Assembly: GCA_964476125.1 (NCBI GenBank)
Contig: CAYZAE010000003.1
Location: 25,804 to 89,803, forward strand
Direction of reading: 5' to 3'
Length of the DNA stretch: 64,000 bases
Source: an uncultured Verrucomicrobiota bacterium
Lineage (GTDB): Bacteria; Verrucomicrobiota; Verrucomicrobiia; Limisphaerales; CAIMTB01
The stretch's first letter is position 1, and the number at the start of each line of letters is the position of its first letter. Under the pieces are notes generated by a model. It was given only the letters and a program-made list of their open reading frames with translations, had not been told where the DNA came from and ran no database searches. This document shows positions 1 to 64,000 of the stretch, in pieces. The translations under genes were made by a program, and so were the position numbers.

Positions 1-1
1 G

Positions 2-451
2 ACCGGTCAGGCGCCGGTGTTCGAGCGGGGCCTGCACGCTCTCCGCTGGCTGGTGGAGGTGCAGACGGCCGAGAGCGGTGATTTCCGGCCGATCGGGAGC
101 GACGGTTTCTATCCGCGGGGCGGTTCCCGGGCGCTGTTCGATCAGCAACCGATCGAAGCCCATTCGATGGTGTCGGCCTGCCTGGAGGCCTATCGGGCGA
201 CCGCGGATGTTTGGTGGTTCGACCAAGCCCAGCGGGCCTTCGACTGGTTCCTGGGATGGAACGATCTGGGTCTGGAGCTTTATGCCTCGGCCACGGGCGG
301 TTGCCGGGATGCGCTGCATGTGGATCGGGTCAACCAGAACCAGGGGGCGGAATCGACGCTCGCCTTTCTCCTGTCCCTCGCCGAGATGCGTCTCCTGCAG
401 AACCCGGTCGCGGGCGATTCTTCCGGCCGGCCGGCGCGGGGAGCCCCGTGA
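2..451 (+). CDS. C-terminal fragment of an uncharacterised protein; the 5' end lies outside the window and no function can be assigned from this piece
   Basis: The frame is open from the window edge (no stop between nt 2 and the track ORF at 17) to the stop at 449-451. Codon third positions are GC-rich like the neighbouring genes. It is co-oriented with the GH130 gene and 97 nt upstream of it. I recognise no named motif. Confidence 0.55.
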   Translation, partial: TGQAPVFERGLHALRWLVEVQTAESGDFRPIGSDGFYPRGGSRALFDQQPIEAHSMVSACLEAYRATADVWWFDQAQRAFDWFLGWNDLGLELYASATGGCRDALHVDRVNQNQGAESTLAFLLSLAEMRLLQNPVAGDSSGRPARGAP

Positions 452-548
452 GGTGCCGACGGATGGGTCCGGACCGTGGGAACCCGGCGGATCGGGGGTT
501 GCGAGGGCTGGGGGTGCGATGGGGTAGGACAACCAGGAAAGGGGACGT

Positions 549-2006
549 ATGAGCCGGGTTGGAGTGCATCGGTCCACGGTGGTGCTGCATCCGGACAGAA
601 CCCGGGTTCTGCTCCGTCCCTTTCTTCTGCCCAATGAGGCGCGGGCGCGCGCCATCTGCGCCCAGGTGATGGCGCTTCCGGACGAGGACGTTCATGCGCT
701 GTGGTCGCAGACGCAGATCGAGTTTGGCAGTCGTCATGCCGAGACGCGCGCGTTCCTCCGGAACCGGTTCGACCAGGCGAGACATTGCCTGCCCCGGGGA
801 GCGGTGGTCTCGGAGGAGCGGGCGCTCGTCCTGGGGGCTTATTTCAGCCACGAATACTCCCTGGAGGCGGCCGCCCTGTTCAATCCGTCCATGGTCCCGC
901 ATCCGGATCAGTCGGATCTCCCTCCGGGGCGGCTTCGATTCGTGCTGAGTCTGCGGGCGACCGGGGAAGGGCACATTTCGTCGGTCACCTTCCGGACCGG
1001 TCTGCTGGATGCGGAGGGGGGCGTCACGATCGTCGCGCCGACGCGGTACTGCCTCGAGCCCGCCCAGGTGCCCAGTGCGTCGTTCGAGTTGGGGTTGTTT
1101 GAGCGGAAGCTCCGGGAACTGGGTCTGGTGGGGGATTTCACGCGCCGGGCCCTGATGGATCTGGCCGAGACCTTCACGCTCGACGAACTGCGGGCGGCGG
1201 TGGAACGGGCCCGTGTTGAGCTGCGGGCCAGCGACCACCATTCCGAGGCTGTCGCCCGGAAGACGCTCACGCTGGCCCAGTCCAACTATGAGGTTCAGTT
1301 TCCGGCCGGATCGCTGTTGTCCGAACGCGTGCTGTTTCCCGTGACGCCCTCGCAGAGCAACGGGATCGAGGATGCGCGGTTCGTGCTCTTCCGGCATGAT
1401 GACGGGTCGGTGGTCTACTACGCGACCTACACCGCGTACGACGGGAAGATGATCCTTCCCCAGTTCATCGAGACCCCCGACTTCAAGCATTTCAAGTTCA
1501 TCACCCTCAACGGGGCGGCGGTGCAGAACAAGGGGATGGCCTTGTTTCCGAGGAAGATCGGCGGCCAGTACGTGATGCTTGGACGCCAGGACTACGAGAA
1601 CATCCACATCATGTTTTCGGATCACCTCCACTTCTGGCAGACGTCCCGGCTGCTGCTGCGGCCGAAGTTCCCCTGGGAATTCATCCAGCTGGGAAACTGC
1701 GGTTCGCCGATCGAGACGCGGGCTGGCTGGCTGGTGATGAGTCACGGGGTGGGCGCGATGAGGAAGTATTGCATCGGGGCTTTCCTCCTGGACCGGGACG
1801 ATCCGACGCGGGTGATCGGGCGGTTGCACGAGCCCCTGATCAAGCCGAACGAGAACGAGCGGGAGGGGTATGTGCCCAACGTGGTGTACTCCTGCGGAAG
1901 CATGGTGCACGGGGAGCTCCTCATCGTTCCCTATGCCATGTCCGACTACGCCGCCACGTTCGCCACGGTCCGACTCGACGACGTTCTGGACGCGATGGAG
2001 CCGTAG
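549..2006 (+). CDS. Glycoside hydrolase family 130 protein (beta-mannoside phosphorylase/glycosidase-like) with a roughly 270-aa N-terminal extension
   Basis: ATG at 549 is preceded by AGGAAAGGGGA. The C-terminal half (NGIEDARFVLF..DGSVVYYATYTAYDG...NKGMALFPRKIGGQYVMLGRQDYENIHI...GYVPNVVYSCG) matches my recollection of the GH130/DUF377 five-bladed propeller pattern. Confidence 0.85.
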   Translation: MSRVGVHRSTVVLHPDRTRVLLRPFLLPNEARARAICAQVMALPDEDVHALWSQTQIEFGSRHAETRAFLRNRFDQARHCLPRGAVVSEERALVLGAYFSHEYSLEAAALFNPSMVPHPDQSDLPPGRLRFVLSLRATGEGHISSVTFRTGLLDAEGGVTIVAPTRYCLEPAQVPSASFELGLFERKLRELGLVGDFTRRALMDLAETFTLDELRAAVERARVELRASDHHSEAVARKTLTLAQSNYEVQFPAGSLLSERVLFPVTPSQSNGIEDARFVLFRHDDGSVVYYATYTAYDGKMILPQFIETPDFKHFKFITLNGAAVQNKGMALFPRKIGGQYVMLGRQDYENIHIMFSDHLHFWQTSRLLLRPKFPWEFIQLGNCGSPIETRAGWLVMSHGVGAMRKYCIGAFLLDRDDPTRVIGRLHEPLIKPNENEREGYVPNVVYSCGSMVHGELLIVPYAMSDYAATFATVRLDDVLDAMEP

Positions 2007-2039
2007 GGCCCGGGCGCTGGAGCTGCGCCCGGCGCCGGT

Positions 2040-2067
2040 CCTACCGCGGCCGGCGGACCGCGGTAGG
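2040..2067 (+). terminator. Perfect 10-bp stem hairpin downstream of the GH130 gene; possible terminator, but it lacks a U-tract
   Basis: CCTACCGCGG-ccggcgga-CCGCGGTAGG lies 34 nt after the stop at 2006 and is followed by gaatcacccc, with no T run. Confidence 0.3.
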
Positions 2068-2197
2068 GAATCACCCCATGGCGGGTCTGACTGACATCGG
2101 CGAAGGTAAGTCATCGCAAGGGACATCAGACGGGTGACAAGTCAGAGGTGACGGATGTCAGGAGACGGAGGGTTTATCCAGAAAGGCGGATACTTCT

Positions 2198-2347
2198 ATG
2201 TTATGGACGATCGCGGTGGTTCTGCTGGTGCTATGGGCTCTGGGGATGGTGAGCAGTTACACCATTGGGGGCCTGATTCACATCCTGCTCGTGGTGGCGG
2301 TGGTGATGGTGTTGATCCGGCTGATCCAGGGCCGGAGTCCGGTCTGA
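2198..2347 (+). CDS. lmo0937-family small membrane protein (49 aa); absent from the ORF track because it is under 60 aa
   Basis: My own translation is MLWTIAVVLLVLWALGMVSSYTIGGLIHILLVVAVVMVLIRLIQGRSPV*. The GGLIHILLV..V..LIRLIQGR core is the signature I associate with the lmo0937 family. GAAAGG lies upstream. The competing 97-aa track ORF (2155..2448) is a Gly/Pro-rich alternative frame. Confidence 0.75.
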   Translation: MLWTIAVVLLVLWALGMVSSYTIGGLIHILLVVAVVMVLIRLIQGRSPV

Positions 2348-2431
2348 GACCGCCGGCACCCCCGGGTTTCGGGAGGTTTCATTCCCCATTCCATTCGAAA
2401 GCGAAAGCGCGTGACGCGACAGGAGGACTCC

Positions 2432-2863
2432 ATGATTCCGAACCATGACGACTTCATAACGGCCATCCGGGAGCGGAGGAAGGTGCGGGTCCGCTTCTTC
2501 TCGGTCCCCGATCAGGGGATCCTGGACCGGGTGTGTCTGCCGTTGGATTACGGTGTGGGCGGGGGAGGGGTGGGGGACCTGAACCGTTACTGGTTGTGGT
2601 GCCCGGAAATGATCGAGGGTTCACGGCTTCTCGGTCTGCTTTCGGAACAGATCCTGAGCCTGAGAATTCTGGGGGATCCGTTCGCGCCCGCGGAAGTGGG
2701 AGCTGCGGAATGGGCCTGGTCGGTTCCGCGGGACTGGTCCGGGGAACCTCTTCCCTTCGAAGGGGCGGACCGCCGGGCGAATCCGTTTCTTCCACTCCAG
2801 GACAGCACGCCGGTCGGCCTGTTTGATTTCGGAAGCCTCCGCTTCGCGGATGGCTCCCCGTAG
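2432..2863 (+). CDS. Hypothetical cytoplasmic protein (143 aa) with a possible WYL-like beta-barrel pattern
   Basis: A perfect AGGAGG at 2421-2426 lies 5 nt upstream of ATG 2432, so the GTG at 2411 in the track is probably not the start. The sequence RKVRVRFFSVPDQGILDRVCLPLDY...NRYWLWCPE...LLSEQILSLRILGDPF resembles the WYL-domain pattern (R-x-v-x-P ... WYL ... RI-x-s-x-x-l-x-x-F). This is recollection only. Confidence 0.55.
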   Translation: MIPNHDDFITAIRERRKVRVRFFSVPDQGILDRVCLPLDYGVGGGGVGDLNRYWLWCPEMIEGSRLLGLLSEQILSLRILGDPFAPAEVGAAEWAWSVPRDWSGEPLPFEGADRRANPFLPLQDSTPVGLFDFGSLRFADGSP

Positions 2864-2943
2864 GGGGTCAATGAACCTGGGTCCGGACGGTTGGCGGACG
2901 GGCCTGGGAAAGGTGGACGAGCGCCGCCAAGAAGGAACTAAGC

Positions 2944-3399
2944 ATGAACGCAATGACGCAGTGGAATCAGTGGAGGCAGTTGGAAGCACTTCAGCACGGG
3001 TTGGGCGGGTTGCTGGCGCGCGCGCCGGGGCAATGGCCGGAGGGCCGCGAGGAACGCATGTCGGTGGCGGAATGGGCGCCCCTGGTCGACATCAGCGAGG
3101 ACGCCACCGAATACCGGATCAAGGCGGAGCTTCCCGAGATCCGGCGTGAGAACGTCAAGGTGACCGCTGAGGAGGGGACGCTCACGATTTCGGGAGAGCG
3201 GAAGTTCGATAAGGAGGAGAACGGCATGCGCTACCACCGGGTCGAACGATCCTACGGCAGCTTCGTGCGGAACTTCAGTCTTCCGGACGATGCCAGCGCC
3301 GCCAACGTCACGGCCGAATTCAAGGAAGGGGTGTTGACGGTCCATTTGGCGAAGACGGAGCGACCGAAACCGCAGCAGGTGGAAGTCAAGGTGGGGTAG
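2944..3399 (+). CDS. Hsp20/alpha-crystallin family small heat-shock protein
   Basis: The alpha-crystallin domain reads WAPLVDISEDATEYRIKAELPEIRRENVKVTAEEGTLTISGERK...YHRVERSYGSFVRNFSLPDDA...TAEFKEGVLTVHLAK. Confidence 0.93.
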   Translation: MNAMTQWNQWRQLEALQHGLGGLLARAPGQWPEGREERMSVAEWAPLVDISEDATEYRIKAELPEIRRENVKVTAEEGTLTISGERKFDKEENGMRYHRVERSYGSFVRNFSLPDDASAANVTAEFKEGVLTVHLAKTERPKPQQVEVKVG

Positions 3400-3437
3400 T
3401 GGCGAGGGTGATTCTAACAAGGAAAGGCGAAACGATT

Positions 3438-3743
3438 ATGCAGACAGCAACACAGATCCTGGAGAAAGACATGAACCGCCTGCTCGAAGACGCGCGGGCC
3501 CTGATGGATGCGACCACGGATGTCGCGGGTGAAAAGATCAAGGAGGCCAGGCAGCGACTGTCGGTGGCCTTGGAAGGCGGCCGGGTGGCCTGCGGGGAGA
3601 TGCGGGACAAGGCGGTCCAACAGGCGGACGCCGCGAACGTGGTGGTGCATGCGCACCCCTATCAGGCCATCGGGGTTGCCTTTGGGGTGGGGGCCATTCT
3701 GGGTTTCCTGGGTGCGCACCGGAGTCCTTCCAACGGCCGTTGA
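3438..3743 (+). CDS. DUF883 / ElaB-YqjD family membrane-anchored protein
   Basis: A coiled-coil N-terminus is followed by the C-terminal anchor HPYQAIGVAFGVGAILGFLGAHR, typical of ElaB/YqjD. ATG 3438 is preceded by AGGAAAGG, and I prefer it over the track start at 3399. Confidence 0.85.
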   Translation: MQTATQILEKDMNRLLEDARALMDATTDVAGEKIKEARQRLSVALEGGRVACGEMRDKAVQQADAANVVVHAHPYQAIGVAFGVGAILGFLGAHRSPSNGR

Positions 3744-3755
3744 GGCTATCCTTTC

Positions 3756-4145
3756 ATGGAGCACTCCTCCACGGATGTCGGGCGCCTGGTGCTGCCTTGG
3801 CGGCGCCTGGGGAGACGGTTGCTGGGGATCTTCCGCAACCGTCTCGAGCTGGTGCTTTGCGAGATTCAGGAGGAACGCGACCGCCTGGTGCGGGTGATTC
3901 TTCTCGCCCTCGGCGTGGCCGCCTTCGGTTTGCTCGCGGCCATGGCGATGTCGGCCGTGCTCGTGGCCGTGCTCTGGGAAGTGTCCAGGGTCGCGGCCTT
4001 TCTGGGGCTCGCGGGCATCCATGGCGCGGTGGCCTTTCTCCTCTATCGCCGTCTCGCGCTCACCCTGCGGGACTGGGAAAGCCTTCCTGAGACGCTGGGG
4101 CAGCTGCGCAAGGATCGCGCCTGCATGGAAGGGGAAAATCCATGA
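3756..4145 (+). CDS. YqjE-like membrane protein (NCBI names this PF07332 family 'phage holin family protein')
   Basis: The sequence reads IFRNRLELVLCEIQEERDRLVRVILLALGVAAFGLL followed by two hydrophobic helices. Its position immediately after the yqjD-like gene matches the E. coli yqjD-yqjE-yqjK order. Confidence 0.7.
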   Translation: MEHSSTDVGRLVLPWRRLGRRLLGIFRNRLELVLCEIQEERDRLVRVILLALGVAAFGLLAAMAMSAVLVAVLWEVSRVAAFLGLAGIHGAVAFLLYRRLALTLRDWESLPETLGQLRKDRACMEGENP

Positions 4146-4483
4146 ACGATCTGATGGAGCGGAAACATCGGCTCGTCACGGAAAGCGAGAGCAACCGTGG
4201 GGCGCTCCAACAGGAGTGGCGGCAACTCACGGAAGGCGTGCAGGGGGAACTCGACCGGCTGCGCTCCCCGGGTGCCTGGATCGCCCTGGCCCTTTCCTTC
4301 TGGACCCGGCCCGCCGGGCCCGCCGGGTCCGTGGGCGTGACCGGGAGGCCTGAAGCCGTTGGGGCGCAGTCCGGACCCGGCCCCTGGATCGAGTGGATGA
4401 GCCGGCTGGTTCGGCTGGCGACCGGAGTGATCGGGACCTGGCGCCGAATCCTCGCCGAGCACGAACGCGGACAAAACCGTTGA
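4142..4483 (+). CDS. YqjK-like protein
   Basis: It overlaps the upstream gene by ATGA. A coiled-coil N-terminus (RKHRLVTESESNRGALQQEWRQL) is followed by a hydrophobic segment. The assignment rests mainly on the third position in a yqjDEK-like operon. Confidence 0.55.
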   Translation: MNDLMERKHRLVTESESNRGALQQEWRQLTEGVQGELDRLRSPGAWIALALSFWTRPAGPAGSVGVTGRPEAVGAQSGPGPWIEWMSRLVRLATGVIGTWRRILAEHERGQNR

Positions 4484-4486
4484 TTT

Positions 4487-5113
4487 ATGAGGGCCATCGA
4501 TCAGCCGTCGGAACCGATCCCGGGCGGGGCGGTGGATTGGGTCCAGGCGCCCGATTACGACCGGGTCCGGAGGGCCCTTGAGTTGAGGCGTGTTTTGGTG
4601 GTGGAGGACGACCGGATCATCCGGGATCTCAATCGTCGTGTGCTGGAGCGGTCGGGCTTACGGGTGAGCATTGCGGAGGATGGGTTGTGCGGGTGGGAGG
4701 CGCTGCGGAGCCGACACTTCGATCTTCTGATCACGGATCATGACATGCCGAGAATGACCGGGGCGCAGCTGGTGGGCCGGTTGCGAAAGGCGCGAATGGA
4801 CCTGCCCGTGATCCTTGCCTCCGGCAACCCGGATCTGGGGGAAGGGTTTCCGCAGTCCGTCCTGCGATTGGCGGCGGTCCTCCTGAAGCCGTTCAGTCCG
4901 CGGAGGCTGATCGAGACCGTCAAACGCGTGTTGCGCACCGAGGTCGACGCCGCCGTCCGGCCGCGGGCACGGGATGGGGCCGGGGGAGGTCCGGCGTTCC
5001 GGTTTGGTCCTGCGTGTGCGCAGCTCGGCCTGATGAGGGAGGAACCCTGCGGCGTGAGGGCGGGAGGGCGGGCGGCCGTGGCGGGGGACTTTTGGAGCGA
5101 GGATCGGGGGTAG
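4487..5113 (+). CDS. Stand-alone response regulator (receiver domain only, with an Ala/Gly/Arg-rich tail)
   Basis: Receiver motifs are VLVVEDD, the phospho-acceptor context DLLITDHDMPRMTG, and LLKPF. I recognise no DNA-binding or enzymatic output domain. It starts 3 nt after the yqjK-like stop. Confidence 0.88.
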   Translation: MRAIDQPSEPIPGGAVDWVQAPDYDRVRRALELRRVLVVEDDRIIRDLNRRVLERSGLRVSIAEDGLCGWEALRSRHFDLLITDHDMPRMTGAQLVGRLRKARMDLPVILASGNPDLGEGFPQSVLRLAAVLLKPFSPRRLIETVKRVLRTEVDAAVRPRARDGAGGGPAFRFGPACAQLGLMREEPCGVRAGGRAAVAGDFWSEDRG

Positions 5114-5178
5114 GACTACACCCCATGGTGGGAAGAGGTTGGGGCGTGAAAGAATCGGGAGTTGGAAAGGGAAATCGA

Positions 5179-5334
5179 ATGTCTAGCACCTTGTTTGTTG
5201 TTCTGCTGGTCGTCCTGTTGCTCGGAACCATCCCGGCCTGGCCTCACAGCCGTGGCTGGGGCTACTACCCAAGCGGGACGCTGGGGGTGGTGCTCGCGGT
5301 TCTGATCGTGTTGATGTTGATGGGAAGGATTTGA
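5179..5334 (+). CDS. DUF3309 family small membrane protein (51 aa)
   Basis: The sequence is MSSTLFVVLLVVLLLGTIPAWPHSRGWGYYPSGTLGVVLAVLIVLMLMGRI. The P(T/A)WP(Y/H)SRGWGY core is the DUF3309 signature as I recall it. The real gene is the 3' part of track ORF 5014..5334. Confidence 0.8.
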   Translation: MSSTLFVVLLVVLLLGTIPAWPHSRGWGYYPSGTLGVVLAVLIVLMLMGRI

Positions 5335-5383
5335 GGGTGAACGGGCCGCGGGAGCGGCGCGACGGAGGGAGGGTTCGACCGTC

Positions 5384-5593
5384 ATGACAGAGATGCTTCG
5401 CTGGTTTTTTCGTGCCGGATGTCTGGTCGCCGCAGCGGTTGGCCAGGTGGGTTTCCGGCTGGAGCGTTGGTTGCTGCCCAAGGCGTTCGCGGATCGGCGC
5501 GCATTCCTGCGCAGCGAAGCGATCCGGCACCGGGACGAGGAGGCGGAGCGTCTGGATCGACTGCGGAATCCCGGGGATTACGCGGGACGATGA
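5384..5593 (+). CDS. Hypothetical small single-pass membrane protein (69 aa)
   Basis: ATG follows GGAGGGAGGG. There is one hydrophobic helix (AGCLVAAAVGQVGF) followed by a charged Arg/Glu-rich tail. I recognise no family. Confidence 0.35.
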   Translation: MTEMLRWFFRAGCLVAAAVGQVGFRLERWLLPKAFADRRAFLRSEAIRHRDEEAERLDRLRNPGDYAGR

Positions 5594-5604
5594 CCGGTTG
5601 GGGC

Positions 5605-5634
5605 GGTGCGGTGCCGTGCGGTGCGGTGCGGTGC
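5605..5634. repeat. Tandem pentamer (GGTGC) x6, one copy CGTGC, leading into a G-run tract that ends at 5667
   Basis: Read directly as ggtgc ggtgc cgtgc ggtgc ggtgc ggtgc, followed by GGGtggcGGGGaGGGGatgagatGGGatGGG. It is intergenic and ends 7 nt before ATG 5674. Confidence 0.9.
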
Positions 5635-5673
5635 GGGTGGCGGGGAGGGGATGAGATGGGATGGGAGAAAACT

Positions 5674-5868
5674 ATGAACTTGTTCAAATGTCCGCACTGC
5701 GCGCGGAAGCTGGGAAACTACATGTACTCGGACCTCTGCCCGTACTGCCGGAAGGAGCTGGTGCACAACACCCGCCCCCTGGTTCCGGCGCCACCGAAGC
5801 GGCCGCCCGGACTTGATCCGTGGCCGGTGCGGTGTCTGCGCAGTATTGCGCGGTTCGTGGAGAGTTGA
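5674..5868 (+). CDS. Small zinc-ribbon protein (64 aa)
   Basis: MNLFKCPHCARKLGNYMYSDLCPYCRKEL carries two CxxC pairs. It is the 3' part of track ORF 5419..5868, whose upstream portion is the G-rich repeat translated as Gly/Arg/Trp. Confidence 0.45.
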   Translation: MNLFKCPHCARKLGNYMYSDLCPYCRKELVHNTRPLVPAPPKRPPGLDPWPVRCLRSIARFVES

Positions 5869-5872
5869 GGCT

Positions 5873-6868
5873 TCAGAGCAGCAGCGCGGCGACGCCCCCG
5901 GCGGCTCCTGCGGCCCAGAGCAGGGCCACCGCCTTGGGCCGCGTGAATCCCGCCCGGACCAGGCGGTGCGAGAAGTGGTTGGTGTCGCCGATCCAGGGGG
6001 GGCGGCCGAGGCGTGCCCGGATCCAGACCACGGAGGCGAGATCGGCGAGTGGCACGATCAGGACCAGGAGCGGGCTTAGGACGGCGAGGGCATGGGGGCG
6101 GTCGGCGGAGTAGAAGCTGGGAAGGATGGCGAGCACGGCGAGGAGGAAACCCGTGACGTGGCTGCCGGCGTCGCCGAGGAAGGAGCCGGCCCTGGGATAA
6201 TTCCAGGGCAGGAAACCAAGCAGCGAACCGCAGCCGAGCAGGGCGAGTGAGGCGACGAGATATTGGCCGTTCCTGGCGGCGGCGAGCGCGAAGAAACCCG
6301 CGGCGAGGGCGCCGATGCCGGCACAAAGCCCGTTCATGTTGTCGAGAAAGTTGAGGGCATTGGTGATGCCGACGATCCACAGCACGGTGACCAGGTAGCT
6401 GAAGACGACGCTGGGAACGAACAGGGTGACGCGGACGCCTGCCGCGGCCACGAGCGTGGCGATCAGGAACTGGCCTGCGAACTTGGGCAGCGGTTTGAGC
6501 TCGTGCCGGTCATCGAGCCAGCCCAGCACCAGCATCCCCACCAGCCCCAGCAGAACCGCCCCCAGCTGCCACCGCCGTGCCGCGAACCCGTAGTCCAGCC
6601 GGGCAAGATCGGGGAGGTCGAGACCCGGCAGCCGGGTGCCCGAACCCGCGAGCCAGAGCAGACCGGCCCCCAGGGCCAGCGGAGCGAGAAACCCCGTCAT
6701 CACGGCGAACCCGCCCGCCAGAGGGATGGGTTCGGCGTGGATCTTGCGGGCTCCCGGGTCGTCGACCAGGCCGGTGGCCAGGCAGTGACGCCGCCAGAGC
6801 GGCAGGGTGGCGAACGAGGCGAGGAAGGCGCCGAGCAGGGAGGCGAGATAGAGGGTGAACGGGAACAT
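5873..6868 (-). CDS. Polyprenyl-phosphate sugar-1-phosphate transferase of the MraY/WecA family (glycosyltransferase family 4)
   Basis: The protein is polytopic. Motifs are GWLDDRHELKP (DD motif), NALNFLDNMNGL (a variant of the NAxNxxDGxDGL motif) and GDTNHFSHRL (His-rich C-terminal motif). Confidence 0.85.
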   Translation of the reverse strand: MFPFTLYLASLLGAFLASFATLPLWRRHCLATGLVDDPGARKIHAEPIPLAGGFAVMTGFLAPLALGAGLLWLAGSGTRLPGLDLPDLARLDYGFAARRWQLGAVLLGLVGMLVLGWLDDRHELKPLPKFAGQFLIATLVAAAGVRVTLFVPSVVFSYLVTVLWIVGITNALNFLDNMNGLCAGIGALAAGFFALAAARNGQYLVASLALLGCGSLLGFLPWNYPRAGSFLGDAGSHVTGFLLAVLAILPSFYSADRPHALAVLSPLLVLIVPLADLASVVWIRARLGRPPWIGDTNHFSHRLVRAGFTRPKAVALLWAAGAAGGVAALLL

Positions 6869-6873
6869 GGCGT

Positions 6874-8070
6874 TCAGCGCCGTGCGGCGAACGGGGAGGG
6901 GCCGTGGGAACGTTCCCGCTTTTCCAGCAGGCGGAGATAAAGGGTGTGGAGATCGGTGACCATTCGCTCGGTGGTGAAGCTGTCGCGCACGAGGTCCCGG
7001 CCGTGTCTTCCGAGTTCCGCGCGCAGACGCGGGTCCGAACCCATGAGGCGGATCCGTTCCCGCAGGGCCGTCAGATTCCCCGCCGGCACCAGGAACCCCG
7101 TCCGGCCGTTGACGCAGACCTCGTTCGCCCCGTCGCAGTCGTAGGCGATCACGGGCCGCCCGGCGGCCAGGGCCTGGGGCAGGGCGCGTGGAAGCCCCTC
7201 ACGACGGGACAGGTGCACCAGGAAATCCATGATCCCCACCAGATCCGGGATCTGTTCCGGATCGACCAATCCGGTGAACACGAAGTTCTTCGTCAACCCG
7301 CGCGCGGCAATTTCCGCCTCCAGTCTTGCCCGGAGCGGGCCATCGCCCACCAGCAGGATGCGCAGCTGGGGGAGGTCGCGGAAAAGCACGGCGGCGGCTC
7401 CCAGGAGGTCGTCGTGCCCCTTCAGCGGCACCAGCCGGGCAATCTTTCCCACCACGATGTGCTCGGGTCCAAGACCGTACCTGGCCCGAAGGCCGGGATC
7501 CGGCCGGGCTGCCAGAAAGGGGGCGATGTCGAAGCCGCTGAAAACCCGGGTGTAGCGGTCGGGCGCGCCGATTCCGGCGGCGAGGTACTGCCGGGTCATG
7601 GCATTGGCGACCACGACGAAATGCGTCGTGCAGCGGGCGGCCAGCCGTTCCGCGGTGAGGAAGGACAGATTGGCGAGGCGTCCCTGGAAGGGGCCAAAGG
7701 AGGGGCCGTGGATGGTGTGGATGACGACGGGCACACCCGCCCTGCGGGCGGCGATGCGGCCGAGGAGACCGGCCTTGCCGCTGTGGGTGTGCACGATGTC
7801 CGGCCGCTCCGAGCGCAGGATGTGGGTCAGCGTGCGCAAGGCCCGCAGGTCATGGAGCGGGTGGACGGGCCGGACCAGGGTGGGAACGATGGAGAACTGC
7901 TCGGGCACGCGACGGGCGATCGGCTCAAGGGACCCCTCCGGACCGTCCGTGGGTCCGGAAACCAGGTGCACCTCAAGCCCCGGAAGACGGCGCAGTCCGA
8001 GAACGGAATCGAGGGTGTTCTGCTGCGCGCCGCCGACGATGAGCCGGGTGATGATGTGGAAGACGCGCAT
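6874..8070 (-). CDS. GT-B fold glycosyltransferase (GT4 family, 'group 1')
   Basis: MRVFHIITRLIVGGAQQNTL...HTHSGKAGLLG...E(G)LPRALPQALAAGRPVIAYDCDGANEV is a typical GT4 N- and C-domain pattern. I prefer the start at ATG 8070 (MRVFHII) over the track start at 8136. Confidence 0.85.
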   Translation of the reverse strand: MRVFHIITRLIVGGAQQNTLDSVLGLRRLPGLEVHLVSGPTDGPEGSLEPIARRVPEQFSIVPTLVRPVHPLHDLRALRTLTHILRSERPDIVHTHSGKAGLLGRIAARRAGVPVVIHTIHGPSFGPFQGRLANLSFLTAERLAARCTTHFVVVANAMTRQYLAAGIGAPDRYTRVFSGFDIAPFLAARPDPGLRARYGLGPEHIVVGKIARLVPLKGHDDLLGAAAVLFRDLPQLRILLVGDGPLRARLEAEIAARGLTKNFVFTGLVDPEQIPDLVGIMDFLVHLSRREGLPRALPQALAAGRPVIAYDCDGANEVCVNGRTGFLVPAGNLTALRERIRLMGSDPRLRAELGRHGRDLVRDSFTTERMVTDLHTLYLRLLEKRERSHGPSPFAARR

Positions 8071-8138
8071 GGAGGGTGCGCGGCGGGGTTGTCCGGAGGG
8101 CGGGAGAGCGGCGCGGGGAGGATCCGGCGCCCGCACGG

Positions 8139-10964
8139 TCAGGCCCCGAACTTGCCGGCGGCGATGTCCTTGATGCGTTTCTCGGCGGTGCGGGCCTCGG
8201 GCGAACCGGGGACGGCGGTGTCGATGAACTTCTGGTAATGCTTCCGAGCCTCGGGTCCCTTGCGTCGCTGGAAGTCGATCTCGCCCAGATGGTAGTAGAC
8301 CATGTTGAGCTTGGGGGCGAGTTCGAGCAGGCGCCGGTAGTCCTTCTCGGATTCCTCGAGTCGGCCCATCTGGAAGAGGGCCAGGGCGCGGTTCACCAGG
8401 GCGGGGAAGAATCCGGGATCCTTCTCAAGCACCGTATTGAGCGTGCGCACCGCCTCGGCCAGGGCGCCGGTTTGCATCAGGATGGCGCTCTTGCTGATGA
8501 GCGGCCGGGGATCGCCGGGCAGGCGTTCGATCAGTTTGTCGATCGTCTGAAGCGCGGCGTTGGTCTGGTTTGCGGCGACGTAGATGTCGCCGAGCGTCTG
8601 GATCGGCTCCATGCGATCCGGGAATTTCGCCTGGGCCTCCGCGAGGATCCGTTCGGCGGTGGGCAGATCGCCCTTCCGATAGCGGGCCCAGGCTTCGATG
8701 GTGGCCAGGTCGGTTTGCTGGGGAACGGTGAGCGGGCGTTTGTCGGACCGGATCTCGCCAAGGACCTTGAGCGTCTCGTCGTAGGTCTGGGCGGAGAGCG
8801 AGGCGCTGGCCAGCCAGAAGCGGTATTCCAGCGAATCGGGCTGAAGGTCCAGCGCGCGGGCGAACTGCTGGGCGGCCTGGCGGTGCAACCCGCCTTCCTC
8901 CAGAATCCGGCCGAGCCGGTAGCAGAACAGCGGTTCATCGACGGGGCCGCAGATGGAGAGGAAGGAGGGCAGGTCGCGGTAGCGGCCGAGCTGGTCGTTG
9001 AGCGCCTTTTCGAGCACCACGGCCTCGTTCTTCTTCGATCGCAGGTTCTCGTTGTAGCGGGTGTTGATGATGGCGGCGATGTTGTCCTTGCTGAGCTGCG
9101 AGGCGGCGGTGAAGAAATCGGCGGCCTCGGTGATCCGGCCGCGGCGCTGGAGGGCGACGCCCCAGGTGTTGAGGGCGCGCGAGTAGTGGGCGGCGATGGG
9201 GATGGTGTCATTCATCTTCCGCTCGCGCATGCGGGCCAGGGTGGGGTTTTCCACGAGTTTTTCGCGGATCTTGTTCCAGCGCTGGTGGACGGCGTTGAAC
9301 TCCTCATCCGGCAGCTGGGGCAGCCGGAAGGTTTCCATGGTCTGGAAATTGAAGGCGTAGACCGTGTTGGTGGGGCGGAGGTAGTAGGACTCGAAATAGA
9401 AACCGAAGCTGGGATGGAGATAGTACAGCTGGTTGGTGAGGCCGAGGGCGACCATCTGGTGGAGGATGATGTTGTCGCCGATCGGGTCGCTGATCTCCTC
9501 GATCTTGAGCGCGGGCCAGCGTGAGTCGTAGGTCTTTTCGTGGTGCCGCTGATAGAAGTGGCGGGGGAGGATCTGGGTGTTGATCGGGATGACCTCCTTG
9601 GCCTGCCCTTTTTCGGTGAGCAACCCCATGGCCAGCATCAGGAGCGAGTTGTCGTCGCTCACCAGCGTCTTTTTTCCGGGCGGAAGATCGACCAGGGTTT
9701 CCGCGAGTTCCCGGACGAAGGGCCCGTTCTGTGCCTGGATGGTGGGAGCGCTGCGGACGGCCAGCATGCCGGCGGCGGCGATGGGCAGGATCACGGAGAG
9801 GCCTGCGACCAGCTTGCCCAGGGCGATGAGGCTGCTGCCCGGGGGACGCGGGGCCTTGCGGTCGGGTTCCTGGCTGAACACCAGCATGGCGTAGCCGGAC
9901 ATGTAGCCGACCACGAGGGCGGCGAGGAAATAGAAGTGAAGGAACGGCAGGCCGAGCCCGATTTCGCGGGGACTGAACGGGGGGTCGAACATGACCCAGG
10001 TGCAGGCGGCGAGGAAGACGAGGTGGACCACCCGGAACATCACGTTGGTGATCGCGGAGCCGGCGGCGCTCATGTCGCCGAACGAGGACGGCCAGCGGAT
10101 TCCCATGAAGACCACGGGCACGATCGAGGTCAGGCTGCAGAACAGCAGGATGGTTCGGGGAAAACTGAAGATGTATTGCCGCTGGAAGCTAAGTTGGGTC
10201 CGGAGCAGTTCGAAGAAGCTCATGTCCGATTGGCCGGACATTTTCAGGGCGATGGGCTGGACCAGGTAGAAGAGGAGTCCGGCGATGCCGGCCAGGGTGG
10301 TTCGGATGAGAAAGGGGCCGTCGAAGAACGGGATGCCCTTGGCCCAGACGATGGCGCAGAAGAAGAGCGGGGCGAAACCGATCACCCCCCAGTCGTTCGC
10401 GGCGGCGGCGCCGAAGGCGAAGGAGAGCCAGGCCAGGTAACGGTCTTCCTCGAGAATGCGGAACCGCAGGAAGGAGAAGATGCAGAAGGCGAACAGCGCG
10501 AGATTCACCATCTCCCCGGTCATCGCGGTGGCGTTCTCCCAGAAGGTGAGCTGGAAACCCAGGAGCGCCGCGGCCGCGGCGGCGGGCATCCAGGCGAAGG
10601 GAATGGTCAGGAAGCTGAAATCGCTGCGTTCACGCTGTCGCTGCTCCCGGGTCCGGTCATGGGGCAGGAGGACGATGCATTTGACGAGGAGCCCGAGGAC
10701 GAGGGCGGCGAGCAGCGCGCTGAAGGCGTTCAGGCCGACCGGTTGGAGCGGTGCGGGCAGCAGACGGAGCGGGTAGGTGACGAGCAGCGTCACCGGCCCG
10801 AGTTGCATCGAGTTCCAGTCCCAGCCCGCCACCTTCGACACGACTTCAACACTGCTGAAGCCGACCCATCGGTTGAGTGTCGCCCCGTACAGCAACAGGC
10901 CGGCGGCGGCGGCGAGCCACGGGAGAACGAAATGGACAAAGCGCGAGTGTTCTCTTGCGGCCAT
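8139..10964 (-). CDS. Large polytopic membrane protein (about 480 aa, at least 10 predicted helices) fused to a C-terminal TPR array; possible GT-C-fold glycosyltransferase
   Basis: ATG at 10964 (MAAREHSRFVHFVLPWLAAAAGLLLYGATL...) avoids colliding with the divergent pyrG start. The C-terminal 450 aa show repeated TPR-like A/Y/L periodicity (e.g. AAQQFARALDLQPDSLEYRFWLA, LGDIYVAANQTNAALQTIDKLIE, VYYHLGEIDFQRRKGPEARKHYQKFI). The enzymatic assignment is speculative. Confidence 0.8.
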   Translation of the reverse strand: MAAREHSRFVHFVLPWLAAAAGLLLYGATLNRWVGFSSVEVVSKVAGWDWNSMQLGPVTLLVTYPLRLLPAPLQPVGLNAFSALLAALVLGLLVKCIVLLPHDRTREQRQRERSDFSFLTIPFAWMPAAAAAALLGFQLTFWENATAMTGEMVNLALFAFCIFSFLRFRILEEDRYLAWLSFAFGAAAANDWGVIGFAPLFFCAIVWAKGIPFFDGPFLIRTTLAGIAGLLFYLVQPIALKMSGQSDMSFFELLRTQLSFQRQYIFSFPRTILLFCSLTSIVPVVFMGIRWPSSFGDMSAAGSAITNVMFRVVHLVFLAACTWVMFDPPFSPREIGLGLPFLHFYFLAALVVGYMSGYAMLVFSQEPDRKAPRPPGSSLIALGKLVAGLSVILPIAAAGMLAVRSAPTIQAQNGPFVRELAETLVDLPPGKKTLVSDDNSLLMLAMGLLTEKGQAKEVIPINTQILPRHFYQRHHEKTYDSRWPALKIEEISDPIGDNIILHQMVALGLTNQLYYLHPSFGFYFESYYLRPTNTVYAFNFQTMETFRLPQLPDEEFNAVHQRWNKIREKLVENPTLARMRERKMNDTIPIAAHYSRALNTWGVALQRRGRITEAADFFTAASQLSKDNIAAIINTRYNENLRSKKNEAVVLEKALNDQLGRYRDLPSFLSICGPVDEPLFCYRLGRILEEGGLHRQAAQQFARALDLQPDSLEYRFWLASASLSAQTYDETLKVLGEIRSDKRPLTVPQQTDLATIEAWARYRKGDLPTAERILAEAQAKFPDRMEPIQTLGDIYVAANQTNAALQTIDKLIERLPGDPRPLISKSAILMQTGALAEAVRTLNTVLEKDPGFFPALVNRALALFQMGRLEESEKDYRRLLELAPKLNMVYYHLGEIDFQRRKGPEARKHYQKFIDTAVPGSPEARTAEKRIKDIAAGKFGA

Positions 10965-11091
10965 AATGAATGGACGTGGAGTGTGAGGACCCAGTTCGTC
11001 GCTTGGCAAGCTGCCACTCGCAGCGGTGTTGGGAGGGTGAGACTGGTGCCACTTTCCGCTGGCGGTGGGGGTGGGCGGCTTGGGAATCTGA

Positions 11092-12711
<1,620 letters not shown>

Positions 12712-12725
12712 GCGTCCGCCCGCGC

Positions 12726-14015
12726 ATGCGCTATTCCGAGGCCCTGGAATTCCTGCGCGGACTCCAACGCGCAGGCATGCGCCCCGGGCTGGACCGGGTG
12801 CTGCGTCTGGCCGCCGCCGCCGGGAATCCGGAGCGCGAACTCCGCTTCATCCACGTTGCCGGGACCAACGGCAAGGGATCGACCTGCGCGTTTCTTGAGA
12901 GCCTGTACCGTGCGCGGGGACATCGCGTCGGGCTCTACACCTCCCCGCATCTCGGGACGTTTCGCGAACGGATCCAGGTGGATCGGGTGCCGATCCCCGA
13001 GGCGGAGGCGGCCCGGTTGATCGCGTCGCTGGCCGCGAAGGCCGAGGGCGCGGGAACGCCCGACGGGCCCTCGTTCTTCGAATTCACCACGGTGCTGGCG
13101 CTCGAGTGGTTTCGCGTCAGCGGTTGCGAGGTGGTGATCTGGGAGACGGGGATGGGCGGACGTCGCGATGCCACGAATATTGTCACCCCCCTGGCTTCGG
13201 TGATCACCAACATCGGGTGGGATCACATGCCCTGGCTCGGAAACACCCTTGCGGCCATCGCCGGGGAGAAGGCGGGCATTTTCAAGCCGGGTGTGCCGGC
13301 GCTGACCGCTGTGGAGGAGCCCTCGGCTCTCGAAGTCCTGCGCGAAACGGCCCGCAGTCTGGGCGTGCCCCTGCGGTGCGTCCTGCCCAAGGGTCCCGAG
13401 GTCGCCGCCCTTCTTGGCGCGGGTCTGGATTCAGGAATGACCGGCGAACATCAGGTCCTCAACGCGGCCCTGGCCCTGGCCACGGCAGAGGAATTGGGGG
13501 CGGTTCCGGCGGGTGACCGCGCGAATGCGTTGCGGGCCCTGGCAAACACCCAGTGGCCCGGCCGCTTCCAGGTGTTGCCGATGGGAAGCCGCGAACTGGT
13601 GCTGGACGCCGCGCACAACCAGCCCGCCTTCCGCGCCCTGGCCTCCGCGTTGGACGCACGATTTCCCGGGGACAGGCACGCTGTGGTCCTGGGACTTTTC
13701 CCGGACAAGGATTCCGACGCCGCCGCGGATCTTCTGCTCGCCGGAGCGACCCGGGTGGTGGTGGTGCCGATCGGACCGGGACCGGGCCGGGAGCACGAGG
13801 CGGAGGCCCTGGCGGTCCGGTGGGGCGGACGCGGAATTCGATGCGAACGCGCCGTCAGCGTGCGGGAGGCGCTGGCTCGGTTGTCCGGCGAGGGAAGGAT
13901 CGTCGTGACCGGGTCCTTCCAGGTGGTGGGGGAGGCGCTCGACGTGGTGTCGGGCAGGTCCGAGGCGGAGTCGGAGCGCTGGCTTAACGAGTGGAGGCCC
14001 CCGCCGGTTCCTTGA
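12726..14015 (+). CDS. folC: Bifunctional folylpolyglutamate synthase / dihydrofolate synthase
   Basis: MRYSEALEFL... is followed by the P-loop HVAGTNGKGST and then ETGMGGRRDATN and GEKAGIFK. I prefer the start at ATG 12726, because the track start at 12570 overlaps pyrG. Confidence 0.93.
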   Translation: MRYSEALEFLRGLQRAGMRPGLDRVLRLAAAAGNPERELRFIHVAGTNGKGSTCAFLESLYRARGHRVGLYTSPHLGTFRERIQVDRVPIPEAEAARLIASLAAKAEGAGTPDGPSFFEFTTVLALEWFRVSGCEVVIWETGMGGRRDATNIVTPLASVITNIGWDHMPWLGNTLAAIAGEKAGIFKPGVPALTAVEEPSALEVLRETARSLGVPLRCVLPKGPEVAALLGAGLDSGMTGEHQVLNAALALATAEELGAVPAGDRANALRALANTQWPGRFQVLPMGSRELVLDAAHNQPAFRALASALDARFPGDRHAVVLGLFPDKDSDAAADLLLAGATRVVVVPIGPGPGREHEAEALAVRWGGRGIRCERAVSVREALARLSGEGRIVVTGSFQVVGEALDVVSGRSEAESERWLNEWRPPPVP

Positions 14016-17000
14016 GCGAGATCAGGTAGGCCATCAGGTCCCGCAGTTCGAAGGAAGTCAGGACCTCACCCATGGGTGGCATGGCCGAGACCGAGCTGGT
14101 GGTCTGGCGGAGAATCGTTCGCCGCGGAATCCTGCGCACGACGCCGTTGGCCATCCGAAGCGTCAGTTCGCCTCCGGTTTCCGACAGGCGCACGCCGTCG
14201 ACCTCGTCCCCGTTGCTTAATTCGACCGAAGTGGTGGCGTAGCCGTCGGCAATGCGGGCGCTGGGAAGCACGAGGGATTCGAGCAGGTATTCCGGCGGCA
14301 CGCGGCTGGCGATTCCCTTCAGCACGGGGCCCACCTGCTGTCCTTCGCCACCGGCTTCGTGGCAGCGGATGCATTGGGCGTTGGCGTGCGTGCGGAAGAT
14401 CTCCTGTCCGCGCTTCGGGTCTCCTCCGCGCAGGGTCACCCGGTAGCGGGCCAGGGGATCGAGCGGACTCACGGTCTTTTCGTAGGCGGCCAGCCGGGGT
14501 TGAAGGGCGGGATCGGCGCGGCGGCGGACGGCCTCGACGACGTCGAGGGAGATTTCAGGCTGGAGCTTTCGCGTGGTGAGTTGATCCAGGAGTTCTCCAA
14601 GCCAGGGGCTCACGGACGTCCCGGGCAGGGTTGCCGCCAGTCGGAACGCCGCCTGCCGTTCCGGCACCGGCCAGTCCGCCCCCTTGCCGATGGCTTCGCT
14701 CAGAAAGGCCTCCGGGCGATGTTCCGCCTGCAAACGCAAGGCCGTGAGTCGGAGTTCGGGTTGGGTCGAGGCCAGCGCTTTGGGGAGGGCCTCCGTAAAG
14801 GCGGCAGCCTTTCGGCTCGCAAGCATCTCCAGCGACCGGGCCCGGACTTCCGCGGATTGCTGCTCCGACACGGCCCATTCGGCGAAGATCGCGTCGTCGA
14901 CGGCCAGATGATTCTCCAGTGCCACCCGGACGAGCGCGGGCAGGAGCACCGGGCCGGCGGTTCGGGTCAGGGCGTTGAACCGGGACTGCAGTGTCTCGTT
15001 CCCCAGCGCGGCCGCGCGAGGGCTGAGGGGGCGGACGAATCCCTGCACGCGATCAAGGGCGGGGGTGCGCGACCAGCCGGCCAGGCATTCCACCGCTTCG
15101 AGGCGAAGGTCCTCCGGGCGCGCAGGGTCCTCGGCAAAAGCCGCCAGCCGCTGGGCGCCCGCCTCCGTGCCCATCAGGTAATGAGCGCTGAGCACGCGTC
15201 GGAGCATGCCCGGTTCGTTGTTCCATTCCGGTTTGTCCACCCGCGCCGCGAGGGCCGGAAGCGCCGCGGGAATCGAGTCGTCGTCATGAATGGCCCTGGC
15301 CGCCTCCCGGCTCACCGAGGCGTCGGTGTCGGCAAGAAAGACCTGAACCGCAGGCGATCGGAGTCGCCGCAGGGCCACCACCGCGCCCAGGCGCACGGCG
15401 GAACTGGGATGGCGGGAGAGTGCGGAGATGGTCTCGGGGGTGGCTGAGCCGGCCAGCCCCACGACGGCGCCATGGCGCAGGAAACCATCCTGGTCAGCGT
15501 TGGCAGCGAGCAGTCCGACCAGTCCATCGAAGGCCGAGGGATCCGAAATCTTGCCAAGCGCGAGCGAGGCCTGCAGTCGGACGGCGGCATCGTCATCCTT
15601 CAAGGCCTGGATCAGCCGGGGCGTCGCGTCCCGAAGCCGGGCCGTGCCCGCCACCTTGGCGGCCTGGGCCCGGATCCGGGGATCCGGATCGGCAAGCGGG
15701 AGTTCGTTGGCGGAGCGGAGGGTTCCACCCTGGCCCAGGCCCCAGAGCGCATGAGCGCGAGCCAGAGCGGGCTGATCGTTCGAGCGCGCGATGGCAAGCA
15801 GGGCGGGGAACTCACGACGGCGCACCAGCTCGAACTGGCAACGCAGCCGGATGCGCTGGTCGGCGTGCCCGAGCAGCCGGGTGAGTTCCTCCACGGATCG
15901 TTTTCCGAAGCCTTCGCGGAGCAGGTCGCGGACGGCAATGCGGACCGCCGACTTTGCCGCTTCCGGGTGATCGACCCGCCAGACGGATCCGCGTCCGCTT
16001 GGCGACCACATGCCATCCCAGTCCCCGAGGCACAGGGCGCCGTCGGGGCTGAAGTCGAGCGACGACGCCATCATGCCCGAGACGAAGGTGTGTTCGTTGA
16101 CCATCTCAAAGCCGGCGCCGCGGGGTCGGATCTGGAAGGCGGTGACCTTGGCGACGGGGAACTGGATGAGGAAGAAGTAGCCGCGGTAGGCGTCGGTGAG
16201 GGCGGTGCCGGGATTGTACCGGAACGAACCGGGACCAATGGAGTAGTTCGAGAGGGGCGGGGTGATGTGGGCGGGTTGACCTGGAAACCGCGGCACCCAC
16301 ATGCGTTCGTCGACCCACGGATTGTAATTCGGCATCCGGGTTTGGACGGCCCAGCCCGATTCCCGGAACTGCCAGTGCAGTCGCCACCCGGAGTCGCTGC
16401 CTTCGGTGATGAACACGAAACGCTCCCGCTCGTCCGCCAGGTCGCCGTCGTTGTCGACCGCGAACAGGTTGCCCCAGTCGTCGAATGCGATCTCCTGCGG
16501 ATTGCGCAGTCCGGTCGCGAAAACCTCCAGGTCCGAGCCGTCGGGGTTCATGCGCAGCACGCCGCCCGTGTTCGGATGGTGCAGCCGGCGTCCCTCCCGG
16601 TTGGTCACCGAGAATCCGTTGTCCCCCACCGAGAAGTAGATCTTGCCGTCCGGCCCGGCGATGAGCCCGTGGAGATCGTGGCCGTCGAACGCGGCATGGA
16701 CACCGAAGCCCCGGAACACGATCTCCTTGCGGTCGGCCACTCCGTCGCCGTCGGTGTCGCGCAATCTCCAGAGATCGGGGTAAATGGTGACGAAGACATC
16801 GTCCTCCCAGGGCAGAACCCCGGCGATGACCCCATTGATCTCCTCGTTGAAGCCTTCGGCGAAGACCTTCGCCCGGTCCGCCTTCCCGAGGCTGGCGGAG
16901 TCCTCCAGCCAGTGAACCTTCTCCTTCACCGCCTCCAGGTCGTGCCAGTCATGCAGGCCGTCCTGATTATAATCCCGAAGCCAGGCTGCGTTGAGCAGGC

Positions 17001-17427
17001 TGTTTTCCGTCGACATCCGGGACCGGAAGAAGTTCCGGAGATCGTCCACCGACTGGTTGGCGAGGTCGTCCACGACCCAGGACGCGTGGCTGCGGATGTC
17101 GATGTCGACGGTGCCGCGGCGGGCGGTTTCGACGACGTAGAGCCGGCCGCGGTCGTCGTGGGAGAGGGCGACCGGGCTGCGCAGCATGGGTTCGCGGGCC
17201 CAGCGGTTGAGTTCGAATCCGGTGGGGGCCTTGGGCGTGACGCCCTCGGGAACCTGGGCCTGGAGGGTGGAAACACCGGTCGATCCGAGTCCCAGGGCGA
17301 GGGTGAAGCCGAGGGCAAGGGCAAGGGCACGGGCCAGGGCGCGCAGGCGCAGGTGCAGGCGCAGGGAGTTCATCCGCGGAACGGAGGGGGAATCGAGTCG
17401 GGGCGGGCGGATGATCGTCGGATTCAT
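13984..17427 (-). CDS. PVC-type heme-binding CxxCH protein (membrane-bound-dehydrogenase-like beta-propeller, HEAT repeats and a C-terminal cytochrome c domain)
   Basis: A signal-peptide-like N-terminus (LALALGFTLALGLGSTGVSTLQAQ) precedes a propeller-like region (LYVVETAR..., FSVGDNG, FAVDNDGD). HEAT-like repeats follow (DPRIRAQAAK, DDAAVRLQASLALGK). The C-terminal part reads ANAQCIRCHEAGGEG...MPPMGEVL. ATG 17427 has GAGGGA upstream, and an alternative start is 17373. Confidence 0.9.
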   Translation of the reverse strand: MNPTIIRPPRLDSPSVPRMNSLRLHLRLRALARALALALGFTLALGLGSTGVSTLQAQVPEGVTPKAPTGFELNRWAREPMLRSPVALSHDDRGRLYVVETARRGTVDIDIRSHASWVVDDLANQSVDDLRNFFRSRMSTENSLLNAAWLRDYNQDGLHDWHDLEAVKEKVHWLEDSASLGKADRAKVFAEGFNEEINGVIAGVLPWEDDVFVTIYPDLWRLRDTDGDGVADRKEIVFRGFGVHAAFDGHDLHGLIAGPDGKIYFSVGDNGFSVTNREGRRLHHPNTGGVLRMNPDGSDLEVFATGLRNPQEIAFDDWGNLFAVDNDGDLADERERFVFITEGSDSGWRLHWQFRESGWAVQTRMPNYNPWVDERMWVPRFPGQPAHITPPLSNYSIGPGSFRYNPGTALTDAYRGYFFLIQFPVAKVTAFQIRPRGAGFEMVNEHTFVSGMMASSLDFSPDGALCLGDWDGMWSPSGRGSVWRVDHPEAAKSAVRIAVRDLLREGFGKRSVEELTRLLGHADQRIRLRCQFELVRRREFPALLAIARSNDQPALARAHALWGLGQGGTLRSANELPLADPDPRIRAQAAKVAGTARLRDATPRLIQALKDDDAAVRLQASLALGKISDPSAFDGLVGLLAANADQDGFLRHGAVVGLAGSATPETISALSRHPSSAVRLGAVVALRRLRSPAVQVFLADTDASVSREAARAIHDDDSIPAALPALAARVDKPEWNNEPGMLRRVLSAHYLMGTEAGAQRLAAFAEDPARPEDLRLEAVECLAGWSRTPALDRVQGFVRPLSPRAAALGNETLQSRFNALTRTAGPVLLPALVRVALENHLAVDDAIFAEWAVSEQQSAEVRARSLEMLASRKAAAFTEALPKALASTQPELRLTALRLQAEHRPEAFLSEAIGKGADWPVPERQAAFRLAATLPGTSVSPWLGELLDQLTTRKLQPEISLDVVEAVRRRADPALQPRLAAYEKTVSPLDPLARYRVTLRGGDPKRGQEIFRTHANAQCIRCHEAGGEGQQVGPVLKGIASRVPPEYLLESLVLPSARIADGYATTSVELSNGDEVDGVRLSETGGELTLRMANGVVRRIPRRTILRQTTSSVSAMPPMGEVLTSFELRDLMAYLISLKEPAGASTR

Positions 17428-17700
17428 TCGGCGTCCCTCGACCCTGTCTGAAGCGTCAGCCTTGCGGCAAGAGGACGTTCCAATGGGTGCGGATCCAGGT
17501 GGCGAAAAGACGCCGCCCCGCCTGCGCGGTGCGGGGTGTTTGATTGTCAACAATTTAGATGCGACCCCATTGAAACTCTTCAGACCCGAATCCGATCTTG
17601 TCTCCCCTCTGTGCTCTCTGTGCCCTCTGGGGTGAAAGCAATCGGGACGCGCCCCTCCAGTGGAATTGTCGAATGTCGGGACTTGATCCCGTCGCTGGCA

Positions 17701-19410
17701 CTATCGGACGGAGCTGGGTTTGGCTTCCTCAATCACCACGAGGCGGTCCGCGGAGCCGCCTTCGACACTCTGAGTTCCTCCCCCGATCCAACGGACTTCG
17801 ATGCGGTCGAAGCGGGTTCGCGGGCCGAGTCCGAAATGGGGATGGCTTCCGAAATGGCTCTGGTAGCCGCGACCACTGTGGACTTCGTCGACGAGGGTCA
17901 GGTCCCCCGCGATCACCTTGATGCGGGCTCCCACGCCGTCGCGGTTCGACCTGGTTCCTTTCAGCCGGATGCCGAGCCAATGGTTCCCGGCCGGGCTGTC
18001 GTTGCGGAGCAGGGTGGGTTCCCGCCGCGCATTGAGGATCACGGCGTCGATGTCGCCGTCGTTGTCGAGATCCTCGAAGGCGGCGCCGCGGCTGCTGAGA
18101 TTGACGGCGAGTCCGTCGCCGGCGCGTGCGCTGATGTCCTGGAATTTTCCGCGGCCGATGTTTTCGAGCAGGATATTGCGGGTGGCGTAGGTCGCCGTGT
18201 CATCCCAGAGCTCGATGTTGTCCTGCAAATGCCCGCAGGCCATGAACAGGTCGCGGTCCCCGTCGTTGTCGAAGTCGACCAGCCCATTGCCCCATTCGAC
18301 GACGTGGTAGGTGGAGGCGCCTGCGCCCGAGGTGTAGGTGGCGTCGGTGAAGTTTCCGCCGCCCAGGTTCCGGTAGAGAATGGCCCACTGCTTCTGGTAG
18401 GACGTCATGTGGAAGTCGAGACGCCCGTCATTGTCGTAGTCGGCGCAATCCACCCCCATGGTTCCCTGGCCGATCCCGTGCATGTCGAAGGCGAGTCCGC
18501 ACATCAGCCCGACCTCTTCGAAATGGCCCTTTCCGTCGTTGCGCCAGACGAAGTTTCCCATGGCATCGTTCCCCACCACGATGTCGGTGTCGCCGTCGTC
18601 GTCGAAATCCGCGCAAACCATGCCCATGCCCGTACCGGCGTGGGCGGCGATTCCCGACTCCTTGCTGATGTCGGTGAAGGTTCCGTCCCCGTTGTTGCGA
18701 TAGAGGGTGTGGGGGACCGGCCCATAGACCATGGGCCCCACGTAGGCGGGATGGCCGTTGACCAGCCGGGTCTGGTGTTTGGCGACGGTGAAATTGATGT
18801 AATTGGCAACGTAAAGGTCGAGGTCGCCATCGCTGTCGATGTCCAGGAAGCAGGCGCCCGCCCCGACCTTGTCACCGTTGCCCACGCCCGCGGTCCGGGT
18901 CACGTCGGTGAAGGTCCCGTCGCCGTTGTTCCGGAAGAGCACGTTGGGCCCGAAATTGTTGAGATAGAGATCGGGATCGCCATCGTTGTCGTAGTCCCCC
19001 ACGCAGACCCCCAGTCCGTAACCGCCGTTGCCGACCCCGGCCTTTTCAGTGACGTCGGCGAACTTCCAGTTTCCCAGGTTGCGATAGAGCGCGCACCGCG
19101 GGGCCGTGGCGGGCGGCTTGGAACCCGGGAGCGGGGTTCCGTTGAGGAAAAAGATATCGATCAGGCCGTCGCCATCGAAGTCGAAGGTGGCCAGGCCCGA
19201 GGCCACGGTCTCGACGATGTACCGCTGGCCGGAACTGCCGTCGATGTGCACGAACTGGATGCCGGTTTCCCGGGTGACGTCCTTGAACTGGATGGGGGTG
19301 GGACCTTCAGCGGCGGTGGCGGGGGTTACGGCGGTGGCCAGACTGGCCAGGAGCACGATGAGCACCGGGAAAACGACGGCTTGAGCGGAGGAGGGACGGG
19401 GGAAAATCAT
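17701..19410 (-). CDS. CRTAC1 family protein (FG-GAP/VCBS repeats plus ASPIC/UnbV C-terminal domain), secreted
   Basis: A signal peptide precedes repeated DxDGDGxxD Ca-binding beta-propeller loops (FDFDGDGLIDIFF, GDYDNDGDPDLYL, LDIDSDGDLDLYV, DFDDDGDTDIVV). The ASPIC/UnbV-like tail reads NHWLGIRLKGTRSNRDGVGARIKV...GRGYQSH. Confidence 0.92.
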   Translation of the reverse strand: MIFPRPSSAQAVVFPVLIVLLASLATAVTPATAAEGPTPIQFKDVTRETGIQFVHIDGSSGQRYIVETVASGLATFDFDGDGLIDIFFLNGTPLPGSKPPATAPRCALYRNLGNWKFADVTEKAGVGNGGYGLGVCVGDYDNDGDPDLYLNNFGPNVLFRNNGDGTFTDVTRTAGVGNGDKVGAGACFLDIDSDGDLDLYVANYINFTVAKHQTRLVNGHPAYVGPMVYGPVPHTLYRNNGDGTFTDISKESGIAAHAGTGMGMVCADFDDDGDTDIVVGNDAMGNFVWRNDGKGHFEEVGLMCGLAFDMHGIGQGTMGVDCADYDNDGRLDFHMTSYQKQWAILYRNLGGGNFTDATYTSGAGASTYHVVEWGNGLVDFDNDGDRDLFMACGHLQDNIELWDDTATYATRNILLENIGRGKFQDISARAGDGLAVNLSSRGAAFEDLDNDGDIDAVILNARREPTLLRNDSPAGNHWLGIRLKGTRSNRDGVGARIKVIAGDLTLVDEVHSGRGYQSHFGSHPHFGLGPRTRFDRIEVRWIGGGTQSVEGGSADRLVVIEEAKPSSVR

Positions 19411-21089
19411 CGGGACGTGGGGGAGCCTTCCACGACCGTGACCAGCTGGTCGACGGCGGGATTGTGAAGGATGTTGGTGCCGCCACCGACCCAGCGTACC
19501 TTGAGTTCGCGGATGGCGGTGCGCTGGCCGAGGCCGAAGTGGAGGCGCCGACCGAAATCGCTTTGGTAACTGCGGCCGGCGTGGACTTCGTCGATCTGGG
19601 TGAGGTCGTCGGTGACGACCGTGACCCGGGCACCGACGCCATCGCGGTTGGAGCGGGTGCCTTTCAGGCGTACCTGCAGCCAGTGATTGGATCGGGGGGA
19701 GTCGTTCCGGAGCAGGGTGGGTTCGCGGCGCGCGTTGAGGATCACGGCATCGATGTCCCCGTCGTTGTCGAGGTCATCGAAGGCGGCGCCGCGGCTGCTC
19801 AGTTTCGGAAGCAGTCCGTCGCCGGCTTCGTTGGAGACATCGACGAACCGCCCCTGACCGTTGTTCCGAAGCAGGATGTTGCGGGCGTTGTAGCTGGTGG
19901 TGTCGTCGAACTGATCGACGTTGTCGATGAGGTGACCGCAGGCGATGAACAGATCCCGATGTCCGTCGTTGTCGAAATCGATGATTCCCGTGCCCCATTT
20001 GACCTGGGGAAACGTGGAGGTGCCGGCGCCGGTCCGGCGGGCGACGTCTGAGAACACGGTGCCGCCGCTGTTCTGGTAGAGACTGCACAGCTGCCGCTGG
20101 TAGGTGGTGATGTAGATGTCGAACCAGCCGTCGTTGTTCCAGTCGGCGCACTCGACCCCCATGCTTCCCTGCACATTGCCGAAGGCGTCGTAGGCGAGAC
20201 CGGTCTGAACCCCGATCTCCTTGAAGCGGCCGGTCCCGTCGTTCTGCAGGAGGAAGTTTGGGCGGAGATCGTTGCCGACGACGATGTCGCTGTCCCCGTC
20301 GTTGTCGAAATCAGCGGCGATCACGCCCATGCCGGAACTTCGGAGTTCGGCGATTCCGGCGGCGGCGGAGATGTCGGTGAAGGTGCCGTTTCCGTTGTTG
20401 CGAAAGAGATGGTTGGCGCTGGGCGGGTATTGGAGCGGGCCGACGTAGGCGGGGAACCCGTTCATGTGCGAGATCTGGTGGGTCTCGTAGGTGAAGGTGA
20501 CGTAGCTGGCGGCGAAGAGGTCGAGGTCGCCGTCCTGGTCGATGTCGAGAAAACAGGCGCCTGCCCCGACGTGCTGGCCAATGCCGACGCCGGCTTCGCG
20601 GGTGACATCGGTGAAGGTTCCGTTGCTGTTGTTCCGGTAGAGGACGTTCTGCCCGAAGTTGCTGACGTAAAGATCCTGATCGCCGTCGTTGTCGTAATCG
20701 CCGGTGCAAACCCCAAGCCCGTAGCCGGTGTCGCCGACGCCGGTTTCGCGGGTGACGTCGGTGAACTTCCAGCCGCCGTCATTGCGATACAGGGCATTGC
20801 GCGGGGGAGGCTCGATCTTGGCGCCGGGCAGGGGAGCGCCGTTGAGAAAGTAGATATCAACGTCGCCATCCCCATCGTAATCGAAGAGCGCGAGCCCCGA
20901 GGCCACGGTTTCCACGATGTAACGCCGGCCGGAGCTGCCGTCGGTGTGGACGAAGCCGAGGCCTGTTTGACGGGTGACGTCGGTCAGCCGGATCGGGCTG
21001 TCGGCGGCCAGCAGTGGGGAGGCGACCGACAGCGCGAACAGACCCGCCGTGAGCAGGACTCGGGCGGGGTGGGTGGGGGAGGCCGTCAT
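19407..21089 (-). CDS. CRTAC1 family protein, tandem paralog of the downstream gene
   Basis: The architecture is the same and colinear with the neighbour (e.g. SSGRRYIVETVASGLALFDYDGDGDVDIYFLNG and NHWLQVRLKGTRSNRDGVGARVTV). It overlaps both neighbours by ATGA (19407-19410 and 21086-21089). Confidence 0.92.
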   Translation of the reverse strand: MTASPTHPARVLLTAGLFALSVASPLLAADSPIRLTDVTRQTGLGFVHTDGSSGRRYIVETVASGLALFDYDGDGDVDIYFLNGAPLPGAKIEPPPRNALYRNDGGWKFTDVTRETGVGDTGYGLGVCTGDYDNDGDQDLYVSNFGQNVLYRNNSNGTFTDVTREAGVGIGQHVGAGACFLDIDQDGDLDLFAASYVTFTYETHQISHMNGFPAYVGPLQYPPSANHLFRNNGNGTFTDISAAAGIAELRSSGMGVIAADFDNDGDSDIVVGNDLRPNFLLQNDGTGRFKEIGVQTGLAYDAFGNVQGSMGVECADWNNDGWFDIYITTYQRQLCSLYQNSGGTVFSDVARRTGAGTSTFPQVKWGTGIIDFDNDGHRDLFIACGHLIDNVDQFDDTTSYNARNILLRNNGQGRFVDVSNEAGDGLLPKLSSRGAAFDDLDNDGDIDAVILNARREPTLLRNDSPRSNHWLQVRLKGTRSNRDGVGARVTVVTDDLTQIDEVHAGRSYQSDFGRRLHFGLGQRTAIRELKVRWVGGGTNILHNPAVDQLVTVVEGSPTSR

Positions 21090-22528
21090 GGACGCGCGCC
21101 TGGGGCTTTTTGGAGTTGCTCGAGAATCTCGCGGTACCGGGCCTCTCCGGGGGCGAGTTCGACGGCTTGTTTCATGGCGGCGATGGCTCCGGGGCGGTCG
21201 TTGTTCCGGGCCAGGGCCTGGGCGAGCGTGTTGAAGTGTTGCGGGGACGGTTCAAGGGCGACGGCCTTTTCCGCGAGCGTCCGGGCCTGGGTCGGGTTTT
21301 GTCCGGAGCGGAGATAGAAATCCGCGAGGGCCCGATAGCCTTCGGGGAAGTCGGGGGCCAGAGCGATCACCTTGAGGTAGGCGCGTTCAGCGGGCTCGGA
21401 TTGACGCAGCCGGGCATTCAAACGTCCCAGGAACAGCTGGTTGAGATGGTTCGTGGGCTGGGCGGCGGCGAGCTTTTCGAAGGCGGCGATGCCTTCCGCA
21501 GCGGCATTGCGTTGAGCGAAATGCGATTCGAGGGCGCCGCGGTAGGCGATTTGGGAGGGATCGAGCAAGGCGGCGCGAACCAGCAGATCGGCGGCCGGCC
21601 CGGGTTGCTTGTGCATCCGGTAAATCTGGGCCGCTCCAAACAGGGTTCGCGCCATGGTGGTGCGGACCAGGGGGAGACCGCTCAGGGTCTCCTCCTGCGA
21701 ACTGCGGTCGTTCAGTGCCTTGCGATCATTGGCTTCCAGGGCCAGGAACCGTTCCCGGGCCCGGGCGCCTTCCTCGGCCAGGCCGAGGCGCTGGCAGGCC
21801 GTAAACAGGCCGAAGAAGGCCTGGGTATGATCCGGGACCCGCTGGATCACGCGGAGAAACGTTTCCCGGGCGGGTCCAGGCTGACCTGCCTGAAGCCGGG
21901 CCTGCCCGAGCAGGTAATGGCTCTCGGCGGTGGCGGAGGGCAGGGAGGCCGACTGTTCGAGGCACTGGATGGATTCCTCGATCCGGCCCAGGTCCATCAG
22001 GGCTCGGCCGCGACGATTCAGGACGTCGGCGTTTGGCGGGGCGTGTTTGAGGGCCGTGTCGCACAGGCGCACCGTTTCCTCCAGATCCCCGCGTTCGTAG
22101 GCAATCTTGGCCAGGATGTCGTAGGCATCGGTCTGGCCGGGGTTGAGTTCCAGGCATTTCCGGAGGTGCGGAATGGCATCCCCGGCCTTGCCTGTGTTGT
22201 AGAAGGCGGATCCGAGCAGGGCGGAGGTCAGGGCATCCCCGGGAAAGGCCTCGGCGACTCGGCGGGCGACGTCCACGGCTTCCTGCTTCAAGGAGGCGGC
22301 TTCGGCTTGGGCGTGGGGGGTGGAGGCGTTGGGAGGTTTGGCGGACGGCGCGATCTCTTGCCCTGGGGGAAGCGGTTTGGGGAGGGGGCCGGATGGGGCA
22401 GGTTGGGCAGCCTGGCTCAGGCAGGACGCGAAGACGAGGGCCAGGGCCAGGGAGGCGGCGGGAAGTGGGGGCATCGGGGACGTGGAACTCGGGTCTGGGG
22501 ACGGCGGGGGGAATGGAAGAGGCAGCAT
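21086..22528 (-). CDS. TPR repeat protein, exported (signal peptide, possibly a lipoprotein)
   Basis: Multiple TPR units are visible (AFYNTGKAGDAIPHLRKCLELNP, AYDILAKIAYERGDLEETVRLCDTALKHAP, YRALADFYLRSGQNPTQARTLAEKAVALEP). The N-terminus SLALALVFASC is signal-like. An alternative start is 22474. Confidence 0.85.
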   Translation of the reverse strand: MLPLPFPPPSPDPSSTSPMPPLPAASLALALVFASCLSQAAQPAPSGPLPKPLPPGQEIAPSAKPPNASTPHAQAEAASLKQEAVDVARRVAEAFPGDALTSALLGSAFYNTGKAGDAIPHLRKCLELNPGQTDAYDILAKIAYERGDLEETVRLCDTALKHAPPNADVLNRRGRALMDLGRIEESIQCLEQSASLPSATAESHYLLGQARLQAGQPGPARETFLRVIQRVPDHTQAFFGLFTACQRLGLAEEGARARERFLALEANDRKALNDRSSQEETLSGLPLVRTTMARTLFGAAQIYRMHKQPGPAADLLVRAALLDPSQIAYRGALESHFAQRNAAAEGIAAFEKLAAAQPTNHLNQLFLGRLNARLRQSEPAERAYLKVIALAPDFPEGYRALADFYLRSGQNPTQARTLAEKAVALEPSPQHFNTLAQALARNNDRPGAIAAMKQAVELAPGEARYREILEQLQKAPGARP

Positions 22529-22735
22529 AGAAACCGGCTTGCGACGGTCAAGGATGCGCAGGGATCGTGGACAATTAGCAGGAATCGAATTGACCTCCGC
22601 GCGTCCTTTTGAAGAATTTACGTAATCCCGTCACGATCTTGCTCTCCAAAGGGTGCTTCAATGCGCCTGGGGCCGGCCTTTTTTGGAGAAATCGCAAGAT
22701 CATGGGGTTTCAACGGAACAACTCAGGAGAAAACC

Positions 22736-25654
22736 ATGATCGAGAGTACGCCATTGCTCAGAAAGTTATTGCTGACGGGCTTGGTCTCATTGCTGCCCTG
22801 CGCGGTGGTGAGTGTCCAAGCACAAAGCCTGAAGAACGGCCTGACGGCCTATTGGGATTTCGAGAATGATTTCAAGGACAAGGCGGGAGGCCCGGTAAAG
22901 TTCGATGGGACTGAAAACGGTTCGTCGCCCATCGCCTTCGTTGCTGGAAAGTCTGGGTTCGGGAAGGCCATTGAGATGAATGGTGAGGACCAGTTCATCG
23001 AAATCACGGGTGGCGAGCCTGACGACCTGGCCTTCGCGGGCGCGAGCATGTCGATCGCTGGCTGGTTTAAGGTGGCCGCCTTCGATACCTCCTGGCAGGC
23101 CCTGGTGGCCAAGGGTGAGGGCAGCAACTGGCGCGTTCACCGTCGGGGTGGAGAAGCCGGTTTCGCCCATGCGGGTGGCACGGGCGAAGGCCCTGCGGGT
23201 GGGGCTGTTGATGATGGCAACTGGCACCATTTCGTGGCCATTTCCGACGTGGACGCCGTGAATTTCGGCACCGCGCTCTACATCGATGGCGCCAAGTACA
23301 CCGAGAATGCCTCGGCTCCGAATCTCGGCGCGAATGGCAAGCGCATGATGATCGGTGAGAACCCGGATGCGCGTAATCGCGAGTGGGAGGGGCAATTGGA
23401 CGACATTGCCATGTGGAATCGCGTGTTGACCGAGGCGGAAATCGGCCAGCTTTATGCCGGCGGTGTTGGCAAGCCCCTCAGCGTTCTCCTGGGCGCGGTG
23501 GTGGCGGACGCCGACAAGGACGGCATGCCGGACGACTACGAGAAGGAGATGGGTTTCAATCCGAATGATGCCAGCGACGCCGCCAAGGATTTCGATGGCG
23601 ACGGCGTGAGCAACCTGGATGAGTTCAAGGCGGGTACGGACCCGATCGACACCACCAAGCCGGTGATTGCGTCGATTTCGTCCAGCCCGACATTGGACAC
23701 GGTCCGGATCACGTTCTCGGAGGAAGTGGATCCGGCGACCGCGACGGTGGCCGCGAACTACACCCTCACCCCGAGCCTGGCGGTCACGGCCGTCAGCTAC
23801 AGCAAGCGGGTGGCGACCCTGACCACGGCCGCGCAGGCCGCGGGCGGCACCGGCTACACGGTGGCGGTGAAGGGCGTGAAGGACATGTCGAAGAACGAAG
23901 TCGCTGCGGGCACCCAGGCGACGTTCTTCTCCTATCTCCTGACCAAGACGGGCGTGATTCAGATCAAGGTTTACACCGGCATCGGCGGAACCCCGGTGGA
24001 CAACCTGTACAACGATCCGAAGTACCCGGCGTCCCCTGATCGGACCGGCACGTTGTTCTCATTCACCAGCCGTGATTTCCTGCCTTCCGACTCGCTGGAT
24101 AACTACGGCGCGGTCATGGAAGGTCACCTGACTCCGGCGGAGTCGGGCAACTACCGCTTCTTCATCCACAGCGATGACGCCTCGCAGCTCTTCCTGAGCA
24201 CGGACGACAAGGAAGCCAACCTCGGGCAGATCGCCGAGGAAACCGGTTGCTGCAACAACTTCACCGAACCCGACAGCCCGCGGACCTCGGAACCGGTCGC
24301 GCTCGTGGCGAACCGGAAGTATTTCATCCGCCTGGTGTACAAGGAAGGTGGCGGCGGTGATTACGGCCGCGTGGCGTGGCGTAAGGAAGGCGACAAGACC
24401 CCGGCGTCGACGCTCCAGCCGATCGGGGGCCAGTTCCTCTCGTCTCTGGTGGATCTCCCGGCCCCGGCCGAAGGTGTATTCGCGACCCAAACCCCCGGCC
24501 CTGGGGCCAAGGGTGTCTCGCCGTCCGCCGGCGTGATCATTGCGCATCGTGATGGCAAGGTGGCGTGGACCGCGGCCAACACCTCCCTGAAGATCGACGG
24601 CGCTGCGGTGACGTCGACGTTCACGAAGGCCGGCACTCTGGCGACCATCGAGTACAAGCCTGCTTCCCTGTGGGCCAGCAAGTCCGTGCACACGGTTTCC
24701 CTGACCCATCCTGATCCGGCTGGGAATCCCATGACCATGGAGTGGACGTTTGAGGTCTCCGAATACAAGGGACCGATCAAGGACAAGGTGGCCCAGCGCC
24801 CGGCGATCATCCTCGGCGGTGCCAATCAGACCGACGACAAGGGTGGCAAGTCCGGCCAGGCCGGTGACCGCGGTCTCGACACCGGGGTGGCGACGGGTGT
24901 GGCTCTTGTTCCCGATGCCAGCTTCCTGAACGCCGCGTCGGCTGACGACAAGATGTCGATCGCGTTCCACCAGAAGATCCGGGCGGTCCGTGATTCCTCC
25001 GCGTTCTGGGCGCTCTCGCCCGGCAGCAACAACGGTTCCCGTGGTTTCCAGGCGCACGCGCCCTGGAGCAACGCGAACATCTATTTCGACACCGCGGGCT
25101 GCTGCGATGCCGACAGCCAGCGCATCAACGCCGGGATCGACAGCTTCGCTGATTACACGGGCGACGCCACCTGGTGGAATTCCTGGCACCACTTTGTCTT
25201 CGTGAAGGACGGCGCTGAGAAGCGCATCTTCATCGATGGCAAGCTGTTCCACTCCGGTGGTGGCACCTCGCCGCTGCCGACCGACTTCACCAGCATGGTG
25301 ATCGGTGGCGGACCTGGGATCACGGAGAACCGCATGAACGGCACGCTCGACGACTTCGCGGTCTTCGACGGCGCTGTGACCGAAGCCCAGGCCAGGTCGC
25401 TGTCCGGCGGCGCGGCTCCGAGCTCTGTCGCGGGTCTGGTGGCGCATTGGGACTTCAATGAAGTTCCGGCGGCTGAGGCTCCGAAGATCAGCAAGATCAG
25501 CCTCGCGTCGGGCAACGTGACCATCGAGTGGACCGGCGGCGGTACGCTGCAGAAGGCCGCGTCGATCTCCGGCCCGTGGTCGGACGTCGCGGGAGCCAGC
25601 CCGAAGTCCGAGTCAGCCTCGGGCGCCAGCGGGTTCTATCGGATCAAGCAGTAA
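22736..25654 (+). CDS. Large secreted multidomain protein: LamG, thrombospondin-type-3-like Ca-binding repeats, Ig-like domain, PA14, second LamG, and a C-terminal GPW...FYR module
   Basis: AGGAGA lies 5 nt before ATG 22736, followed by a signal peptide (LLLTGLVSLLPCAVVSVQAQS). LamG-like segments are WHHFVAISD...LYIDGAKY...LDDIAMWNRVLTEAEI and WHHFVFVKDGAEKRIFIDGKLF...LDDFAVFDGAVTEAQA. Acidic repeats are DADKDGMPDDYE and DFDGDGVSNLDEF. The PA14-like segment is YGAVMEGHLTPAESGNYRFFIHSDDASQLFLS...YFIRLVYKEGGGGDYGRVAW. Confidence 0.9.
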   Translation: MIESTPLLRKLLLTGLVSLLPCAVVSVQAQSLKNGLTAYWDFENDFKDKAGGPVKFDGTENGSSPIAFVAGKSGFGKAIEMNGEDQFIEITGGEPDDLAFAGASMSIAGWFKVAAFDTSWQALVAKGEGSNWRVHRRGGEAGFAHAGGTGEGPAGGAVDDGNWHHFVAISDVDAVNFGTALYIDGAKYTENASAPNLGANGKRMMIGENPDARNREWEGQLDDIAMWNRVLTEAEIGQLYAGGVGKPLSVLLGAVVADADKDGMPDDYEKEMGFNPNDASDAAKDFDGDGVSNLDEFKAGTDPIDTTKPVIASISSSPTLDTVRITFSEEVDPATATVAANYTLTPSLAVTAVSYSKRVATLTTAAQAAGGTGYTVAVKGVKDMSKNEVAAGTQATFFSYLLTKTGVIQIKVYTGIGGTPVDNLYNDPKYPASPDRTGTLFSFTSRDFLPSDSLDNYGAVMEGHLTPAESGNYRFFIHSDDASQLFLSTDDKEANLGQIAEETGCCNNFTEPDSPRTSEPVALVANRKYFIRLVYKEGGGGDYGRVAWRKEGDKTPASTLQPIGGQFLSSLVDLPAPAEGVFATQTPGPGAKGVSPSAGVIIAHRDGKVAWTAANTSLKIDGAAVTSTFTKAGTLATIEYKPASLWASKSVHTVSLTHPDPAGNPMTMEWTFEVSEYKGPIKDKVAQRPAIILGGANQTDDKGGKSGQAGDRGLDTGVATGVALVPDASFLNAASADDKMSIAFHQKIRAVRDSSAFWALSPGSNNGSRGFQAHAPWSNANIYFDTAGCCDADSQRINAGIDSFADYTGDATWWNSWHHFVFVKDGAEKRIFIDGKLFHSGGGTSPLPTDFTSMVIGGGPGITENRMNGTLDDFAVFDGAVTEAQARSLSGGAAPSSVAGLVAHWDFNEVPAAEAPKISKISLASGNVTIEWTGGGTLQKAASISGPWSDVAGASPKSESASGASGFYRIKQ

Positions 25655-25686
25655 CAACTGCCCTCAGCAACACACACACATCGCAG

Positions 25687-25720
25687 GGAGGCCGGACGCG
25701 AGTCCGGCCTCCTTTTTTTT
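25687..25720 (+). terminator. Rho-independent terminator of the LamG/PA14 gene
   Basis: GGAGGCCGGAC-gcga-GTCCGGCCTCC is a perfect 11-bp stem followed by TTTTTTTT, 33 nt after the stop at 25654. Confidence 0.85.
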
Positions 25721-25778
25721 CTGGGTAGGGCGGCCTCTCCGAGGACGCCGTGCGGGAGGCGATCGCGCCCTGCCAAGT

Positions 25779-28100
25779 TTAGTTCCCGCCGGGCTTGCCC
25801 TTGCGGGCCTTGTCGAAGGCCTGTTCGAGAGCGCTCCAGCTGTCGGCGGCGGCGTTGAAGGCGGGTCGGGGCGGAGGCGTGGGGCGGGATCCGCCACTGC
25901 CGCCCCCGGTGCGGGGCCCTCCGGGGGAGGTTCGCTGTTCCCGGGCGGCTCCGATCTGGGGATTGCTCTTCATCGAAAGCGCGATCCGCTTTCGCTCCAG
26001 GTCGACCTCGGTGACGGTCACCCTGACTTTCTGACCGACCTTCACCACCTCGGCGGGATCCTTGACGAAACGATCTGCCAGCTGGCTGACGTGAACGAGG
26101 CCGTCCTGGTGGACACCGATGTCCACGAAGGCGCCGAAGGCGGTGACGTTGGTGACGATGCCGGGGAGTTTCAGGCCCGGGGTCAGATCCTCCATCTTCT
26201 CGACGCCCTCCTGGAACGAGAACACCTCGAACTGCTGGCGGGGGTCGCGTCCGGGCTTGGCGAGCTCCTCGAGGATGTCCTTGAGGGTGGGAAGCCCGAC
26301 CGATTCGGTGACGTACTTCTCGGGCTGGATCCGTCCGCGCAGGGCGGAATCCCGGAGCAGATCGGCCACGGTGCACTGGAGATCCCGGGCGATGGCATCG
26401 ACGAGTTCGTAGCGTTCCGGGTGCACGGCACTGGCATCGAGCGGGTGCTCGGCTTCGTGGATGCGGAGGAACCCGGCGCATTGTTCGAACGCCTTGGGGC
26501 CGAGCCGGGGCACGTTGCGTAGGTCCTTGCGGGACTTGAAGGCGCCGTGCTCGTTGCGATGACTGACGATGTTGGCGGCGAGGGTGGGGCCGAGACCGGA
26601 CACGTAGCTGAGCAGCTGTTTGCTGGCGGTGTTCAGTTCCACACCCACCCGGTTCACGCAGGAGACGACCGTATCGTCCAGGCCGCGCTTCAGGGCGAAT
26701 TCGTCGACGTCATGCTGGTACTGCCCGACCCCGATGGATTTCGGGTCGAGTTTGACCAGTTCGGCGAGGGGATCCATGAGCCGCCGGCCGATGGAGACCG
26801 CGCCGCGGACGGTGACGTCCTCCTTGGGGAACTCCTCCCGGGCCACTTCACTGGCGGAGTAGATGGAGGCGCCACTTTCGTTGACCTGAACGATGGGAAT
26901 CTGGGCGGGGAGTTTGAGGGCGCGCACGAACTGCTCGGTCTCGCGACTGGCGGTGCCGTTGCCGATGGCGACGGCCTCGATGTCGTGCTTGTGAACGAGC
27001 GCCTTGAGCGTTTCCCCGGCTTCGCGAACCTGGCTGGGTCCGGCGGCGGTGGCATGCAGGACGTCGTGATGGAGGAGTTTCCCCTGGCGGTCGAGCACCA
27101 CGATTTTGCAGCCGGTGCGGAATCCTGGGTCGATGGCCAGCACCCGCTTTTGTCCGAGCGCCGGGGCGAGCAGCAGTTCGCGGAGGTTGTCGGCGAAGAC
27201 GCGGATGGCGGTGGTGTCGGCGCGTTTCTTGGATTCAATCCGCAGTTCGCCCTCGATGGCGAAGCCGAGCAGGCGTTTGTAGCCGTCGACGACTGCGAGC
27301 CGGACCTGTTCGCCGGCGGGTTTTCCGGGGGCCTTGACGAACATGGGTTCGAGCAGGGCGATGGCCTCCTCCTCGGGCGGGTTGATGCGGACCAGGAGCA
27401 CCCCCTCCTCTTCGCCGCGCCGCAGGGCGAGCAGACGGTGGCTGGGGATCTTTTCGATCGGCTCGTTCCAGTCGAAGTAGTCCTTGAACTTGGCCCCTTC
27501 GGTTTCCTTGCCGGTGATCACCTTCGAACGGATCACGGCGGACTTCCAGTAGAGCTCCCGGAGCCGGGCGCGGGCGAGGGCGTCGTCGCAAATCCGCTCG
27601 GCCAGAATGTCCCGCGCGCCGGAGAGGGCTGCGGGGATGTCGGCGACCTGTTTCTCGGCGTTGACGTAGGGGCCGGCGGCGGTGGTGGGGTCGAGGGTGG
27701 CCTGATCGTTGAAAATCAGGTCGGCGAGAGGTTCGAGGCCCGCTTCGCGGGCGATGGTGGCGCGGGTGCGGCGTTTGGGCCGGTAGGGGGCGTAGAGATC
27801 CTCCAGGGCGGAGAGCGTGTCGGCGCCTTCGACGGCGGATTTAAGCTGGTCGGTGAGCAGGTTCCGTTCGGCGAGGGATTTGACGATGGCTTCGCGGCGC
27901 TGTTCGAGTTCGACCAGCTGGCCCATGCGGTCGCGGACGGCGGTGATGGCGACTTCGTCGAGGCTGCCGGTGGCTTCCTTGCGGTAGCGGGCGATGAACG
28001 GGACGGTGGCGCCTTCGGCCAGGAGCCGGGCGGTGGCGGCGACCTTGGTGGTGGGGACGCTGAGTTCCGACGCGATGCGGGCAATAAACCGTTCGTTCAT
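25779..28100 (-). CDS. tex: Tex-like transcription accessory protein (S1 RNA-binding domain protein)
   Basis: The sequence starts MNERFIARIASELSV...TVPFIARYRKEATGSLDEV. A YqgF/RuvX-like middle region and a helix-hairpin-helix follow. The C-terminal S1 domain reads GIVTNVTAFGAFVDIGVHQDGLVHVSQL. I prefer ATG 28100 over the track start at 28148. Confidence 0.95.
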   Translation of the reverse strand: MNERFIARIASELSVPTTKVAATARLLAEGATVPFIARYRKEATGSLDEVAITAVRDRMGQLVELEQRREAIVKSLAERNLLTDQLKSAVEGADTLSALEDLYAPYRPKRRTRATIAREAGLEPLADLIFNDQATLDPTTAAGPYVNAEKQVADIPAALSGARDILAERICDDALARARLRELYWKSAVIRSKVITGKETEGAKFKDYFDWNEPIEKIPSHRLLALRRGEEEGVLLVRINPPEEEAIALLEPMFVKAPGKPAGEQVRLAVVDGYKRLLGFAIEGELRIESKKRADTTAIRVFADNLRELLLAPALGQKRVLAIDPGFRTGCKIVVLDRQGKLLHHDVLHATAAGPSQVREAGETLKALVHKHDIEAVAIGNGTASRETEQFVRALKLPAQIPIVQVNESGASIYSASEVAREEFPKEDVTVRGAVSIGRRLMDPLAELVKLDPKSIGVGQYQHDVDEFALKRGLDDTVVSCVNRVGVELNTASKQLLSYVSGLGPTLAANIVSHRNEHGAFKSRKDLRNVPRLGPKAFEQCAGFLRIHEAEHPLDASAVHPERYELVDAIARDLQCTVADLLRDSALRGRIQPEKYVTESVGLPTLKDILEELAKPGRDPRQQFEVFSFQEGVEKMEDLTPGLKLPGIVTNVTAFGAFVDIGVHQDGLVHVSQLADRFVKDPAEVVKVGQKVRVTVTEVDLERKRIALSMKSNPQIGAAREQRTSPGGPRTGGGSGGSRPTPPPRPAFNAAADSWSALEQAFDKARKGKPGGN

Positions 28101-28212
28101 TTCGAATGAATGGGGGGCGTGGTTTAACGGTCCTGTGGCAGGGTGCAAGCTCTTTGGCGATGTGGCCCCGGGTTTTGACTTGGTCCAGCAGGCCCCCTAG
28201 CTTCGCCGCCAC

Positions 28213-29547
28213 ATGAATCTGGTGCGTCATACGGATGCCGACTTCGACGCGCGCCTCGCGGCCGCCGCGGCTGGGTCGAGTCTCTTCGACCCGGGGGTGG
28301 ATGAGCGGACGCGGGGCGTGGTGGCGGCGGTGGCGGAGCGCGGGGATGCGGCGCTGACGGAACTGACCGAGCGCTTCGATGGTGTCCGGCTGGAACCCGA
28401 GCAATTTTTGGTGGGTGCGGCCGAGCTGATGTCGGCGTCGCTGAGCGCCGGTCCGGCGTTGCGCAAGACGGTGAAGGATGCCGACCGCAACATCGCGGCC
28501 TTTGCGCGCAAATCGCTGCGCAAACCCTGGCGGTCCCGGAATTCGCATGGGGCGGTGGTGGGCGAGAAGTTCGATCCCTTCCAGCGCGTGGGCATCTACA
28601 TTCCCGGTGGCACGGCGCCGCTGGTTTCGACGGCCCTGATGACCGTGACGTTGGCCCGGGTGGCGGGTTGTCCGGAGATCGTGGTGTGCACGCCGCCGGG
28701 GCGGGATGGCCTGGTGAATCCCTCGCTGCTGTTCGCGGCCCGGGCGGCGGGGGCGACGGAGATTTACAAGTTGGGCGGGGCGCAGGCGATTGCGGCAATG
28801 GCCCTGGGCACGGCCACGATCCGGCCGGTGAGCAAGGTGTACGGGCCGGGCAACGCGTATGTCGTGGCCGCCAAGCGCCAGTTGTTTGGTCGCGTGGCGG
28901 TGGATCTTCTGCCGGGGCCGAGCGAGGTGCTGGTGCTGGCGGATGATTCGGCGGATCCAACGTTGGTGGCGGCGGATCTTCTGGCGCAGGCGGAGCATGG
29001 ATCCGGTCACGAGCGGGTCTGGGTGGTCACGCCCTCCGCGCGGGTCATCACCTCGGTGCAGCGGGAGATTCACCGGCAGCTGCCGGAGCTTTCCCGGCGC
29101 GAGTTCATCCAGAAGATCCTCGATCAGAACACCTGGTTCATCCAGGTGAAGAACCTCGACCAGGGAGTGGGCGTGGTGAACCGCCTCGCGCCGGAGCATT
29201 GCGAGATCCACACCCGCCAGGCGGCGAAGGTCTCGCAGGGGATTCTGACGGCGGGAGCGCTGTTCCTGGGGCCGTGGTCCCCGACGGTTCTGGGCGACTA
29301 TGTCGCGGGTCCCAGCCACACCCTGCCGACCGGTGGCGCGGGTCGTTCCTTTGCGGGACTCACCGTCGATCAGTTCCAGCGTCGGACCAGCGTGGTCGAG
29401 TACGACCGCAAAGCGTTGGCGAAGGGATTGCCGGGCGTGCGGCATTTCGCCGCCATGGAGGGGCTCGATGCCCACGGCCGCTCGGCGGAGGTGCGGCTGG
29501 AGAAACGGACGGCATCGCGGTCGACCGGCCGGAAAGGCAGGGCCTGA
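28213..29547 (+). CDS. hisD: Histidinol dehydrogenase
   Basis: The protein is 444 aa. Matching segments are GIYIPGGTAPLVST, YGPGNAYVVAAK and LLAQAEHGSGHE, with HisD-like colinearity throughout. Confidence 0.95.
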   Translation: MNLVRHTDADFDARLAAAAAGSSLFDPGVDERTRGVVAAVAERGDAALTELTERFDGVRLEPEQFLVGAAELMSASLSAGPALRKTVKDADRNIAAFARKSLRKPWRSRNSHGAVVGEKFDPFQRVGIYIPGGTAPLVSTALMTVTLARVAGCPEIVVCTPPGRDGLVNPSLLFAARAAGATEIYKLGGAQAIAAMALGTATIRPVSKVYGPGNAYVVAAKRQLFGRVAVDLLPGPSEVLVLADDSADPTLVAADLLAQAEHGSGHERVWVVTPSARVITSVQREIHRQLPELSRREFIQKILDQNTWFIQVKNLDQGVGVVNRLAPEHCEIHTRQAAKVSQGILTAGALFLGPWSPTVLGDYVAGPSHTLPTGGAGRSFAGLTVDQFQRRTSVVEYDRKALAKGLPGVRHFAAMEGLDAHGRSAEVRLEKRTASRSTGRKGRA

Positions 29548-29550
29548 TTC

Positions 29551-30741
29551 ATGGCCAAGGCACGATCCAAAGATTCGGCGGCGGCTTCGAAGCCCCGCGC
29601 CTCCCGATCCCCGGAGTCGTTGGTGCGCCCCCTGGTGCGTTCGCTTCACGCCTACGTTCCTGGGGAGCAGCCGAAGATCCGCGGTCTGATCAAGCTCAAC
29701 ACCAACGAGAATCCGTATCCGCCTTCGCCGAAGGTGCTGGAGGCGGTTCGTGCGGCGACGGACGGGCGGCTGAGGCTGTATCCCAATCCGTCGGCCGAAG
29801 CGCTGCGGGTGCGGTTGGCGAAGCTGCATGGTTGCGGTGTGGAGAACCTCATCGTTGGCAACGGCAGCGACGAACTGCTCGCGATGGCGGTGCGTTGTTT
29901 CACCGAACCCGCCGGGCCGGCTGTTCCTGCCTCGGCGTCGAGGGTCCAGTTCTTCACTCCGAGCTATTCCCTTTATCCCGTGCTGGCCGAGGCGCATGGC
30001 GCGGTGCCGCACGGGGTTCCGCTGAAGCCGGACTTCGGTCTTCCGGATCCGGCGGAATTGAGGCGTGGCGGGCGGTGGGATTTCCGGGCCGCCTTGAGCC
30101 TGGTCACGACGCCGAACGCGCCGAGCGGTCGGGGCTATGGGACGGCGGAGCTCGAGACCCTGGCGCAATCGACGGAGGGCGTGGTGGTGCTGGACGAGGC
30201 CTATGTTGATTTTGCGGAGCAGAACGCCCTGGCCCTGGCGCTGAAGCATCCGCACATTCTGATCGCCCGCACCTTTTCAAAGGCCTACTCCCTTTGCTTT
30301 CAACGGGTGGGATATTTGGTCGGACATCCGGTCCTGATGGATGCGTTGCACCGGATCCGGGACAGCTACAATGTGAACGGCCTGGGGCAGGTGGCGGCGG
30401 TGGCCACGCTGGGGGATCTGCCGTATTACCGGCGCAACTTCGCCCGGGTGATCTCGACCCGGACCCGGTTGACGGAGGCGTTGGGCGGGTTGGGCTTCGA
30501 TGTGTTTCCCAGCCAGACCAATTTTCTGCTTGCGGTGCCTCCCGGGCCGCCGGCGAGGGAGTGGCTCGAGCGCCTGCGCGAATGCCGGATTCTGGTTCGC
30601 TGGTTTTCAGCGCCGGGCATCGACCGGTTTCTCCGGATCACGGTGGGCACCGACGCCGAGGCGGATGCGCTGTTGCGGGCGGTGCGAAAGATCCTGGGCC
30701 GGGCGGGGACGGGGAAGGCGGGGAGGAACGGGCATGTCTGA
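29551..30741 (+). CDS. hisC: Histidinol-phosphate aminotransferase
   Basis: This is a class-II aminotransferase pattern with KLNTNENPYPPSP, the PLP-lysine context RTFSKAYSL, and RITVGT. It starts 3 nt after hisD. Confidence 0.93.
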   Translation: MAKARSKDSAAASKPRASRSPESLVRPLVRSLHAYVPGEQPKIRGLIKLNTNENPYPPSPKVLEAVRAATDGRLRLYPNPSAEALRVRLAKLHGCGVENLIVGNGSDELLAMAVRCFTEPAGPAVPASASRVQFFTPSYSLYPVLAEAHGAVPHGVPLKPDFGLPDPAELRRGGRWDFRAALSLVTTPNAPSGRGYGTAELETLAQSTEGVVVLDEAYVDFAEQNALALALKHPHILIARTFSKAYSLCFQRVGYLVGHPVLMDALHRIRDSYNVNGLGQVAAVATLGDLPYYRRNFARVISTRTRLTEALGGLGFDVFPSQTNFLLAVPPGPPAREWLERLRECRILVRWFSAPGIDRFLRITVGTDAEADALLRAVRKILGRAGTGKAGRNGHV

Positions 30742-30961
30742 GCGCAAAGGGCGCCTGGGCAAGTCCGGGGTGGCGTGGCTGCTGCTGATTGCGACCCCGC
30801 CGACGATCATCCTCACCGGGTTGGTGAGCATGTTTGCTTGGCAGGTTTCGAACGGGAAGGTGACGCCGAAATGGCGGAAGCCGGCGCCTGCTTCCGTGGT
30901 CGTGACCAACCCGGTTCCGGCGGTGGCAGAGCCCAAAACCTCGGAACCCGCGCCCCGATGA
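30734..30961 (+). CDS. Hypothetical small single-pass membrane protein (75 aa), translationally coupled to hisC and to the CPBP protease gene
   Basis: GGAGGA lies 6 nt upstream of ATG 30734. It overlaps the hisC stop by 8 nt and the next gene by ATGA. The sequence is MSERKGRLGKSGVAWLLLIATPPTIILTGLVSMFAW followed by a Pro-rich tail. Confidence 0.55.
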   Translation: MSERKGRLGKSGVAWLLLIATPPTIILTGLVSMFAWQVSNGKVTPKWRKPAPASVVVTNPVPAVAEPKTSEPAPR

Positions 30962-31668
30962 ATTCACTGCTTGAGGACGTGAAGAAGTCGCCCGTGCAGT
31001 CGCGGGTGGTGCCCTTCGTGGTGTTCCTGGTTCTGACGTCCTTCCAGGGTTCCTTTGGGGACGCGGGACGGTACTGGGTTTATCTGGCGAAGACGCTGGT
31101 GGGCGCCTGGATGCTCTGGGAGTTGCGGGGGGTGGTGGCGGAGATGAAGTGGTCCTTCAGTGGGGAGGCGGTGGCGGTCGGGGTGGGGGTCTTCGTGATG
31201 TGGGTGGGGATCGATCCTTTTGTCCCGGGCCAGGACGCGTTGATGTTCAAGTTCGGGTTCGGACCGGATCCGGCGAAGGAGCCGCCGAAGATCTGGAATC
31301 CGTTCGATTTGTATGGGGCGGGGAGTTTGATGGGCTGGTTTTTTGTGGTGGTGCGGACGGTGGGTTCGTCGGTGGTGGTTCCTCCGCTGGAGGAGGTTTT
31401 CTACCGGTCGTTCCTGTATCGGTACCTCATCAGTCCTGAATTCGAGCGCATCCCGCTGAACCGGGTTCACGGAGCGGCGCTTCTGCTCGGGGCGGTCCTT
31501 TTTGCGTTCACCCACCAGCAGTGGCTCGCGGCAATCCTTTGTTCCCTGGCCTACCAGGGGCTGGTGCTTCGGAAGAATCGGTTGGGCGATGCGATGACCG
31601 CCCATGCCATCACCAACTTCCTGCTCGCGATCTGGGTCGTGGCCCGTTCGGCCTGGCAGTTCTGGTGA
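30958..31668 (+). CDS. CPBP family intramembrane glutamic endopeptidase (CAAX prenyl protease-related / Abi family)
   Basis: The three CPBP motifs are present: EEVFYRSFLYRY (EExxxR), FAFTHQQW (FxxxH) and HAITNFLL (HxxxN). I prefer ATG 30958 over the track start at 30775. Confidence 0.85.
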   Translation: MNSLLEDVKKSPVQSRVVPFVVFLVLTSFQGSFGDAGRYWVYLAKTLVGAWMLWELRGVVAEMKWSFSGEAVAVGVGVFVMWVGIDPFVPGQDALMFKFGFGPDPAKEPPKIWNPFDLYGAGSLMGWFFVVVRTVGSSVVVPPLEEVFYRSFLYRYLISPEFERIPLNRVHGAALLLGAVLFAFTHQQWLAAILCSLAYQGLVLRKNRLGDAMTAHAITNFLLAIWVVARSAWQFW

Positions 31669-31686
31669 ACGGGGAGAATAAGTTCC

Positions 31687-32247
31687 CTAGTTGGCTTCCG
31701 GGTCCTCCGGGGAGTCGGCCAGCACTCGGAACATGCCGCCTTTTTCCCGTAAAATTCGGCGCCAGAGCGTTTCCGGCTGGGAATCGAAGATGAGTTCGGG
31801 CGTGGCGGGGTGGACCAGCCAGGCCTTGCGTTTCATTTCGTCGTCGAGCTGGCCCGGGCTCCAGCCTGCGTACCCGCCGAACACGACCATCTGGCGGATG
31901 GGGGAAAAGCCCTGGGCCAGTTCGAGCAGTTCCTCGAGGGAATGGCCGATCTCGATGCCGGGCATGACCGAGGCTTCCGGGAGAAACGCTTCGCGCCGCA
32001 GGTAGGAGAGGGCTCCAGGTTGGACCGGACCGCCGAGGTAAAGCGGGGATTCGCGCAGCCGTTCGGGGAGATCGCCTTCGAGGGCCTCCCCCACCTGGTT
32101 GCCGGAAGGCCGGTTCAACACCAACCCGAACGCGCCCTCGGGATCGTGCTGGCAGATCAGGACCACGGTCCGATGAAACCAGGAGCCGTGCAGGTTGCCT
32201 CCGTCGAGAAGCAGCTGTCCGCGCAGGGATTGGTTGTGGTCCGCCAT
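31687..32247 (-). CDS. YqgE/AlgH family protein (UPF0301)
   Basis: LRGQLLLDGGNLHGSWFHRTVVLICQHDPEGAFGLVLNRP...LYLGGPVQP...VFGGYAGWSPGQLDDE is the family pattern. The start is ATG 32247. Confidence 0.88.
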   Translation of the reverse strand: MADHNQSLRGQLLLDGGNLHGSWFHRTVVLICQHDPEGAFGLVLNRPSGNQVGEALEGDLPERLRESPLYLGGPVQPGALSYLRREAFLPEASVMPGIEIGHSLEELLELAQGFSPIRQMVVFGGYAGWSPGQLDDEMKRKAWLVHPATPELIFDSQPETLWRRILREKGGMFRVLADSPEDPEAN

Positions 32248-32367
32248 CCGCACCAATTCTGCTACAGGCTTGCTGGCGTGACAACGGGCGTTAAGTTGGC
32301 CCGGCGATGGACCCGGGCGCGGACACACAAATCGACCGCACCCGGGTCAGCCGGATCCCCCCACTTT

Positions 32368-33681
32368 ATGCCACTGGAACTGCGTGTCCCTGCCGTCGGT
32401 GAATCGATTGCTGAAGTCCAACTGGGCGAATGGCTGAAACAGGAAGGCCAATCCTTCCGAAAGGACGAAACCCTCGTCCTCATCGAATCCGAAAAGGCCA
32501 CCGTTGAACTGCCTGCGCCGTTCGACGGGGTCTTGCTCAAGATCCTCAAGCCTCGCGGCGCGGTTGCCGCCGTCGGCGAGGTGATCGGAACACTGGAGGA
32601 AGGGCAGGCGTCGGCCGCCGCCGCGTCCGCTCCCGCCGAAACCACTCCCCAGGCCGCCGGGGCCGCCCCGCAGCCGGCAACCCCGCCTGCGCCTGCGCCT
32701 GTGGCTGTGCCCTCGCCTTCGGCCGCCGCCCCCGCCGCCAAAGGAGCCGTCATGCCGGCGGCGCAACGCATTCTGGCTGAGGCGGGTGTCTCGCCTGAAA
32801 CCGTGCCGGGCAGTGGTCCGGGCGGCCGGGTGACCAAGGAGGATGCCTTGAAGGCTTCCGCCGCCAGCCGGGCGCCCGCAGCGGTGCCAGCGGCGCCTGC
32901 CGTGCCTCCCACACCGCCGGCGTCTGTCACGTCGGCTCCGGTGGCTCCGGTGGGTCCGGTGGCCGCGCTATCCGGTGCGGGACGCCCGGAGGAGACGGTG
33001 CCCATGTCGCCGTTGCGGCGGACGGTGGCCCGGCGGTTGGTGGAGGCGCAGGCCAGCATGGCGATGCTGACGACGTTCAACGAAATCGACATGTCCGCGG
33101 TGATGGCGCTGCGCAAGCAGTATCAGGAGGCCTTCACGGCCAAGCACGGGATCAAGCTTGGGTTCATGTCCTTTTTCGTGAAGGCGGTCATTGATGCGCT
33201 CCGGATCACCCCCCAGCTGAACGCCGAGGTGCGCGACAATTCGATCGTGTATCGCCATTACTACGATATCGGGGTGGCCATTGGCGGGGGCAAGGGGCTG
33301 GTGGTTCCGGTGCTGCGCAATGCCGAGCGACTGAGCTTCGGGGAGATCGAGAAGGCCATCGCCGACTTCGGCGCGCGGGCGAAGGATTCGAAGATCAAGC
33401 CCGAGGAGTTGTCGGGCGGCACCTTCACCATCACCAACGGGGGCATCTATGGAAGCCTCCTTTCCACCCCCATCATCAATCCGCCCCAGAGTGGCATTCT
33501 GGGCATGCACGCCATCCAGGAGCGCCCGGTGGTGGTGGATGGCCAGATTGTGGCCCGTCCGATGATGTACGTGGCGCTCACTTACGATCACCGGATCGTG
33601 GATGGGCGCGAGGCGGTGACCTTTCTCAAGCGGGTGAAGGAGGTTCTGGAAACGCCTGCCCGCATGCTTTTGGAGGCCTGA
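32368..33681 (+). CDS. sucB: Dihydrolipoyllysine-residue succinyltransferase (E2 of 2-oxoglutarate dehydrogenase)
   Basis: The lipoyl domain reads VPAVGESIAEVQLGEWLK...LIESEKATVELPAP. An Ala/Pro linker and an E3-binding segment follow. The catalytic domain is nearly colinear with E. coli SucB as I recall it (MLTTFNEIDM...GGTFTITNGGIYGSLLSTPIINPPQSGILGMHAI...TYDHRIVDGREAV). The start is ATG 32368 inside track ORF 31810..33681. Confidence 0.92.
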   Translation: MPLELRVPAVGESIAEVQLGEWLKQEGQSFRKDETLVLIESEKATVELPAPFDGVLLKILKPRGAVAAVGEVIGTLEEGQASAAAASAPAETTPQAAGAAPQPATPPAPAPVAVPSPSAAAPAAKGAVMPAAQRILAEAGVSPETVPGSGPGGRVTKEDALKASAASRAPAAVPAAPAVPPTPPASVTSAPVAPVGPVAALSGAGRPEETVPMSPLRRTVARRLVEAQASMAMLTTFNEIDMSAVMALRKQYQEAFTAKHGIKLGFMSFFVKAVIDALRITPQLNAEVRDNSIVYRHYYDIGVAIGGGKGLVVPVLRNAERLSFGEIEKAIADFGARAKDSKIKPEELSGGTFTITNGGIYGSLLSTPIINPPQSGILGMHAIQERPVVVDGQIVARPMMYVALTYDHRIVDGREAVTFLKRVKEVLETPARMLLEA

Positions 33682-33755
33682 ATGACCCGGTCCGCGGGGC
33701 GCCCTTCCGGGTGCCCCGGTCCGGACCTGGTCCGATCCCAACCCTCGATTCATCC

Positions 33756-35144
33756 ATGCCTGATTCCTACGATCTTCTTGTCATTGGCGCGGGGCCTGGC
33801 GGCTATGTGGCCGCCATCCGTGCCGCCCAACTCGGCCTCAAGGTTGCCGTTGTCGAGATGGAGCCCGCGCTGGGCGGCACCTGTCTGCGCATCGGCTGCA
33901 TTCCGAGCAAGGCCCTGCTCGAATCGAGTGAGCGCTACGAGCAGGCCCGGAATTCCCTCAAGCTCCACGGCATCCTGGTCGGGGAAGTCGGCCTGGACCT
34001 TCCCGCCATGATGCGGCGCAAGGACCTGGTGGTGTCGGCGCTGACCAAGGGGATCGAAGGTTTGTTCAAGAAGAACAAGATCACCCGTTATCAGGGTCGG
34101 GGCCGCATCGCGGGGCCGAACCGTGTGGTGGTGACCGGGAGCGGGGAACCGGTGGAGATCGAGTCGAAGAACATCCTGATTGCCACCGGCAGCCGGCCCG
34201 CGCCGCTTCCCGGGGTGGAATTGGACCACGACCTGATCGGAACCAGCACCGAGGCCCTCTGCTATCCGACCGTGCCCGGGCACCTGGTGGTGATCGGGGC
34301 TGGGGTCATCGGGCTCGAGCTGGGGTCCGTCTGGCGCCGCCTTGGTTCCCAGGTGACCGTCGTCGAGTATCTGGATCGGATCCTTCCGGGGATGGACTCC
34401 GAGCTTGCCGCGGAGACCCGGAAGATTCTGGAGAAACAGGGCATTCAGTTCCGTCTCAAGACGCGGGTGGCCGGGGCTCGGGTGGTTGAGGGGCGCTGCG
34501 TGGTGCGTTTGAACGATGACGAGGTCCTGTCCTGCGACCGGGTCCTGCTTGCCGTGGGGCGGAGGCCGAACACCGAGGATCTCGGTCTCGATACGGTTGG
34601 GATCCAGCCGGACGAACGGGGACGGATTCCGGTCAATGGCTTGTTTGCGACGGTCCGACCGGGAGTCTTCGCTATTGGCGACGCGATTGCGGGCCCGATG
34701 CTGGCGCACAAGGCGGAGGAGGAGGGCGTGGCGTTCGCGGAGGCGCTGGTCACCGGGCACGGGCACGTCGACTACAATGTTATCCCCGGCATCGTGTACA
34801 CCCATCCCGAGGTGGCGTCGGTGGGCCGCACGGAAGACGAGCTGCTGGCCGCGGGTGTGGCCTTCCGCAAGGGGTCGTTTCCTTTCATGGCCAACGGTCG
34901 CGCGCGCGCGATCGGGAGCACGGAGGGGCGGGTTAAGATTCTGGCGGATGCCGCCACCGACCGGGTGTTGGGCGTCCATATCGTCGGACCGCACGCCGGG
35001 GACCTGATCGCGGAGGCGGCGGCGGCGATGGCGTTTGGTGCCAGCAGCGAGGACATCGCGCGTTGCTGCCATGCGCATCCGACGTTGGCCGAGGCCTTGA
35101 AGGAGGCCGCCCTGTCTCTGGACGGGCGGGCTCTCCATTTTTGA
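33756..35144 (+). CDS. lpdA: Dihydrolipoyl dehydrogenase (E3)
   Basis: Motifs are YDLLVIGAGPGGYVAA, the redox-active disulfide GGTCLRIGCIPSK, and the C-terminal HAHPTLAEALKEAA. Confidence 0.96.
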   Translation: MPDSYDLLVIGAGPGGYVAAIRAAQLGLKVAVVEMEPALGGTCLRIGCIPSKALLESSERYEQARNSLKLHGILVGEVGLDLPAMMRRKDLVVSALTKGIEGLFKKNKITRYQGRGRIAGPNRVVVTGSGEPVEIESKNILIATGSRPAPLPGVELDHDLIGTSTEALCYPTVPGHLVVIGAGVIGLELGSVWRRLGSQVTVVEYLDRILPGMDSELAAETRKILEKQGIQFRLKTRVAGARVVEGRCVVRLNDDEVLSCDRVLLAVGRRPNTEDLGLDTVGIQPDERGRIPVNGLFATVRPGVFAIGDAIAGPMLAHKAEEEGVAFAEALVTGHGHVDYNVIPGIVYTHPEVASVGRTEDELLAAGVAFRKGSFPFMANGRARAIGSTEGRVKILADAATDRVLGVHIVGPHAGDLIAEAAAAMAFGASSEDIARCCHAHPTLAEALKEAALSLDGRALHF

Positions 35145-35153
35145 TCTGATCCG

Positions 35154-35183
35154 CCGACCGGGGTCGGGCGCGGGTTACCGCGC
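35154..35183. terminator. Two adjacent short GC hairpins in the 39-nt gap between convergent lpdA and the HAD gene; possible bidirectional terminator region
   Basis: The hairpins are CCGACC-gg-GGTCGG (35154-35167) and GCGCGG-gtta-CCGCGC (35168-35183). There is no U-tract on either strand. Confidence 0.3.
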
Positions 35184-35873
35184 CTATGCGGGGCGCATGT
35201 CCGATTGGATCCAGGCCGGGATTTCGGTGAGGGACCGGATCTGGAGGTCGCGGGACTGGGCGTCGCGCCGCAGGTGGAGGGCCTGGAGCCCGGCGCCGAT
35301 GGCTCCGGTGAAGTCTTCCCGGAGCGCATCACCGACGTGCAGGACGGCGGTCGTGGGGTGTCCGAGCCGGCGCAAAGCCTCCTCGAAAATCACCGGGGAC
35401 GGCTTCACGAAACCGGTCTCGCACGAGATGACGATGGCGTTGAAGTAGCGGTCCAATCGGAGTTCCCCCAGAAGCGGTCTCAGGCGTTCGTCCCAGTTTG
35501 AGATGATGCCTAGGTCGATCCCCTGCGCGGCGAGGGATTCGAGGGTGGGCAGCACGTCTTCGAACAGCCGCCAGGCCCTGGGAAAGGTGAATTCCTGGTA
35601 GAGTTCCTCGAAGAAGGTTTCGCTGGGCGGCCGCGTGACCAATCCCTCGAACACGGCGTCCACGAGCCGTTCCCAGTCCTGCCGGTGATGCTGGAAGGGC
35701 CGGACCTTGCGCCAGGCTTCGGTGAACCGGGATTCGAGCAGTTCCGGGGAAAGTTTGGGAAAGCCGTGGCGGGCCGCGATCCGGGCGTAGATCTCCCCCA
35801 CGGAAGGCGCCGGGGTGATGAGGGTCCCTCCGACATCGAAGGTGACGGCCTGGAGGCTGGATTTGCGGGGCAT
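35184..35873 (-). CDS. HAD-IA family hydrolase (REG-2-like subgroup)
   Basis: Motif I is the variant VTFDVGGTLI, motif II is ISNWD, and motif IV is HVGDALREDFTGAIGAG. Confidence 0.85.
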   Translation of the reverse strand: MPRKSSLQAVTFDVGGTLITPAPSVGEIYARIAARHGFPKLSPELLESRFTEAWRKVRPFQHHRQDWERLVDAVFEGLVTRPPSETFFEELYQEFTFPRAWRLFEDVLPTLESLAAQGIDLGIISNWDERLRPLLGELRLDRYFNAIVISCETGFVKPSPVIFEEALRRLGHPTTAVLHVGDALREDFTGAIGAGLQALHLRRDAQSRDLQIRSLTEIPAWIQSDMRPA

Positions 35874-35887
35874 GGGTCAGGAGGAGA

Positions 35888-35915
35888 GGGGAGATGGGAG
35901 TGGGGAGATGGGAGT
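35888..35915. repeat. Perfect tandem duplication 2 x 14 nt (GGGGAGATGGGAGT) within a purine-only spacer (35881-35930 on the + strand)
   Basis: Read directly. It occupies the 58-nt gap between the esterase stop (35932) and the HAD start (35873). On the coding (minus) strand it is a C/U-rich leader. Confidence 0.9.
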
Positions 35916-35931
35916 CGGGGGAGGGGAGTTA

Positions 35932-36720
35932 TCAGGGTAAACGGTGGGACAGAAACCAGTCGTAGAGAGCGGGGTTCGCGTAGCTCTCGGTCCATGAATC
36001 GTGGCCCGCTTCCGGATAGGTGGTGAGCCGGACCTTGTTTCCCAGGCGCGCGAAGGCGGCGACCATGGATTGGCTGTCGGCGAGGGGCACGACGGTGTCC
36101 TTGGCTCCGTGAAACGCCCAGATCGGCAGCCGGGTGAGTCCGGATTTTCGTGGTTCCTCGGAGAGCCAGACGCGGACGGGATCGCCCCAGCCGCAGATGG
36201 GGGCAACGGCGGCGAACCGTTCGGGGTGGGCGGTGGCCCAGGCCCAGGTCCCGTTTCCGCCCATGCTCAGCCCGGTCAGGTAGACGCGCTTGGGATCGAT
36301 GGCGTACTGGCGAAGCACTTCGTCGAGGAGAAGTTCCAGTTCGTCGACGTTCCAAAATCGGCCTTCGGGACACTGGGGGGAGACCACGACGAAGGGGAAT
36401 CCGGGTTGGGAAGGGGCGATTTTCGGGGGGCCATGGACTGTGACGCGTTCGATGGCGTTGCCGCGTTCGCCGGCGCCGTGGAGGAAGAGGAGCAGGGGCC
36501 AGGACGGGGTGGTATCGCGTCGGTAGTCGGCGGGAAGAAACACCTGGCATTGGAAGTGCGATTCGAGGGTCCGTGTGGCGAGGAATTCCCGGGGTTTCTG
36601 CGCCCCCGGGGCGTCGGTGAGCGAGGGGAGCGAAGGCTGGGAGACGCACCCGGAAAAGAGGGTGACTGCGGCGGCTGCCACGAAGGAACGCAGGACACGG
36701 TGAATCACAGGGAAGGTCAT
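35932..36720 (-). CDS. Secreted alpha/beta-hydrolase (carboxylesterase/phospholipase-type serine esterase)
   Basis: A signal peptide is followed by LLLFLHGAGERGN, the nucleophile elbow GLSMGGNG, FHGAKDTVVP, and a His in EAGHDSW. Confidence 0.85.
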   Translation of the reverse strand: MTFPVIHRVLRSFVAAAAVTLFSGCVSQPSLPSLTDAPGAQKPREFLATRTLESHFQCQVFLPADYRRDTTPSWPLLLFLHGAGERGNAIERVTVHGPPKIAPSQPGFPFVVVSPQCPEGRFWNVDELELLLDEVLRQYAIDPKRVYLTGLSMGGNGTWAWATAHPERFAAVAPICGWGDPVRVWLSEEPRKSGLTRLPIWAFHGAKDTVVPLADSQSMVAAFARLGNKVRLTTYPEAGHDSWTESYANPALYDWFLSHRLP

Positions 36721-36935
36721 GGAACGCGTTCACGCTAGCCTGAATTTCGTCCGGCGTCATGGGGAAGGTGGCCGTTGGGAGTTATCAGTTTCGTCCCGAA
36801 GATTCATGGTGAAACACAATGTGGGACCTTGATTTCAGGGCAGTTGCGGGCCCCTGCGGGATTTCGCACCAAGACTCTTGCAGTTTCCGGGGCCGCTGTT
36901 GAAGTGGCTCGCGAAGGGTCAATCCACCGAGTCCC

Positions 36936-37346
36936 GTGGAAGAAGTTCTCAAAACAGATTTGTTGTACGTCGCCGCCTTCTGTCTCGGCGGACTGGTCTT
37001 CGCGGTCGGGCCCTTCGTGGCGGTTTTCCTCCTTTCCGCACGCCGGACCCGGGCTTACGCGAACAAGACGGATCAGGCGGTCGAATGCGGCATGGAACCG
37101 ATCGGCGACGCCTGGATCCGGTACAGCGCTGTTTACTATCTCTACGCGCTCGTCTTTGTCGCCTTCGCGGTGGACGTCCTTTACCTGATCCCCGTGGCCA
37201 TCGTTTACGACCGGGTGTTCCCGATCCGGGACCTGGTCGAGGTGCTTCTCTTTGTTGGGATTCTTTCGCTGGTGATCGTCTACGCCTGGAAGAAAGGGGT
37301 TTTTCAATGGAATCAAAAGAACAGCCGGGATGCGGTTGCCAGGTGA
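36936..37346 (+). CDS. nuoA: NADH-quinone oxidoreductase subunit A
   Basis: This is a three-helix protein with YECGMEP-like [11 protein letters not shown] and [20 protein letters not shown]. The start is GTG as given in the track. Confidence 0.9.
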
Positions 37347-37939
37347 GCGGCGGGTCGCCCCAAGCGCCCGCCGCCACCACCCCCGCGTCCGTCAGCACGG
37401 ACGCCGCCGGAATCGCGCATCCGGTCGAATCAGGGGGGGCTTCGGAGGTTTCCCCGGATTGTTCGTCGATCGTCCGCTTCGCCAAACTGGATGAACTTCT
37501 CGCCCTCGGCCGGGCGAATTCGCTCTGGCCACTGACCTTCGGGCTGGCGTGCTGCGCGATCGAGATGATGGCGGCGGGCGCCTCCCGCTTCGATATCTCC
37601 CGCTTCGGGGCCGAGGTCTTCCGTCCTTCGCCGCGGCAGGCGGATGTGATGATCGTTGCGGGGACCATCAACCGGAAGATGGCCCAGGCCGTGAAGACCC
37701 TTTACGACCAGATGCCCGAGCCCAAGTGGGTGATTGCCATGGGCAACTGCGCGATCTCCGGCGGCCCGTTCGTTTTTCCCGGTCAGTACGCCGTGGTGGA
37801 GGGGGTGGACAAGTTGTTCCCGGTGGATGTCTACGTCCCCGGATGCCCGCCCCGGCCGGAGGCGCTGATCGAGGGCATTCTTGCGCTGGAGGAAAAGATC
37901 ACCGGCAAACGCCGCTGGCCGAGGGTGAAACCCCAATGA
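37307..37939 (+). CDS. nuoB: NADH-quinone oxidoreductase subunit B (carries the N2 cluster) with a low-complexity N-terminal extension
   Basis: Motifs are [18 protein letters not shown] and [12 protein letters not shown] 37307 has AAAGGGG upstream. An alternative GTG start at 37343 would give a GTGA overlap with the nuoA stop. Confidence 0.93.
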
Positions 37940-38496
37940 CGCCGACGCCCACACTCGAGGCCCTGCACATGGCGTTCACCGAGCTTCTGGCGCCCGGCAC
38001 GGAGGCCGCTGTATCTCCCGCATCGGACCTGGCGACGGCGGGATCGGAGTCCGCCGGGAGTCTGGTTGGGGTTGTCGCGCCGGCATCAGCGACGTCGCCG
38101 TGCCAGTTGACCGATCCCAGGAAGAAGGGCTGGCATCTGGATGTCCGGGTGTCGCCGGAGCAGGTGGTGGAGGCGGCCCGGTTGGTCGACCGGCAGGGTT
38201 TTGCGATCGACACCGTGACTGGAGTGGACTGGCTGGCGGCCGGTGAGATGGAGGTGGTGTACGATTTCTTCCACCCGACCCTCCCGCTCCGGATTGTGAT
38301 CCGGACCCGGGTTCCTCGGTCCAAACCCGAGGTCCCGACGATTTCGGAGGTGTTTCCGGGAGCCAACTGGCACGAGCGGGAGACGCACGATTTCTTCGGG
38401 ATTGTGTTTTTGGGGCATCCGGATCTTTCGCCCTTGCTGCTGCCCGAGGACGCCGACTTTCACCCGTTGAGAAAGGATTTCCCCGGTGTTACTTGA
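37936..38496 (+). CDS. nuoC: NADH-quinone oxidoreductase subunit C
   Basis: It overlaps nuoB by ATGA. Matching segments are [20 protein letters not shown] and [27 protein letters not shown]. Confidence 0.9.
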
Positions 38497-39613
38497 GAAA
38501 ACCAGCGGGGTGAAGGTCGGGGACAACGAGACGTTTGTCCTGAACCTGGGGCCGCAGCATCCGGCGACGCATGGGGTTCTCCGGGTCAAGCTGACGATGG
38601 ACGGGGAGTACATCAACCGGGCGGAGCCGGTGCCCGGGTACATCCATCGGATGCACGAGAAGATGGGGGAGAACCGGACCTGGGCGCAGTTTCTGCCGAA
38701 CACGAGCCGCATCGACTACCTTTCGGCGATGACCTACACGCACGCCTATGTGGCGGCGGTGGAGCGGGCGGCCGGGATCGAGGTGCCGCTCCGGGCGGAG
38801 TATCTGCGGGTCATCACTTCCGAACTGAACCGGGTCTCGAGTCACCTGGTCTGGTTCGGGGCGTTCCTTCTCGATCTCGGGGGATTCACGCCGCTGCTGT
38901 ACGCCTTCGACGACCGCGAGAAGATCCTGGACCTGCTCGAGAGTGTGACCGGCGCCCGGCTGACCTACTGTTATTACCGCTTTGGCGGACTCTACAACGA
39001 CGTCGAGCCCGAGTTTCTCTCCGGCACGCTGGATTTCGTGAAGTACATGGGGCCTCGGCTGGACATGTACCGGCAGTTGGTGACGGACAACATCATTCTG
39101 AAGAAACGGCTGGAGGGCGTGGGCCCGATCGACGCGGAGATGTGCCGTCGGTATGGCGCCACCGGTCCGGTGATCCGCGGCGCCGGGGTGCCGTGCGATG
39201 TGAGACGGGTGGAGCCGTACTCGATCTATCCCGAGTTGGATTTTGAGATTCCGGTGTTTCCCGAGGGGGACTGCATGGCGCGGTATCTGGTCCGCATGGA
39301 GGAGATCCGCCAGAGCCTGAGAATCATCGAGCAAGCCATTGGAAAGCTCCCCGAGGGGCCGGTCCAGTCCAAGGTTCCGCGGTCGGTGAAGGTGCCGGCC
39401 GGCGACTATTATTTCGCCGTGGAGGCCGCGCGCGGCCGGTTTGCGGTGCGCATCGTGAGCGACGGGAAGGAGATCCCGTACCGCGTGAAACTCCGGACGC
39501 CCTCGTTTTCAAATCTCAGCCTCTTTGAGGAAGCCAGTCGCGGGATGATGCTGCCCGACGCGCTGGCCCTGATGGGCACGCTGGACCTTGTGATTCCCGA
39601 CATTGACCGCTGA
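38486..39613 (+). CDS. nuoD: NADH-quinone oxidoreductase subunit D
   Basis: Matching segments are LNLGPQHPATHGVLRV, RIDYLSAM, GATGPVIRGAGVPCDVRR, and the C-terminal LDLVIPDIDR. The GTG start overlaps the nuoC end. Confidence 0.93.
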   Translation: MLLEKTSGVKVGDNETFVLNLGPQHPATHGVLRVKLTMDGEYINRAEPVPGYIHRMHEKMGENRTWAQFLPNTSRIDYLSAMTYTHAYVAAVERAAGIEVPLRAEYLRVITSELNRVSSHLVWFGAFLLDLGGFTPLLYAFDDREKILDLLESVTGARLTYCYYRFGGLYNDVEPEFLSGTLDFVKYMGPRLDMYRQLVTDNIILKKRLEGVGPIDAEMCRRYGATGPVIRGAGVPCDVRRVEPYSIYPELDFEIPVFPEGDCMARYLVRMEEIRQSLRIIEQAIGKLPEGPVQSKVPRSVKVPAGDYYFAVEAARGRFAVRIVSDGKEIPYRVKLRTPSFSNLSLFEEASRGMMLPDALALMGTLDLVIPDIDR

Positions 39614-39631
39614 TTTTTCGCCGACACTCCC

Positions 39632-40642
39632 ATGTCCCTCCTGGCCTTCACTCTCAGCCTCCCGGAACCCTACCGGCTGATCGTGTTTCTGGCGGGCACG
39701 ATGGCCTTTGTGGGTTTGAACGCGGCGTATCTGGTGTGGGTGGAGCGGAAGGGGGCGGCGCGGTTTCAGCGGCGTCCGGGCCCGACCGAAGTGGGGCCGG
39801 CGGGGCTGCTTCAGCCGATTGCCGACGCCCTCAAGCTCCTTTCAAAGCAGGTGCATGTGCCTCCGGATGGGGATCGCATGCTGTTCCGTCTGGCGCCGGT
39901 GATGGTGATGGCGCCGGCGTTGATGTGCCTTTCGACGATTCCGTTCAGCGAGACGATCGCGGCGCGGAACCTGGATCTCGGGCTGGTGATGGTGTTTGCG
40001 TTCGGTTCGATCAACGTGATGGCGATCATGCTCGGGGGGTGGGCGTCGCGGAACAAGTACTCGATCATCTCCGCGGCGCGCATCGTCTCCCAGAACGTCG
40101 CCTACGAGATTCCGATGCTGCTGGTGGTGATCACCATCCTGATGATCACCGGCACCACCAACCTGCACACCATCGTGGAGCAGCAGAAGGGTGGGTTCTG
40201 GCACTGGAACATCCTGAAGCTCTCGGCCAACCCGCTGATGCCGGTAACCTTCCTGGTTTACTTCATCTGCATGCTGGCGGAGACGAACCGGGCGCCTTTC
40301 GACATGGCGGAGGCCGAGAGCGAACTCGTCGCCGGCGCCTTCACGGAATACGCCGGCATGGGTTTCGGGGTCTTCTTCATGGCCGAGTACGCCAACATCC
40401 TGGTCGGCTGCAGCCTGGCGACCGTCATCTTCTTCGGGGGCTGGGACAGTCCGATCGGGTTCCTCCCGGGCGTCGTGTGGTTCCTGCTGAAGCTCTACGC
40501 TCTCATTTTCACGGTGGTCTGGGTCCGGTGGACCTTTCCGCGCACCCAGTTCTACCGGTTGCTGAACCTCTCCTGGTACATCCTGATCCCGGTCTCCCTC
40601 GGGATCCTGGTCCTCACCAGCGTGATGCTGAAAATCTTCTGA
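39632..40642 (+). CDS. nuoH: NADH-quinone oxidoreductase subunit H
   Basis: It starts only 18 nt after the nuoD stop. Matching segments are VWVERKGAARFQRRPGP, LLQPIADALKL and AETNRAPFDMAEAESELVAG. Confidence 0.95.
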   Translation: MSLLAFTLSLPEPYRLIVFLAGTMAFVGLNAAYLVWVERKGAARFQRRPGPTEVGPAGLLQPIADALKLLSKQVHVPPDGDRMLFRLAPVMVMAPALMCLSTIPFSETIAARNLDLGLVMVFAFGSINVMAIMLGGWASRNKYSIISAARIVSQNVAYEIPMLLVVITILMITGTTNLHTIVEQQKGGFWHWNILKLSANPLMPVTFLVYFICMLAETNRAPFDMAEAESELVAGAFTEYAGMGFGVFFMAEYANILVGCSLATVIFFGGWDSPIGFLPGVVWFLLKLYALIFTVVWVRWTFPRTQFYRLLNLSWYILIPVSLGILVLTSVMLKIF

Positions 40643-40649
40643 TCCGGCC

Positions 40650-41096
40650 ATGAAACGAGCATTGATCGAATTGCTGAGCGGTCTCTGGAGCCTGGTGACG
40701 GGCATGCGGATCACCCTGCAGCAGTTCTTCAAGAAGGACGTCACCGTGCGCTATCCGCACGAGTCGCTGAAAATGCCCAAGCGTTTCCGCGGCCACGTCG
40801 TCCTGGTCCGGGACCCCGAATCCGGGAAATCCCTCTGCGTCGCCTGCAAGAGCTGCCAGAAGGCCTGCCCCAGCGAATGCATCGTCGTCGATGGCCTCAA
40901 ACGCGAGGGCGAGAAGAAGAAGTCGGTGACCGAGTTCACCGTGGATTTTACCAAGTGCAGCCTGTGCGGTTCATGCGTCGAGGTTTGCCCGGCGGACGCC
41001 CTGGAGTTTTCCAAGGACTACAACATGGCGAGCACCAGCAAGGATGCGTTCGTGCGGATCGACCTCGTGAAACGGATGGAGGAGGGGCCGAAATGA
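40650..41096 (+). CDS. nuoI: NADH-quinone oxidoreductase subunit I (2x[4Fe-4S])
   Basis: Two ferredoxin motifs are present, CVACKSCQKACP and CSLCGSCVEVCP, and the N-terminal part reads RYPHE. Confidence 0.93.
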   Translation: MKRALIELLSGLWSLVTGMRITLQQFFKKDVTVRYPHESLKMPKRFRGHVVLVRDPESGKSLCVACKSCQKACPSECIVVDGLKREGEKKKSVTEFTVDFTKCSLCGSCVEVCPADALEFSKDYNMASTSKDAFVRIDLVKRMEEGPK

Positions 41097-41629
41097 ACGA
41101 GTTTCCGGCAGCCAGGCTGATTCTTCACGCGGTTTTCGGCGCGTCGGTGGTGGTCACCCTTGCCGGAGCGCTGCTGGCGATTTCCACCGTCCGCATCATC
41201 CGGAGCGTGTGCGGACTGGCGCTGTGCTGCGTGGGGCTGGCCGGGGTGTACTACTTCCTGCACAGCCCGTTCCTGGCCCTGATGCAGATCCTCATCTACG
41301 TCGGTGCCGTGTGCATCACGATCATCTTCGCGGTGATGCTGGCGGAGCCGGATGAACCCGAGGAGCCGGCCTCGGAACGGCCCTCGAAGGCTTTGACGGT
41401 TCTTTCGTTGGGTGGCGGGGTGGCCCTGGCCTGGGCGGTGGCGGCCCTGGGATTGGGCGGATCCTGGAAGGTTCCGACGGCACCGCTGGCGAATGATGGA
41501 TCGCTGAAGGCGATCGGGATCGCCTTGCTGACCACCTACAGCGTGGCCTTCGAGACGATGTCGCTGGTCCTGCTGGTGGCGATCCTCGGAGCCCTGGCGG
41601 TGGCTCATGGCGGAAGGAGGCGCGAATGA
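41093..41629 (+). CDS. nuoJ: NADH-quinone oxidoreductase subunit J
   Basis: It overlaps nuoI by ATGA. The sequence FLALMQILIYVGAVCITIIFAVML and the hydrophobic profile are typical of subunit 6. Confidence 0.88.
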   Translation: MNEFPAARLILHAVFGASVVVTLAGALLAISTVRIIRSVCGLALCCVGLAGVYYFLHSPFLALMQILIYVGAVCITIIFAVMLAEPDEPEEPASERPSKALTVLSLGGGVALAWAVAALGLGGSWKVPTAPLANDGSLKAIGIALLTTYSVAFETMSLVLLVAILGALAVAHGGRRRE

Positions 41630-41952
41630 ACGGGGCGGCGATCTATGAGCAACCGGCGGTCTACCTGATTCTGGCGGCGATGCTGCTGGCCATCGGGCTG
41701 GTCGGGCTGATCCGCCGCCGGACCCTGATCGGGATGCTGATCTCGGGCGAGATCCTGTTCATCGCGGCGTCCCTCAATTTCCTGGCCGTGAACCGGTTCT
41801 TCTCTCCCGATCCTGCGGTGGGTCAGGTGTGCGTCCTGTTTCTCATGGGGCTGGCCGCCGCCGAGGTGTCGGTCGGGTTGAGCATCGTGATCGCGGTCTA
41901 CCGCAACTACCGATCGATCCGGTCGAGGGACCTCTCGGAAATGAACGGATAA
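41626..41952 (+). CDS. nuoK: NADH-quinone oxidoreductase subunit K
   Basis: It overlaps nuoJ by ATGA, with GGAAGGAGG upstream. It has three helices. Matching segments are MLISGEILFIAASLNF and AAAEVSVGLSIVIAVYRNY. Confidence 0.9.
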   Translation: MNGAAIYEQPAVYLILAAMLLAIGLVGLIRRRTLIGMLISGEILFIAASLNFLAVNRFFSPDPAVGQVCVLFLMGLAAAEVSVGLSIVIAVYRNYRSIRSRDLSEMNG

Positions 41953-41955
41953 ACC

Positions 41956-43428
41956 ATGCCGGTGCAGCACGACATCCGACTTTTGCTGGCGCTGCTGGCG
42001 CCCCTCGCCGGCGCGGGTCTGGTCATGGCGACCGGGCGCCGTCCCAACGTCCGCGAAGCCTGCTCCTTCCTGTCCGCCGTCGTCTTGTTCGGGCTGACCG
42101 CCTCCCTGATCCCGGAGGTCCGGGCCGGGCACACCCTCGGGTACACCGTGTTCGAGATGCTGCCGGGACTTGCCGTTCGGCTGCGGGCGGATGCGCTGTC
42201 GATGATCTTCGCCGTCTCGGCGTCGTTTCTTTGGATCCTCGCGGTGTCGTATTCGGCGGGGTACATGCGCGGCCTCAAGGAGCATGCGCAGACCCGTTTC
42301 AACGCGTGTTTTGCGCTCGCGCTTTTCGGGGCGATCGGATGCGCGTTCGCGGACAACCTTCTGACGCTCTACCTGTTTTACGAGATCGTTAGCGTCTGCA
42401 CCTACCCGCTGGTGGCGCATCATCAGGATGCGGAAGGGTATGAGGGCGGCCTCAAGTACATGGTCTACCTGACCACGACCGCGAAGGCCCTGGTCCTGCC
42501 GGCCATGGCCATGGTTTACGTGCTCACCGGAACGCTCGATTTCGCCCACAATTCCCACGCGGGCATCCTCCCGGCCACCGCCAGTGCGGGCGTCGTCACG
42601 GTCCTCTACGTCTGTTTCCTGCTGGGGTTCGCCAAGAATGGAATCATGCCGTTCCATCACTGGCTGCCGGGAGCCATGGTCGCCCCGACGCCCGTCAGCG
42701 CGCTGCTGCATGCCGTCGCGGTGGTGAAGGTGGGTGTGTTCTCGACGGTGCGCGTGATGCTGTACGTGTTCGGCACGGAACGGATGCAGGCGCTGAACCT
42801 CGGCATTCCGACGGCGTGGTTCGTCTCGATCACCATTCTTGTGGCTTCGGTGATTGCGCTGACCAAGGACAACCTCAAGTCCCGCCTCGCGTATTCCACG
42901 GTCAGCCAGCTGTCCTACATCATTCTGGGTGTGGCCCTGCTCACGCCGCGGGGCATCGAGGGCGGTTTGGTGCACATGGCGAATCATGCCTTTGCCAAGA
43001 TCACGTTGTTCTTCTGTGCCGGGGCGATCTACGTGGCCACCCACCGGAAGAACATCTCGGAGATGAGCGGGCTGGGTCGTGCCATGCCGTTCACTTTCGG
43101 GGCCTTCGCCGTGGCGTCCCTGGGCATGATCGGGGCCCCGCCGGTCGCCGGTTTCGTGACCAAGTGGAACCTTCTTCTGGGGGCGGCGGATGCGGGATCC
43201 ATCGGTCTCGTTTGCGTGCTGCTGCTGAGCACGTTGTTGAACGCGGCGTATTTCGTGCCGGTGGTGTACACCGCGTTTTTCGGGAAGGCCGCGGACGACC
43301 ACGGGCATCCGCCCCGGGAGGCGCCCCTGGCGATGGTGGTGCCGCTGACCCTGACCGCGGTGCTCTCGGTGGTGTTCGGGTTTTATCCGGATCTGTTCAT
43401 GGACTTCACCCGTGCGGTGCTGAAATGA
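41956..43428 (+). CDS. Extra antiporter-like (Mrp/NuoL-core type) proton-conducting membrane subunit, 490 aa, with no lateral helix
   Basis: The TM5 Glu context is LYLFYEIVSV. The TM7 Lys context is FAKNGIMPFHHWLPGAMVAPTPVSALLHAVAVVKVGVF, and the APTPVSAL-H motif is the one I associate with NuoL/MrpA. The length is too short to include a NuoL C-terminal helix. Confidence 0.85.
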   Translation: MPVQHDIRLLLALLAPLAGAGLVMATGRRPNVREACSFLSAVVLFGLTASLIPEVRAGHTLGYTVFEMLPGLAVRLRADALSMIFAVSASFLWILAVSYSAGYMRGLKEHAQTRFNACFALALFGAIGCAFADNLLTLYLFYEIVSVCTYPLVAHHQDAEGYEGGLKYMVYLTTTAKALVLPAMAMVYVLTGTLDFAHNSHAGILPATASAGVVTVLYVCFLLGFAKNGIMPFHHWLPGAMVAPTPVSALLHAVAVVKVGVFSTVRVMLYVFGTERMQALNLGIPTAWFVSITILVASVIALTKDNLKSRLAYSTVSQLSYIILGVALLTPRGIEGGLVHMANHAFAKITLFFCAGAIYVATHRKNISEMSGLGRAMPFTFGAFAVASLGMIGAPPVAGFVTKWNLLLGAADAGSIGLVCVLLLSTLLNAAYFVPVVYTAFFGKAADDHGHPPREAPLAMVVPLTLTAVLSVVFGFYPDLFMDFTRAVLK

Positions 43429-43685
43429 AGCTGCTGACCATCATTGAATTCCTGCGTCGCAACCTGAAGGCGGTGGTGCGCGCGTCGTGGGTGGTACTCG
43501 CGCTCCTGGTGGTGGTGGATGCCCTTCCGGGGGTGGTGGACAAGGAGCATGCCCACACCGCGGTGGAGCGGTGGCCGGGTTTCTGGGCGGTGTTCGGGCT
43601 GGTGGGTTGCTCCTTTCTGATCGTGGCTTCGAAGGCATTTGGTCATCTGGGAATCATGAAGCGGGAGGACTACTACGATGAGTGA
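43425..43685 (+). CDS. Unassigned 86-aa two-helix membrane protein embedded in the pump-subunit gene block
   Basis: It overlaps the upstream gene by ATGA and the downstream gene by 8 nt. The sequence is MKLLTIIEFLRRNLKAVVRASWVVLALLVVVDALPG...WPGFWAVFGLVGCSFLIVASKAFGHL...KREDYYDE. I recognise no family. Confidence 0.65.
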   Translation: MKLLTIIEFLRRNLKAVVRASWVVLALLVVVDALPGVVDKEHAHTAVERWPGFWAVFGLVGCSFLIVASKAFGHLGIMKREDYYDE

Positions 43686-45462
43686 CCTGTGGGTCCATCC
43701 CTCGGCGATCCTGCTTCTGGGTGCGGCGGGTCTGCCGCTGATTCCGGCCCGGGCGAAGCGGATCTGGCTGCTGCTCATCCCGGTCCTCGCCTTTGTGCGC
43801 ACGGTTGGGCTGGTGAAGGGGGTTTTTGGGCAGGTGACCGTGCTGGATTGGACCCTGGTGTTCGGCCGGGTGGATGGGTTGAGCCAGGTGTTCGGGTACA
43901 TCATGGCGCTGATGGCGGTGGTTGGGACGCTGTACGGGCTTCACGTTCGTGAGGATGCCCAGCACATGGTGGCCTGGACCTATGTGGCGGGTTCGCTGGG
44001 GGCCATTTACGCGGGCGATTACCTGACCTTGTTCGTTTTCTGGGAGTTGATGGCGTTGTCCTCGGTGTTCCTGGTCTGGTTTCGAAGGCGTCCGGAGTCG
44101 GGGCCGGTGGGGCTCCGTTATTTCCTGGTTCACACGGCGGGGGGGTTGGCGCTGCTGGCGGGCATTGTGCTGCAGGCGGGGCAGGCGGGGGGCAGTCTGG
44201 CGTTCGGGGCGGTGGATGTGCATCGGATGACTCCCGCGACGTGGCTGATACTCTCGGGATTCCTGCTGAATGCGGCGGTGCCGCCGCTGCATGCCTGGCT
44301 GCCGGATGCGTATGGCGAGGCCACCTTCAATGGCTCCGTCTTCCTGTGTGCGTTCACGACGAAGACGGCGGTGTACGCGCTTTGCCGCGCCTTTCCGGGC
44401 CTGGAGATCCTGGTGCCGTTGGGGGTGGCGATGGCGTTGTACGGCGTGGTGTATGCGGTATTGGAGAACGACTGCCGCCGGTTGCTCGCGTATCACATCA
44501 TCAGCCAGGTGGGTTACATGGTGGCGGGGGTGGGGATCGGGACGGAGATGGCGATCAACGGCGCCTGCGCCCATGCCTTCGCCCACATCCTCTACAAGGG
44601 CCTGCTCTTCATGGGGTGCGGTTCGATCCTGCACATGACCGGCCGCAGCAAGTTCACGGAGCTCGGCGGATTATACGCCCGGATGCCCTGGACGTTTCTT
44701 TTCACCCTGGTCGGGGGCCTTTCTATTTCCGCGTTTCCGTTGTTCAGCGGGTTTGTCAGCAAGTCGATGATTGTCGCCGCCGGATTCGAACAGCACCGGC
44801 AGACGGCCTCCTTCCTGTTGATGCTGGCCTCGGTGGGTACGTTCCTGCACACCGGTTTGAAGGTTCCCTATTTTCTCTGGTTCGGCCGACGCAACTGCAG
44901 TGACGAGACCTGGGAACGCGCCAAGGAACCGCCCTGGAACATGATGGTGGCGATGGCGGCGGCGGCGGTTCTCTGTGTCGGGATCGGATGCTACACGCCC
45001 TATCTCTACCGGATGCTGCCCCACCCGGTGGAATATCATCCCTACACGGCGTATCACGTCTCCGAGACGCTCCAGATCCTGCTCTTTACGGCGGTCGGAT
45101 TCTTTCTCCTGCTTCGGAAACTTCAGCCGACGCCGACGATCAGCGTGGATCTCGATTGGTTTTACCGGAAGGGCGCGCGGTGGCTGATGCGGATGGCGCG
45201 CGGGCCGGTCCGTCGCGTCGATGACGGGGTGGGGGAGGTCTATCGGGCCGGCGGCCTGGATCCCCTCATGCGGGCGTCGCGGTCGATTGGGCTTTTTGAC
45301 GGCCGGGTGATTGACGGGGCGGTGGACGGTATTGCGACGACGATCCGGGCCGTGGGCGGGCGGTTGCGGTTTCTCCAGCGGGGCGCGATGCAGGAGAGCC
45401 TGGCGGTGGCGCTGGGTGTGGCGGTGGTCCTGCTTCTGGTGGGCCTGGTGCTGATGCGGTAA
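43678..45462 (+). CDS. nuoL: NuoL-like antiporter-type subunit (594 aa) carrying the C-terminal lateral-helix segment
   Basis: The TM5 Glu context is LFVFWELMAL. The TM7 region is LLNAAVPPLHAWLPDAYGEATFNGSVF, with Asn where the other three subunits have Lys. The C-terminus GRVIDGAVDGIATTIRAVGGRLRFLQRGAMQESLAVALGVAVVLLLVGLVL resembles the NuoL amphipathic helix plus final TM (V-DG-V-G ... LQ-G pattern). Confidence 0.8.
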   Translation: MSDLWVHPSAILLLGAAGLPLIPARAKRIWLLLIPVLAFVRTVGLVKGVFGQVTVLDWTLVFGRVDGLSQVFGYIMALMAVVGTLYGLHVREDAQHMVAWTYVAGSLGAIYAGDYLTLFVFWELMALSSVFLVWFRRRPESGPVGLRYFLVHTAGGLALLAGIVLQAGQAGGSLAFGAVDVHRMTPATWLILSGFLLNAAVPPLHAWLPDAYGEATFNGSVFLCAFTTKTAVYALCRAFPGLEILVPLGVAMALYGVVYAVLENDCRRLLAYHIISQVGYMVAGVGIGTEMAINGACAHAFAHILYKGLLFMGCGSILHMTGRSKFTELGGLYARMPWTFLFTLVGGLSISAFPLFSGFVSKSMIVAAGFEQHRQTASFLLMLASVGTFLHTGLKVPYFLWFGRRNCSDETWERAKEPPWNMMVAMAAAAVLCVGIGCYTPYLYRMLPHPVEYHPYTAYHVSETLQILLFTAVGFFLLLRKLQPTPTISVDLDWFYRKGARWLMRMARGPVRRVDDGVGEVYRAGGLDPLMRASRSIGLFDGRVIDGAVDGIATTIRAVGGRLRFLQRGAMQESLAVALGVAVVLLLVGLVLMR

Positions 45463-45490
45463 CCCGGGGAGCAATGAAGGCTTTGCGGAC

Positions 45491-46993
45491 ATGACCCAAC
45501 TCACATCCGACGGTGGTTTTCCCCTGCTGAGCGTGCTGATCTTCGGCCCGCTGGCGGCGGCGCTGGTGGCGGCGCTGTTGCCTGGTGAACGCGGACTGCG
45601 CGCCTGGGCCCTGGCTTCGACGTCCGGGTTCGGACTCCTGTCGCTGGTCCTGCTGACCCGGTTTGATCCGGCGAAGACGGGGTTTCAGTGGGTGGAGCAG
45701 TCGGCGTGGATTCCGTGGTTGAAGATCGACTATGCGCTGGGGATCGATGGCATCAGTCTGGTTCTCATTCTGCTGACGGCGCTGATCTCGCCGTTGTGCG
45801 TGCTGGCGTCGTGGACGTACATCAAGGTCCGGGTCAGGGAGTTCATGGTGTGCCTGCTGGTGATGGAGGCGGCGATGGTGGGGGTGTTCAGTGCCCTGGA
45901 TTTCGTGCTCTTCTTCATGTTTTGGGAGGCGATGCTCATTCCGATGAGCCTGATGATCGGCGTGTGGGGCGGGCCGAAGCGGGTGTATGCGGCGGTGAAA
46001 TTCTTCGTGTACACCATGGCTGGGTCGGTGCTCCTGCTGGTGGCGATCGTGGCGCTTCGGTTGAAGACGGGAAGCTTCAGCATTCCGGGCATGATGGGGC
46101 GGACCTATCCCGTGGAGTTTCAGTGCTGGGTGTTCGCGGCCTTTTTCATTTCGTTCGCCATCAAGGTCCCGATGTTCCCGTTTCACACCTGGCTGCCGTC
46201 GGCCCACGTGGAGGCGCCGACGGCGGGCAGTGTAATTCTGGCGAGCGTGCTGTTGAAGATGGGGACTTACGGATTCCTGCGGTTCTCCCTGCCGATCGTT
46301 CCCTATGCGGCGAAGCTTTTCGCGCCGTGGCTGATGGCGTTGTCGGTGGTGGCCATTGTGTACGGCGGATTGGCGGCCCTGGCTCAGACGGACCTGAAGA
46401 AGCTGGTGGCCTATTCGAGCGTGGGCCACATGGGTTTTGCGACCCTGGGCATTTTCAGCCTGACGCGGGCGGGGTTGGAGGGGGCGACGCTGGTGATGAT
46501 CAATCACGGGGTGACGACCGGGGCGCTGTTCGTGGCGGTTGGTTTTCTCTATGAACGCCTGCACACCCGCGATCTCGGCGCGGCGGCCGGCGTGGGGAAG
46601 GTGATCCCGGTGTACACCGGTTTTCTGGGGCTGTTCTGCCTTTCCTCGATGGCTTTTCCGGGGACGAACAGTTTCGTGGGTGAGTTTCTGGTGCTGGCCG
46701 GCGGGTTGTCGGTCTCGAAGGTTCTGGTGATCTGCGCCGTCCCGGGGGTGGTGGCCGCGGCTGCCTACAACCTGAGAATGCTCCAGCGCGTGGCCTACGG
46801 CGGCACTGCGAATCCCCGGCACGAAGGCGTGAAGGATCTTGGCTGGCGCGAGATCGCGACCCTGGCCCCGCTGCTGGTGCTGGTCCTGTGGATCGGGCTG
46901 CAACCCAAGCCGCTGATGAATCTGATCGAGACCGGGGTCATGCAGATCGTCGGCCAGGTGGCCAACGCCGAGGCGACCATTCCGGGACCCTAG
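45491..46993 (+). CDS. nuoM: NADH-quinone oxidoreductase subunit M
   Basis: Matching segments are GIDGISLVLILLTALI, FFMFWEAMLIPMSLMIGVWGG and FAIKVPMFPFHTWLPSAHVEAPTAGSVILASVLLKMGTYG. Confidence 0.92.
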   Translation: MTQLTSDGGFPLLSVLIFGPLAAALVAALLPGERGLRAWALASTSGFGLLSLVLLTRFDPAKTGFQWVEQSAWIPWLKIDYALGIDGISLVLILLTALISPLCVLASWTYIKVRVREFMVCLLVMEAAMVGVFSALDFVLFFMFWEAMLIPMSLMIGVWGGPKRVYAAVKFFVYTMAGSVLLLVAIVALRLKTGSFSIPGMMGRTYPVEFQCWVFAAFFISFAIKVPMFPFHTWLPSAHVEAPTAGSVILASVLLKMGTYGFLRFSLPIVPYAAKLFAPWLMALSVVAIVYGGLAALAQTDLKKLVAYSSVGHMGFATLGIFSLTRAGLEGATLVMINHGVTTGALFVAVGFLYERLHTRDLGAAAGVGKVIPVYTGFLGLFCLSSMAFPGTNSFVGEFLVLAGGLSVSKVLVICAVPGVVAAAAYNLRMLQRVAYGGTANPRHEGVKDLGWREIATLAPLLVLVLWIGLQPKPLMNLIETGVMQIVGQVANAEATIPGP

Positions 46994-46999
46994 AAACGA

Positions 47000-48442
47000 G
47001 TGACGATGTTCCACCCAGGCGCATTCCTTCCCGAATTGGTGCTGCTGGCCGGCGCGCTGGCCATCTTCCTGACCACGCTGCGGGCGTCGGACGGCCGGCT
47101 GGCCGGCCGGGTGACCCTTGGCGTGGCTGTGGCGACGCTGCTGGCCGCCGTGCTTGGGCTGAAGCAAGAGGCGCTGATGTTCGACGGGGCCTATCGCGTC
47201 GACGCCTTTTCCCAGGGCCTGAAGCTGGTTTTTTCCGTGGGTTTCGTGCTGGTGTCGCTGCTGAGCGGCCGGCTTGGGGACATTCGTGAGGATGTGCGGA
47301 GCGAGTACTTTCTCTTTCTGACCTTCAGCGTTCTCGGCTTCGAGTTGCTGGCGAGCTGCATTGAATTGATGGCCTTGGTGGTGGCCCTTGAGCTGGCTTC
47401 CTTCCCGCTCTTTCTCGCGGTGGCGCTGCGGCGTGAACGGGCGGGGCAGCGCCGGCAGCTGGAGTCGGCGATGAAGTACGTGATGTTCGGGGTGGCGGCG
47501 AACGGCATCATGTTCTTCGGGTTGAGCTACCTCTTCGGACTGACCGGAACCACGTCGCTGCCATTGATGGCCGAGAGGCTGCGACCGGTGATGACCACGC
47601 CCCTGGCTGTGGCCGGTCTGCTGATGGCGCTGGCCGGGGTCTGGTACAAGCTGGCGGTTTTTCCGTTCCACTTTTGGACGCCGGATGTCTACCAGGGGGC
47701 TTCGAACGAAACGGCGGGTTGGGTGGCTTCGTTGCCGAAGCTTGGCGCGGTGGTGGTGTTTTATCGGTTCATGGCCATGGCGGCCCCCGATGGCCGGGCG
47801 GTCCCGATGGTTCTGGCGGTGCTGGCCGGGGCCTCGATGCTCTACGGCAATCTTCTGGCCCTGGGTCAGACCGACTTCAAGCGCATGCTCGGGTTCTCGG
47901 GCATCGCCCATGCCGGTTATGCGCTCCTGGGTTTTGTGTCCCTGGATGTCTCCGGCCATGCGGCGGCCCTGTATTACATGACCGCTTACATGGCGATGGT
48001 GCTGGCCTGCTTCACGGTCATCAGCCGGGTGTCCGCCGATGGGGTGAACGTGGCGATTTCGGATCTCGCCGGATTGCACCGCCGCTCGCCGTTGCTTGCG
48101 ATCACCCTGATGGCTGGCGTGTTTGGCCTGGCCGGGATTCCGCCCCTGGCGGGTTTCATGGGCAAACTGGCGCTGTTCACGGCGGCGCTCCGACAAGGTC
48201 ATCTGGCTCTCGTCATCCTGGCGGTCCTGAATGCGGCGGTGGCGATCTACTATTACCTCTCGGTGGTCCGCGAAGTTGTGTTTGGGGATCCGGGATCCCG
48301 GCCGGCGATCGTTCTGGATCCGCCGACCCGCATGCTTTGTGCATTTCTGGTGCTGATCATCGTGGTGCTCGGCGTGATGCCGGGACCGCTGTTTGAGGCC
48401 ATCGGTCAGGCGCTCGGGGCGGCGGCCCTCCCGGGACGTTGA
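47000..48442 (+). CDS. nuoN: NADH-quinone oxidoreductase subunit N
   Basis: The start is GTG. Matching segments are LVVALELASFPLF, WYKLAVFPFHFWTPDVYQGASNETAGWVASLPKLG and LLGFSGIAHAGY. Confidence 0.9.
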   Translation: MTMFHPGAFLPELVLLAGALAIFLTTLRASDGRLAGRVTLGVAVATLLAAVLGLKQEALMFDGAYRVDAFSQGLKLVFSVGFVLVSLLSGRLGDIREDVRSEYFLFLTFSVLGFELLASCIELMALVVALELASFPLFLAVALRRERAGQRRQLESAMKYVMFGVAANGIMFFGLSYLFGLTGTTSLPLMAERLRPVMTTPLAVAGLLMALAGVWYKLAVFPFHFWTPDVYQGASNETAGWVASLPKLGAVVVFYRFMAMAAPDGRAVPMVLAVLAGASMLYGNLLALGQTDFKRMLGFSGIAHAGYALLGFVSLDVSGHAAALYYMTAYMAMVLACFTVISRVSADGVNVAISDLAGLHRRSPLLAITLMAGVFGLAGIPPLAGFMGKLALFTAALRQGHLALVILAVLNAAVAIYYYLSVVREVVFGDPGSRPAIVLDPPTRMLCAFLVLIIVVLGVMPGPLFEAIGQALGAAALPGR

Positions 48443-48567
48443 GAGACAGCCGGGCCGGACAACTGGACCCATGAGACTCGTGAGAGCCGATTAGCGTATT
48501 CAGTCAATAACGAATTCTTGCCAACGGCAGTGCGTGGGCAGAGATTCCGGCATTCCCCTGGAGCGGT

Positions 48568-49968
48568 ATGAAAGATTCCCCTTTTCCGACGGAGGGTGTT
48601 CGGCACGCGTGGTCCGAGTTACCGGCCGAGGACCTTCCGAGACGCCCGGTGAGCGAGCGGGTCGTCGATTTTCGCGAAGTGCACGAGGCCTTCACGCCGG
48701 AGGCCGCCCAGGCCCAGGCGGAACGTTGCGTCCAGTGCGCGCATCCGGGCTGTGTGGAGGAGTGTCCCGTCGGCAGTCCCATTGAGGAATGGATGCAGCT
48801 GGTGGCCGAGGGGCGCTTCCAGGAGGCGGCCCGGATTGCGCGGGAGTCGAATGCCATTCCCGAAATCTGCGCCCGGCTATGTCCCCGGGATCATCTGTGC
48901 GAGCGGGGATGTGTTCTGGGCGGGCCGTCGGAGCCGGTGTGCATCGGGGCGCTCGAGCAGTTTCTGCAGGACTATTCGCTGGGAGTGAGCGAGGCGGAGG
49001 ACCGTTTGGCGGAACCGAACGGTCGGCGGATCGCGGTGGTGGGGGCGGGGGCCGCCGGTTTGGCTTGCGCCGACGAACTCTCGCGCCGCGGCTATTCGGT
49101 GACTCTTTTTGATTCCGGGACCGATCCCGGGGGCGGACTGGTGCGCGGGACCGCGTCGTTCCGGCTTGATCCCGCGGTGGTGCAGCGACGGGTGGTCATC
49201 CTGCGCGAGCGGGGGGTGGAGTTTCGCCTCGATGCCCCGCTGGGCGAGTCCGTGTCGCTCGCCGGACTGAGGAAGGAGTTCGATGCGGTGTTCGTTGGAC
49301 TTGAGGCGCGTCAGGCGCGTCTGTTGCAGGTGCCGGGGGCCCACTTGAATGGGGTGACCGACGGTCTGGCCTTGATGGCCCGGATCACTTCGGGGGTGCG
49401 GCCGGATTGGAACAATCGCCGGGTTGTCGTGGTCGGGGACGAGGATCTCGCGATTGATTGCGCGCGATCCGCGGTGCGTTGCGGAGCGGCGTCGGTGATC
49501 GTGATTTCGGCGGCAGGCCAGGCCGACATGGGGTGCAGCCGCCGGGATTTCGACTGCGCGAGGGACGAAGGGGTCCGTTTTGTCTGGGAGCAGGTTCCGG
49601 TTTCGATTCACGGCGATGCCGCGCGGCAGGTTACGGAAGTCCAGACGGTGCGGGTGGCCCGGCTTCCGATGGAGGACGGCCGGGGTTCCCGGATGGGCCT
49701 GGTGCCGGGGACGGAGGAGACCCTGGGTGCGGACATCGTGGTGGTGGCGCTGGGGTTTGACCGTCAGGCGGTGGGTTTGCCAGGCGATTTCGTGGAGCTC
49801 GGGGCGGATGGGTTGGGGGAAGTGCTGGTGGATCGGCGTCAGATGACGCATCTGCCTGGCGTGTTTGCGGGCGGGGAAGTGGTCCGAGGACCCTGCGATG
49901 TGGTTCACGCCATTCGCGATGCCCGCCAGGCTGCCATTGGGATCGGACAGTATCTGGGGATCGGGTGA
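48568..49968 (+). CDS. GltD-like NAD(P)H-dependent Fe-S flavoprotein (glutamate synthase small-subunit / NfnB / PreT family)
   Basis: The N-terminal Fe-S cysteine pattern is AERCVQCAHPGCVEECP ... ARLCPRDHLCERGC. The dinucleotide folds are RIAVVGAGAAGLACADEL and VVVVGDEDLAIDCARSA, and the C-terminal part reads PGVFAGGE. Confidence 0.88.
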   Translation: MKDSPFPTEGVRHAWSELPAEDLPRRPVSERVVDFREVHEAFTPEAAQAQAERCVQCAHPGCVEECPVGSPIEEWMQLVAEGRFQEAARIARESNAIPEICARLCPRDHLCERGCVLGGPSEPVCIGALEQFLQDYSLGVSEAEDRLAEPNGRRIAVVGAGAAGLACADELSRRGYSVTLFDSGTDPGGGLVRGTASFRLDPAVVQRRVVILRERGVEFRLDAPLGESVSLAGLRKEFDAVFVGLEARQARLLQVPGAHLNGVTDGLALMARITSGVRPDWNNRRVVVVGDEDLAIDCARSAVRCGAASVIVISAAGQADMGCSRRDFDCARDEGVRFVWEQVPVSIHGDAARQVTEVQTVRVARLPMEDGRGSRMGLVPGTEETLGADIVVVALGFDRQAVGLPGDFVELGADGLGEVLVDRRQMTHLPGVFAGGEVVRGPCDVVHAIRDARQAAIGIGQYLGIG

Positions 49969-50301
49969 TTCGATTCCCCGGGGATCCCGACGGGGCTTGT
50001 GCAAGGCGTCGGCTCGGGCAAGAGCTAGAAAGGCCGTCCGGACTGCTGGAATCGCGTACGCGGAATTGCCGGGCTGGCTGGTGATTCTTTCCTGGGTTGT
50101 GCTTCCGGGAATCTTGCTCTTGTCGTGTTCGACTGATAACACCCAAGGCATCACATCCCGCCACCCCTGGGAGTTCTTCAAATTCACGGACGGACGTGGA
50201 GGTCCGTCCGGCGGATGAGGAGAGGTGCTCTGGGACAGGCTGGGAAGAGAAGCGTTGATCCGCGCGAACCCGCCGTTTGTCCACCCACTCCCCCACCCAC
50301 G

Positions 50302-51285
50302 ATGTCTGCGTCCAATTTCGCACTCTTCCCGTTGCTTCGATATTCTGCTCCGGCCCGGCAGTGGTTGGTTGCTTCAGTCATTGCCTTGAGCGGGCTTGTC
50401 GCCGCTGGAACGGCGGGGGCGGCGGGCTTGCTGCTTGAGGTTCAGCGCGGGCCGAGCATCACGGGTCCCTGGACCAAGGTTTCGGAGGTGACGGTGGATT
50501 CCCCCTTGCCGACGGAATTCTTCCGGGTTGCGGCGTCGGTGCCGGCACCGGCGCGCGACGTGGAGGGGTATGTCTGGATTCCTTCCGGTGTCTTCACGAT
50601 GGGAACGCCGGATAAGGAGGCGCAACGCCGCACGAGCGAGGGGCCTCAGACCGTGGTTCGAATTTCCGAGGGGTTCTGGATGAGCCGGCTGGAAACCACG
50701 CAACGGCAGTGGTCGGAGTTGATGGATTCCAATACCTCGTCCGTCCGCGATCCCGATTTGCCGGTGGATTCGGTCAGCTGGGATGAGGCGTTGGAGTATT
50801 GCGCCAAGCTTACCACGCGCGAGCGTGCGGCGGGACGTCTTCCGGCCGGTTATATCTATCGGCTGCCAACCGAGGCCGAATGGGAGTTCGCCTGCCGGGC
50901 AGGGAGCGCGGGTCCGTTTTCCTTCGGGGACAGTTTATCGTCGACGAATGCCAACTTTGACGGGGCCCGTCCCTATGGGGAAGCCGCCTCGGGGCCGTCA
51001 GTGGGGGGCACGGTTCGGGGCGGGCAGTATCCGGCCAATGCGTGGGGGCTGCATGACATGCATGGCAACGTCTGGGAGTGGTGCCTCGACTGGCATCCCA
51101 GCCGGCTGTCCGGCGGGAAAGTGACGGACCCGGTGGGTTCCGGATCCGTGCGTCAGCGGGCGATGCGGGGTGGGGCGTGGCACAACGAGGCGACGGCCTG
51201 CCGCTCGGGGTATCGATACCTGATCGGCCCCATTTTCCGGGCTTTTTCGAGTGGATTGCGGCCGGTGGTGGCGAAGGAGCTTTGA
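50302..51285 (+). CDS. Formylglycine-generating-enzyme-like (SUMF1/EgtB/PvdO family) protein, exported, with an N-terminal GPW...FFR module
   Basis: Matching segments are VWIPSGVFTMGTP, VDSVSWDEALEYC, YRLPTEAEWEFACRAG, HGNVWEWCLDW and MRGGAW. The start could be ATG 50302 (signal-like) or ATG 50215. Confidence 0.88.
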   Translation: MSASNFALFPLLRYSAPARQWLVASVIALSGLVAAGTAGAAGLLLEVQRGPSITGPWTKVSEVTVDSPLPTEFFRVAASVPAPARDVEGYVWIPSGVFTMGTPDKEAQRRTSEGPQTVVRISEGFWMSRLETTQRQWSELMDSNTSSVRDPDLPVDSVSWDEALEYCAKLTTRERAAGRLPAGYIYRLPTEAEWEFACRAGSAGPFSFGDSLSSTNANFDGARPYGEAASGPSVGGTVRGGQYPANAWGLHDMHGNVWEWCLDWHPSRLSGGKVTDPVGSGSVRQRAMRGGAWHNEATACRSGYRYLIGPIFRAFSSGLRPVVAKEL

Positions 51286-51381
51286 CGGGGGGGCGCTGAG
51301 GTCGCGGGAGACTTCAGTGCGGAGGGGGTGCCGGGCGAATGATCGCTTTACCGTCCGGGGGCCGGGTGGTAAGCGAATGCC

Positions 51382-52329
51382 ATGAATCCAATCAGTTCCG
51401 CTGCGCGGGGAAATCCGCAGCTGCGGGAGCCGTTGCAGAGGCGGCGGTTGCACCGTTCGGGTTTTACGCTGATCGAGTTGCTGGTGGTCATCGCGATCAT
51501 CGCGATCCTTGCCAGCATGCTTCTCCCGGCGCTGGGCAAGGCCAAGTTGAAGGCCCAGGGCATCAAGTGCATGGCGAACATGAAGCAGCTGCAGTTGGCG
51601 TTTCAGATGTACGCGGATGACAACAACAACCGCTACATGATGAATACCTATGGGAACGACGGCTGGGTGAAGGGGTCCGTCGACTTCAATGATTCCAATC
51701 CCTCCAATTGGGATCCCAACACGCTTCTGGACGTGAGGACCGCGGTGCTGGGGCCGTACACGAAGGATGTGGGTATCTATCGTTGTCCCGGGGACTGGAC
51801 GATGGTGAGGCGTGCGGGCTTCGGCAAGGTGCCGCGGATCCGGTCGGTGGCGGCCAGTCAGGCGGTGGGGACATGGACCAGTGGTGCCCCGACGCTTGGT
51901 TATTGGCTGGATGCGGCCCTTGAGGGTGGGTCGGAGGTGAATCCGGGCGGCAAGTGGAAGGTGTTTGCGAAGGATGGGGATGCCACGCGGCCGTCGTCCA
52001 TTTGGGTGTTCATGGATGAACATCCGGCGAGCATCAACGACGGGGGGTTTGGGTTCCGCATGCCGGACACGGCGGCGGCGATCGCGAACCGGGGTTGGAT
52101 TGATTATCCGGCAGGATTCCACGGGGGAGCCGGTGCGCTGTCGTTCATCGATGGTCATGCCGAGACCCGCAAGTGGGTGGAGTCGCCGAGGGCCGGCCGT
52201 TCGGGCCTGGATGCCCGGGTGACGGACTACTCCAAGCTGGATGACGGCCGTCGTGCGAATCATCGGGACATCTGGTGGATGGCCCAGCGGACCTCTGAGT
52301 TGGACAATGGGCGGAATCCCTGGGAGTGA
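51382..52329 (+). CDS. Prepilin-type N-terminal cleavage/methylation domain protein with an H-X9-DG motif (pseudopilin-like)
   Basis: The class III signal is [25 protein letters not shown]. The H-X9-DG motif is read directly as [19 protein letters not shown] is also present. Confidence 0.9.
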
Positions 52330-52384
52330 GTTGCCACCCGCGCATTGATGCGGGTCGGGGATCCTGATCCGATCGCCGTGAACC

Positions 52385-53653
52385 ATGAAATGGACCGGCG
52401 AACTTTCGGGGTGGGCCCTCGTGCTCACGGCGTGTTTTATGGGGGTTTCCGCGACGGCCCAATCGCAGGATCCCGGGGCGGCGCGGCGGTTGTCCGAGTT
52501 CGGGTTGGCCCCCACGAATTCGGCGGCGGCGAACCGGGTGATTCTTCAGAAGGCGATCGATTGGGCGTCGGAGCGTGGGGCTGCGCTTTTTCTGGAGCCC
52601 TCGGAGGATCCCTATCCGGTGGAGAGCGGGGTGGTGCTGAAGCAGAACGTCTCGTTGATCGGGGTCCATGGTCCGGTGGGTCGGGGGACGCGGCATCCGA
52701 CGCGGCGGCAGCCTGTGGGCAGCGTGTTTCGCATTTCGGACGACCGGGAGCCGTTTCTCACGGTGGAAGGGGCGACGCAGGTGCGGGGGGTGCAGTTCTG
52801 GTACCCGGAGCAGACCTTGGACGATCCGTCGAAGGTGATCGCCTACCCGGCGACGATCCGGCTTTCCCCCACGCAATCGGCGCAGGGCGTGACCTTGTCC
52901 TGTCTCACGTTTTACGGGGAGTTTCTGGCCATGGACTTCAACGCGCCGAAGGGCCGGCCGTGTGAGCAGATCCTTTTCGAGCATTGCTATGGCTATCCCC
53001 TGGGTGGGGAGTTCATCCGGGTGGACTATTGCTACGACATTCCTCGGATTCTCCATTGCCATGTGAATCCGGCGAATCTGCGGTATTTCCGGGGTGGCTA
53101 CAGTCGCGCGGTGATCGATTCGGTCGTCGCCCGAAAGACCTTCACCTACGCCATCAATCACACCGACAACGCCGTGCTCATGGACCTTTTCACCTTCGGG
53201 GCGTACGGGGGGGTCTATCTCGGTCCGGCCACCTATGGGCAGCTGACCAGTTTCAATCTCGATTGCGTGACTGTTGGAATTCACAAGCGGGGGGATGGGA
53301 CCTTCAACCGCAACTGGCAGCTTTCCCAGGGCTCGATCATCGCCAACACGGGCGCCCGGTTGGAGGACATCCATCCGATCGTGATCGAAGGCCAGGGGCA
53401 TACCGCGCTCGCCAACGTTGAGGCGTTCTCCGGTGGCAACGGCGCCCTGAGCACCCTCAACCAATCCCAGGATTTCCTGCTCGTCCGCGGGGACAAGCGT
53501 CTCACGGTGACCCTGGTCGGATGCCGGATGAGAAACCATGCGGCAGCGGATCCGGTCACCCTTGAGAATCCCAGGGCCACGGTGCGTGCCGTGGCTTGCG
53601 TGGATCGTGACGAGAAGATCTTCGACCGGACCTGGGGCGAGCGGGGCGAGTGA
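52385..53653 (+). CDS. Secreted right-handed beta-helix protein (pectate-lyase superfamily / GH55-GH28-like); substrate unknown
   Basis: A signal peptide is followed by the N-terminal segment EFGLAPTNSAAANRVILQKAIDWASERGAALFLEP, which resembles the DFGA..DG..D.T.A.Q.AI opening of Pectate_lyase_3 domains. The rest shows periodic short beta-strand repeats. The assignment is from recollection only. Confidence 0.5.
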   Translation: MKWTGELSGWALVLTACFMGVSATAQSQDPGAARRLSEFGLAPTNSAAANRVILQKAIDWASERGAALFLEPSEDPYPVESGVVLKQNVSLIGVHGPVGRGTRHPTRRQPVGSVFRISDDREPFLTVEGATQVRGVQFWYPEQTLDDPSKVIAYPATIRLSPTQSAQGVTLSCLTFYGEFLAMDFNAPKGRPCEQILFEHCYGYPLGGEFIRVDYCYDIPRILHCHVNPANLRYFRGGYSRAVIDSVVARKTFTYAINHTDNAVLMDLFTFGAYGGVYLGPATYGQLTSFNLDCVTVGIHKRGDGTFNRNWQLSQGSIIANTGARLEDIHPIVIEGQGHTALANVEAFSGGNGALSTLNQSQDFLLVRGDKRLTVTLVGCRMRNHAAADPVTLENPRATVRAVACVDRDEKIFDRTWGERGE

Positions 53654-53699
53654 CGGGGACGGGGCGGGACGGGGCGTCGTTGCGCAACGGCGACAGTCT

Positions 53700-53723
53700 C
53701 CGCTCGGCAGGAGAGCGGGTTTT
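53700..53723 (+). terminator. Candidate intrinsic terminator after the beta-helix gene
   Basis: CCGCTC-ggcagga-GAGCGG is followed by gTTTTcc. The stem is 6 bp and the U-tract is short. Confidence 0.4.
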
Positions 53724-53746
53724 CCGGGGTGGCGGGCTGCCCGGGG

Positions 53747-55243
53747 TTATCGGCGTCCGCCGATCACGGGACGCGAGGGGCTGCGCAGTTCCCGGGTGCG
53801 CATGAGGGTGGCGATTTCGGCGTCCGGAAGGGCCCTCTGCCAGAGTGCGGCCTCCTCGATCTGGCCGGTGAAGGGAGGAGCGGCTGGGCCGCCGTCGCCA
53901 TCGGCCCCCACCCGGGTGGGAATCTCCCCGGCCGTAAGTGCGCCACCCGACCAGGCGTGGCGGGCCATGCGGATCCCGTCACAGAAGAGGTCGAGTTGAG
54001 CGCCATCATAGCGGCCGGCGAGATCGTGCCAGGCCGTGGGATCGATGCGGGACACGGGAAACGACACCCGACCGGTGCCCCGGGCGGTGTGGACTTCGAA
54101 AACCACGTCCGGCCCCGGGGTTCCGGGCAGATCGGCGCCGTACAATCGGAACGAAAATCGTTCCTCGGAATCCCGACGCGTGAGGAGAGCGTTGTTCCAG
54201 CGCCCGGCAGGGTCCCGGAGGCGGAGGTAGGTCGTGAGGCTTGGGCCGGCGACGTCGATGTCTTTGCCGGCGTCGAACCAAGCCCCGCGCAGGTCGGCAA
54301 CGGTCGTTCCGGTGAGCGCGCCGCGGCCTTGGGAACGCACGTCGAAATCGGAATCCGCCACCTGCCGCAGCGGAAAACGGGAACCGTGGCCTCCGACACC
54401 GAGGTCCCAGGCGGCCGTGGCCTCGGCGAGGATGAGCTGCCGTCGCCGGCTCGACTCCGCCCGGGTCCAGCGGCGCTCGGGGAGATCTGAGATGGGGCGT
54501 AGCACCTTGAGCCGGATGTCCTTGAACTGGGCGACCGACGGTGGGCCGGAATGCAACTGGAGCGCCAGCGCGCCGCGGAGGTCGGATCGGACCCGGTCAC
54601 GGTCCTCCACTTCGGCCGCGAGACGGCCGTCGACGCGGAGTGTGAGGGTGGGGCCGCGGCAGATGAGGTGGTACTCGTGCCAGTCTTCAAGCCGGAACCA
54701 GGCGGGTCCGGAGGCTTCGGGGAGGTCGCGGGAGGTGGTGCGGCCCTCGGCATCGAAGACTGTGCGTTTGCCGCGAAAGGCCAGGGTGTGACGTCCGAAT
54801 TCGTCGTAAAGCCGGACCAGCCATTCCGTCTGAAGATTGTTGTCCACCTGATACCCGGCGACATCGCCGTCGGGGAGGACGCGGCTGCGAAATTGGAACC
54901 CGTTGTTGATGGCCCCTTCGCCGCGGACCCGGGAGACCAGCTTGAGTTCGAAGTCCGCGAGTTCCCCGATCTGCCAGACCAGATACTGGTTGGTGGAGCA
55001 GGGGTGGTCGCGGGTGATGCGGCCTGTGATGGCTCCTTCCTCGACGGACCAGTAGCTCATGTCCGGAGCCTTCCAGCCATCGAAGGAGCGTCCATCAAAG
55101 ATCGGGACGAAGCCCGGGCCATCGATGGTTTCAGCCGCGTGCGAGCTCTGTTCGAGCGGGGAATGGGCCAGGCCGAGGAGCAGCCAGGGCAGGGCCGTCC
55201 CGAGGCGTTGCAGGCGATGGCGCAACCAGGGAACGGGGCTCAC
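53747..55243 (-). CDS. Secreted DUF1080 (3-keto-disaccharide hydrolase-like) domain protein with a C-terminal LamG domain
   Basis: The start is GTG, followed by a signal peptide. The DUF1080 pattern is FVPIFDGRSFDGWK...WSVEEGAITG...NNGFQFRS...GYQVD...LQLHSGPPSVAQFKDIRLKVL. The LamG-like tail is WHDLAGRYDGAQLDLFCDG...GQIEEAALWQRALPDAEI. Confidence 0.88.
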   Translation of the reverse strand: MSPVPWLRHRLQRLGTALPWLLLGLAHSPLEQSSHAAETIDGPGFVPIFDGRSFDGWKAPDMSYWSVEEGAITGRITRDHPCSTNQYLVWQIGELADFELKLVSRVRGEGAINNGFQFRSRVLPDGDVAGYQVDNNLQTEWLVRLYDEFGRHTLAFRGKRTVFDAEGRTTSRDLPEASGPAWFRLEDWHEYHLICRGPTLTLRVDGRLAAEVEDRDRVRSDLRGALALQLHSGPPSVAQFKDIRLKVLRPISDLPERRWTRAESSRRRQLILAEATAAWDLGVGGHGSRFPLRQVADSDFDVRSQGRGALTGTTVADLRGAWFDAGKDIDVAGPSLTTYLRLRDPAGRWNNALLTRRDSEERFSFRLYGADLPGTPGPDVVFEVHTARGTGRVSFPVSRIDPTAWHDLAGRYDGAQLDLFCDGIRMARHAWSGGALTAGEIPTRVGADGDGGPAAPPFTGQIEEAALWQRALPDAEIATLMRTRELRSPSRPVIGGRR

Positions 55244-55270
55244 AACACAACGGGGGGCGGGGTCGGTGCC

Positions 55271-56161
55271 TCAGGCCAGGCCGAGTCGTTGAACGACTTC
55301 GACCGTGGATCGGGATTTGTTGAGGCAGTAGAAGTGAAGGTTGTTCACCCCCCGATCGAGCAGTTCACGGCATTGCCGGGCGGCGTACTCGATGCCGAAC
55401 GCGATGGCGGCTTCGTCGTCGGCGCCGATCTCCTGCAATCGCGCGAGCATCGGAGCGGGAATCCTGGCGCCGCAGAGGGCGGTGAACTTTTGCAGTTGGG
55501 AGCCCGAGAGGACCGGGAGGATCCCGGGTACGAGCGTCACATGGGAGCCCAGTCGGTTCCGCAGATGATCCTGGAACGCGAAGAAATCCGCATTGTCGAA
55601 GAACAGCTGGGTGATCACGAAATCCGCACCCTGGTCGACCTTGTGCTTGAGCCGTTCCCAATCGACCTCGCGGCCCTCCTTACAGGCGATGTGGCCTTCG
55701 GGAAAGCCGGCCACGCCGATGCAGAAGCCGCCCATTTCCCGGATGAAGCGGACCAGTTCCCAGGAGTATTCGAAACCACCGTCCACCTTCTGCCATTCCG
55801 CGGAGCCAGCCGGCGGGTCGCCGCGGAGGGCGAGGATGTTCCGGATGCTGCGGCCCTTGGCGTCCTCGAGCACGGCCTGGAGTTGGTCCCGGGTGGAGTT
55901 GACGCAGGTGAGGTGCGCCATGGCGACGAGGCGGTGCTGGTTCTGGATCCGCTCGACGATGCCGAGGGTCTTGTCGCGGGTGCTGCCGCCGGCTCCGTAG
56001 GTGACGGAGCAGTAATCGGGGCGGATCTGGAGCAGGGCCGGGACCGTCTTCTCAAGGAGGTTGCGTTCGCCCTCCTCCGTCTTGGGGGGGAAGAACTCGA
56101 AGGATAGGCAGGGGCGTCCCTCCCTGATGCGGCGGGCGTGGATGTCGAGGATGAACTCCAT
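55271..56161 (-). CDS. metF: Methylenetetrahydrofolate reductase
   Basis: The sequence reads LSFEFFPPKTEEGE...CSVTYGAGGSTR...AHLTCV...NILALRGDPP...TQLFFD. I prefer ATG 56161; the track start is a TTG at 56200. Confidence 0.93.
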   Translation of the reverse strand: MEFILDIHARRIREGRPCLSFEFFPPKTEEGERNLLEKTVPALLQIRPDYCSVTYGAGGSTRDKTLGIVERIQNQHRLVAMAHLTCVNSTRDQLQAVLEDAKGRSIRNILALRGDPPAGSAEWQKVDGGFEYSWELVRFIREMGGFCIGVAGFPEGHIACKEGREVDWERLKHKVDQGADFVITQLFFDNADFFAFQDHLRNRLGSHVTLVPGILPVLSGSQLQKFTALCGARIPAPMLARLQEIGADDEAAIAFGIEYAARQCRELLDRGVNNLHFYCLNKSRSTVEVVQRLGLA

Positions 56162-56539
56162 GAGCGATGCATCATGGGGCCAGGAGGGGGAGCAATTCAA
56201 GCGGGCTCAGGGGTCAAGTCGGACGGGGCGGCGGGATCAGGGGGATTCCTTTTCGGAGGGGACGGGTCGGGAGCCCGTCACGCAGCGGGGCAGTCTCGCC
56301 CCTCGATGGCCGGGTTTGGTCACGGGAGGGTCGCGGGCTGCCGTTTTGAATGGGAAAACCTTCCGGCCCGAGGGGTTGGTCGCGGATTCGCGAGCCTTGG
56401 GGGCCGGCGACCTCCCCGGATTCGGGCAGGGGACCGGTAACCTCCCGACAGATTTCGCGTCTGGACGTGCGGTTTCGAGGGATCGATCGCGGAACACAGG
56501 CACAGCAACAGAGCAACGGTAACGGTCAACGACGTCGAC

Positions 56540-58078
56540 ATGAGCACCCCATCCAAGTTTCCGATTGTCCGCTGGCTGGTCATCCTGGCGCTCCTGGGCG
56601 GCGGAGGTTACGCAGGGTACCGCTACTGGCAGAAGCCGTCCGCGGGCAGGCCGGAGTTCCAGACTGCGGCGGTGGCCCGCGGTGACATTGTGCAGTCGGT
56701 GACTGCGAACGGTTCGCTGACGCCGGTGCGGATGGTGGACATCGGGTGTCAGATCTCGGGGGTGATCACGGACATCAAGGTGGATTTCAATTCGAAGGTG
56801 AAGGAGGGCGAGTTGGTGGCGCAGATCGATCCCGCCACCTACGAGCGGGCCCTGGGGGAGGCCGATGCGCAGCTTGCGAATGCCAATGCCTCGCTGGAAC
56901 TCGCGCAACTGGAGTTTGTCCGCGGCGAGCAGATGCTGGCCGAGAAGCTGATTTCGCAGTCCGAATTCGACACCAAACGGGTGGCGCTGACCCAGGCCAA
57001 GGCCATGGTGAAAACCCGCGATGCCGCCGTGGAGCGGGCCCGGGTCGACCTGGGCCGTACGCGCATCTTTGCCCCGATGGACGGCATCGTGATTTCCCGG
57101 AAGGTGGAGGTCGGGCAGACCGTGGCGGCGAGCATGAATGCGCCGACCCTGATGGTGATCGCCAATGATCTGGCGAAGATGCGGATCGAGGCGGCGGTCG
57201 CCGAAGCCGACGTGGGAGGGCTGGAGGAGGGACAGCCGGTCCAGTTCACGGTCGATGCCTTTCCCGGCCGTCAGTTCCGGGGTCTGGTCAAGCAGGTCCG
57301 GTTCGCGCCCACCACCAACCAGAGCGTGATCACCTACACCACCGTGGTGGAGGTGGATAACCGTGATCTCAAGCTGCGCCCGGGCATGACCGCCAACGCC
57401 CGCTTCATCACCTCCGAAAAGCGTGGAACACTCAAACTGCCCAATGCCGCGTCCCGCTTCCGCCCTCCGGCCGGGGCGGTCATTCGCGGCGACACCAACG
57501 CCGCACCCGCCGGGGGCGCCGCCGCGCCGGCCGCCGTGGCCCTCATCGAAAGCGGCCCCTTCGCCGGGTTGCCGGTGATGCCCTGGATGGCCGGGGGTGA
57601 ACGCCGTCGGCCGACCGACGAGGAGCGGGCGGCCTACTCCGCGTCCCTCACTCCCGAGCAGAAGGAGAAATACGAGAAGATCATGTCGGAGATGCGCGCC
57701 CGGTTTTCGCAGGGAGGTGGACCTGGCGGCGGCGGCGGCGGGGGTGGTGGTGGCGGCGGGGGATTCGGGGGTGGTGGCGGGGGTGGAGGAGGTGGTGGTG
57801 GTGGCGGCGGCGGAGCGAGGCGTACGGAGGATGGACCGCGGACCGCGACCCTTTATCTGGTGGACAAGGAGTCCGATGGCGCGGGTGGGGAGCAGACCGT
57901 TCTCAAGCCTGTGACGGTGAAGCTTGGGATCAGCGATGCCACCAGCATTGAAGTGCTGGAAGGACTCAAGGAGGGGGATGTGGTGGCGACCGGGGTCCTG
58001 TCCAAGACGGCCGCCGCCGCAACCCCGGCGCGGGGAAGTCCGTTTGGGAGTCCGTTCGGTGGTGGACGTCCCCGCTGA
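56540..58078 (+). CDS. Efflux periplasmic adaptor (HlyD/MacA family membrane fusion protein) with a C-proximal poly-glycine tract
   Basis: An N-terminal anchor helix is followed by the barrel-sandwich/coiled-coil pattern GSLTPVRMVDIGCQISGVITDIKVDFNSKVKEGELVAQID...IFAPMDGIVISRKVEVGQTV. It is followed by ABC ATPase and FtsX-type permease genes. Confidence 0.9.
   Translation: MSTPSKFPIVRWLVILALLGGGGYAGYRYWQKPSAGRPEFQTAAVARGDIVQSVTANGSLTPVRMVDIGCQISGVITDIKVDFNSKVKEGELVAQIDPATYERALGEADAQLANANASLELAQLEFVRGEQMLAEKLISQSEFDTKRVALTQAKAMVKTRDAAVERARVDLGRTRIFAPMDGIVISRKVEVGQTVAASMNAPTLMVIANDLAKMRIEAAVAEADVGGLEEGQPVQFTVDAFPGRQFRGLVKQVRFAPTTNQSVITYTTVVEVDNRDLKLRPGMTANARFITSEKRGTLKLPNAASRFRPPAGAVIRGDTNAAPAGGAAAPAAVALIESGPFAGLPVMPWMAGGERRRPTDEERAAYSASLTPEQKEKYEKIMSEMRARFSQGGGPGGGGGGGGGGGGGFGGGGGGGGGGGGGGGGARRTEDGPRTATLYLVDKESDGAGGEQTVLKPVTVKLGISDATSIEVLEGLKEGDVVATGVLSKTAAAATPARGSPFGSPFGGGRPR
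57713..57814 (+). repeat. GGN codon run (34 codons) encoding GGGPG13FG16 inside the adaptor gene
   Basis: Read directly from nucleotides and translation: ...[39 protein letters not shown]... Confidence 0.95.
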
Positions 58079-58126
58079 TGGCCCGTTGATTGCCGATTGG
58101 AGCCTTAGGAATCCCTGGACACCGCG

Positions 58127-58885
58127 ATGGAACCCATCATCAGGCTGAAAGATTTCCGGCGCACGTACCGGAACGGGACCTTGGAGGTCCATGCCGTCCG
58201 TGGCGTGACGCTCGACATCCACCCGGGGGAGTTCGTGGCGATCATGGGAGCGAGCGGCTCCGGCAAATCGACCATGATGAACACGATCGGGTGTCTGGAT
58301 CGCCCGACGTCCGGACTTTACCTGCTGGATGGCGTGGACATCGGGAAGCTTGATCGCGACCAGCTGGCGGATCTGCGGAACCTGAAGCTCGGGTTTGTTT
58401 TTCAGGGGTTCAATCTGCTTTCGAGGACCTCGGCCCTGGAGAACGTCGAGCTGCCGATGATGTACACGCGACCGCCGATCCCGGCGCGGGAGCAGTCGCG
58501 GCGCGCGCTGGCGGCGTTGACGATGGTGGGGTTGGGGGAGCGGGCTGATCATTACCCGAACCAGTTGTCCGGCGGCCAGCAGCAGCGGGTGGCGATTGCC
58601 CGTGCCCTGGTCAATGAGCCCCGGGTGTTGCTGGCCGACGAACCCACCGGAAACCTCGACACGCGGACGAGCATTGAGGTGATGGGTGTTTTTCAGGCCT
58701 TGAACGAGCAGGGCATCACCATCGTGATGGTGACCCACGAGCTCGACATCGCCAGTTACTCGAAGCGCGTGGTGGTCATGCGCGACGGGTTGGTCCGCAC
58801 CGACGAGCCGGTCCTTCGCCGGTCGACCGCCTCGGAGGAGATCGCCAAGATCGAGGCCGAGCAGAAGGCCGTCCACCTCGCCTGA
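58127..58885 (+). CDS. ABC transporter ATP-binding protein (MacB/LolD-type)
   Basis: Walker A is GASGSGKST, the signature is [15 protein letters not shown], Walker B is [11 protein letters not shown], and the H-loop is VTHE. Confidence 0.96.
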
Positions 58886-58897
58886 ACCAAGCCACGC

Positions 58898-60112
58898 ATG
58901 ATCGCCATTTTTCGAACCGCCCTGAGGGCCATCCGCCGCAACATCCTCCGGTCCTTCCTCACGATGCTTGGCATCATTGTCGGCATTGCTGCCGTCATTG
59001 TCGGGGTGAGCATGGGGGCGGGGGCCAAGGCCGAGGTCGACAAGCAGATCGCCAGCATGGGGAACAACCTGGTGATCATTTTCTCCGGCAACATGTCCCG
59101 GGGTGGGGTTCGTGGAGGGTTCGGGGCGCAACCGTCGCTCACGGATCGCGACTATGACGCCCTGCGCCGTGACGTTCCCGGCGTGGTCGGACTGAGTCCC
59201 GAGGTGCGCACCACGGTTCAGGCCGCCTCGGGCAACCAGAACACCTCGGTCGGGATTTATGGCGTGAGCGCCGACTACATCGACATCCGTTCCTGGAAGT
59301 TCCAGGCGGGTGACAATTTCACGGAGGGTGACGTCCGGGACGCGAACAAGGTGTGCATCATCGGCAACACGACCTCGGCCGCGCTGTTCGGCCAGGGGGT
59401 GAATCCGGTCGGGCAGATCATCCGGCTGAAGAACGTGCCGTTTGCCATCGTGGGCTGGCTGGCTTCCAAGGGGGCGAACGCGTTCGGGCAGGACCAGGAC
59501 GATGTGGTGATCCTGCCCTACACGAGCGCCATGAAGCGGTTGTCCGGGGATACCAAATTCCGTTCGTTCAGCCTGCAGGCCGCGAGTGCTGACGCCCTGG
59601 CGGATGTCACCAACGAGGTGGTGTCGGTGCTCCGCCAGCTGCACCAGATCACGCCCGACAAGGAGGATGACTTTTCGGTCCGCACGCAGCAGGACATGAG
59701 TGAGTTCATGAATGCGAACAACCGGATCATGACGGTCCTGATCGGGACGTTCGCGGGCATCTCGCTGGTGGTGGGAGGCATCGGGATCATGAACATCATG
59801 CTGGTGAGTGTGACCGAGCGGACCCGGGAGATCGGCATCCGTCTGGCGGTTGGAGCGCGTGCGCGGGATGTTCTGCGGCAGTTTCTCACCGAGGCCGTGC
59901 TGCTCAGCGCCGCCGGCGGATTGCTGGGGATCGGGACCGGCTACTGGCTCGCCCCGCTGCTCACCCGCGTGGCGAATTTCCCGACCTTGATCTCCGAGAG
60001 TTCGGTCATCCTGGCCTTTTCCGTCAGCGCGGTGATCGGGGTGGTGTTCGGATTCTTCCCGGCGCTCAAGGCGGCGAATCTCGATCCCATCGACGCGCTT
60101 CGCTACGAGTGA
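58898..60112 (+). CDS. ABC transporter permease (MacB_PCD plus FtsX domain)
   Basis: The sequence starts ALRAIRRNILRSFLTMLGIIVGIAAVI. A periplasmic core domain follows. The C-terminal FtsX region is ERTREIGIRLAVGARARDVLRQFLTEAVLLS...FFPALKAANLDPIDALRYE. Confidence 0.95.
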   Translation: MIAIFRTALRAIRRNILRSFLTMLGIIVGIAAVIVGVSMGAGAKAEVDKQIASMGNNLVIIFSGNMSRGGVRGGFGAQPSLTDRDYDALRRDVPGVVGLSPEVRTTVQAASGNQNTSVGIYGVSADYIDIRSWKFQAGDNFTEGDVRDANKVCIIGNTTSAALFGQGVNPVGQIIRLKNVPFAIVGWLASKGANAFGQDQDDVVILPYTSAMKRLSGDTKFRSFSLQAASADALADVTNEVVSVLRQLHQITPDKEDDFSVRTQQDMSEFMNANNRIMTVLIGTFAGISLVVGGIGIMNIMLVSVTERTREIGIRLAVGARARDVLRQFLTEAVLLSAAGGLLGIGTGYWLAPLLTRVANFPTLISESSVILAFSVSAVIGVVFGFFPALKAANLDPIDALRYE

Positions 60113-60132
60113 GCGGCGAAGCGCGCCGGGTG

Positions 60133-60150
60133 CGAAGCGGGGCCGCTTCG
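60133..60150. terminator. GC hairpin between convergent permease and purU genes; possible bidirectional terminator without a U-tract
   Basis: CGAAGCGG-gg-CCGCTTCG is effectively a 7-bp stem with a 4-nt loop. It lies in the 46-nt gap between the stops at 60112 and 60159. Confidence 0.3.
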
Positions 60151-60158
60151 GTGCGGCG

Positions 60159-61010
60159 TCAATCCAGCACGACGGTCCGGTTTCCGCAGAGGAACACGCG
60201 GTTTTCGAACACCAGTCGCACGGCCCGCGAGAGCACCGCCTGTTCCACATCACGGCCCGCCTGCTGCAGATCCCCGGCGGAATGGGTGTGGTCCACGGGG
60301 ATCACCTGCTGGACGATGATCGGTCCTTCGTCGAGTTTTTCGGTGACGAAATGGGCGGTGGCGCCGATCACCTTGACCCCGCGTTCGAAGGCCTGGTGAT
60401 AGGGGCGGGCGCCCACGAAGGCCGGCAGGAAGGAGTGGTGGATGTTGATGATGCGGCTGGGGAAGCGGCCGATGAAGTCCGGGCTGAGAATCCGCATGTA
60501 TTTGGCCAGGACCAGGTAGTCCGGCGCATAGGGTTCGATCGCCCGGAGGACCGCCTGTTCGTGGGATTCGCGGTCGAGTCCGTCGTGGGGCACGCAGTGG
60601 AACGGCAGGTCGAAGCGCCGGACCAGCGGTTCGAGAATCGCGTGGTTGCTGACCACGGCCAGCAGGCGCGCGTTGATCTCCGAATACGCGTGGCGGATCA
60701 GCACATCCGCCAGGCAGTGATGTTCGCGCGTCGCGAGGATCACAACCCGCTTGGGCTCCATCCGGGACAGCCGGATTTCGGCCCCTTCCGGAAGCAGCCG
60801 GCGGAGTTCCTCCACGATGCGTTCCCCCTCCACGGTGCCGTCGAATTCCGTCCGCATGAAGAATCGGGAGGTCGGGCGGTCGACGAATTCCTGGTTGCCG
60901 ACCACGTTGACTCCGTGGCGGAAGAGCACACCGGTGATTCCGTGGACCAGTCCCGGGCGATCGGCGCATTCGACGATCAGGACGCGGGAATCGGGGGGGA
61001 TGGGGGCCAT
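60159..61010 (-). CDS. purU: Formyltetrahydrofolate deformylase
   Basis: An ACT-like N-terminus (VLIVECADRPGLVHGITGVLFRHGVNV) is followed by the formyltransferase core IINIHHSFLPAFVGARPYHQAFERGVKVIGATAHFVTEKLDEGPII. I prefer ATG 61010 over the track start at 61304. Confidence 0.93.
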   Translation of the reverse strand: MAPIPPDSRVLIVECADRPGLVHGITGVLFRHGVNVVGNQEFVDRPTSRFFMRTEFDGTVEGERIVEELRRLLPEGAEIRLSRMEPKRVVILATREHHCLADVLIRHAYSEINARLLAVVSNHAILEPLVRRFDLPFHCVPHDGLDRESHEQAVLRAIEPYAPDYLVLAKYMRILSPDFIGRFPSRIINIHHSFLPAFVGARPYHQAFERGVKVIGATAHFVTEKLDEGPIIVQQVIPVDHTHSAGDLQQAGRDVEQAVLSRAVRLVFENRVFLCGNRTVVLD

Positions 61011-61321
61011 GGGCTGGGGAGGAGCATGCCCGGGAGCCGACGGGGAGGCAACCGGGGCGGTTTTCGCGGCGGCCAGCGCAAGGCTGGCTGATGGCGATCG
61101 CAAGAAACGGTTAGGCTTGGCCAACGCCGGTAAAGCCCTTGAGGGGGGGTGGCGGCGATGGTTTCCACGCCTTCCGGCATGGTTCCGACACGGGATTCCG
61201 AAAGCTTTGAGAACGGGCGAACCCCACGGGCGGAGTCGAAGGCCAAACCGATGTTCCCACTCGATCCAGCGCGGCGATTCGGCGGTTTCCGTCGGGCCGT
61301 CCATGCCGCCCTCCTCCTGCC

Positions 61322-64000
61322 ATGAGACGCCGCCGCGTCCACGGATTTCCGCCGGGCGCGAGTGCGGCGAACGCAGGAAATCCCGCGGTGGAATCGAGCG
61401 CCGCGGTGCTCTGCGCCTCGGTGGCCAAGCCCAGGACGGGCGGGGTGGGATCGCTGGACGCCATCTTTCATCCGCACGCCATCACGGTGATTGGAGCCAC
61501 CGAACGTCCCGGGAGTGTCGGACGCGCTGTTCTCCAGAATCTGGCCCAGTTCGGTGGGCCGGTTTTTCCGGTCAACCCGAACCGGCCGACGGTGCTGGGG
61601 CGTCGATGCCATCCTTCCGTGGCTGCGATCGGCGAGAAGCCTGATCTGGCCATTGTCGCCACTCCGGCGGCTTCGGTGCCCGGCGTGATCCGGGAATGCG
61701 CCGCCGCGGGAATTTCAGCGGCGGTCATCCTTTCCGCCGGCTTCAAGGAGACGGGGCCGGCGGGGGCGCGGCTTGAGGCGGAGGTTTTGGCGGAGGCCCG
61801 CAAGGCCCGGATGCGCCTTATCGGCCCGAATTGCCTGGGGGTGATGGTGCCGTCGATGAAGCTGAACGCCACTTTTGCGGCCACCATGGCCCGGCCGGGC
61901 TCGGTGGCCTTCCTGAGCCAGAGCGGCGCGCTTTGTTCCTCGGTGCTCGACTGGAGCCACCGGGAACACGTCGGGTTCAGTGGATTTGTTTCGACGGGTT
62001 CGATGCTCGACGTGGGGTGGGGCGATCTCATCTACCACTTTGGCGATGATCCGCACACCCGCTGCATCGTGCTTTATCTGGAGACGGTCGGCGACGCGCG
62101 CAGCTTCCTTTCCGCGGCCCGCGAGGTGGCGCTGAGCAAACCGGTGATCGTGCTCAAGGTGGGGCGTTCGGAAGTCGCGGCCAAGGCGGCCATGTCCCAC
62201 ACCGGCTCCATGGCGGGGAGCGATGACGTGCTTGACGCCGCCTTCCGAAGGGTCGGGGTGCTGCGCGTCGACACCATCTCCGAGTTGTTCGACATGGCGG
62301 AGATCCTGGGCAAGCAGCCGCGGCCGGCGGGTCCGCGCCTTGCCATCCTGACCAACGCCGGTGGCCCCGGGGCGCTTGCGGCCGACATGCTGGTGAACCG
62401 CGGCGGGGAGATTGCGAACCTGTCGCCGGAGTGCGTCATCGAGCTGGAGAAGATCCTTCCCGCCCACTGGAGCCACGGGAACCCCGTCGACCTGCTGGGC
62501 TCGGCAACCCCCGAGATCTACGCCCGGGCGGCGGAGATCGTGTCGGCGGATCCGGCGAACGACGGGTTGCTGGTGGTGTTGACGCCCCAGGCGGAGACGG
62601 ATGCCCGCGGCACGGCGGATGCGCTGCGTCGGGCGAAGCTGGTGCCGAACAAGCCGGTGCTGGCCAGTTGGATGGGGGGGGCGGCGGTGGAGGAGGGGCG
62701 GCGCATTCTGAACGAGTCGGGATTGCCGACCACGGATTATCCGGACGATGCGGCGGCGTCGTTCTGCCACATGTGGCGCCACAGTTATCAGTTGCGGGCG
62801 CTCTACGAGACGCCGCCGAAGGTGGCCGATCTCCAGGGCAGGGACATCAATCGGGCGCGGACGGCCGAGATCATCAAGACGGTGCGTGCGGCGGACCGGA
62901 CGCTTCTGACGGAGGTGGAATCCAAGGAGCTTCTGGCGACGTACGACATTCCGGTTTCGCAGACGCAGATTGCTTTGAGCGAGAGCGAGGCGGTGCGGAT
63001 CGCGAACCGTCTGGGTTACCCGGTGGTGTTGAAGCTTTATTCGCACACCCTGACCCACAAGACGGAGGTGGGCGGTGTGCAGTTGAATCTGCGGAACCCG
63101 ATCGCCGTCCGCGAGGCCTGGCGTTCGATCGAGACGCATGTCGCGGAACGGGCGCATCGCGATGATTTCCTGGGTGTCACGGTGCAGCCGATGATCGTGC
63201 ACAATGGATTTGAACTCATTCTGGGCAGCACCCTGGACCTGCAGTTCGGGCCGGTGCTGTTGTTCGGCACGGGGGGCCGGTTTGTGGAGATCTTCCGTGA
63301 CCGGGCCCTGGGTCTCCCGCCGCTGAATGCCACGCTGGCGCTTCGGCTGATGGAGCAGACGCGGGTTTTCCAGGCCCTGCGCGGGGGTCGGGGCCGGAGC
63401 GCGATCGATCTTGCGGCCCTGGAGGCGCTGCTCGTGCGGTTCAGCTATCTCGTGGTGGAGCATCCCGGGATTGCGGAGATCGACATCAACCCGCTCATCG
63501 TCGCCTCGGACCGGCAGGTGGTTGTGGATGCCCGGGTTGTGCTTCACCCGCCCGACATTGATGCGGCGACCCTGCCGCGTGCCGCGATCCGGCCGTACCC
63601 GAACCAGTATGTGACGCGCCGGAAGCTCAAGGACGGCACCGCGGTCACGATCCGCCCGATTCTTCCGGAGGACGAGCCGAGGTTGGTGGAGTTCCACAAG
63701 ACCCTGTCGGACCGGAGCGTTTACAACCGGTATTTTGTTCCGCTGAAGCTCAGCGAGCGCATCGCGCACGAGCGGTTGGTGCGGGTTTGTTTCAGTGATT
63801 ACGACCGGGAGATACCCCTGGTGGCGGAGGTGCGGCCGGATCCCCAGGCGCCTTCGCAGATTGTCGGCATCGGCCGCCTGAGCCGGGAGCACCTGCGCAA
63901 CGAGGGGGAGTTCGCCTTGATCGTTTCGGACGCCTGCCAGGGCAGGGGACTGGGCCGGCAGTTGCTGGAACTCCTGATCCAGGTGGCGCGTGACGAGCAG
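61322..64000 (+). CDS. Bifunctional ADP-forming acetyl-CoA synthetase-like / GNAT N-acetyltransferase (Pat/PatZ-type), 3'-truncated by the window edge
   Basis: It is absent from the ORF track because it has no in-window stop. My own translation gives [30 protein letters not shown]...[37 protein letters not shown]...LIGPNCLGV (CoA-binding/ligase-CoA). An ATP-grasp region follows ([16 protein letters not shown]...[10 protein letters not shown]). Then comes a GNAT region ([29 protein letters not shown]...[17 protein letters not shown]). The frame is open to nt 64000. The start is ATG 61322 or GTG 61388, which has AGGAAA upstream. Confidence 0.88.

Follow-up and report, generated by a model that had tools for sequence, protein, structure and literature searches.

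The locus analysed here is a 13-gene complex I-type operon in which no NADH-oxidising module is encoded; it lies within a 64-kb stretch of DNA, hereafter the window. It is best explained as a green complex I lineage member lacking NuoEFG, and its products are predicted to assemble as one four-pump complex (probability roughly 0.75, an estimate that covers identity and architecture and not the electron donor step).

All 13 ORFs were placed on the + strand, in the order nuoA-B-C-D-H-I-J-K, X490, s86, L594, nuoM, nuoN, where X490 is a 490-aa antiporter-like protein, s86 is an 86-aa two-helix protein and L594 is a 594-aa antiporter-like protein with a NuoL-type lateral helix. Pfam and NCBIfam recognised NuoA, B, C, D, H, I, J and K, and Proton_antipo_M (Pfam) was found in all four large products, X490, L594, NuoM and NuoN. 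The gene order and family content given in a preliminary description of this DNA were thereby upheld, and its ATGA start/stop overlaps at 37936, 41093, 41626 and 43425 are all present. The features of the locus, including the gene that follows it, are:

36936..37346, + strand: nuoA, 136 aa; best match NCBIfam NuoA NF005839, below cut-off; Pfam Oxidored_q4 (JGI call, identical contig)
37307..37939, + strand: nuoB, 210 aa, start uncertain; NF005012 and TIGR01957 above cut-offs
37936..38496, + strand: nuoC, 186 aa; best match NuoC_fam TIGR01961; ATGA overlap with nuoB
38486..39613, + strand: nuoD, 375 aa, quinone-site subunit; Complex1_49kDa 1e-91; NF004739 above cut-off
39632..40642, + strand: nuoH, 336 aa; NADHdh 3e-107; NF004741 above cut-off
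40650..41096, + strand: nuoI, 148 aa, two [4Fe-4S] motifs; TIGR01971 NuoI above cut-off
41093..41629, + strand: nuoJ, 178 aa; Oxidored_q3 2e-31; ATGA overlap with nuoI
41626..41952, + strand: nuoK, 108 aa; Oxidored_q2; NF004320 above cut-off; ATGA overlap with nuoJ
41956..43428, + strand: X490, 'MrpD1' of green complex I; NF006236, 805 bits against a cut-off of 663
43425..43685, + strand: s86, conserved two-TM protein, 86 aa; outside Pfam and NCBIfam families
43678..45462, + strand: L594, with lateral helix HL and TM16, 'MrpD2'; NF009310, 751 bits against a cut-off of 564
45491..46993, + strand: nuoM, 500 aa; TIGR01972 NDH_I_M, 595 bits against a cut-off of 264
47000..48442, + strand: nuoN, 480 aa; best family NuoN TIGR01770, 319.5 bits, just under the 332.6 cut-off
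48568..49968, + strand: gltD/nfnB-like Fe-S flavoprotein gene, 466 aa, candidate electron-input protein; Fer4_20 and Pyr_redox_2

The start of nuoB is most likely at 37307, giving a 40-nt overlap with nuoA, and that of nuoN is possibly at 47006 (both JGI gene calls).

The Q-module (NuoB, C, D and I) is completely encoded, with its cluster and quinone-site residues in place. The tandem-Cys CCxxE motif and the two further Cys for cluster N2 in NuoB align with E. coli NuoB, the eight Cys of NuoI align with E. coli NuoI, and His29 and Tyr78 of NuoD align with the quinone-site residues His224 and Tyr273 of E. coli NuoCD. NuoH, A, J and K, the membrane subunits proximal to it, are likewise encoded, and the distal membrane arm is specified by nuoN, nuoM and the cassette X490-s86-L594, which occupies the nuoL position. 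In NuoM, the E146/K225/K256/H339/E398 pattern is that of E. coli NuoM, and in NuoN, E131, K217 and K389 align with the E. coli protein.

X490 is predicted to be an additional pump subunit. Every canonical charged pump residue is present, and E143, K227, K258, H344 and K403 are invariant in 78 orthologues. In L594, E123, K229, H303 and K362 are invariant in 73 orthologues; the TM7 Lys, by contrast, is replaced by Asn198 in 73 of 73, so that pumping by this subunit may be unconventional. The best solved relative of X490 is MbhH (6cfw_H), followed by MbsH, and the best solved sequence relative of L594 is MbsH' (6u8y_X), at only ∼20–30% identity in both cases and with the MrpA and MrpD chains scoring close behind. 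The preliminary description had set the locus beside complex I variants with an extra NuoM-like subunit. An extra pump subunit is indeed present, but X490 scores 202 bits against NDH_I_M, under the 264 cut-off, and both X490 and L594 are placed by profile matching in NCBI curated families of their own (NF006236 and NF009310) and are not NuoM-like.

The lateral helix and terminal TM16, normally contributed by NuoL, come from L594, in keeping with the NuoL-type C-terminal helix first noticed in this subunit. Its layout is TM15, ∼75 helical residues and TM16; in the AF2 model, TM15 spans residues 461–481, two helices 494–525 and 528–568, and TM16 571–593, with low confidence in the HL region (pLDDT 36–53). 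The top Foldseek matches of the model were chains of NuoL, NdhF and MrpA, MbsH' ranking 23rd, which places L594 in the NuoL/MrpA/MbsH' class. The TM15–TM16 spacing is 95 residues in L594 compared with 80 in E. coli NuoL; given that this excess is smaller than the width of a full extra subunit, the L594 helix may be too short to reach across all four pumps.

The small protein s86 has two predicted TM helices (AF2 model, mean pLDDT 72). Profile searches assigned it to no Pfam or NCBIfam family, and no convincing match was found among PDB chains. Nevertheless, 676 homologues and 768 representative clusters were obtained, with 26 invariant alignment columns, and the place of s86 in the fetched operons is always between X490 and L594. 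The s86 gene overlaps the genes on either side, which suggests that its translation is probably coupled to that of X490 and L594.

The operon architecture is real and conserved rather than a product of chance. From a total of 355 species matches, 80 loci were inspected for gene order, and the order A-B-C-D-H-I-J-K-X490-s86-L594-M-N was kept in every one; the same 13 genes in the same order were found in 15 of 15 divergent metagenome loci, where s86 is 33–40% identical. Most of these loci are from Verrucomicrobiota and the others from five further phyla. X490 ranks with the best conserved subunits (68–87% identity), and the overlaps X490/s86 (−4) and s86/L594 (−8) are each kept in 62 loci. The expectation of a Q-module joined to a larger membrane arm in which four subunits are antiporter-like is thus borne out by family assignments, pump residues, the structure model and conservation across phyla.

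The membrane arm, s86 included, is already known. The second nuo cluster on Sinorhizobium meliloti pSymA carries the same cassette, namely an MrpD-like protein, a small hypothetical protein and an HL-bearing 'Na+/H+ antiporter D', followed by NuoM and NuoN, and reciprocal best matches (X490 55%, s86 46–48%, L594 52% and NuoM 54% identity) show it to be orthologous to this rhizobial green complex I. The S. meliloti HL-bearing subunit shares with L594 both the Asn in place of the TM7 Lys and the TM15–TM16 spacing of 95 residues. By contrast, NuoN (32%), NuoA (30%) and NuoJ (26%) are far less similar than the cassette, and the rhizobial order J-K-X-s-L-M-N-A-B-C-D-E-F-G, with nuoE, F and G, differs from the canonical A-B-C-D-H-I-J-K order of the window operon, which is without them.

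Could the cassette nonetheless constitute an Mrp-type cation/proton antiporter in its own right that just shares a transcript with an incomplete nuo operon? NCBI and JGI name both large proteins 'Na+/H+ antiporter subunit D', and MbhH and MbsH' belong to MBH and MBS, complexes related to Mrp. The operon, however, contains no homologue of MrpB, C, E, F or G, its nuoA-to-nuoN genes being otherwise assigned, and without L594 it would have no lateral-helix subunit. In addition, the cassette takes the place of nuoL wherever a fetched locus covers this part of the operon, and it stays with nuoJ-K and nuoM-N even though the rhizobial operon is rearranged, making a separate antiporter highly improbable. 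An ordinary NADH dehydrogenase with NuoEFG encoded elsewhere, in which only the membrane arm would be unusual, deserves more weight: the orthologous rhizobial cluster carries nuoE, F and G, the literature reports genomes in which nuoEFG forms an operon apart from an 11-subunit nuo operon, and the source genome was viewed through 64 kb. The preliminary description held that nuoE, F and G had not simply been missed, and the 18 nt between the end of nuoD (39613) and the start of nuoH (39632) agree with this, as does the finding that tblastn with E. coli and S. meliloti queries detected no NuoE, F or G homologue in the window. Of 86 related loci, 85 likewise gave no match within 10 kb of the operon, the sole exception being locus L082, with a NuoF/G-like gene on the opposite strand, and none was detected in the 8-kb flanks of the 15 divergent metagenome loci. 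A fixed EFG partner should show some linkage over ∼95 loci; only a GltD-like gene does, and a split operon is accordingly considered unlikely.

This GltD/NfnB-type gene is the only recurrent flanking family, present in 21 loci, window included, and at either operon end. It lies immediately 5' of nuoA in 9 loci and, on the same strand, immediately 3' of nuoN in 11, counting the window, where it starts 126 nt past nuoN with no terminator-like hairpin in the interval. Its best solved relatives are GltD and the large GltD-like subunit of Nfn, relative to which the protein is full length. An NAD(P)H-oxidising iron-sulfur flavoprotein of this type, encoded directly downstream, is our tentative first choice of donor in the window; it is a candidate substitute input module rather than a proven complex member. 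A somewhat doubtful second choice, by analogy with other EFG-less enzymes, is that reduced ferredoxin or flavodoxin would bind directly at NuoI in all lineages, the GltD-like protein being a separate, physically unlinked NAD(P)H-linked enzyme. Ferredoxin or flavodoxin is the donor usually assumed for EFG-less complex I-like enzymes, although the literature acknowledges this as an open question. With menaquinone as acceptor, the cost of an extra pump would be better met by a low-potential donor. Moreover, only about one-third of the loci with enough flank have a GltD-like neighbour, leaving two-thirds without, and it is absent from the Desulfobulbales and the divergent metagenome loci. Against direct donation, the GltD-like gene has been recruited at both operon ends in different lineages, it lies −3 to 25 nt from nuo genes in some loci (−3 to 440 nt overall), and neither a PyrK-like partner nor gltB, nor any other partner gene of its own, recurs beside it. 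Finally, the enzyme might operate mainly in reverse, with proton-motive force acting through four pumps to drive quinol electrons to a low-potential acceptor (ferredoxin or NAD(P)+). This role has been proposed for Complex_I_3 of Ca. Manganitrophaceae, a related enzyme with five pumps (PMC9040806), and is implied for the green complex I of rhizobia, up-regulated during nitrogen-fixing symbiosis. The carriers here, however, are mostly Verrucomicrobiota, the window neighbours (2-oxoacid dehydrogenase, sulfatase-maturing enzyme and prepilin-like genes) suggest a heterotroph, and the locus gives no sign of a need for reverse electron flow; such a role seems quite improbable.

The preferred reading, an EFG-less green complex I, can be outlined as follows. 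All 13 products would form one complex, in which the L594 helix would clamp X490 against NuoM by analogy with the MrpA/MrpD and MbsH'/MbsH pairs, and s86 would sit at the X490/L594 interface and serve as an assembly or stabilising subunit. Electrons would enter at NuoI from a source other than NuoEFG, and four antiporter-like modules together with the NuoH/A/J/K channel would allow an additional proton to be translocated per two electrons, relative to canonical complex I.

Among known systems, MbsH/MbsH' of Pyrococcus MBS (Mbx) and MrpD/MrpA of Mrp are the counterparts of X490/L594. The P. furiosus operon presumably places the plain subunit gene before the HL-bearing one, the same order as X490 and L594. 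In the solved MBS structure, HL and TM16 of MbsH' hold MbsH. MBS and Mrp, however, belong with sodium or sulfur-/proton-reducing modules, whereas the remainder of the window operon is of Nuo type with a quinone site. The 11-subunit EFG-less enzymes (Chlorobi, Desulfitobacterium, Bacteroides and cyanobacterial NDH-1) likewise combine an intact Q-module with no N-module and a donor that is unknown or of ferredoxin type, but have a single canonical NuoL/NdhF and three antiporter-like subunits, compared with four here.

Four antiporter-like subunits, with an extra proton per cycle proposed, also characterise the Nitrospira-type '2M' complex I (Chadwick et al. 2018, as related in PMC9040806). There the additional subunit is a second copy of NuoM, beside a true NuoL with an insertion in its helix; in the window the extra subunit is not NuoM-type and NuoL itself is replaced. 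Complex_I_3 of Ca. Manganitrophaceae (Yu et al. 2022, PMC9040806) also has two green-complex-I-related MrpD-like subunits for NuoL; its five pump subunits include a second NuoM, and its MrpD2 lateral helix has an insertion of 26 residues, whereas the window encodes one NuoM. Green complex I itself, as cited in PMC9040806, is described by the replacement of NuoL with two MrpD-like subunits (Degli Esposti & Martinez-Romero 2016). The preliminary description had left open whether the present combination was already described: the membrane arm with its small protein is that of green complex I, but no description of the EFG-less 13-gene form was found in the accessible literature, and the 2016 paper may cover it or its relatives. 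The universality of s86, the Asn substitution in L594 and the recurrent GltD-like neighbour are new details, and the EFG-less operon represents a widespread form of an already named membrane-arm type.

The 13-gene order of the preliminary description, nuoA-B-C-D-H-I-J-K-X490-s86-L594-nuoM-nuoN, was recovered in full on the + strand, and its four ATGA overlaps and the 18-nt gap between nuoD and nuoH matched exactly. Here, X490 denotes a 490-aa antiporter-like subunit, s86 an 86-aa two-helix protein and L594 a 594-aa antiporter-like subunit bearing a lateral helix. A GltD-like gene follows nuoN.

Genes of the operon and the adjoining GltD-like gene (position, strand, description)
36936-37346, +, nuoA
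37307-37939, +, nuoB (start as called by JGI for an identical contig)
37936-38496, +, nuoC
38486-39613, +, nuoD
39632-40642, +, nuoH
40650-41096, +, nuoI
41093-41629, +, nuoJ
41626-41952, +, nuoK
41956-43428, +, X490, 490-aa antiporter-like subunit
43425-43685, +, s86, 86-aa two-helix protein
43678-45462, +, L594, 594-aa antiporter-like subunit with lateral helix
45491-46993, +, nuoM
47000-48442, +, nuoN (JGI start 47006)
48568-49968, +, GltD-like gene, 466-aa product, Fer4_20 and Pyr_redox_2

Identical DNA was found on 18 metagenome contigs. The gene upstream of the operon lies on the opposite strand, a sigma-70 promoter scan gave no match, and terminator-like matches were at background level only. 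The called start of nuoB (5' end, 37307-37470) gives a 40-nt overlap with nuoA and adds a low-complexity N-terminal extension of ~55 residues that is absent in NuoB of E. coli and S. meliloti; the actual start codon may be located downstream of the called one. A 1068-aa ORF antisense to nuoM and nuoN (45266-48472, - strand) is interpreted as a shadow ORF arising in GC-rich coding DNA, not as a gene; in other loci, comparable antisense ORFs lie over the GltD-like gene. JGI Pfam calls on the identical contigs place 2-oxoacid dehydrogenase E2/E3 genes, a HAD hydrolase and an esterase upstream (33756-36720), and an FGE-sulfatase-domain protein and an N_methyl prepilin-like protein downstream (50215-52329). 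These surroundings fit a PVC-type heterotroph.

Every Nuo subunit of the operon could be assigned by Pfam and NCBIfam. Alignment with the E. coli subunits revealed the CC motif of NuoB (N2 ligands) and, in NuoI, eight cysteines and two [4Fe-4S] motifs. His29 and Tyr78 of NuoD align with His224 and Tyr273 of the E. coli protein, which we take to be quinone-site residues. Judged from these alignments, all redox and quinone-site ligands for a working Q-module are in place, and these are the features expected of a Nuo/NDH-1-type quinone reductase. To locate NuoE, NuoF and NuoG, tblastn searches were performed with the E. coli proteins and S. meliloti NuoE and NuoF as queries. No match was obtained in the 64-kb window, in agreement with the preliminary description, nor in 85 of 86 loci with flanks of up to 10 kb, nor in the divergent metagenome loci; the window does not encode, with this operon, the NuoE/F/G of a canonical 14-subunit NADH:quinone oxidoreductase. 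The gap between nuoD and nuoH amounts to a few bases in all loci. The sole locus of the 86 with a NuoF/G-like gene, L082, carries it on the opposite strand (19082-20246, -). This NuoF/NuoG-like sequence lies ~2.5 kb beyond the GltD-like gene of that locus and may be part of a hydrogenase or formate dehydrogenase.

The count of four antiporter-like subunits was borne out by HMM searches (Pfam/NCBIfam), in which Proton_antipo_M was found in four proteins. X490 and L594 were classified by HMM and PDB score rankings. X490 exceeds the cut-off of NF006236, a curated NCBIfam equivalog (805 versus 663 bits), and scored under the NuoM cut-off; its best solved relative is MbhH, followed by NdhF, NuoL, MbsH and MrpA. 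L594 belongs to NF009310 (751 bits, cut-off 564), its type carries the public annotation "Na(+)/H(+) antiporter subunit D", and among solved proteins its sequence is closest to MbsH' of the Pyrococcus MBS complex. Given that each is only ~26-30% identical to the orthologues of the other, the two subunits are not the product of a recent duplication.

The AlphaFold2 model of L594 has a mean pLDDT of 72, with a confident core and a C-terminal region at 36-53. Here, TM15 (461-481) is followed by helices at 494-525 and 528-568 and by TM16 (571-593). Foldseek ranked NuoL, NdhF and MrpA chains at the top, with ND5 and MbsH' lower. Together, the model and these matches uphold the NuoL-type C-terminal helix originally ascribed to this protein. 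The TM15-TM16 spacing is 95 residues in both L594 and its rhizobial orthologue as compared with 80 in E. coli NuoL, and the lateral helix is therefore of roughly canonical length, not longer by the width of a whole subunit.

No Pfam or NCBIfam family accounts for s86. Its model consists of a basic N-terminal helix and two transmembrane helices, with an invariant K-x-x-A-H motif and a P-G/A-F-W motif in the inter-helix loop and E-D-Y-Y-D at the C-terminus. The sole Pfam match, Phage_Mu_Gp37 (E 0.009), was below its cut-off and was treated as noise. In a PDB profile search, residues 47-85 weakly matched the E-x-x-x-x-R-W-A-M-L-G helix motif of light-harvesting complexes. The whole-sequence E-value of 1e-4 arose on a repeat-containing chain with per-domain E-values >1, and the match was judged to be chance similarity between transmembrane helices.

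The four large subunits were scored for the TM5 Glu, TM7 Lys, TM8 Lys (or His), connecting His and TM12 Lys/Glu of the proton pump. X490 contains all five canonical charged/polar positions (E143, K227, K258, H344 and K403), invariant in 78 orthologues, and NuoM and NuoN contain the full set of pump residues. L594 retains E123, K229, H303 and K362, with Asn198 at the position of the TM7 Lys, a substitution found in 73/73 orthologues, that of S. meliloti included. Lysine occupies this position in all the reference subunits (NuoL/M/N and HyfB/D/F) and also in X490.

A scan of one genome per species revealed relatives in 355 species, from which the best 80 loci were fetched. All 80 have the order A-B-C-D-H-I-J-K-X490-s86-L594-M-N, to the extent of each contig. 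Within these best 80, X490 is among the best-conserved subunits (68-87% identity), and the X490/s86 (-4) and s86/L594 (-8) overlaps are each kept in 62 loci. The fetched loci are mostly from Verrucomicrobiota (Limisphaerales, Pedosphaerales, Opitutales and Methylacidiphilum); other carriers among the best 80 are Desulfobulbales, Ca. Acidoferrum, Latescibacterota, Lentisphaerae and Planctomycetota. For s86, 676 homologues were detectable, its profile covers 768 representative clusters at 50% identity, and its alignment has 26 invariant columns. A locus search with a two-sequence alignment reached divergent s86 loci, and the same 13-gene order was found on 15 metagenome contigs with s86 only 33-40% identical. 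The operon is neither chance nor an assembly quirk, and its architecture is real, ancient and widespread. At least 355 sequenced species encode this enzyme type, and its small subunit is represented by hundreds of protein clusters in metagenomes. Annotations routinely mislabel the enzyme as a "Na+/H+ antiporter subunit D" and a hypothetical protein.

Some loci have peculiarities of their own. In L100, nuoC and nuoD are fused in one 524-aa ORF (2364-3938). In L021, from one Verrucomicrobia MAG, weaker Nuo-like genes (438-1927 and 15318-16551) flank the operon and its upstream GltD-like gene, with a nuoC/nuoD-like pair (39-41% identity) on the upstream side and nuoI- and nuoH-like matches (31-40%) on the downstream side, as if the operon had been inserted into, or adjoined, another complex I-like cluster.

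Analysis of the regions flanking the operon, in which all ORFs within 4.5 kb of its ends were clustered across loci, yielded a single recurrent family: a GltD-like (gltD/nfnB-like) Fe-S flavoprotein present in 21 loci, the window included. The next clusters were antisense shadow ORFs of this same gene. Its start in the window is 126 nt downstream of nuoN, with both genes on one strand, and no terminator-like hairpin was found between the two. In 9 loci the gene sits immediately upstream of nuoA; in 11, the window counted, it immediately follows nuoN in the same orientation, and in one more it is downstream but on the opposite strand. Gaps to the operon are -3 to 440 nt. The linked loci are from Verrucomicrobiota of several orders and from one Ca. 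Acidoferrum. That the gene is linked to the operon at either end speaks for a functional connection between them. The protein is full length when compared with GltD and with the large, GltD-like subunit of Nfn, scores under every NCBIfam cut-off, and has no gltB or PyrK-like partner recurring beside its gene across the loci. In enzymes of the GltD/NfnB type, FAD accepts a hydride from NAD(P)H, and electrons then pass one at a time over two [4Fe-4S] clusters to a partner. For Thermotoga, mbx-like operons that include a gltD-like flavoprotein have been reported (Degli Esposti 2015). The divergent metagenomic lineage of loci L093-L104 keeps the 13-gene order, with s86 at 33-40% identity, and has no GltD-like neighbour; a check of the L100 flanks for donor genes revealed unrelated genes only (an SLT transglycosylase, a nitroreductase and a His-biosynthesis gene).

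The observation and the interpretation of the preliminary description, a Q-module with an enlarged membrane arm, both hold: the Q-module ligands, the pump residues of X490, NuoM and NuoN, and a subunit bearing a lateral helix were all found. In the most likely mechanism, the 13 products would assemble into one complex. In the solved MBS complex, MbsH' is joined to MbsH by its horizontal helix and TM16, and MrpA and MrpD are held likewise; L594 would take the role of NuoL, its helix clamping X490 as MbsH' clamps MbsH, and s86 would stabilise the X490/L594 pair. The extra pump module would raise the H+/2e- ratio. Electrons would enter at NuoI, either from the GltD-like flavoprotein or directly from ferredoxin or flavodoxin.

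Enzymes of the 11-subunit type that lack NuoEFG are well known, and the literature calls their electron donor an open question. For the window, the GltD-like flavoprotein is our preferred source, at a probability of about 35%; the recurrent linkage points to it, and the protein may dock on NuoI. That ferredoxin or flavodoxin feeds NuoI directly is only slightly less probable. Supply by a stand-alone NuoEFG encoded elsewhere in the genome, a module for which the window gave no tblastn match, seems improbable, and the remaining probability falls to other, or reverse, operation of the complex. Extending the GltD-like reading beyond the window, we tentatively suggest that in the EFG-less green (rhizobial-type) complex I of Verrucomicrobiota and at least one Acidobacteriota lineage a stand-alone GltD/NfnB-type flavoprotein serves as a detachable NAD(P)H-oxidising module on NuoI. 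Such a module would have FAD and two [4Fe-4S] clusters, and the complex would carry four pump modules and a universal two-helix subunit without an earlier name.

If correct, the GltD/NfnB-type module would be a third, independently recruited "N-module" of the complex I family, and would answer in concrete terms, for a single lineage, the long-standing donor question for 11-subunit-type complex I. The conserved neighbour is in any case a well-defined candidate, open to experiment, for the electron input that EFG-less complex I lacks and, with the universal small subunit s86 and the Asn substitution in L594, provides concrete leads. To our knowledge, no member of this enzyme type has been purified or solved. 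As a naturally occurring complex I that has a fourth pump module and whose terminal subunit is always without the TM7 lysine, the enzyme should be useful in current disputes on the coupling of antiporter-like subunits and on proton exit.

Two four-pump forms are listed by Yu et al. 2022 (PMC9040806), one being the 2M complex I of Nitrospira. According to the passages of that paper on the second, this is green complex I, credited to Degli Esposti & Martinez-Romero 2016, in which two MrpD-like antiporter subunits replace NuoL. The 2M form, as citing papers relate it from Chadwick 2018, has a second nuoM and an insertion of ~26 residues in the lateral helix of NuoL; by contrast, X490 falls in NF006236 and below the NuoM cut-off, and the TM15-TM16 stretch of L594 is only 15 residues longer than that of E. 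coli NuoL. The operon differs also from an Mrp (CPA3) cation/proton antiporter, which comprises MrpA with a C-terminal domain of its own and MrpB, C, E, F and G: all genes from nuoA to nuoN are in the Nuo, X490, s86 or L594 families, and models of Mrp B, E, F and G gave no match among them. A full-text literature search, to which the 2016 and 2018 papers contributed through citing papers, yielded no explicit description of the EFG-less 13-gene form; EFG-less relatives may already be noted in the 2016 green complex I paper. The architecture as such is already named in its rhizobial form, the L594-type subunit is routinely annotated, and NCBI has curated models for both X490 and L594.

The window shares with green complex I the placement of X490 and L594 between nuoK and nuoM, with no canonical nuoL. 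A tblastn search against plasmids placed relatives of X490, 55% identical, on pSymA of S. meliloti and on plasmids of Rhizobium. The S. meliloti cluster reads nuoJ, nuoK, an MrpD-family protein (487 aa), a hypothetical protein (84 aa), a "Na+/H+ antiporter subunit D" (586 aa), nuoM, N, A, B, C, D, E, F and G. Its pSymA products are reciprocal best matches of X490 (55%), s86 (46-48%), L594 (52%) and NuoM (54%), nearly full length for X490 and L594. On the strength of these reciprocal matches, the membrane arm encoded in the window is assigned to the green complex I lineage. Whereas the rhizobial clusters place nuoJ-K through nuoN before nuoA-D and include nuoEFG, the window keeps the canonical gene order and has no N-module.

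Follow-up and report, generated by a model that had tools for sequence, protein, structure and literature searches.

The nuo operon described here raises the question of what has taken the place of NuoL in its membrane arm, and whether an antiporter-like subunit with asparagine at the conserved TM7 lysine position still moves protons. The window, which is the whole 64,000-nucleotide stretch of DNA analysed, carries the gene order A-B-C-D-H-I-J-K-D1-x-D2-M-N on the plus strand. The upstream genes nuoA, B, C, D, H, I, J and K (36936..41952), assigned from their open reading frames (ORFs) and from synteny with 80 loci, belong to the same operon, and nuoK matches PF00420 in the Pfam scan. According to the ORFs and family scans, nuoL is replaced between nuoK and nuoM/nuoN by two MrpD-like genes, D1 (MrpD1-like, 490 amino acids, 41956..43428) and D2 (MrpD2-like, 594 amino acids, 43678..45462), which enclose an ORF for a small membrane protein of 86 amino acids (43425..43685). 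This ORF overlaps D1 and D2 each by ATGA, and scans against Pfam and NCBIfam assigned its product to no family; 70 of the 80 loci have a homologue in the same place, flanked by D1 and D2. The block is followed by nuoM (45491-46993), whose product scores 595 bits against TIGR01972, and by nuoN (47000-48442), whose product scores 319.5 bits against TIGR01770, under the cut-off of 332.6. The order around D1/D2 is identical in the 80 related loci. No nuoE, nuoF or nuoG is found among the ORFs of the nuo operon in the window. The best explanation of the locus as a whole, and in our judgement the likely one, is that this EFG-less operon would encode a membrane arm with four antiporter-like subunits. 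A search of the same genome for a second copy of D1 or D2 found none, the other PF00361 genes being at most 35% identical. Those genes comprise a canonical nuoLMN (contig C9), an Mrp-like set (C58) and pairs (C67 and C8).

D1 has a core of the NuoL/MrpA type and is devoid of the lateral helix. Its product carries the PF00361 domain in the Pfam scan and scores 805.3 bits against NCBIfam NF006236 (equivalog cut-off 663), remaining below the NuoL cut-offs (211.6 versus 407.5 for TIGR01974 and 227 versus 556 for NF005141). The alignment shows that E143, K227, H252, K258, H340, H344, K348 and K403 are retained, and these key residues are invariant across 72-75 orthologues. The D1 translation contains FAKNGIMPFHHWLP and APTPVSALLHAVAVVKVG. 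In the tree, D1 is the sister of E. coli NuoL, and it possesses the helix-VIII His motif, which is specific to MrpA and NuoL (PMC4938563). Both observations agree with the first-pass annotation, which had recognized a NuoL/MrpA motif in this protein.

D2 belongs to a different family. It scores 750.8 bits against NCBIfam NF009310 (PRK12668, "Na+/H+ antiporter subunit D"; equivalog cut-off 564) and falls short of the NuoL cut-offs (154.7 versus 407.5 for TIGR01974 and 157.7 versus 556 for NF005141). Its best PDB sequence match is MbsH' (6u8y_X, E 2e-38, phmmer) and its best fold match is MrpA (7qru_A, TMq 0.75), with NuoL chains among the top fold matches. The AlphaFold2 model (mean pLDDT 86) contains a broken TM7, and D2 shows the canonical features of an antiporter-like subunit, namely PF00361 (E 5e-45), the TM8 Lys and the TM12 Lys. 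The C-terminal part of the model is composed of TM15, a 73-residue lateral helix (HL; residues 494-566, 45157-45375, delimited from the predicted secondary structure and a C-terminal comparison) and the TM16 anchor (residues 571-593, 45388-45456), HL and TM16 together covering 45157..45456. On this model D2 is the predicted bearer of the lateral clamp helix, as had been proposed for the protein lacking the TM7 Lys.

D1, the 86-residue ORF and D2 together form a conserved three-gene, Mrp-derived block replacing nuoL. The same block is located within Mrp-type antiporter operons, which also contain the homologue of the 86-residue protein and in which D2 is accompanied by MnhE, F, G, B and MrpC. 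Because the block is present in true Mrp operons and also replaces NuoL in green complex I, it is an imported module rather than a split NuoL. The first-pass annotation had described the features of NuoL as divided between two proteins. The distribution itself stands, the NuoL-like core motifs being absent from D2 and located in D1, and the lateral helix residing in the protein without the TM7 Lys. The notion of a division is misleading, however, since the block is conserved and occurs in Mrp operons, and both proteins score far under the NuoL cut-offs; the reading of the operon is corrected here to that of an imported Mrp module.

The residue in question is Asn198 of D2 (codon AAT, 44269-44271). 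The D2 translation contains LLNAAVPPLHAWLP and EATFNGSVFLCA, and those of NuoM and NuoN contain FAIKVPMFPFHTWLP and WYKLAVFPFHFWTP, respectively. In a MAFFT alignment with E. coli NuoL, NuoM and NuoN, N198 shares a column with K229, K234 and K217, and BLASTP against E. coli NuoL pairs N198 with K229 likewise. In phmmer matches, N198 lies opposite a Lys both in MbsH' (6u8y_X), where it is the TM7 Lys, and in Dietzia MrpA (7d3u_A), and opposite E219 in MbsH (6u8y_H). As the three methods yield one pairing, a register shift placing Lys or Glu at this position is ruled out, and the assignment of Asn to the TM7 position by the first-pass annotation is borne out, together with its observation that Lys is kept in the other three subunits: the quoted strings occur in the ORF translations, and in the alignment NuoM combines the TM7 Lys with a TM12 Glu and NuoN with a TM12 Lys. 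In the AlphaFold2 model, N198 ends TM7a (residues 186-199), immediately ahead of the helix break. The helix-break end of TM7a is the site of the Lys in known subunits.

Asn is found in 78 of 79 orthologues, which originate from four or more phyla and were drawn from the 80 genome loci at identities down to 51%; the column is invariant in alignment A2. Beyond this set, representatives were taken as the best-scoring 150 of 1,038 clusters matching D2 at E <= 1e-30 in a 50%-identity library. At 34-67% identity, 109 of the 146 with a residue at the column possess Asn (N 109, K 27, S 5, H 3), and the Lys-type (K198) sequences form one nested clade in the tree. The codon AAT is one base from AAA or AAG, which would suit an artefact of alignment or sequencing or a change confined to the strain; given the concordant alignments and the retention of Asn in orthologues and family representatives, this explanation has practically no probability left.

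The change of TM7 does not stand alone. In T. thermophilus Nqo12, the partner of TM5 Glu132 is TM6 Arg163, and that of TM7 Lys216 is TM6 Asp166 (PMC11496545). The corresponding NuoL network, composed of TM5 Glu with TM7 Lys, TM6 Arg/Asp and TM8 His, is not reproduced in D2, which has E123, N198, T153, G156 and C224 instead. Glu123 (TM5, equivalent to NuoL E144; codon GAG, 44044..44046) is invariant in alignments A1 and A2. On TM6, T153 occupies the position of R175 in the alignment of NuoL T174/R175, G156 that of D178 (MAFFT and BLASTP), and His152 (codon CAC, 44131..44133), the proposed stand-in base for the absent Lys, is aligned beside R175, one residue off. His152 is invariant in A2, and 78 of 79 orthologues carry the whole triad E123/H152/N198. 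The combination N198/H152 occurs in 101 sequences and K198/Q152 in 23; His152 is found in 101 of the 103 full-length Asn-type sequences, and Gln in the Lys-type. Many further columns differ between the two clades, and the K/Q versus N/H covariation is essentially a single evolutionary event. Glu123 is kept in every one of the 136 sequences in which position 152 or 198 holds a base, and is lost in two of the three with no base at either position, in two separate lineages (Fisher p = 3e-4 with no phylogenetic correction, resting on three metagenome sequences).

The remaining proton path of D2 is conserved. E123, K229 (TM8), H299, H303, K307 (TM11) and K362 (TM12) are invariant in orthologues at 51-80% identity, and the proton-path residues are near-invariant among the representatives at 34-67% identity. 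At the TM8 His position of L-type subunits, the D2 family has Cys or Ser (C224 in D2). The first-pass annotation had considered the 594-residue subunit possibly pump-impaired and had pointed to the TM8 and TM12 positions as a check; the invariance of K229 and K362, the other unchanged channel residues and the covarying TM6 His all speak against impairment. Judged by these conserved residues, D2 is probably a functional variant and not a defective pump.

The observed alignment, conservation, block distribution and covariation are best explained, as a whole, by a Glu-His switch in a D2 that still moves protons, within a block standing in place of nuoL; we regard this combined reading as probable. 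The loss of the canonical TM5-Glu/TM7-Lys ion pair would be ancient in the D2 family, with Lys changing to Asn and the NuoL-type TM6 Asp to Gly, while the TM5 Glu was kept and a His was gained one turn-level away on TM6. His152 may contact Glu123 and take over the role of the Lys functionally. The interface switch would then consist of a Glu-His pair, or of Glu and the TM12 Lys of the neighbour, in place of Glu-Lys, and would gain a lower-pKa base. Since the proton path is conserved and the TM6 His covaries with Asn, this would be a modified switch, not a dead one, and D2 would translocate protons. More tentatively, and with the balance somewhat against it, a large and ancient family of lateral-helix subunits, found in Mrp antiporters and in four-/five-pump variants of complex I, may use the TM5-Glu/TM6-His switch in place of the Glu/Lys pair.

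Alternatively, the absent Lys could be offset across the subunit interface, Glu123 pairing with the TM12 Lys of a neighbour and His152 being incidental; K403 of D1 would be the partner if D1 is proximal. K403 is invariant, D1 and D2 are always found together and are fused in one 1090-residue protein, the TM12 flank of D1 reads GFV(T/S)KW in Asn-type and GSWSKW in Lys-type blocks, and in the domino model protons hop between TM12 and the TM5 of the neighbour (PMC10212512). This arrangement nevertheless leaves unexplained why His152 accompanies Asn and Gln accompanies Lys, and why the Glu disappears once neither base is there; moreover, two orders of D1 and D2 are possible, and we consider it unlikely. 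Clearly less probable is that D2 serves as a pump-dead scaffold supplying the clamp helix while D1, NuoM and NuoN pump. The missing TM7 Lys and the replaced TM8 His would fit such a role, and the K229A mutation of E. coli NuoL severely reduces complex I activity (Nakamaru-Ogiso, as cited in PMC4938563), so that a Lys-less subunit could be genuinely weaker. A scaffold, however, would not conserve buried charges, the other channel residues are invariant across phyla, and the Mrp-type operons have only three antiporter-like subunits, D2 being among them. MbsH, with Glu at the TM7 site (E219), is still regarded as a pump (PMC7684303).

The Asn, His and Cys changes might instead shift the ion specificity, so that D2 would handle Na+ or K+ and not H+. 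The origin of the block in Mrp-type Na+(K+)/H+ antiporter operons, the NCBI family name and the proposal of helix VIII as an ion-specificity site (PMC4938563) are in line with this idea, but the Na+ path of the solved Mrp, MBH and MBS complexes has been attributed to the small-subunit module and not to the antiporter-like subunits (PMC8165549), the Lys/His/Lys proton wire of D2 is intact, and no cation-binding acidic cluster is seen in D2. We therefore consider a change of ion the least probable of these functional alternatives.

The length of the lateral helix bears on the order of the pumps. The stretch that leads from the FYRK motif, where the lateral-helix region opens, to TM16 measures 76 residues in D2, compared with 45-53 in Mrp-type relatives with three pump subunits and 70 in one three-pump nuo operon (L090). 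TM15 and TM16 are separated by 93 residues in D2, versus 83 in the NuoL of the same genome and approximately 80 in E. coli. These lengths indicate that the helix in most cases spans one pump less than the total. In D2 the span fits either order, N-M-D2-D1, or N-M-D1-D2 if the anchoring of TM16 falls one subunit short. D1 is favoured as the proximal subunit by the natural D1-D2 fusion and by the analogy with MbsH/MbsH', whereas the canonical helix length favours D2 adjoining NuoM.

Both the electrostatic-wave model (PMC11496545) and the domino/ND5-only model (PMC10212512) assign a TM5-Glu/TM7-Lys pair to "each" antiporter-like subunit. The D2 family is a widespread natural family without the TM7 Lys in which the other proton-path residues are strictly conserved, and the subunit concerned is the predicted clamp-helix bearer. 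If the Glu-His switch holds, nature has already mutated a pair that both coupling models treat as indispensable, with the Lys-type clade as control. The Asn/His clade and its Lys/Gln sister clade thus offer a comparative test of the purpose of the pair; lineages that lost all three residues provide a further comparison, and S. meliloti is a tractable host. A gate base of near-neutral pKa could ease reversal of the distal pump or drive at small redox spans, and would fit an EFG-less complex with extra pump subunits. To reckon five protons per cycle for the four pump subunits presupposes that D2 pumps like the others. The TM7 Asn was not found in the literature searched, whose papers on the rhizobial complex deal with gene content and helix length, and it is not covered by a 2025 survey of complex I genes; the residue-level variant appears to be undescribed in the papers searched.

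The design of the membrane arm, by comparison, is known from rhizobial green complex I (Degli Esposti & Martinez-Romero 2016, summarized in PMC9040806 and PMC7415380), where the names MrpD1 and MrpD2 are used for these proteins (PMC9040806). D2 shares 52-53% identity over 95% of its length with plasmid proteins of Sinorhizobium, Rhizobium and Ensifer, and the S. meliloti pSymA complex has the same local order nuoK-D1-small ORF-D2-nuoM-nuoN. In green complex I, two MrpD-like subunits likewise occupy the place of nuoL and the second carries an amphipathic helix (PMC9040806), as the window's MrpD2-like subunit is predicted to do. The rhizobial operon reads J-K-D1-x-D2-M-N-A-B-C-D-E-F and includes nuoE and nuoF, whereas the window differs in order and has no nuoEFG; because the whole-operon layouts differ, only the membrane-arm block is common to both.

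Similar architectures are found in other systems. In MBS from P. furiosus (PDB 6U8Y), MbsH' resembles D2 in being an antiporter-like subunit that possesses TM15-HL-TM16 and comes after a helix-less partner, MbsH, itself among the best matches of D1. Unlike D2, MbsH' keeps the TM7 Lys (K217), while E219 of MbsH demonstrates, like D2, that a residue other than Lys can occupy the TM7 site. Among the differences from the window complex, the helix in MBS spans two pumps only, and the sulfane-sulfur reductase arm of MBS sits at the opposite membrane-arm end. MrpA (Bacillus/Anoxybacillus/Dietzia) is the lateral-helix bearer of the Mrp array, similar to D2, but it retains the TM7 Lys and TM8 His and has a C-terminal (NuoJ-like) domain that D2 lacks. 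With NuoL/Nqo12/ND5, D2 shares the 16-TM architecture and a lateral helix of approximately 73 residues, and with NuoL the TM11 HxxxHxxxK motif and the TM12 Lys, whereas K229, R175, D178 and H254 of NuoL correspond to N, T, G and C in D2.

The plus strand of the window carries a single tightly packed operon running from nuoA to nuoN. The genes nuoA, B, C, D, H, I, J and K (36936-41952) are followed by a 490-aa antiporter-like protein (D1, 41956-43428), an 86-aa membrane ORF (43425-43685) that shares an ATGA overlap with either neighbour, and a 594-aa antiporter-like protein (D2, 43678-45462), which together take nuoL's place before nuoM (45491-46993) and nuoN (47000-48442). No nuoE, nuoF or nuoG is found among the window ORFs of this operon. 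Judged by its homologues, the window belongs to Verrucomicrobiota. A Pfam scan matches PF00361 in all four large antiporter-like subunits. In NCBIfam, D1 hits NF006236 (805 bits against a cut-off of 663) and D2 hits NF009310, "Na+/H+ antiporter subunit D" (751 bits against 564), and both lie far under the cut-offs of the NuoL models. Among solved structures, D1 is closest to MbhH, NdhF, NuoL and MbsH, and D2 is closest in sequence to MbsH' of the Pyrococcus MBS complex and in fold to MrpA.

A gltD-like gene (48568-49968, plus strand) lies downstream of nuoN. A gltD-like Fe-S flavoprotein gene, with 42-45% identity to that of the window, also adjoins the operon at nine related Verrucomicrobiota loci (L006, L007, L009, L010, L013, L015, L020, L045 and L074), either upstream of nuoA or downstream of nuoN; none occurs at the Thermodesulfobacteriota loci among the best 80 of the 526 loci described below. 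The genome itself (G000) holds 16 PF00361 matches, four of them in the window. Its contig C9 encodes a canonical nuoL(cut)-M-N, contig C58 an 824-aa MrpA-like protein clustered with three more antiporter-like genes, and contigs C67 (open frames of 681 and 645 aa) and C8 a pair each; the survey also names contig C279.

D2 bears an asparagine, Asn198 (codon AAT, 44269-44271, plus strand), at the conserved TM7 lysine site, as the first-pass annotation had proposed from peptides that are all present in the ORF translations. In the MAFFT alignment, Asn198 shares a column with K229 of NuoL, K234 of NuoM and K217 of NuoN from E. coli (reference sequences from NC_000913), with K227 of D1, and with the TM7 lysines of the window's NuoM and NuoN. 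BLASTP of D2 against NuoL gives the identical pairing, and phmmer concurs, placing Asn198 opposite Lys in MbsH' (6u8y_X) and Dietzia MrpA (7d3u_A) and opposite Glu in MbsH (6u8y_H). In an AlphaFold2 model of D2 (input of 52 orthologues, mean pLDDT 86), TM7 is broken into segments 186-199 and 207-214, so that Asn198 is predicted to sit at the helix break, the site of the lysine in known subunits.

The asparagine is a property of the family. One genome per species was scanned, and a relative is encoded at 526 loci; the 80 best of these belong to Verrucomicrobiota, Thermodesulfobacteriota, Gemmatimonadota, Gallionella and Syntrophorhabdus, and all 80 share the gene order nuoK-D1-small ORF-D2-nuoM-nuoN, apart from a few rearrangements. 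Of 79 D2 orthologues with 51-80% identity, 78 have Asn at position 198 and one has Ser. When 1.84 billion cluster representatives were searched, the full family gave 25,913 matches at E <= 1e-3, of which 1,038 reached E <= 1e-30. The best 150 of these (34-67% identity) have Asn at position 198 in 109 cases, followed by Lys (27), Ser (5), His (3), Ala (2) and Gly (1). In the phylogenetic tree, all D2-family members fall in one clade whose sister group comprises E. coli NuoL and D1; those with Lys make up a single subclade that arises within the Asn-bearing members. The alignments place neither Lys nor Glu at the TM7 site of D2, and the substitution is not specific to one strain; both objections to the original observation therefore fall away.

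The remaining key residues of D2 are retained. Glu123 in TM5 corresponds to NuoL E144, K229 in TM8 to the central Lys of NuoM/N and MrpA, H299, H303 and K307 in TM11 to NuoL H334, H338 and K342, and K362 in TM12 to NuoL K399; these six residues show no variation among orthologues. The exception is C224 in TM8, which replaces NuoL H254. This position is Ser in most D2-family members and Cys in 65 of 79 orthologues, the window's nearest relatives, and the His of the TM7-loop PxH-x-W motif (position 205) is Ser in 28 family representatives. D1 retains E143, K227, H252, K258, H340, H344, K348 and K403 in the alignment, and these eight residues are likewise unvarying among its orthologues. As first noted, D1 combines the TM7 Lys with the helix-VIII motif PTPVSALLHA, whose conservation is limited to MrpA and NuoL (PMC4938563).

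D2 had also been suspected of being impaired as a pump, and the sequence evidence argues against this: six charged or protonatable positions in its interior are fixed across phyla, which is not expected of a dead pump, and a TM6 His accompanies the loss of the Lys. All aligned D2 orthologues have His at position 152, as do 101 of the 103 Asn-type sequences of full length; 23 of the 27 Lys-type sequences have Gln there. Glu123 is kept in all 136 representatives that carry His, Lys or Arg as a base at 152 or 198. Three sequences are baseless at both positions. In two of these, which come from different clades, the Glu is missing as well (P0138: N198, Q152, E123N; P0253: A198, L152, E123V); with three baseless sequences in the comparison and kinship ignored, Fisher's test gives p = 3e-4. 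In T. thermophilus Nqo12, simulations and structures describe the gate as a double pair, Glu132(TM5)/Arg163(TM6) and Asp166(TM6)/Lys216(TM7) (PMC11496545); that study also assayed Nqo12/13 in proteoliposomes. By both MAFFT and BLASTP, His152 aligns one residue before the NuoL Arg (E. coli T174/R175), and Gly156 aligns with the NuoL Asp (D178). D2 therefore resembles an L-type subunit in which both members of the Asp-Lys pair were lost together, replaced by Gly and Asn, and a Glu-base pair was retained through the TM6 His. MbsH, whose TM7 site is occupied by Glu, continues to be regarded as a pump and offers a precedent for such variation (PMC7684303). We consider D2 quite probably an active proton-transfer subunit; whether His152 functionally replaces the TM7 Lys is an even call.

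Protons would pass through D2 via K229, H299/H303/K307 and K362, as in other antiporter-like subunits. Glu123 with His152 would form the interface switch sensing the neighbouring subunit, and Asn198 may line the TM7 break as a polar residue without charge. Under the domino model, a proton moves back and forth between the TM5 and TM7 sites and then passes to TM8 (PMC10212512). The second site in D2 would then be the His, or the TM12 Lys of the neighbour, and a His gate, with a pKa much below that of Lys, would alter the strength of the switch bias.

The block of D1, small ORF and D2 predates its use in complex I. It closes an Mrp-type operon of the order MnhE-MrpF-MnhG-MbhD/E-MnhB-MrpC-D-D1-99aa-D2, and other Mrp-type operons end MrpC-D-D1-small-D2; such settings host Asn-type and Lys-type D2 alike. 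The first-pass annotation read the NuoL features as split between the two proteins. The core motif is indeed in D1 and the helix in D2, but the occurrence in Mrp operons and the matches to MbsH' and MrpA make the block better described as an imported pair derived from Mrp, similar to MbsH/MbsH' or MrpD/MrpA, that was swapped in for NuoL. At three loci (L031, L032 and L034; Thermodesulfobacteriota, Desulfobulbus, Ca. Desulfobia), the order is nuoK-nuoM-D1-small-D2-nuoN, with 63-70% identity to the window in D1/D2 and only 32-42% in NuoD, H, K and N; it looks as if the block moved between unrelated nuo operons. The small ORF (69-99 aa) is present in both nuo-type and Mrp-type operons (window 43425-43685; L089 3450-3671; L090 6382-6594; L091 9667-9966; L082 550-840; L087 383-595). 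It has a hydrophobic core followed by an acidic C-terminal tail ending PEDYY/REDYYD-like, and has no family match in Pfam or NCBIfam.

The lateral helix of D2 spans 73 residues (494-566) in the AlphaFold2 model and is followed by TM16. The TM15-TM16 spacing is 93 residues, compared with 83 in the genome's own NuoL and ~80 in E. coli, so the helix is about equal in length to that of canonical NuoL. The helices of Mrp-type D2 from three-pump operons are ~25-30 residues shorter, and D2 of Manganitrophus, from a five-pump operon, has 26 residues more (PMC9040806). The span is therefore, in most cases, one pump short of the total. An exception is L090, an ENA metagenome contig with nuoA-K (split nuoJ), D1-small-D2 and one further antiporter-like gene: its pumps total three, its D2 helix region is nonetheless long (~70 residues, proline-rich), and it agrees poorly with either of the two arrangements that follow. 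The helix lengths fit the order N-M-D2-D1, in which D2 occupies the position of NuoL and D1 is an addition at the tip; they also fit N-M-D1-D2, provided that the TM16 anchor falls one subunit short. A natural fusion (P0192, 1090 aa), whose D1 part and Asn-type D2 part share 44% and 38% identity with the window's proteins, joins them by a linker of ~25 residues and lacks the small ORF; it argues that D1 and D2 adjoin each other directly and that the C-terminus of D1 lies close to the N-terminus of D2. In MBS and Mrp, the helix-bearing subunit is the distal one. This precedent and the direction of the fusion favour, by analogy, a proximal D1.

Previous work has already described the MrpD1/MrpD2 block and the four-pump architecture. 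In the literature searched (the founding 2016 paper outside it), we found no description of a family-wide TM7 Asn in the helix-bearing subunit, nor of its covariation with the TM6 His and the joint loss of the TM5 Glu. The D2 family offers a naturally occurring test of what the Glu-Lys pair does and is no new machine. [quoted passage not shown] S. meliloti pSymA has the order nuoJ-K-"cation/H+ antiporter D family"-hypothetical-"Na+/H+ antiporter D"-nuoM-nuoN-A-B-C-D-E-F. The operon order differs from that of the window, and pSymA includes the NADH module that the window lacks, whereas the membrane-arm block is common to both.
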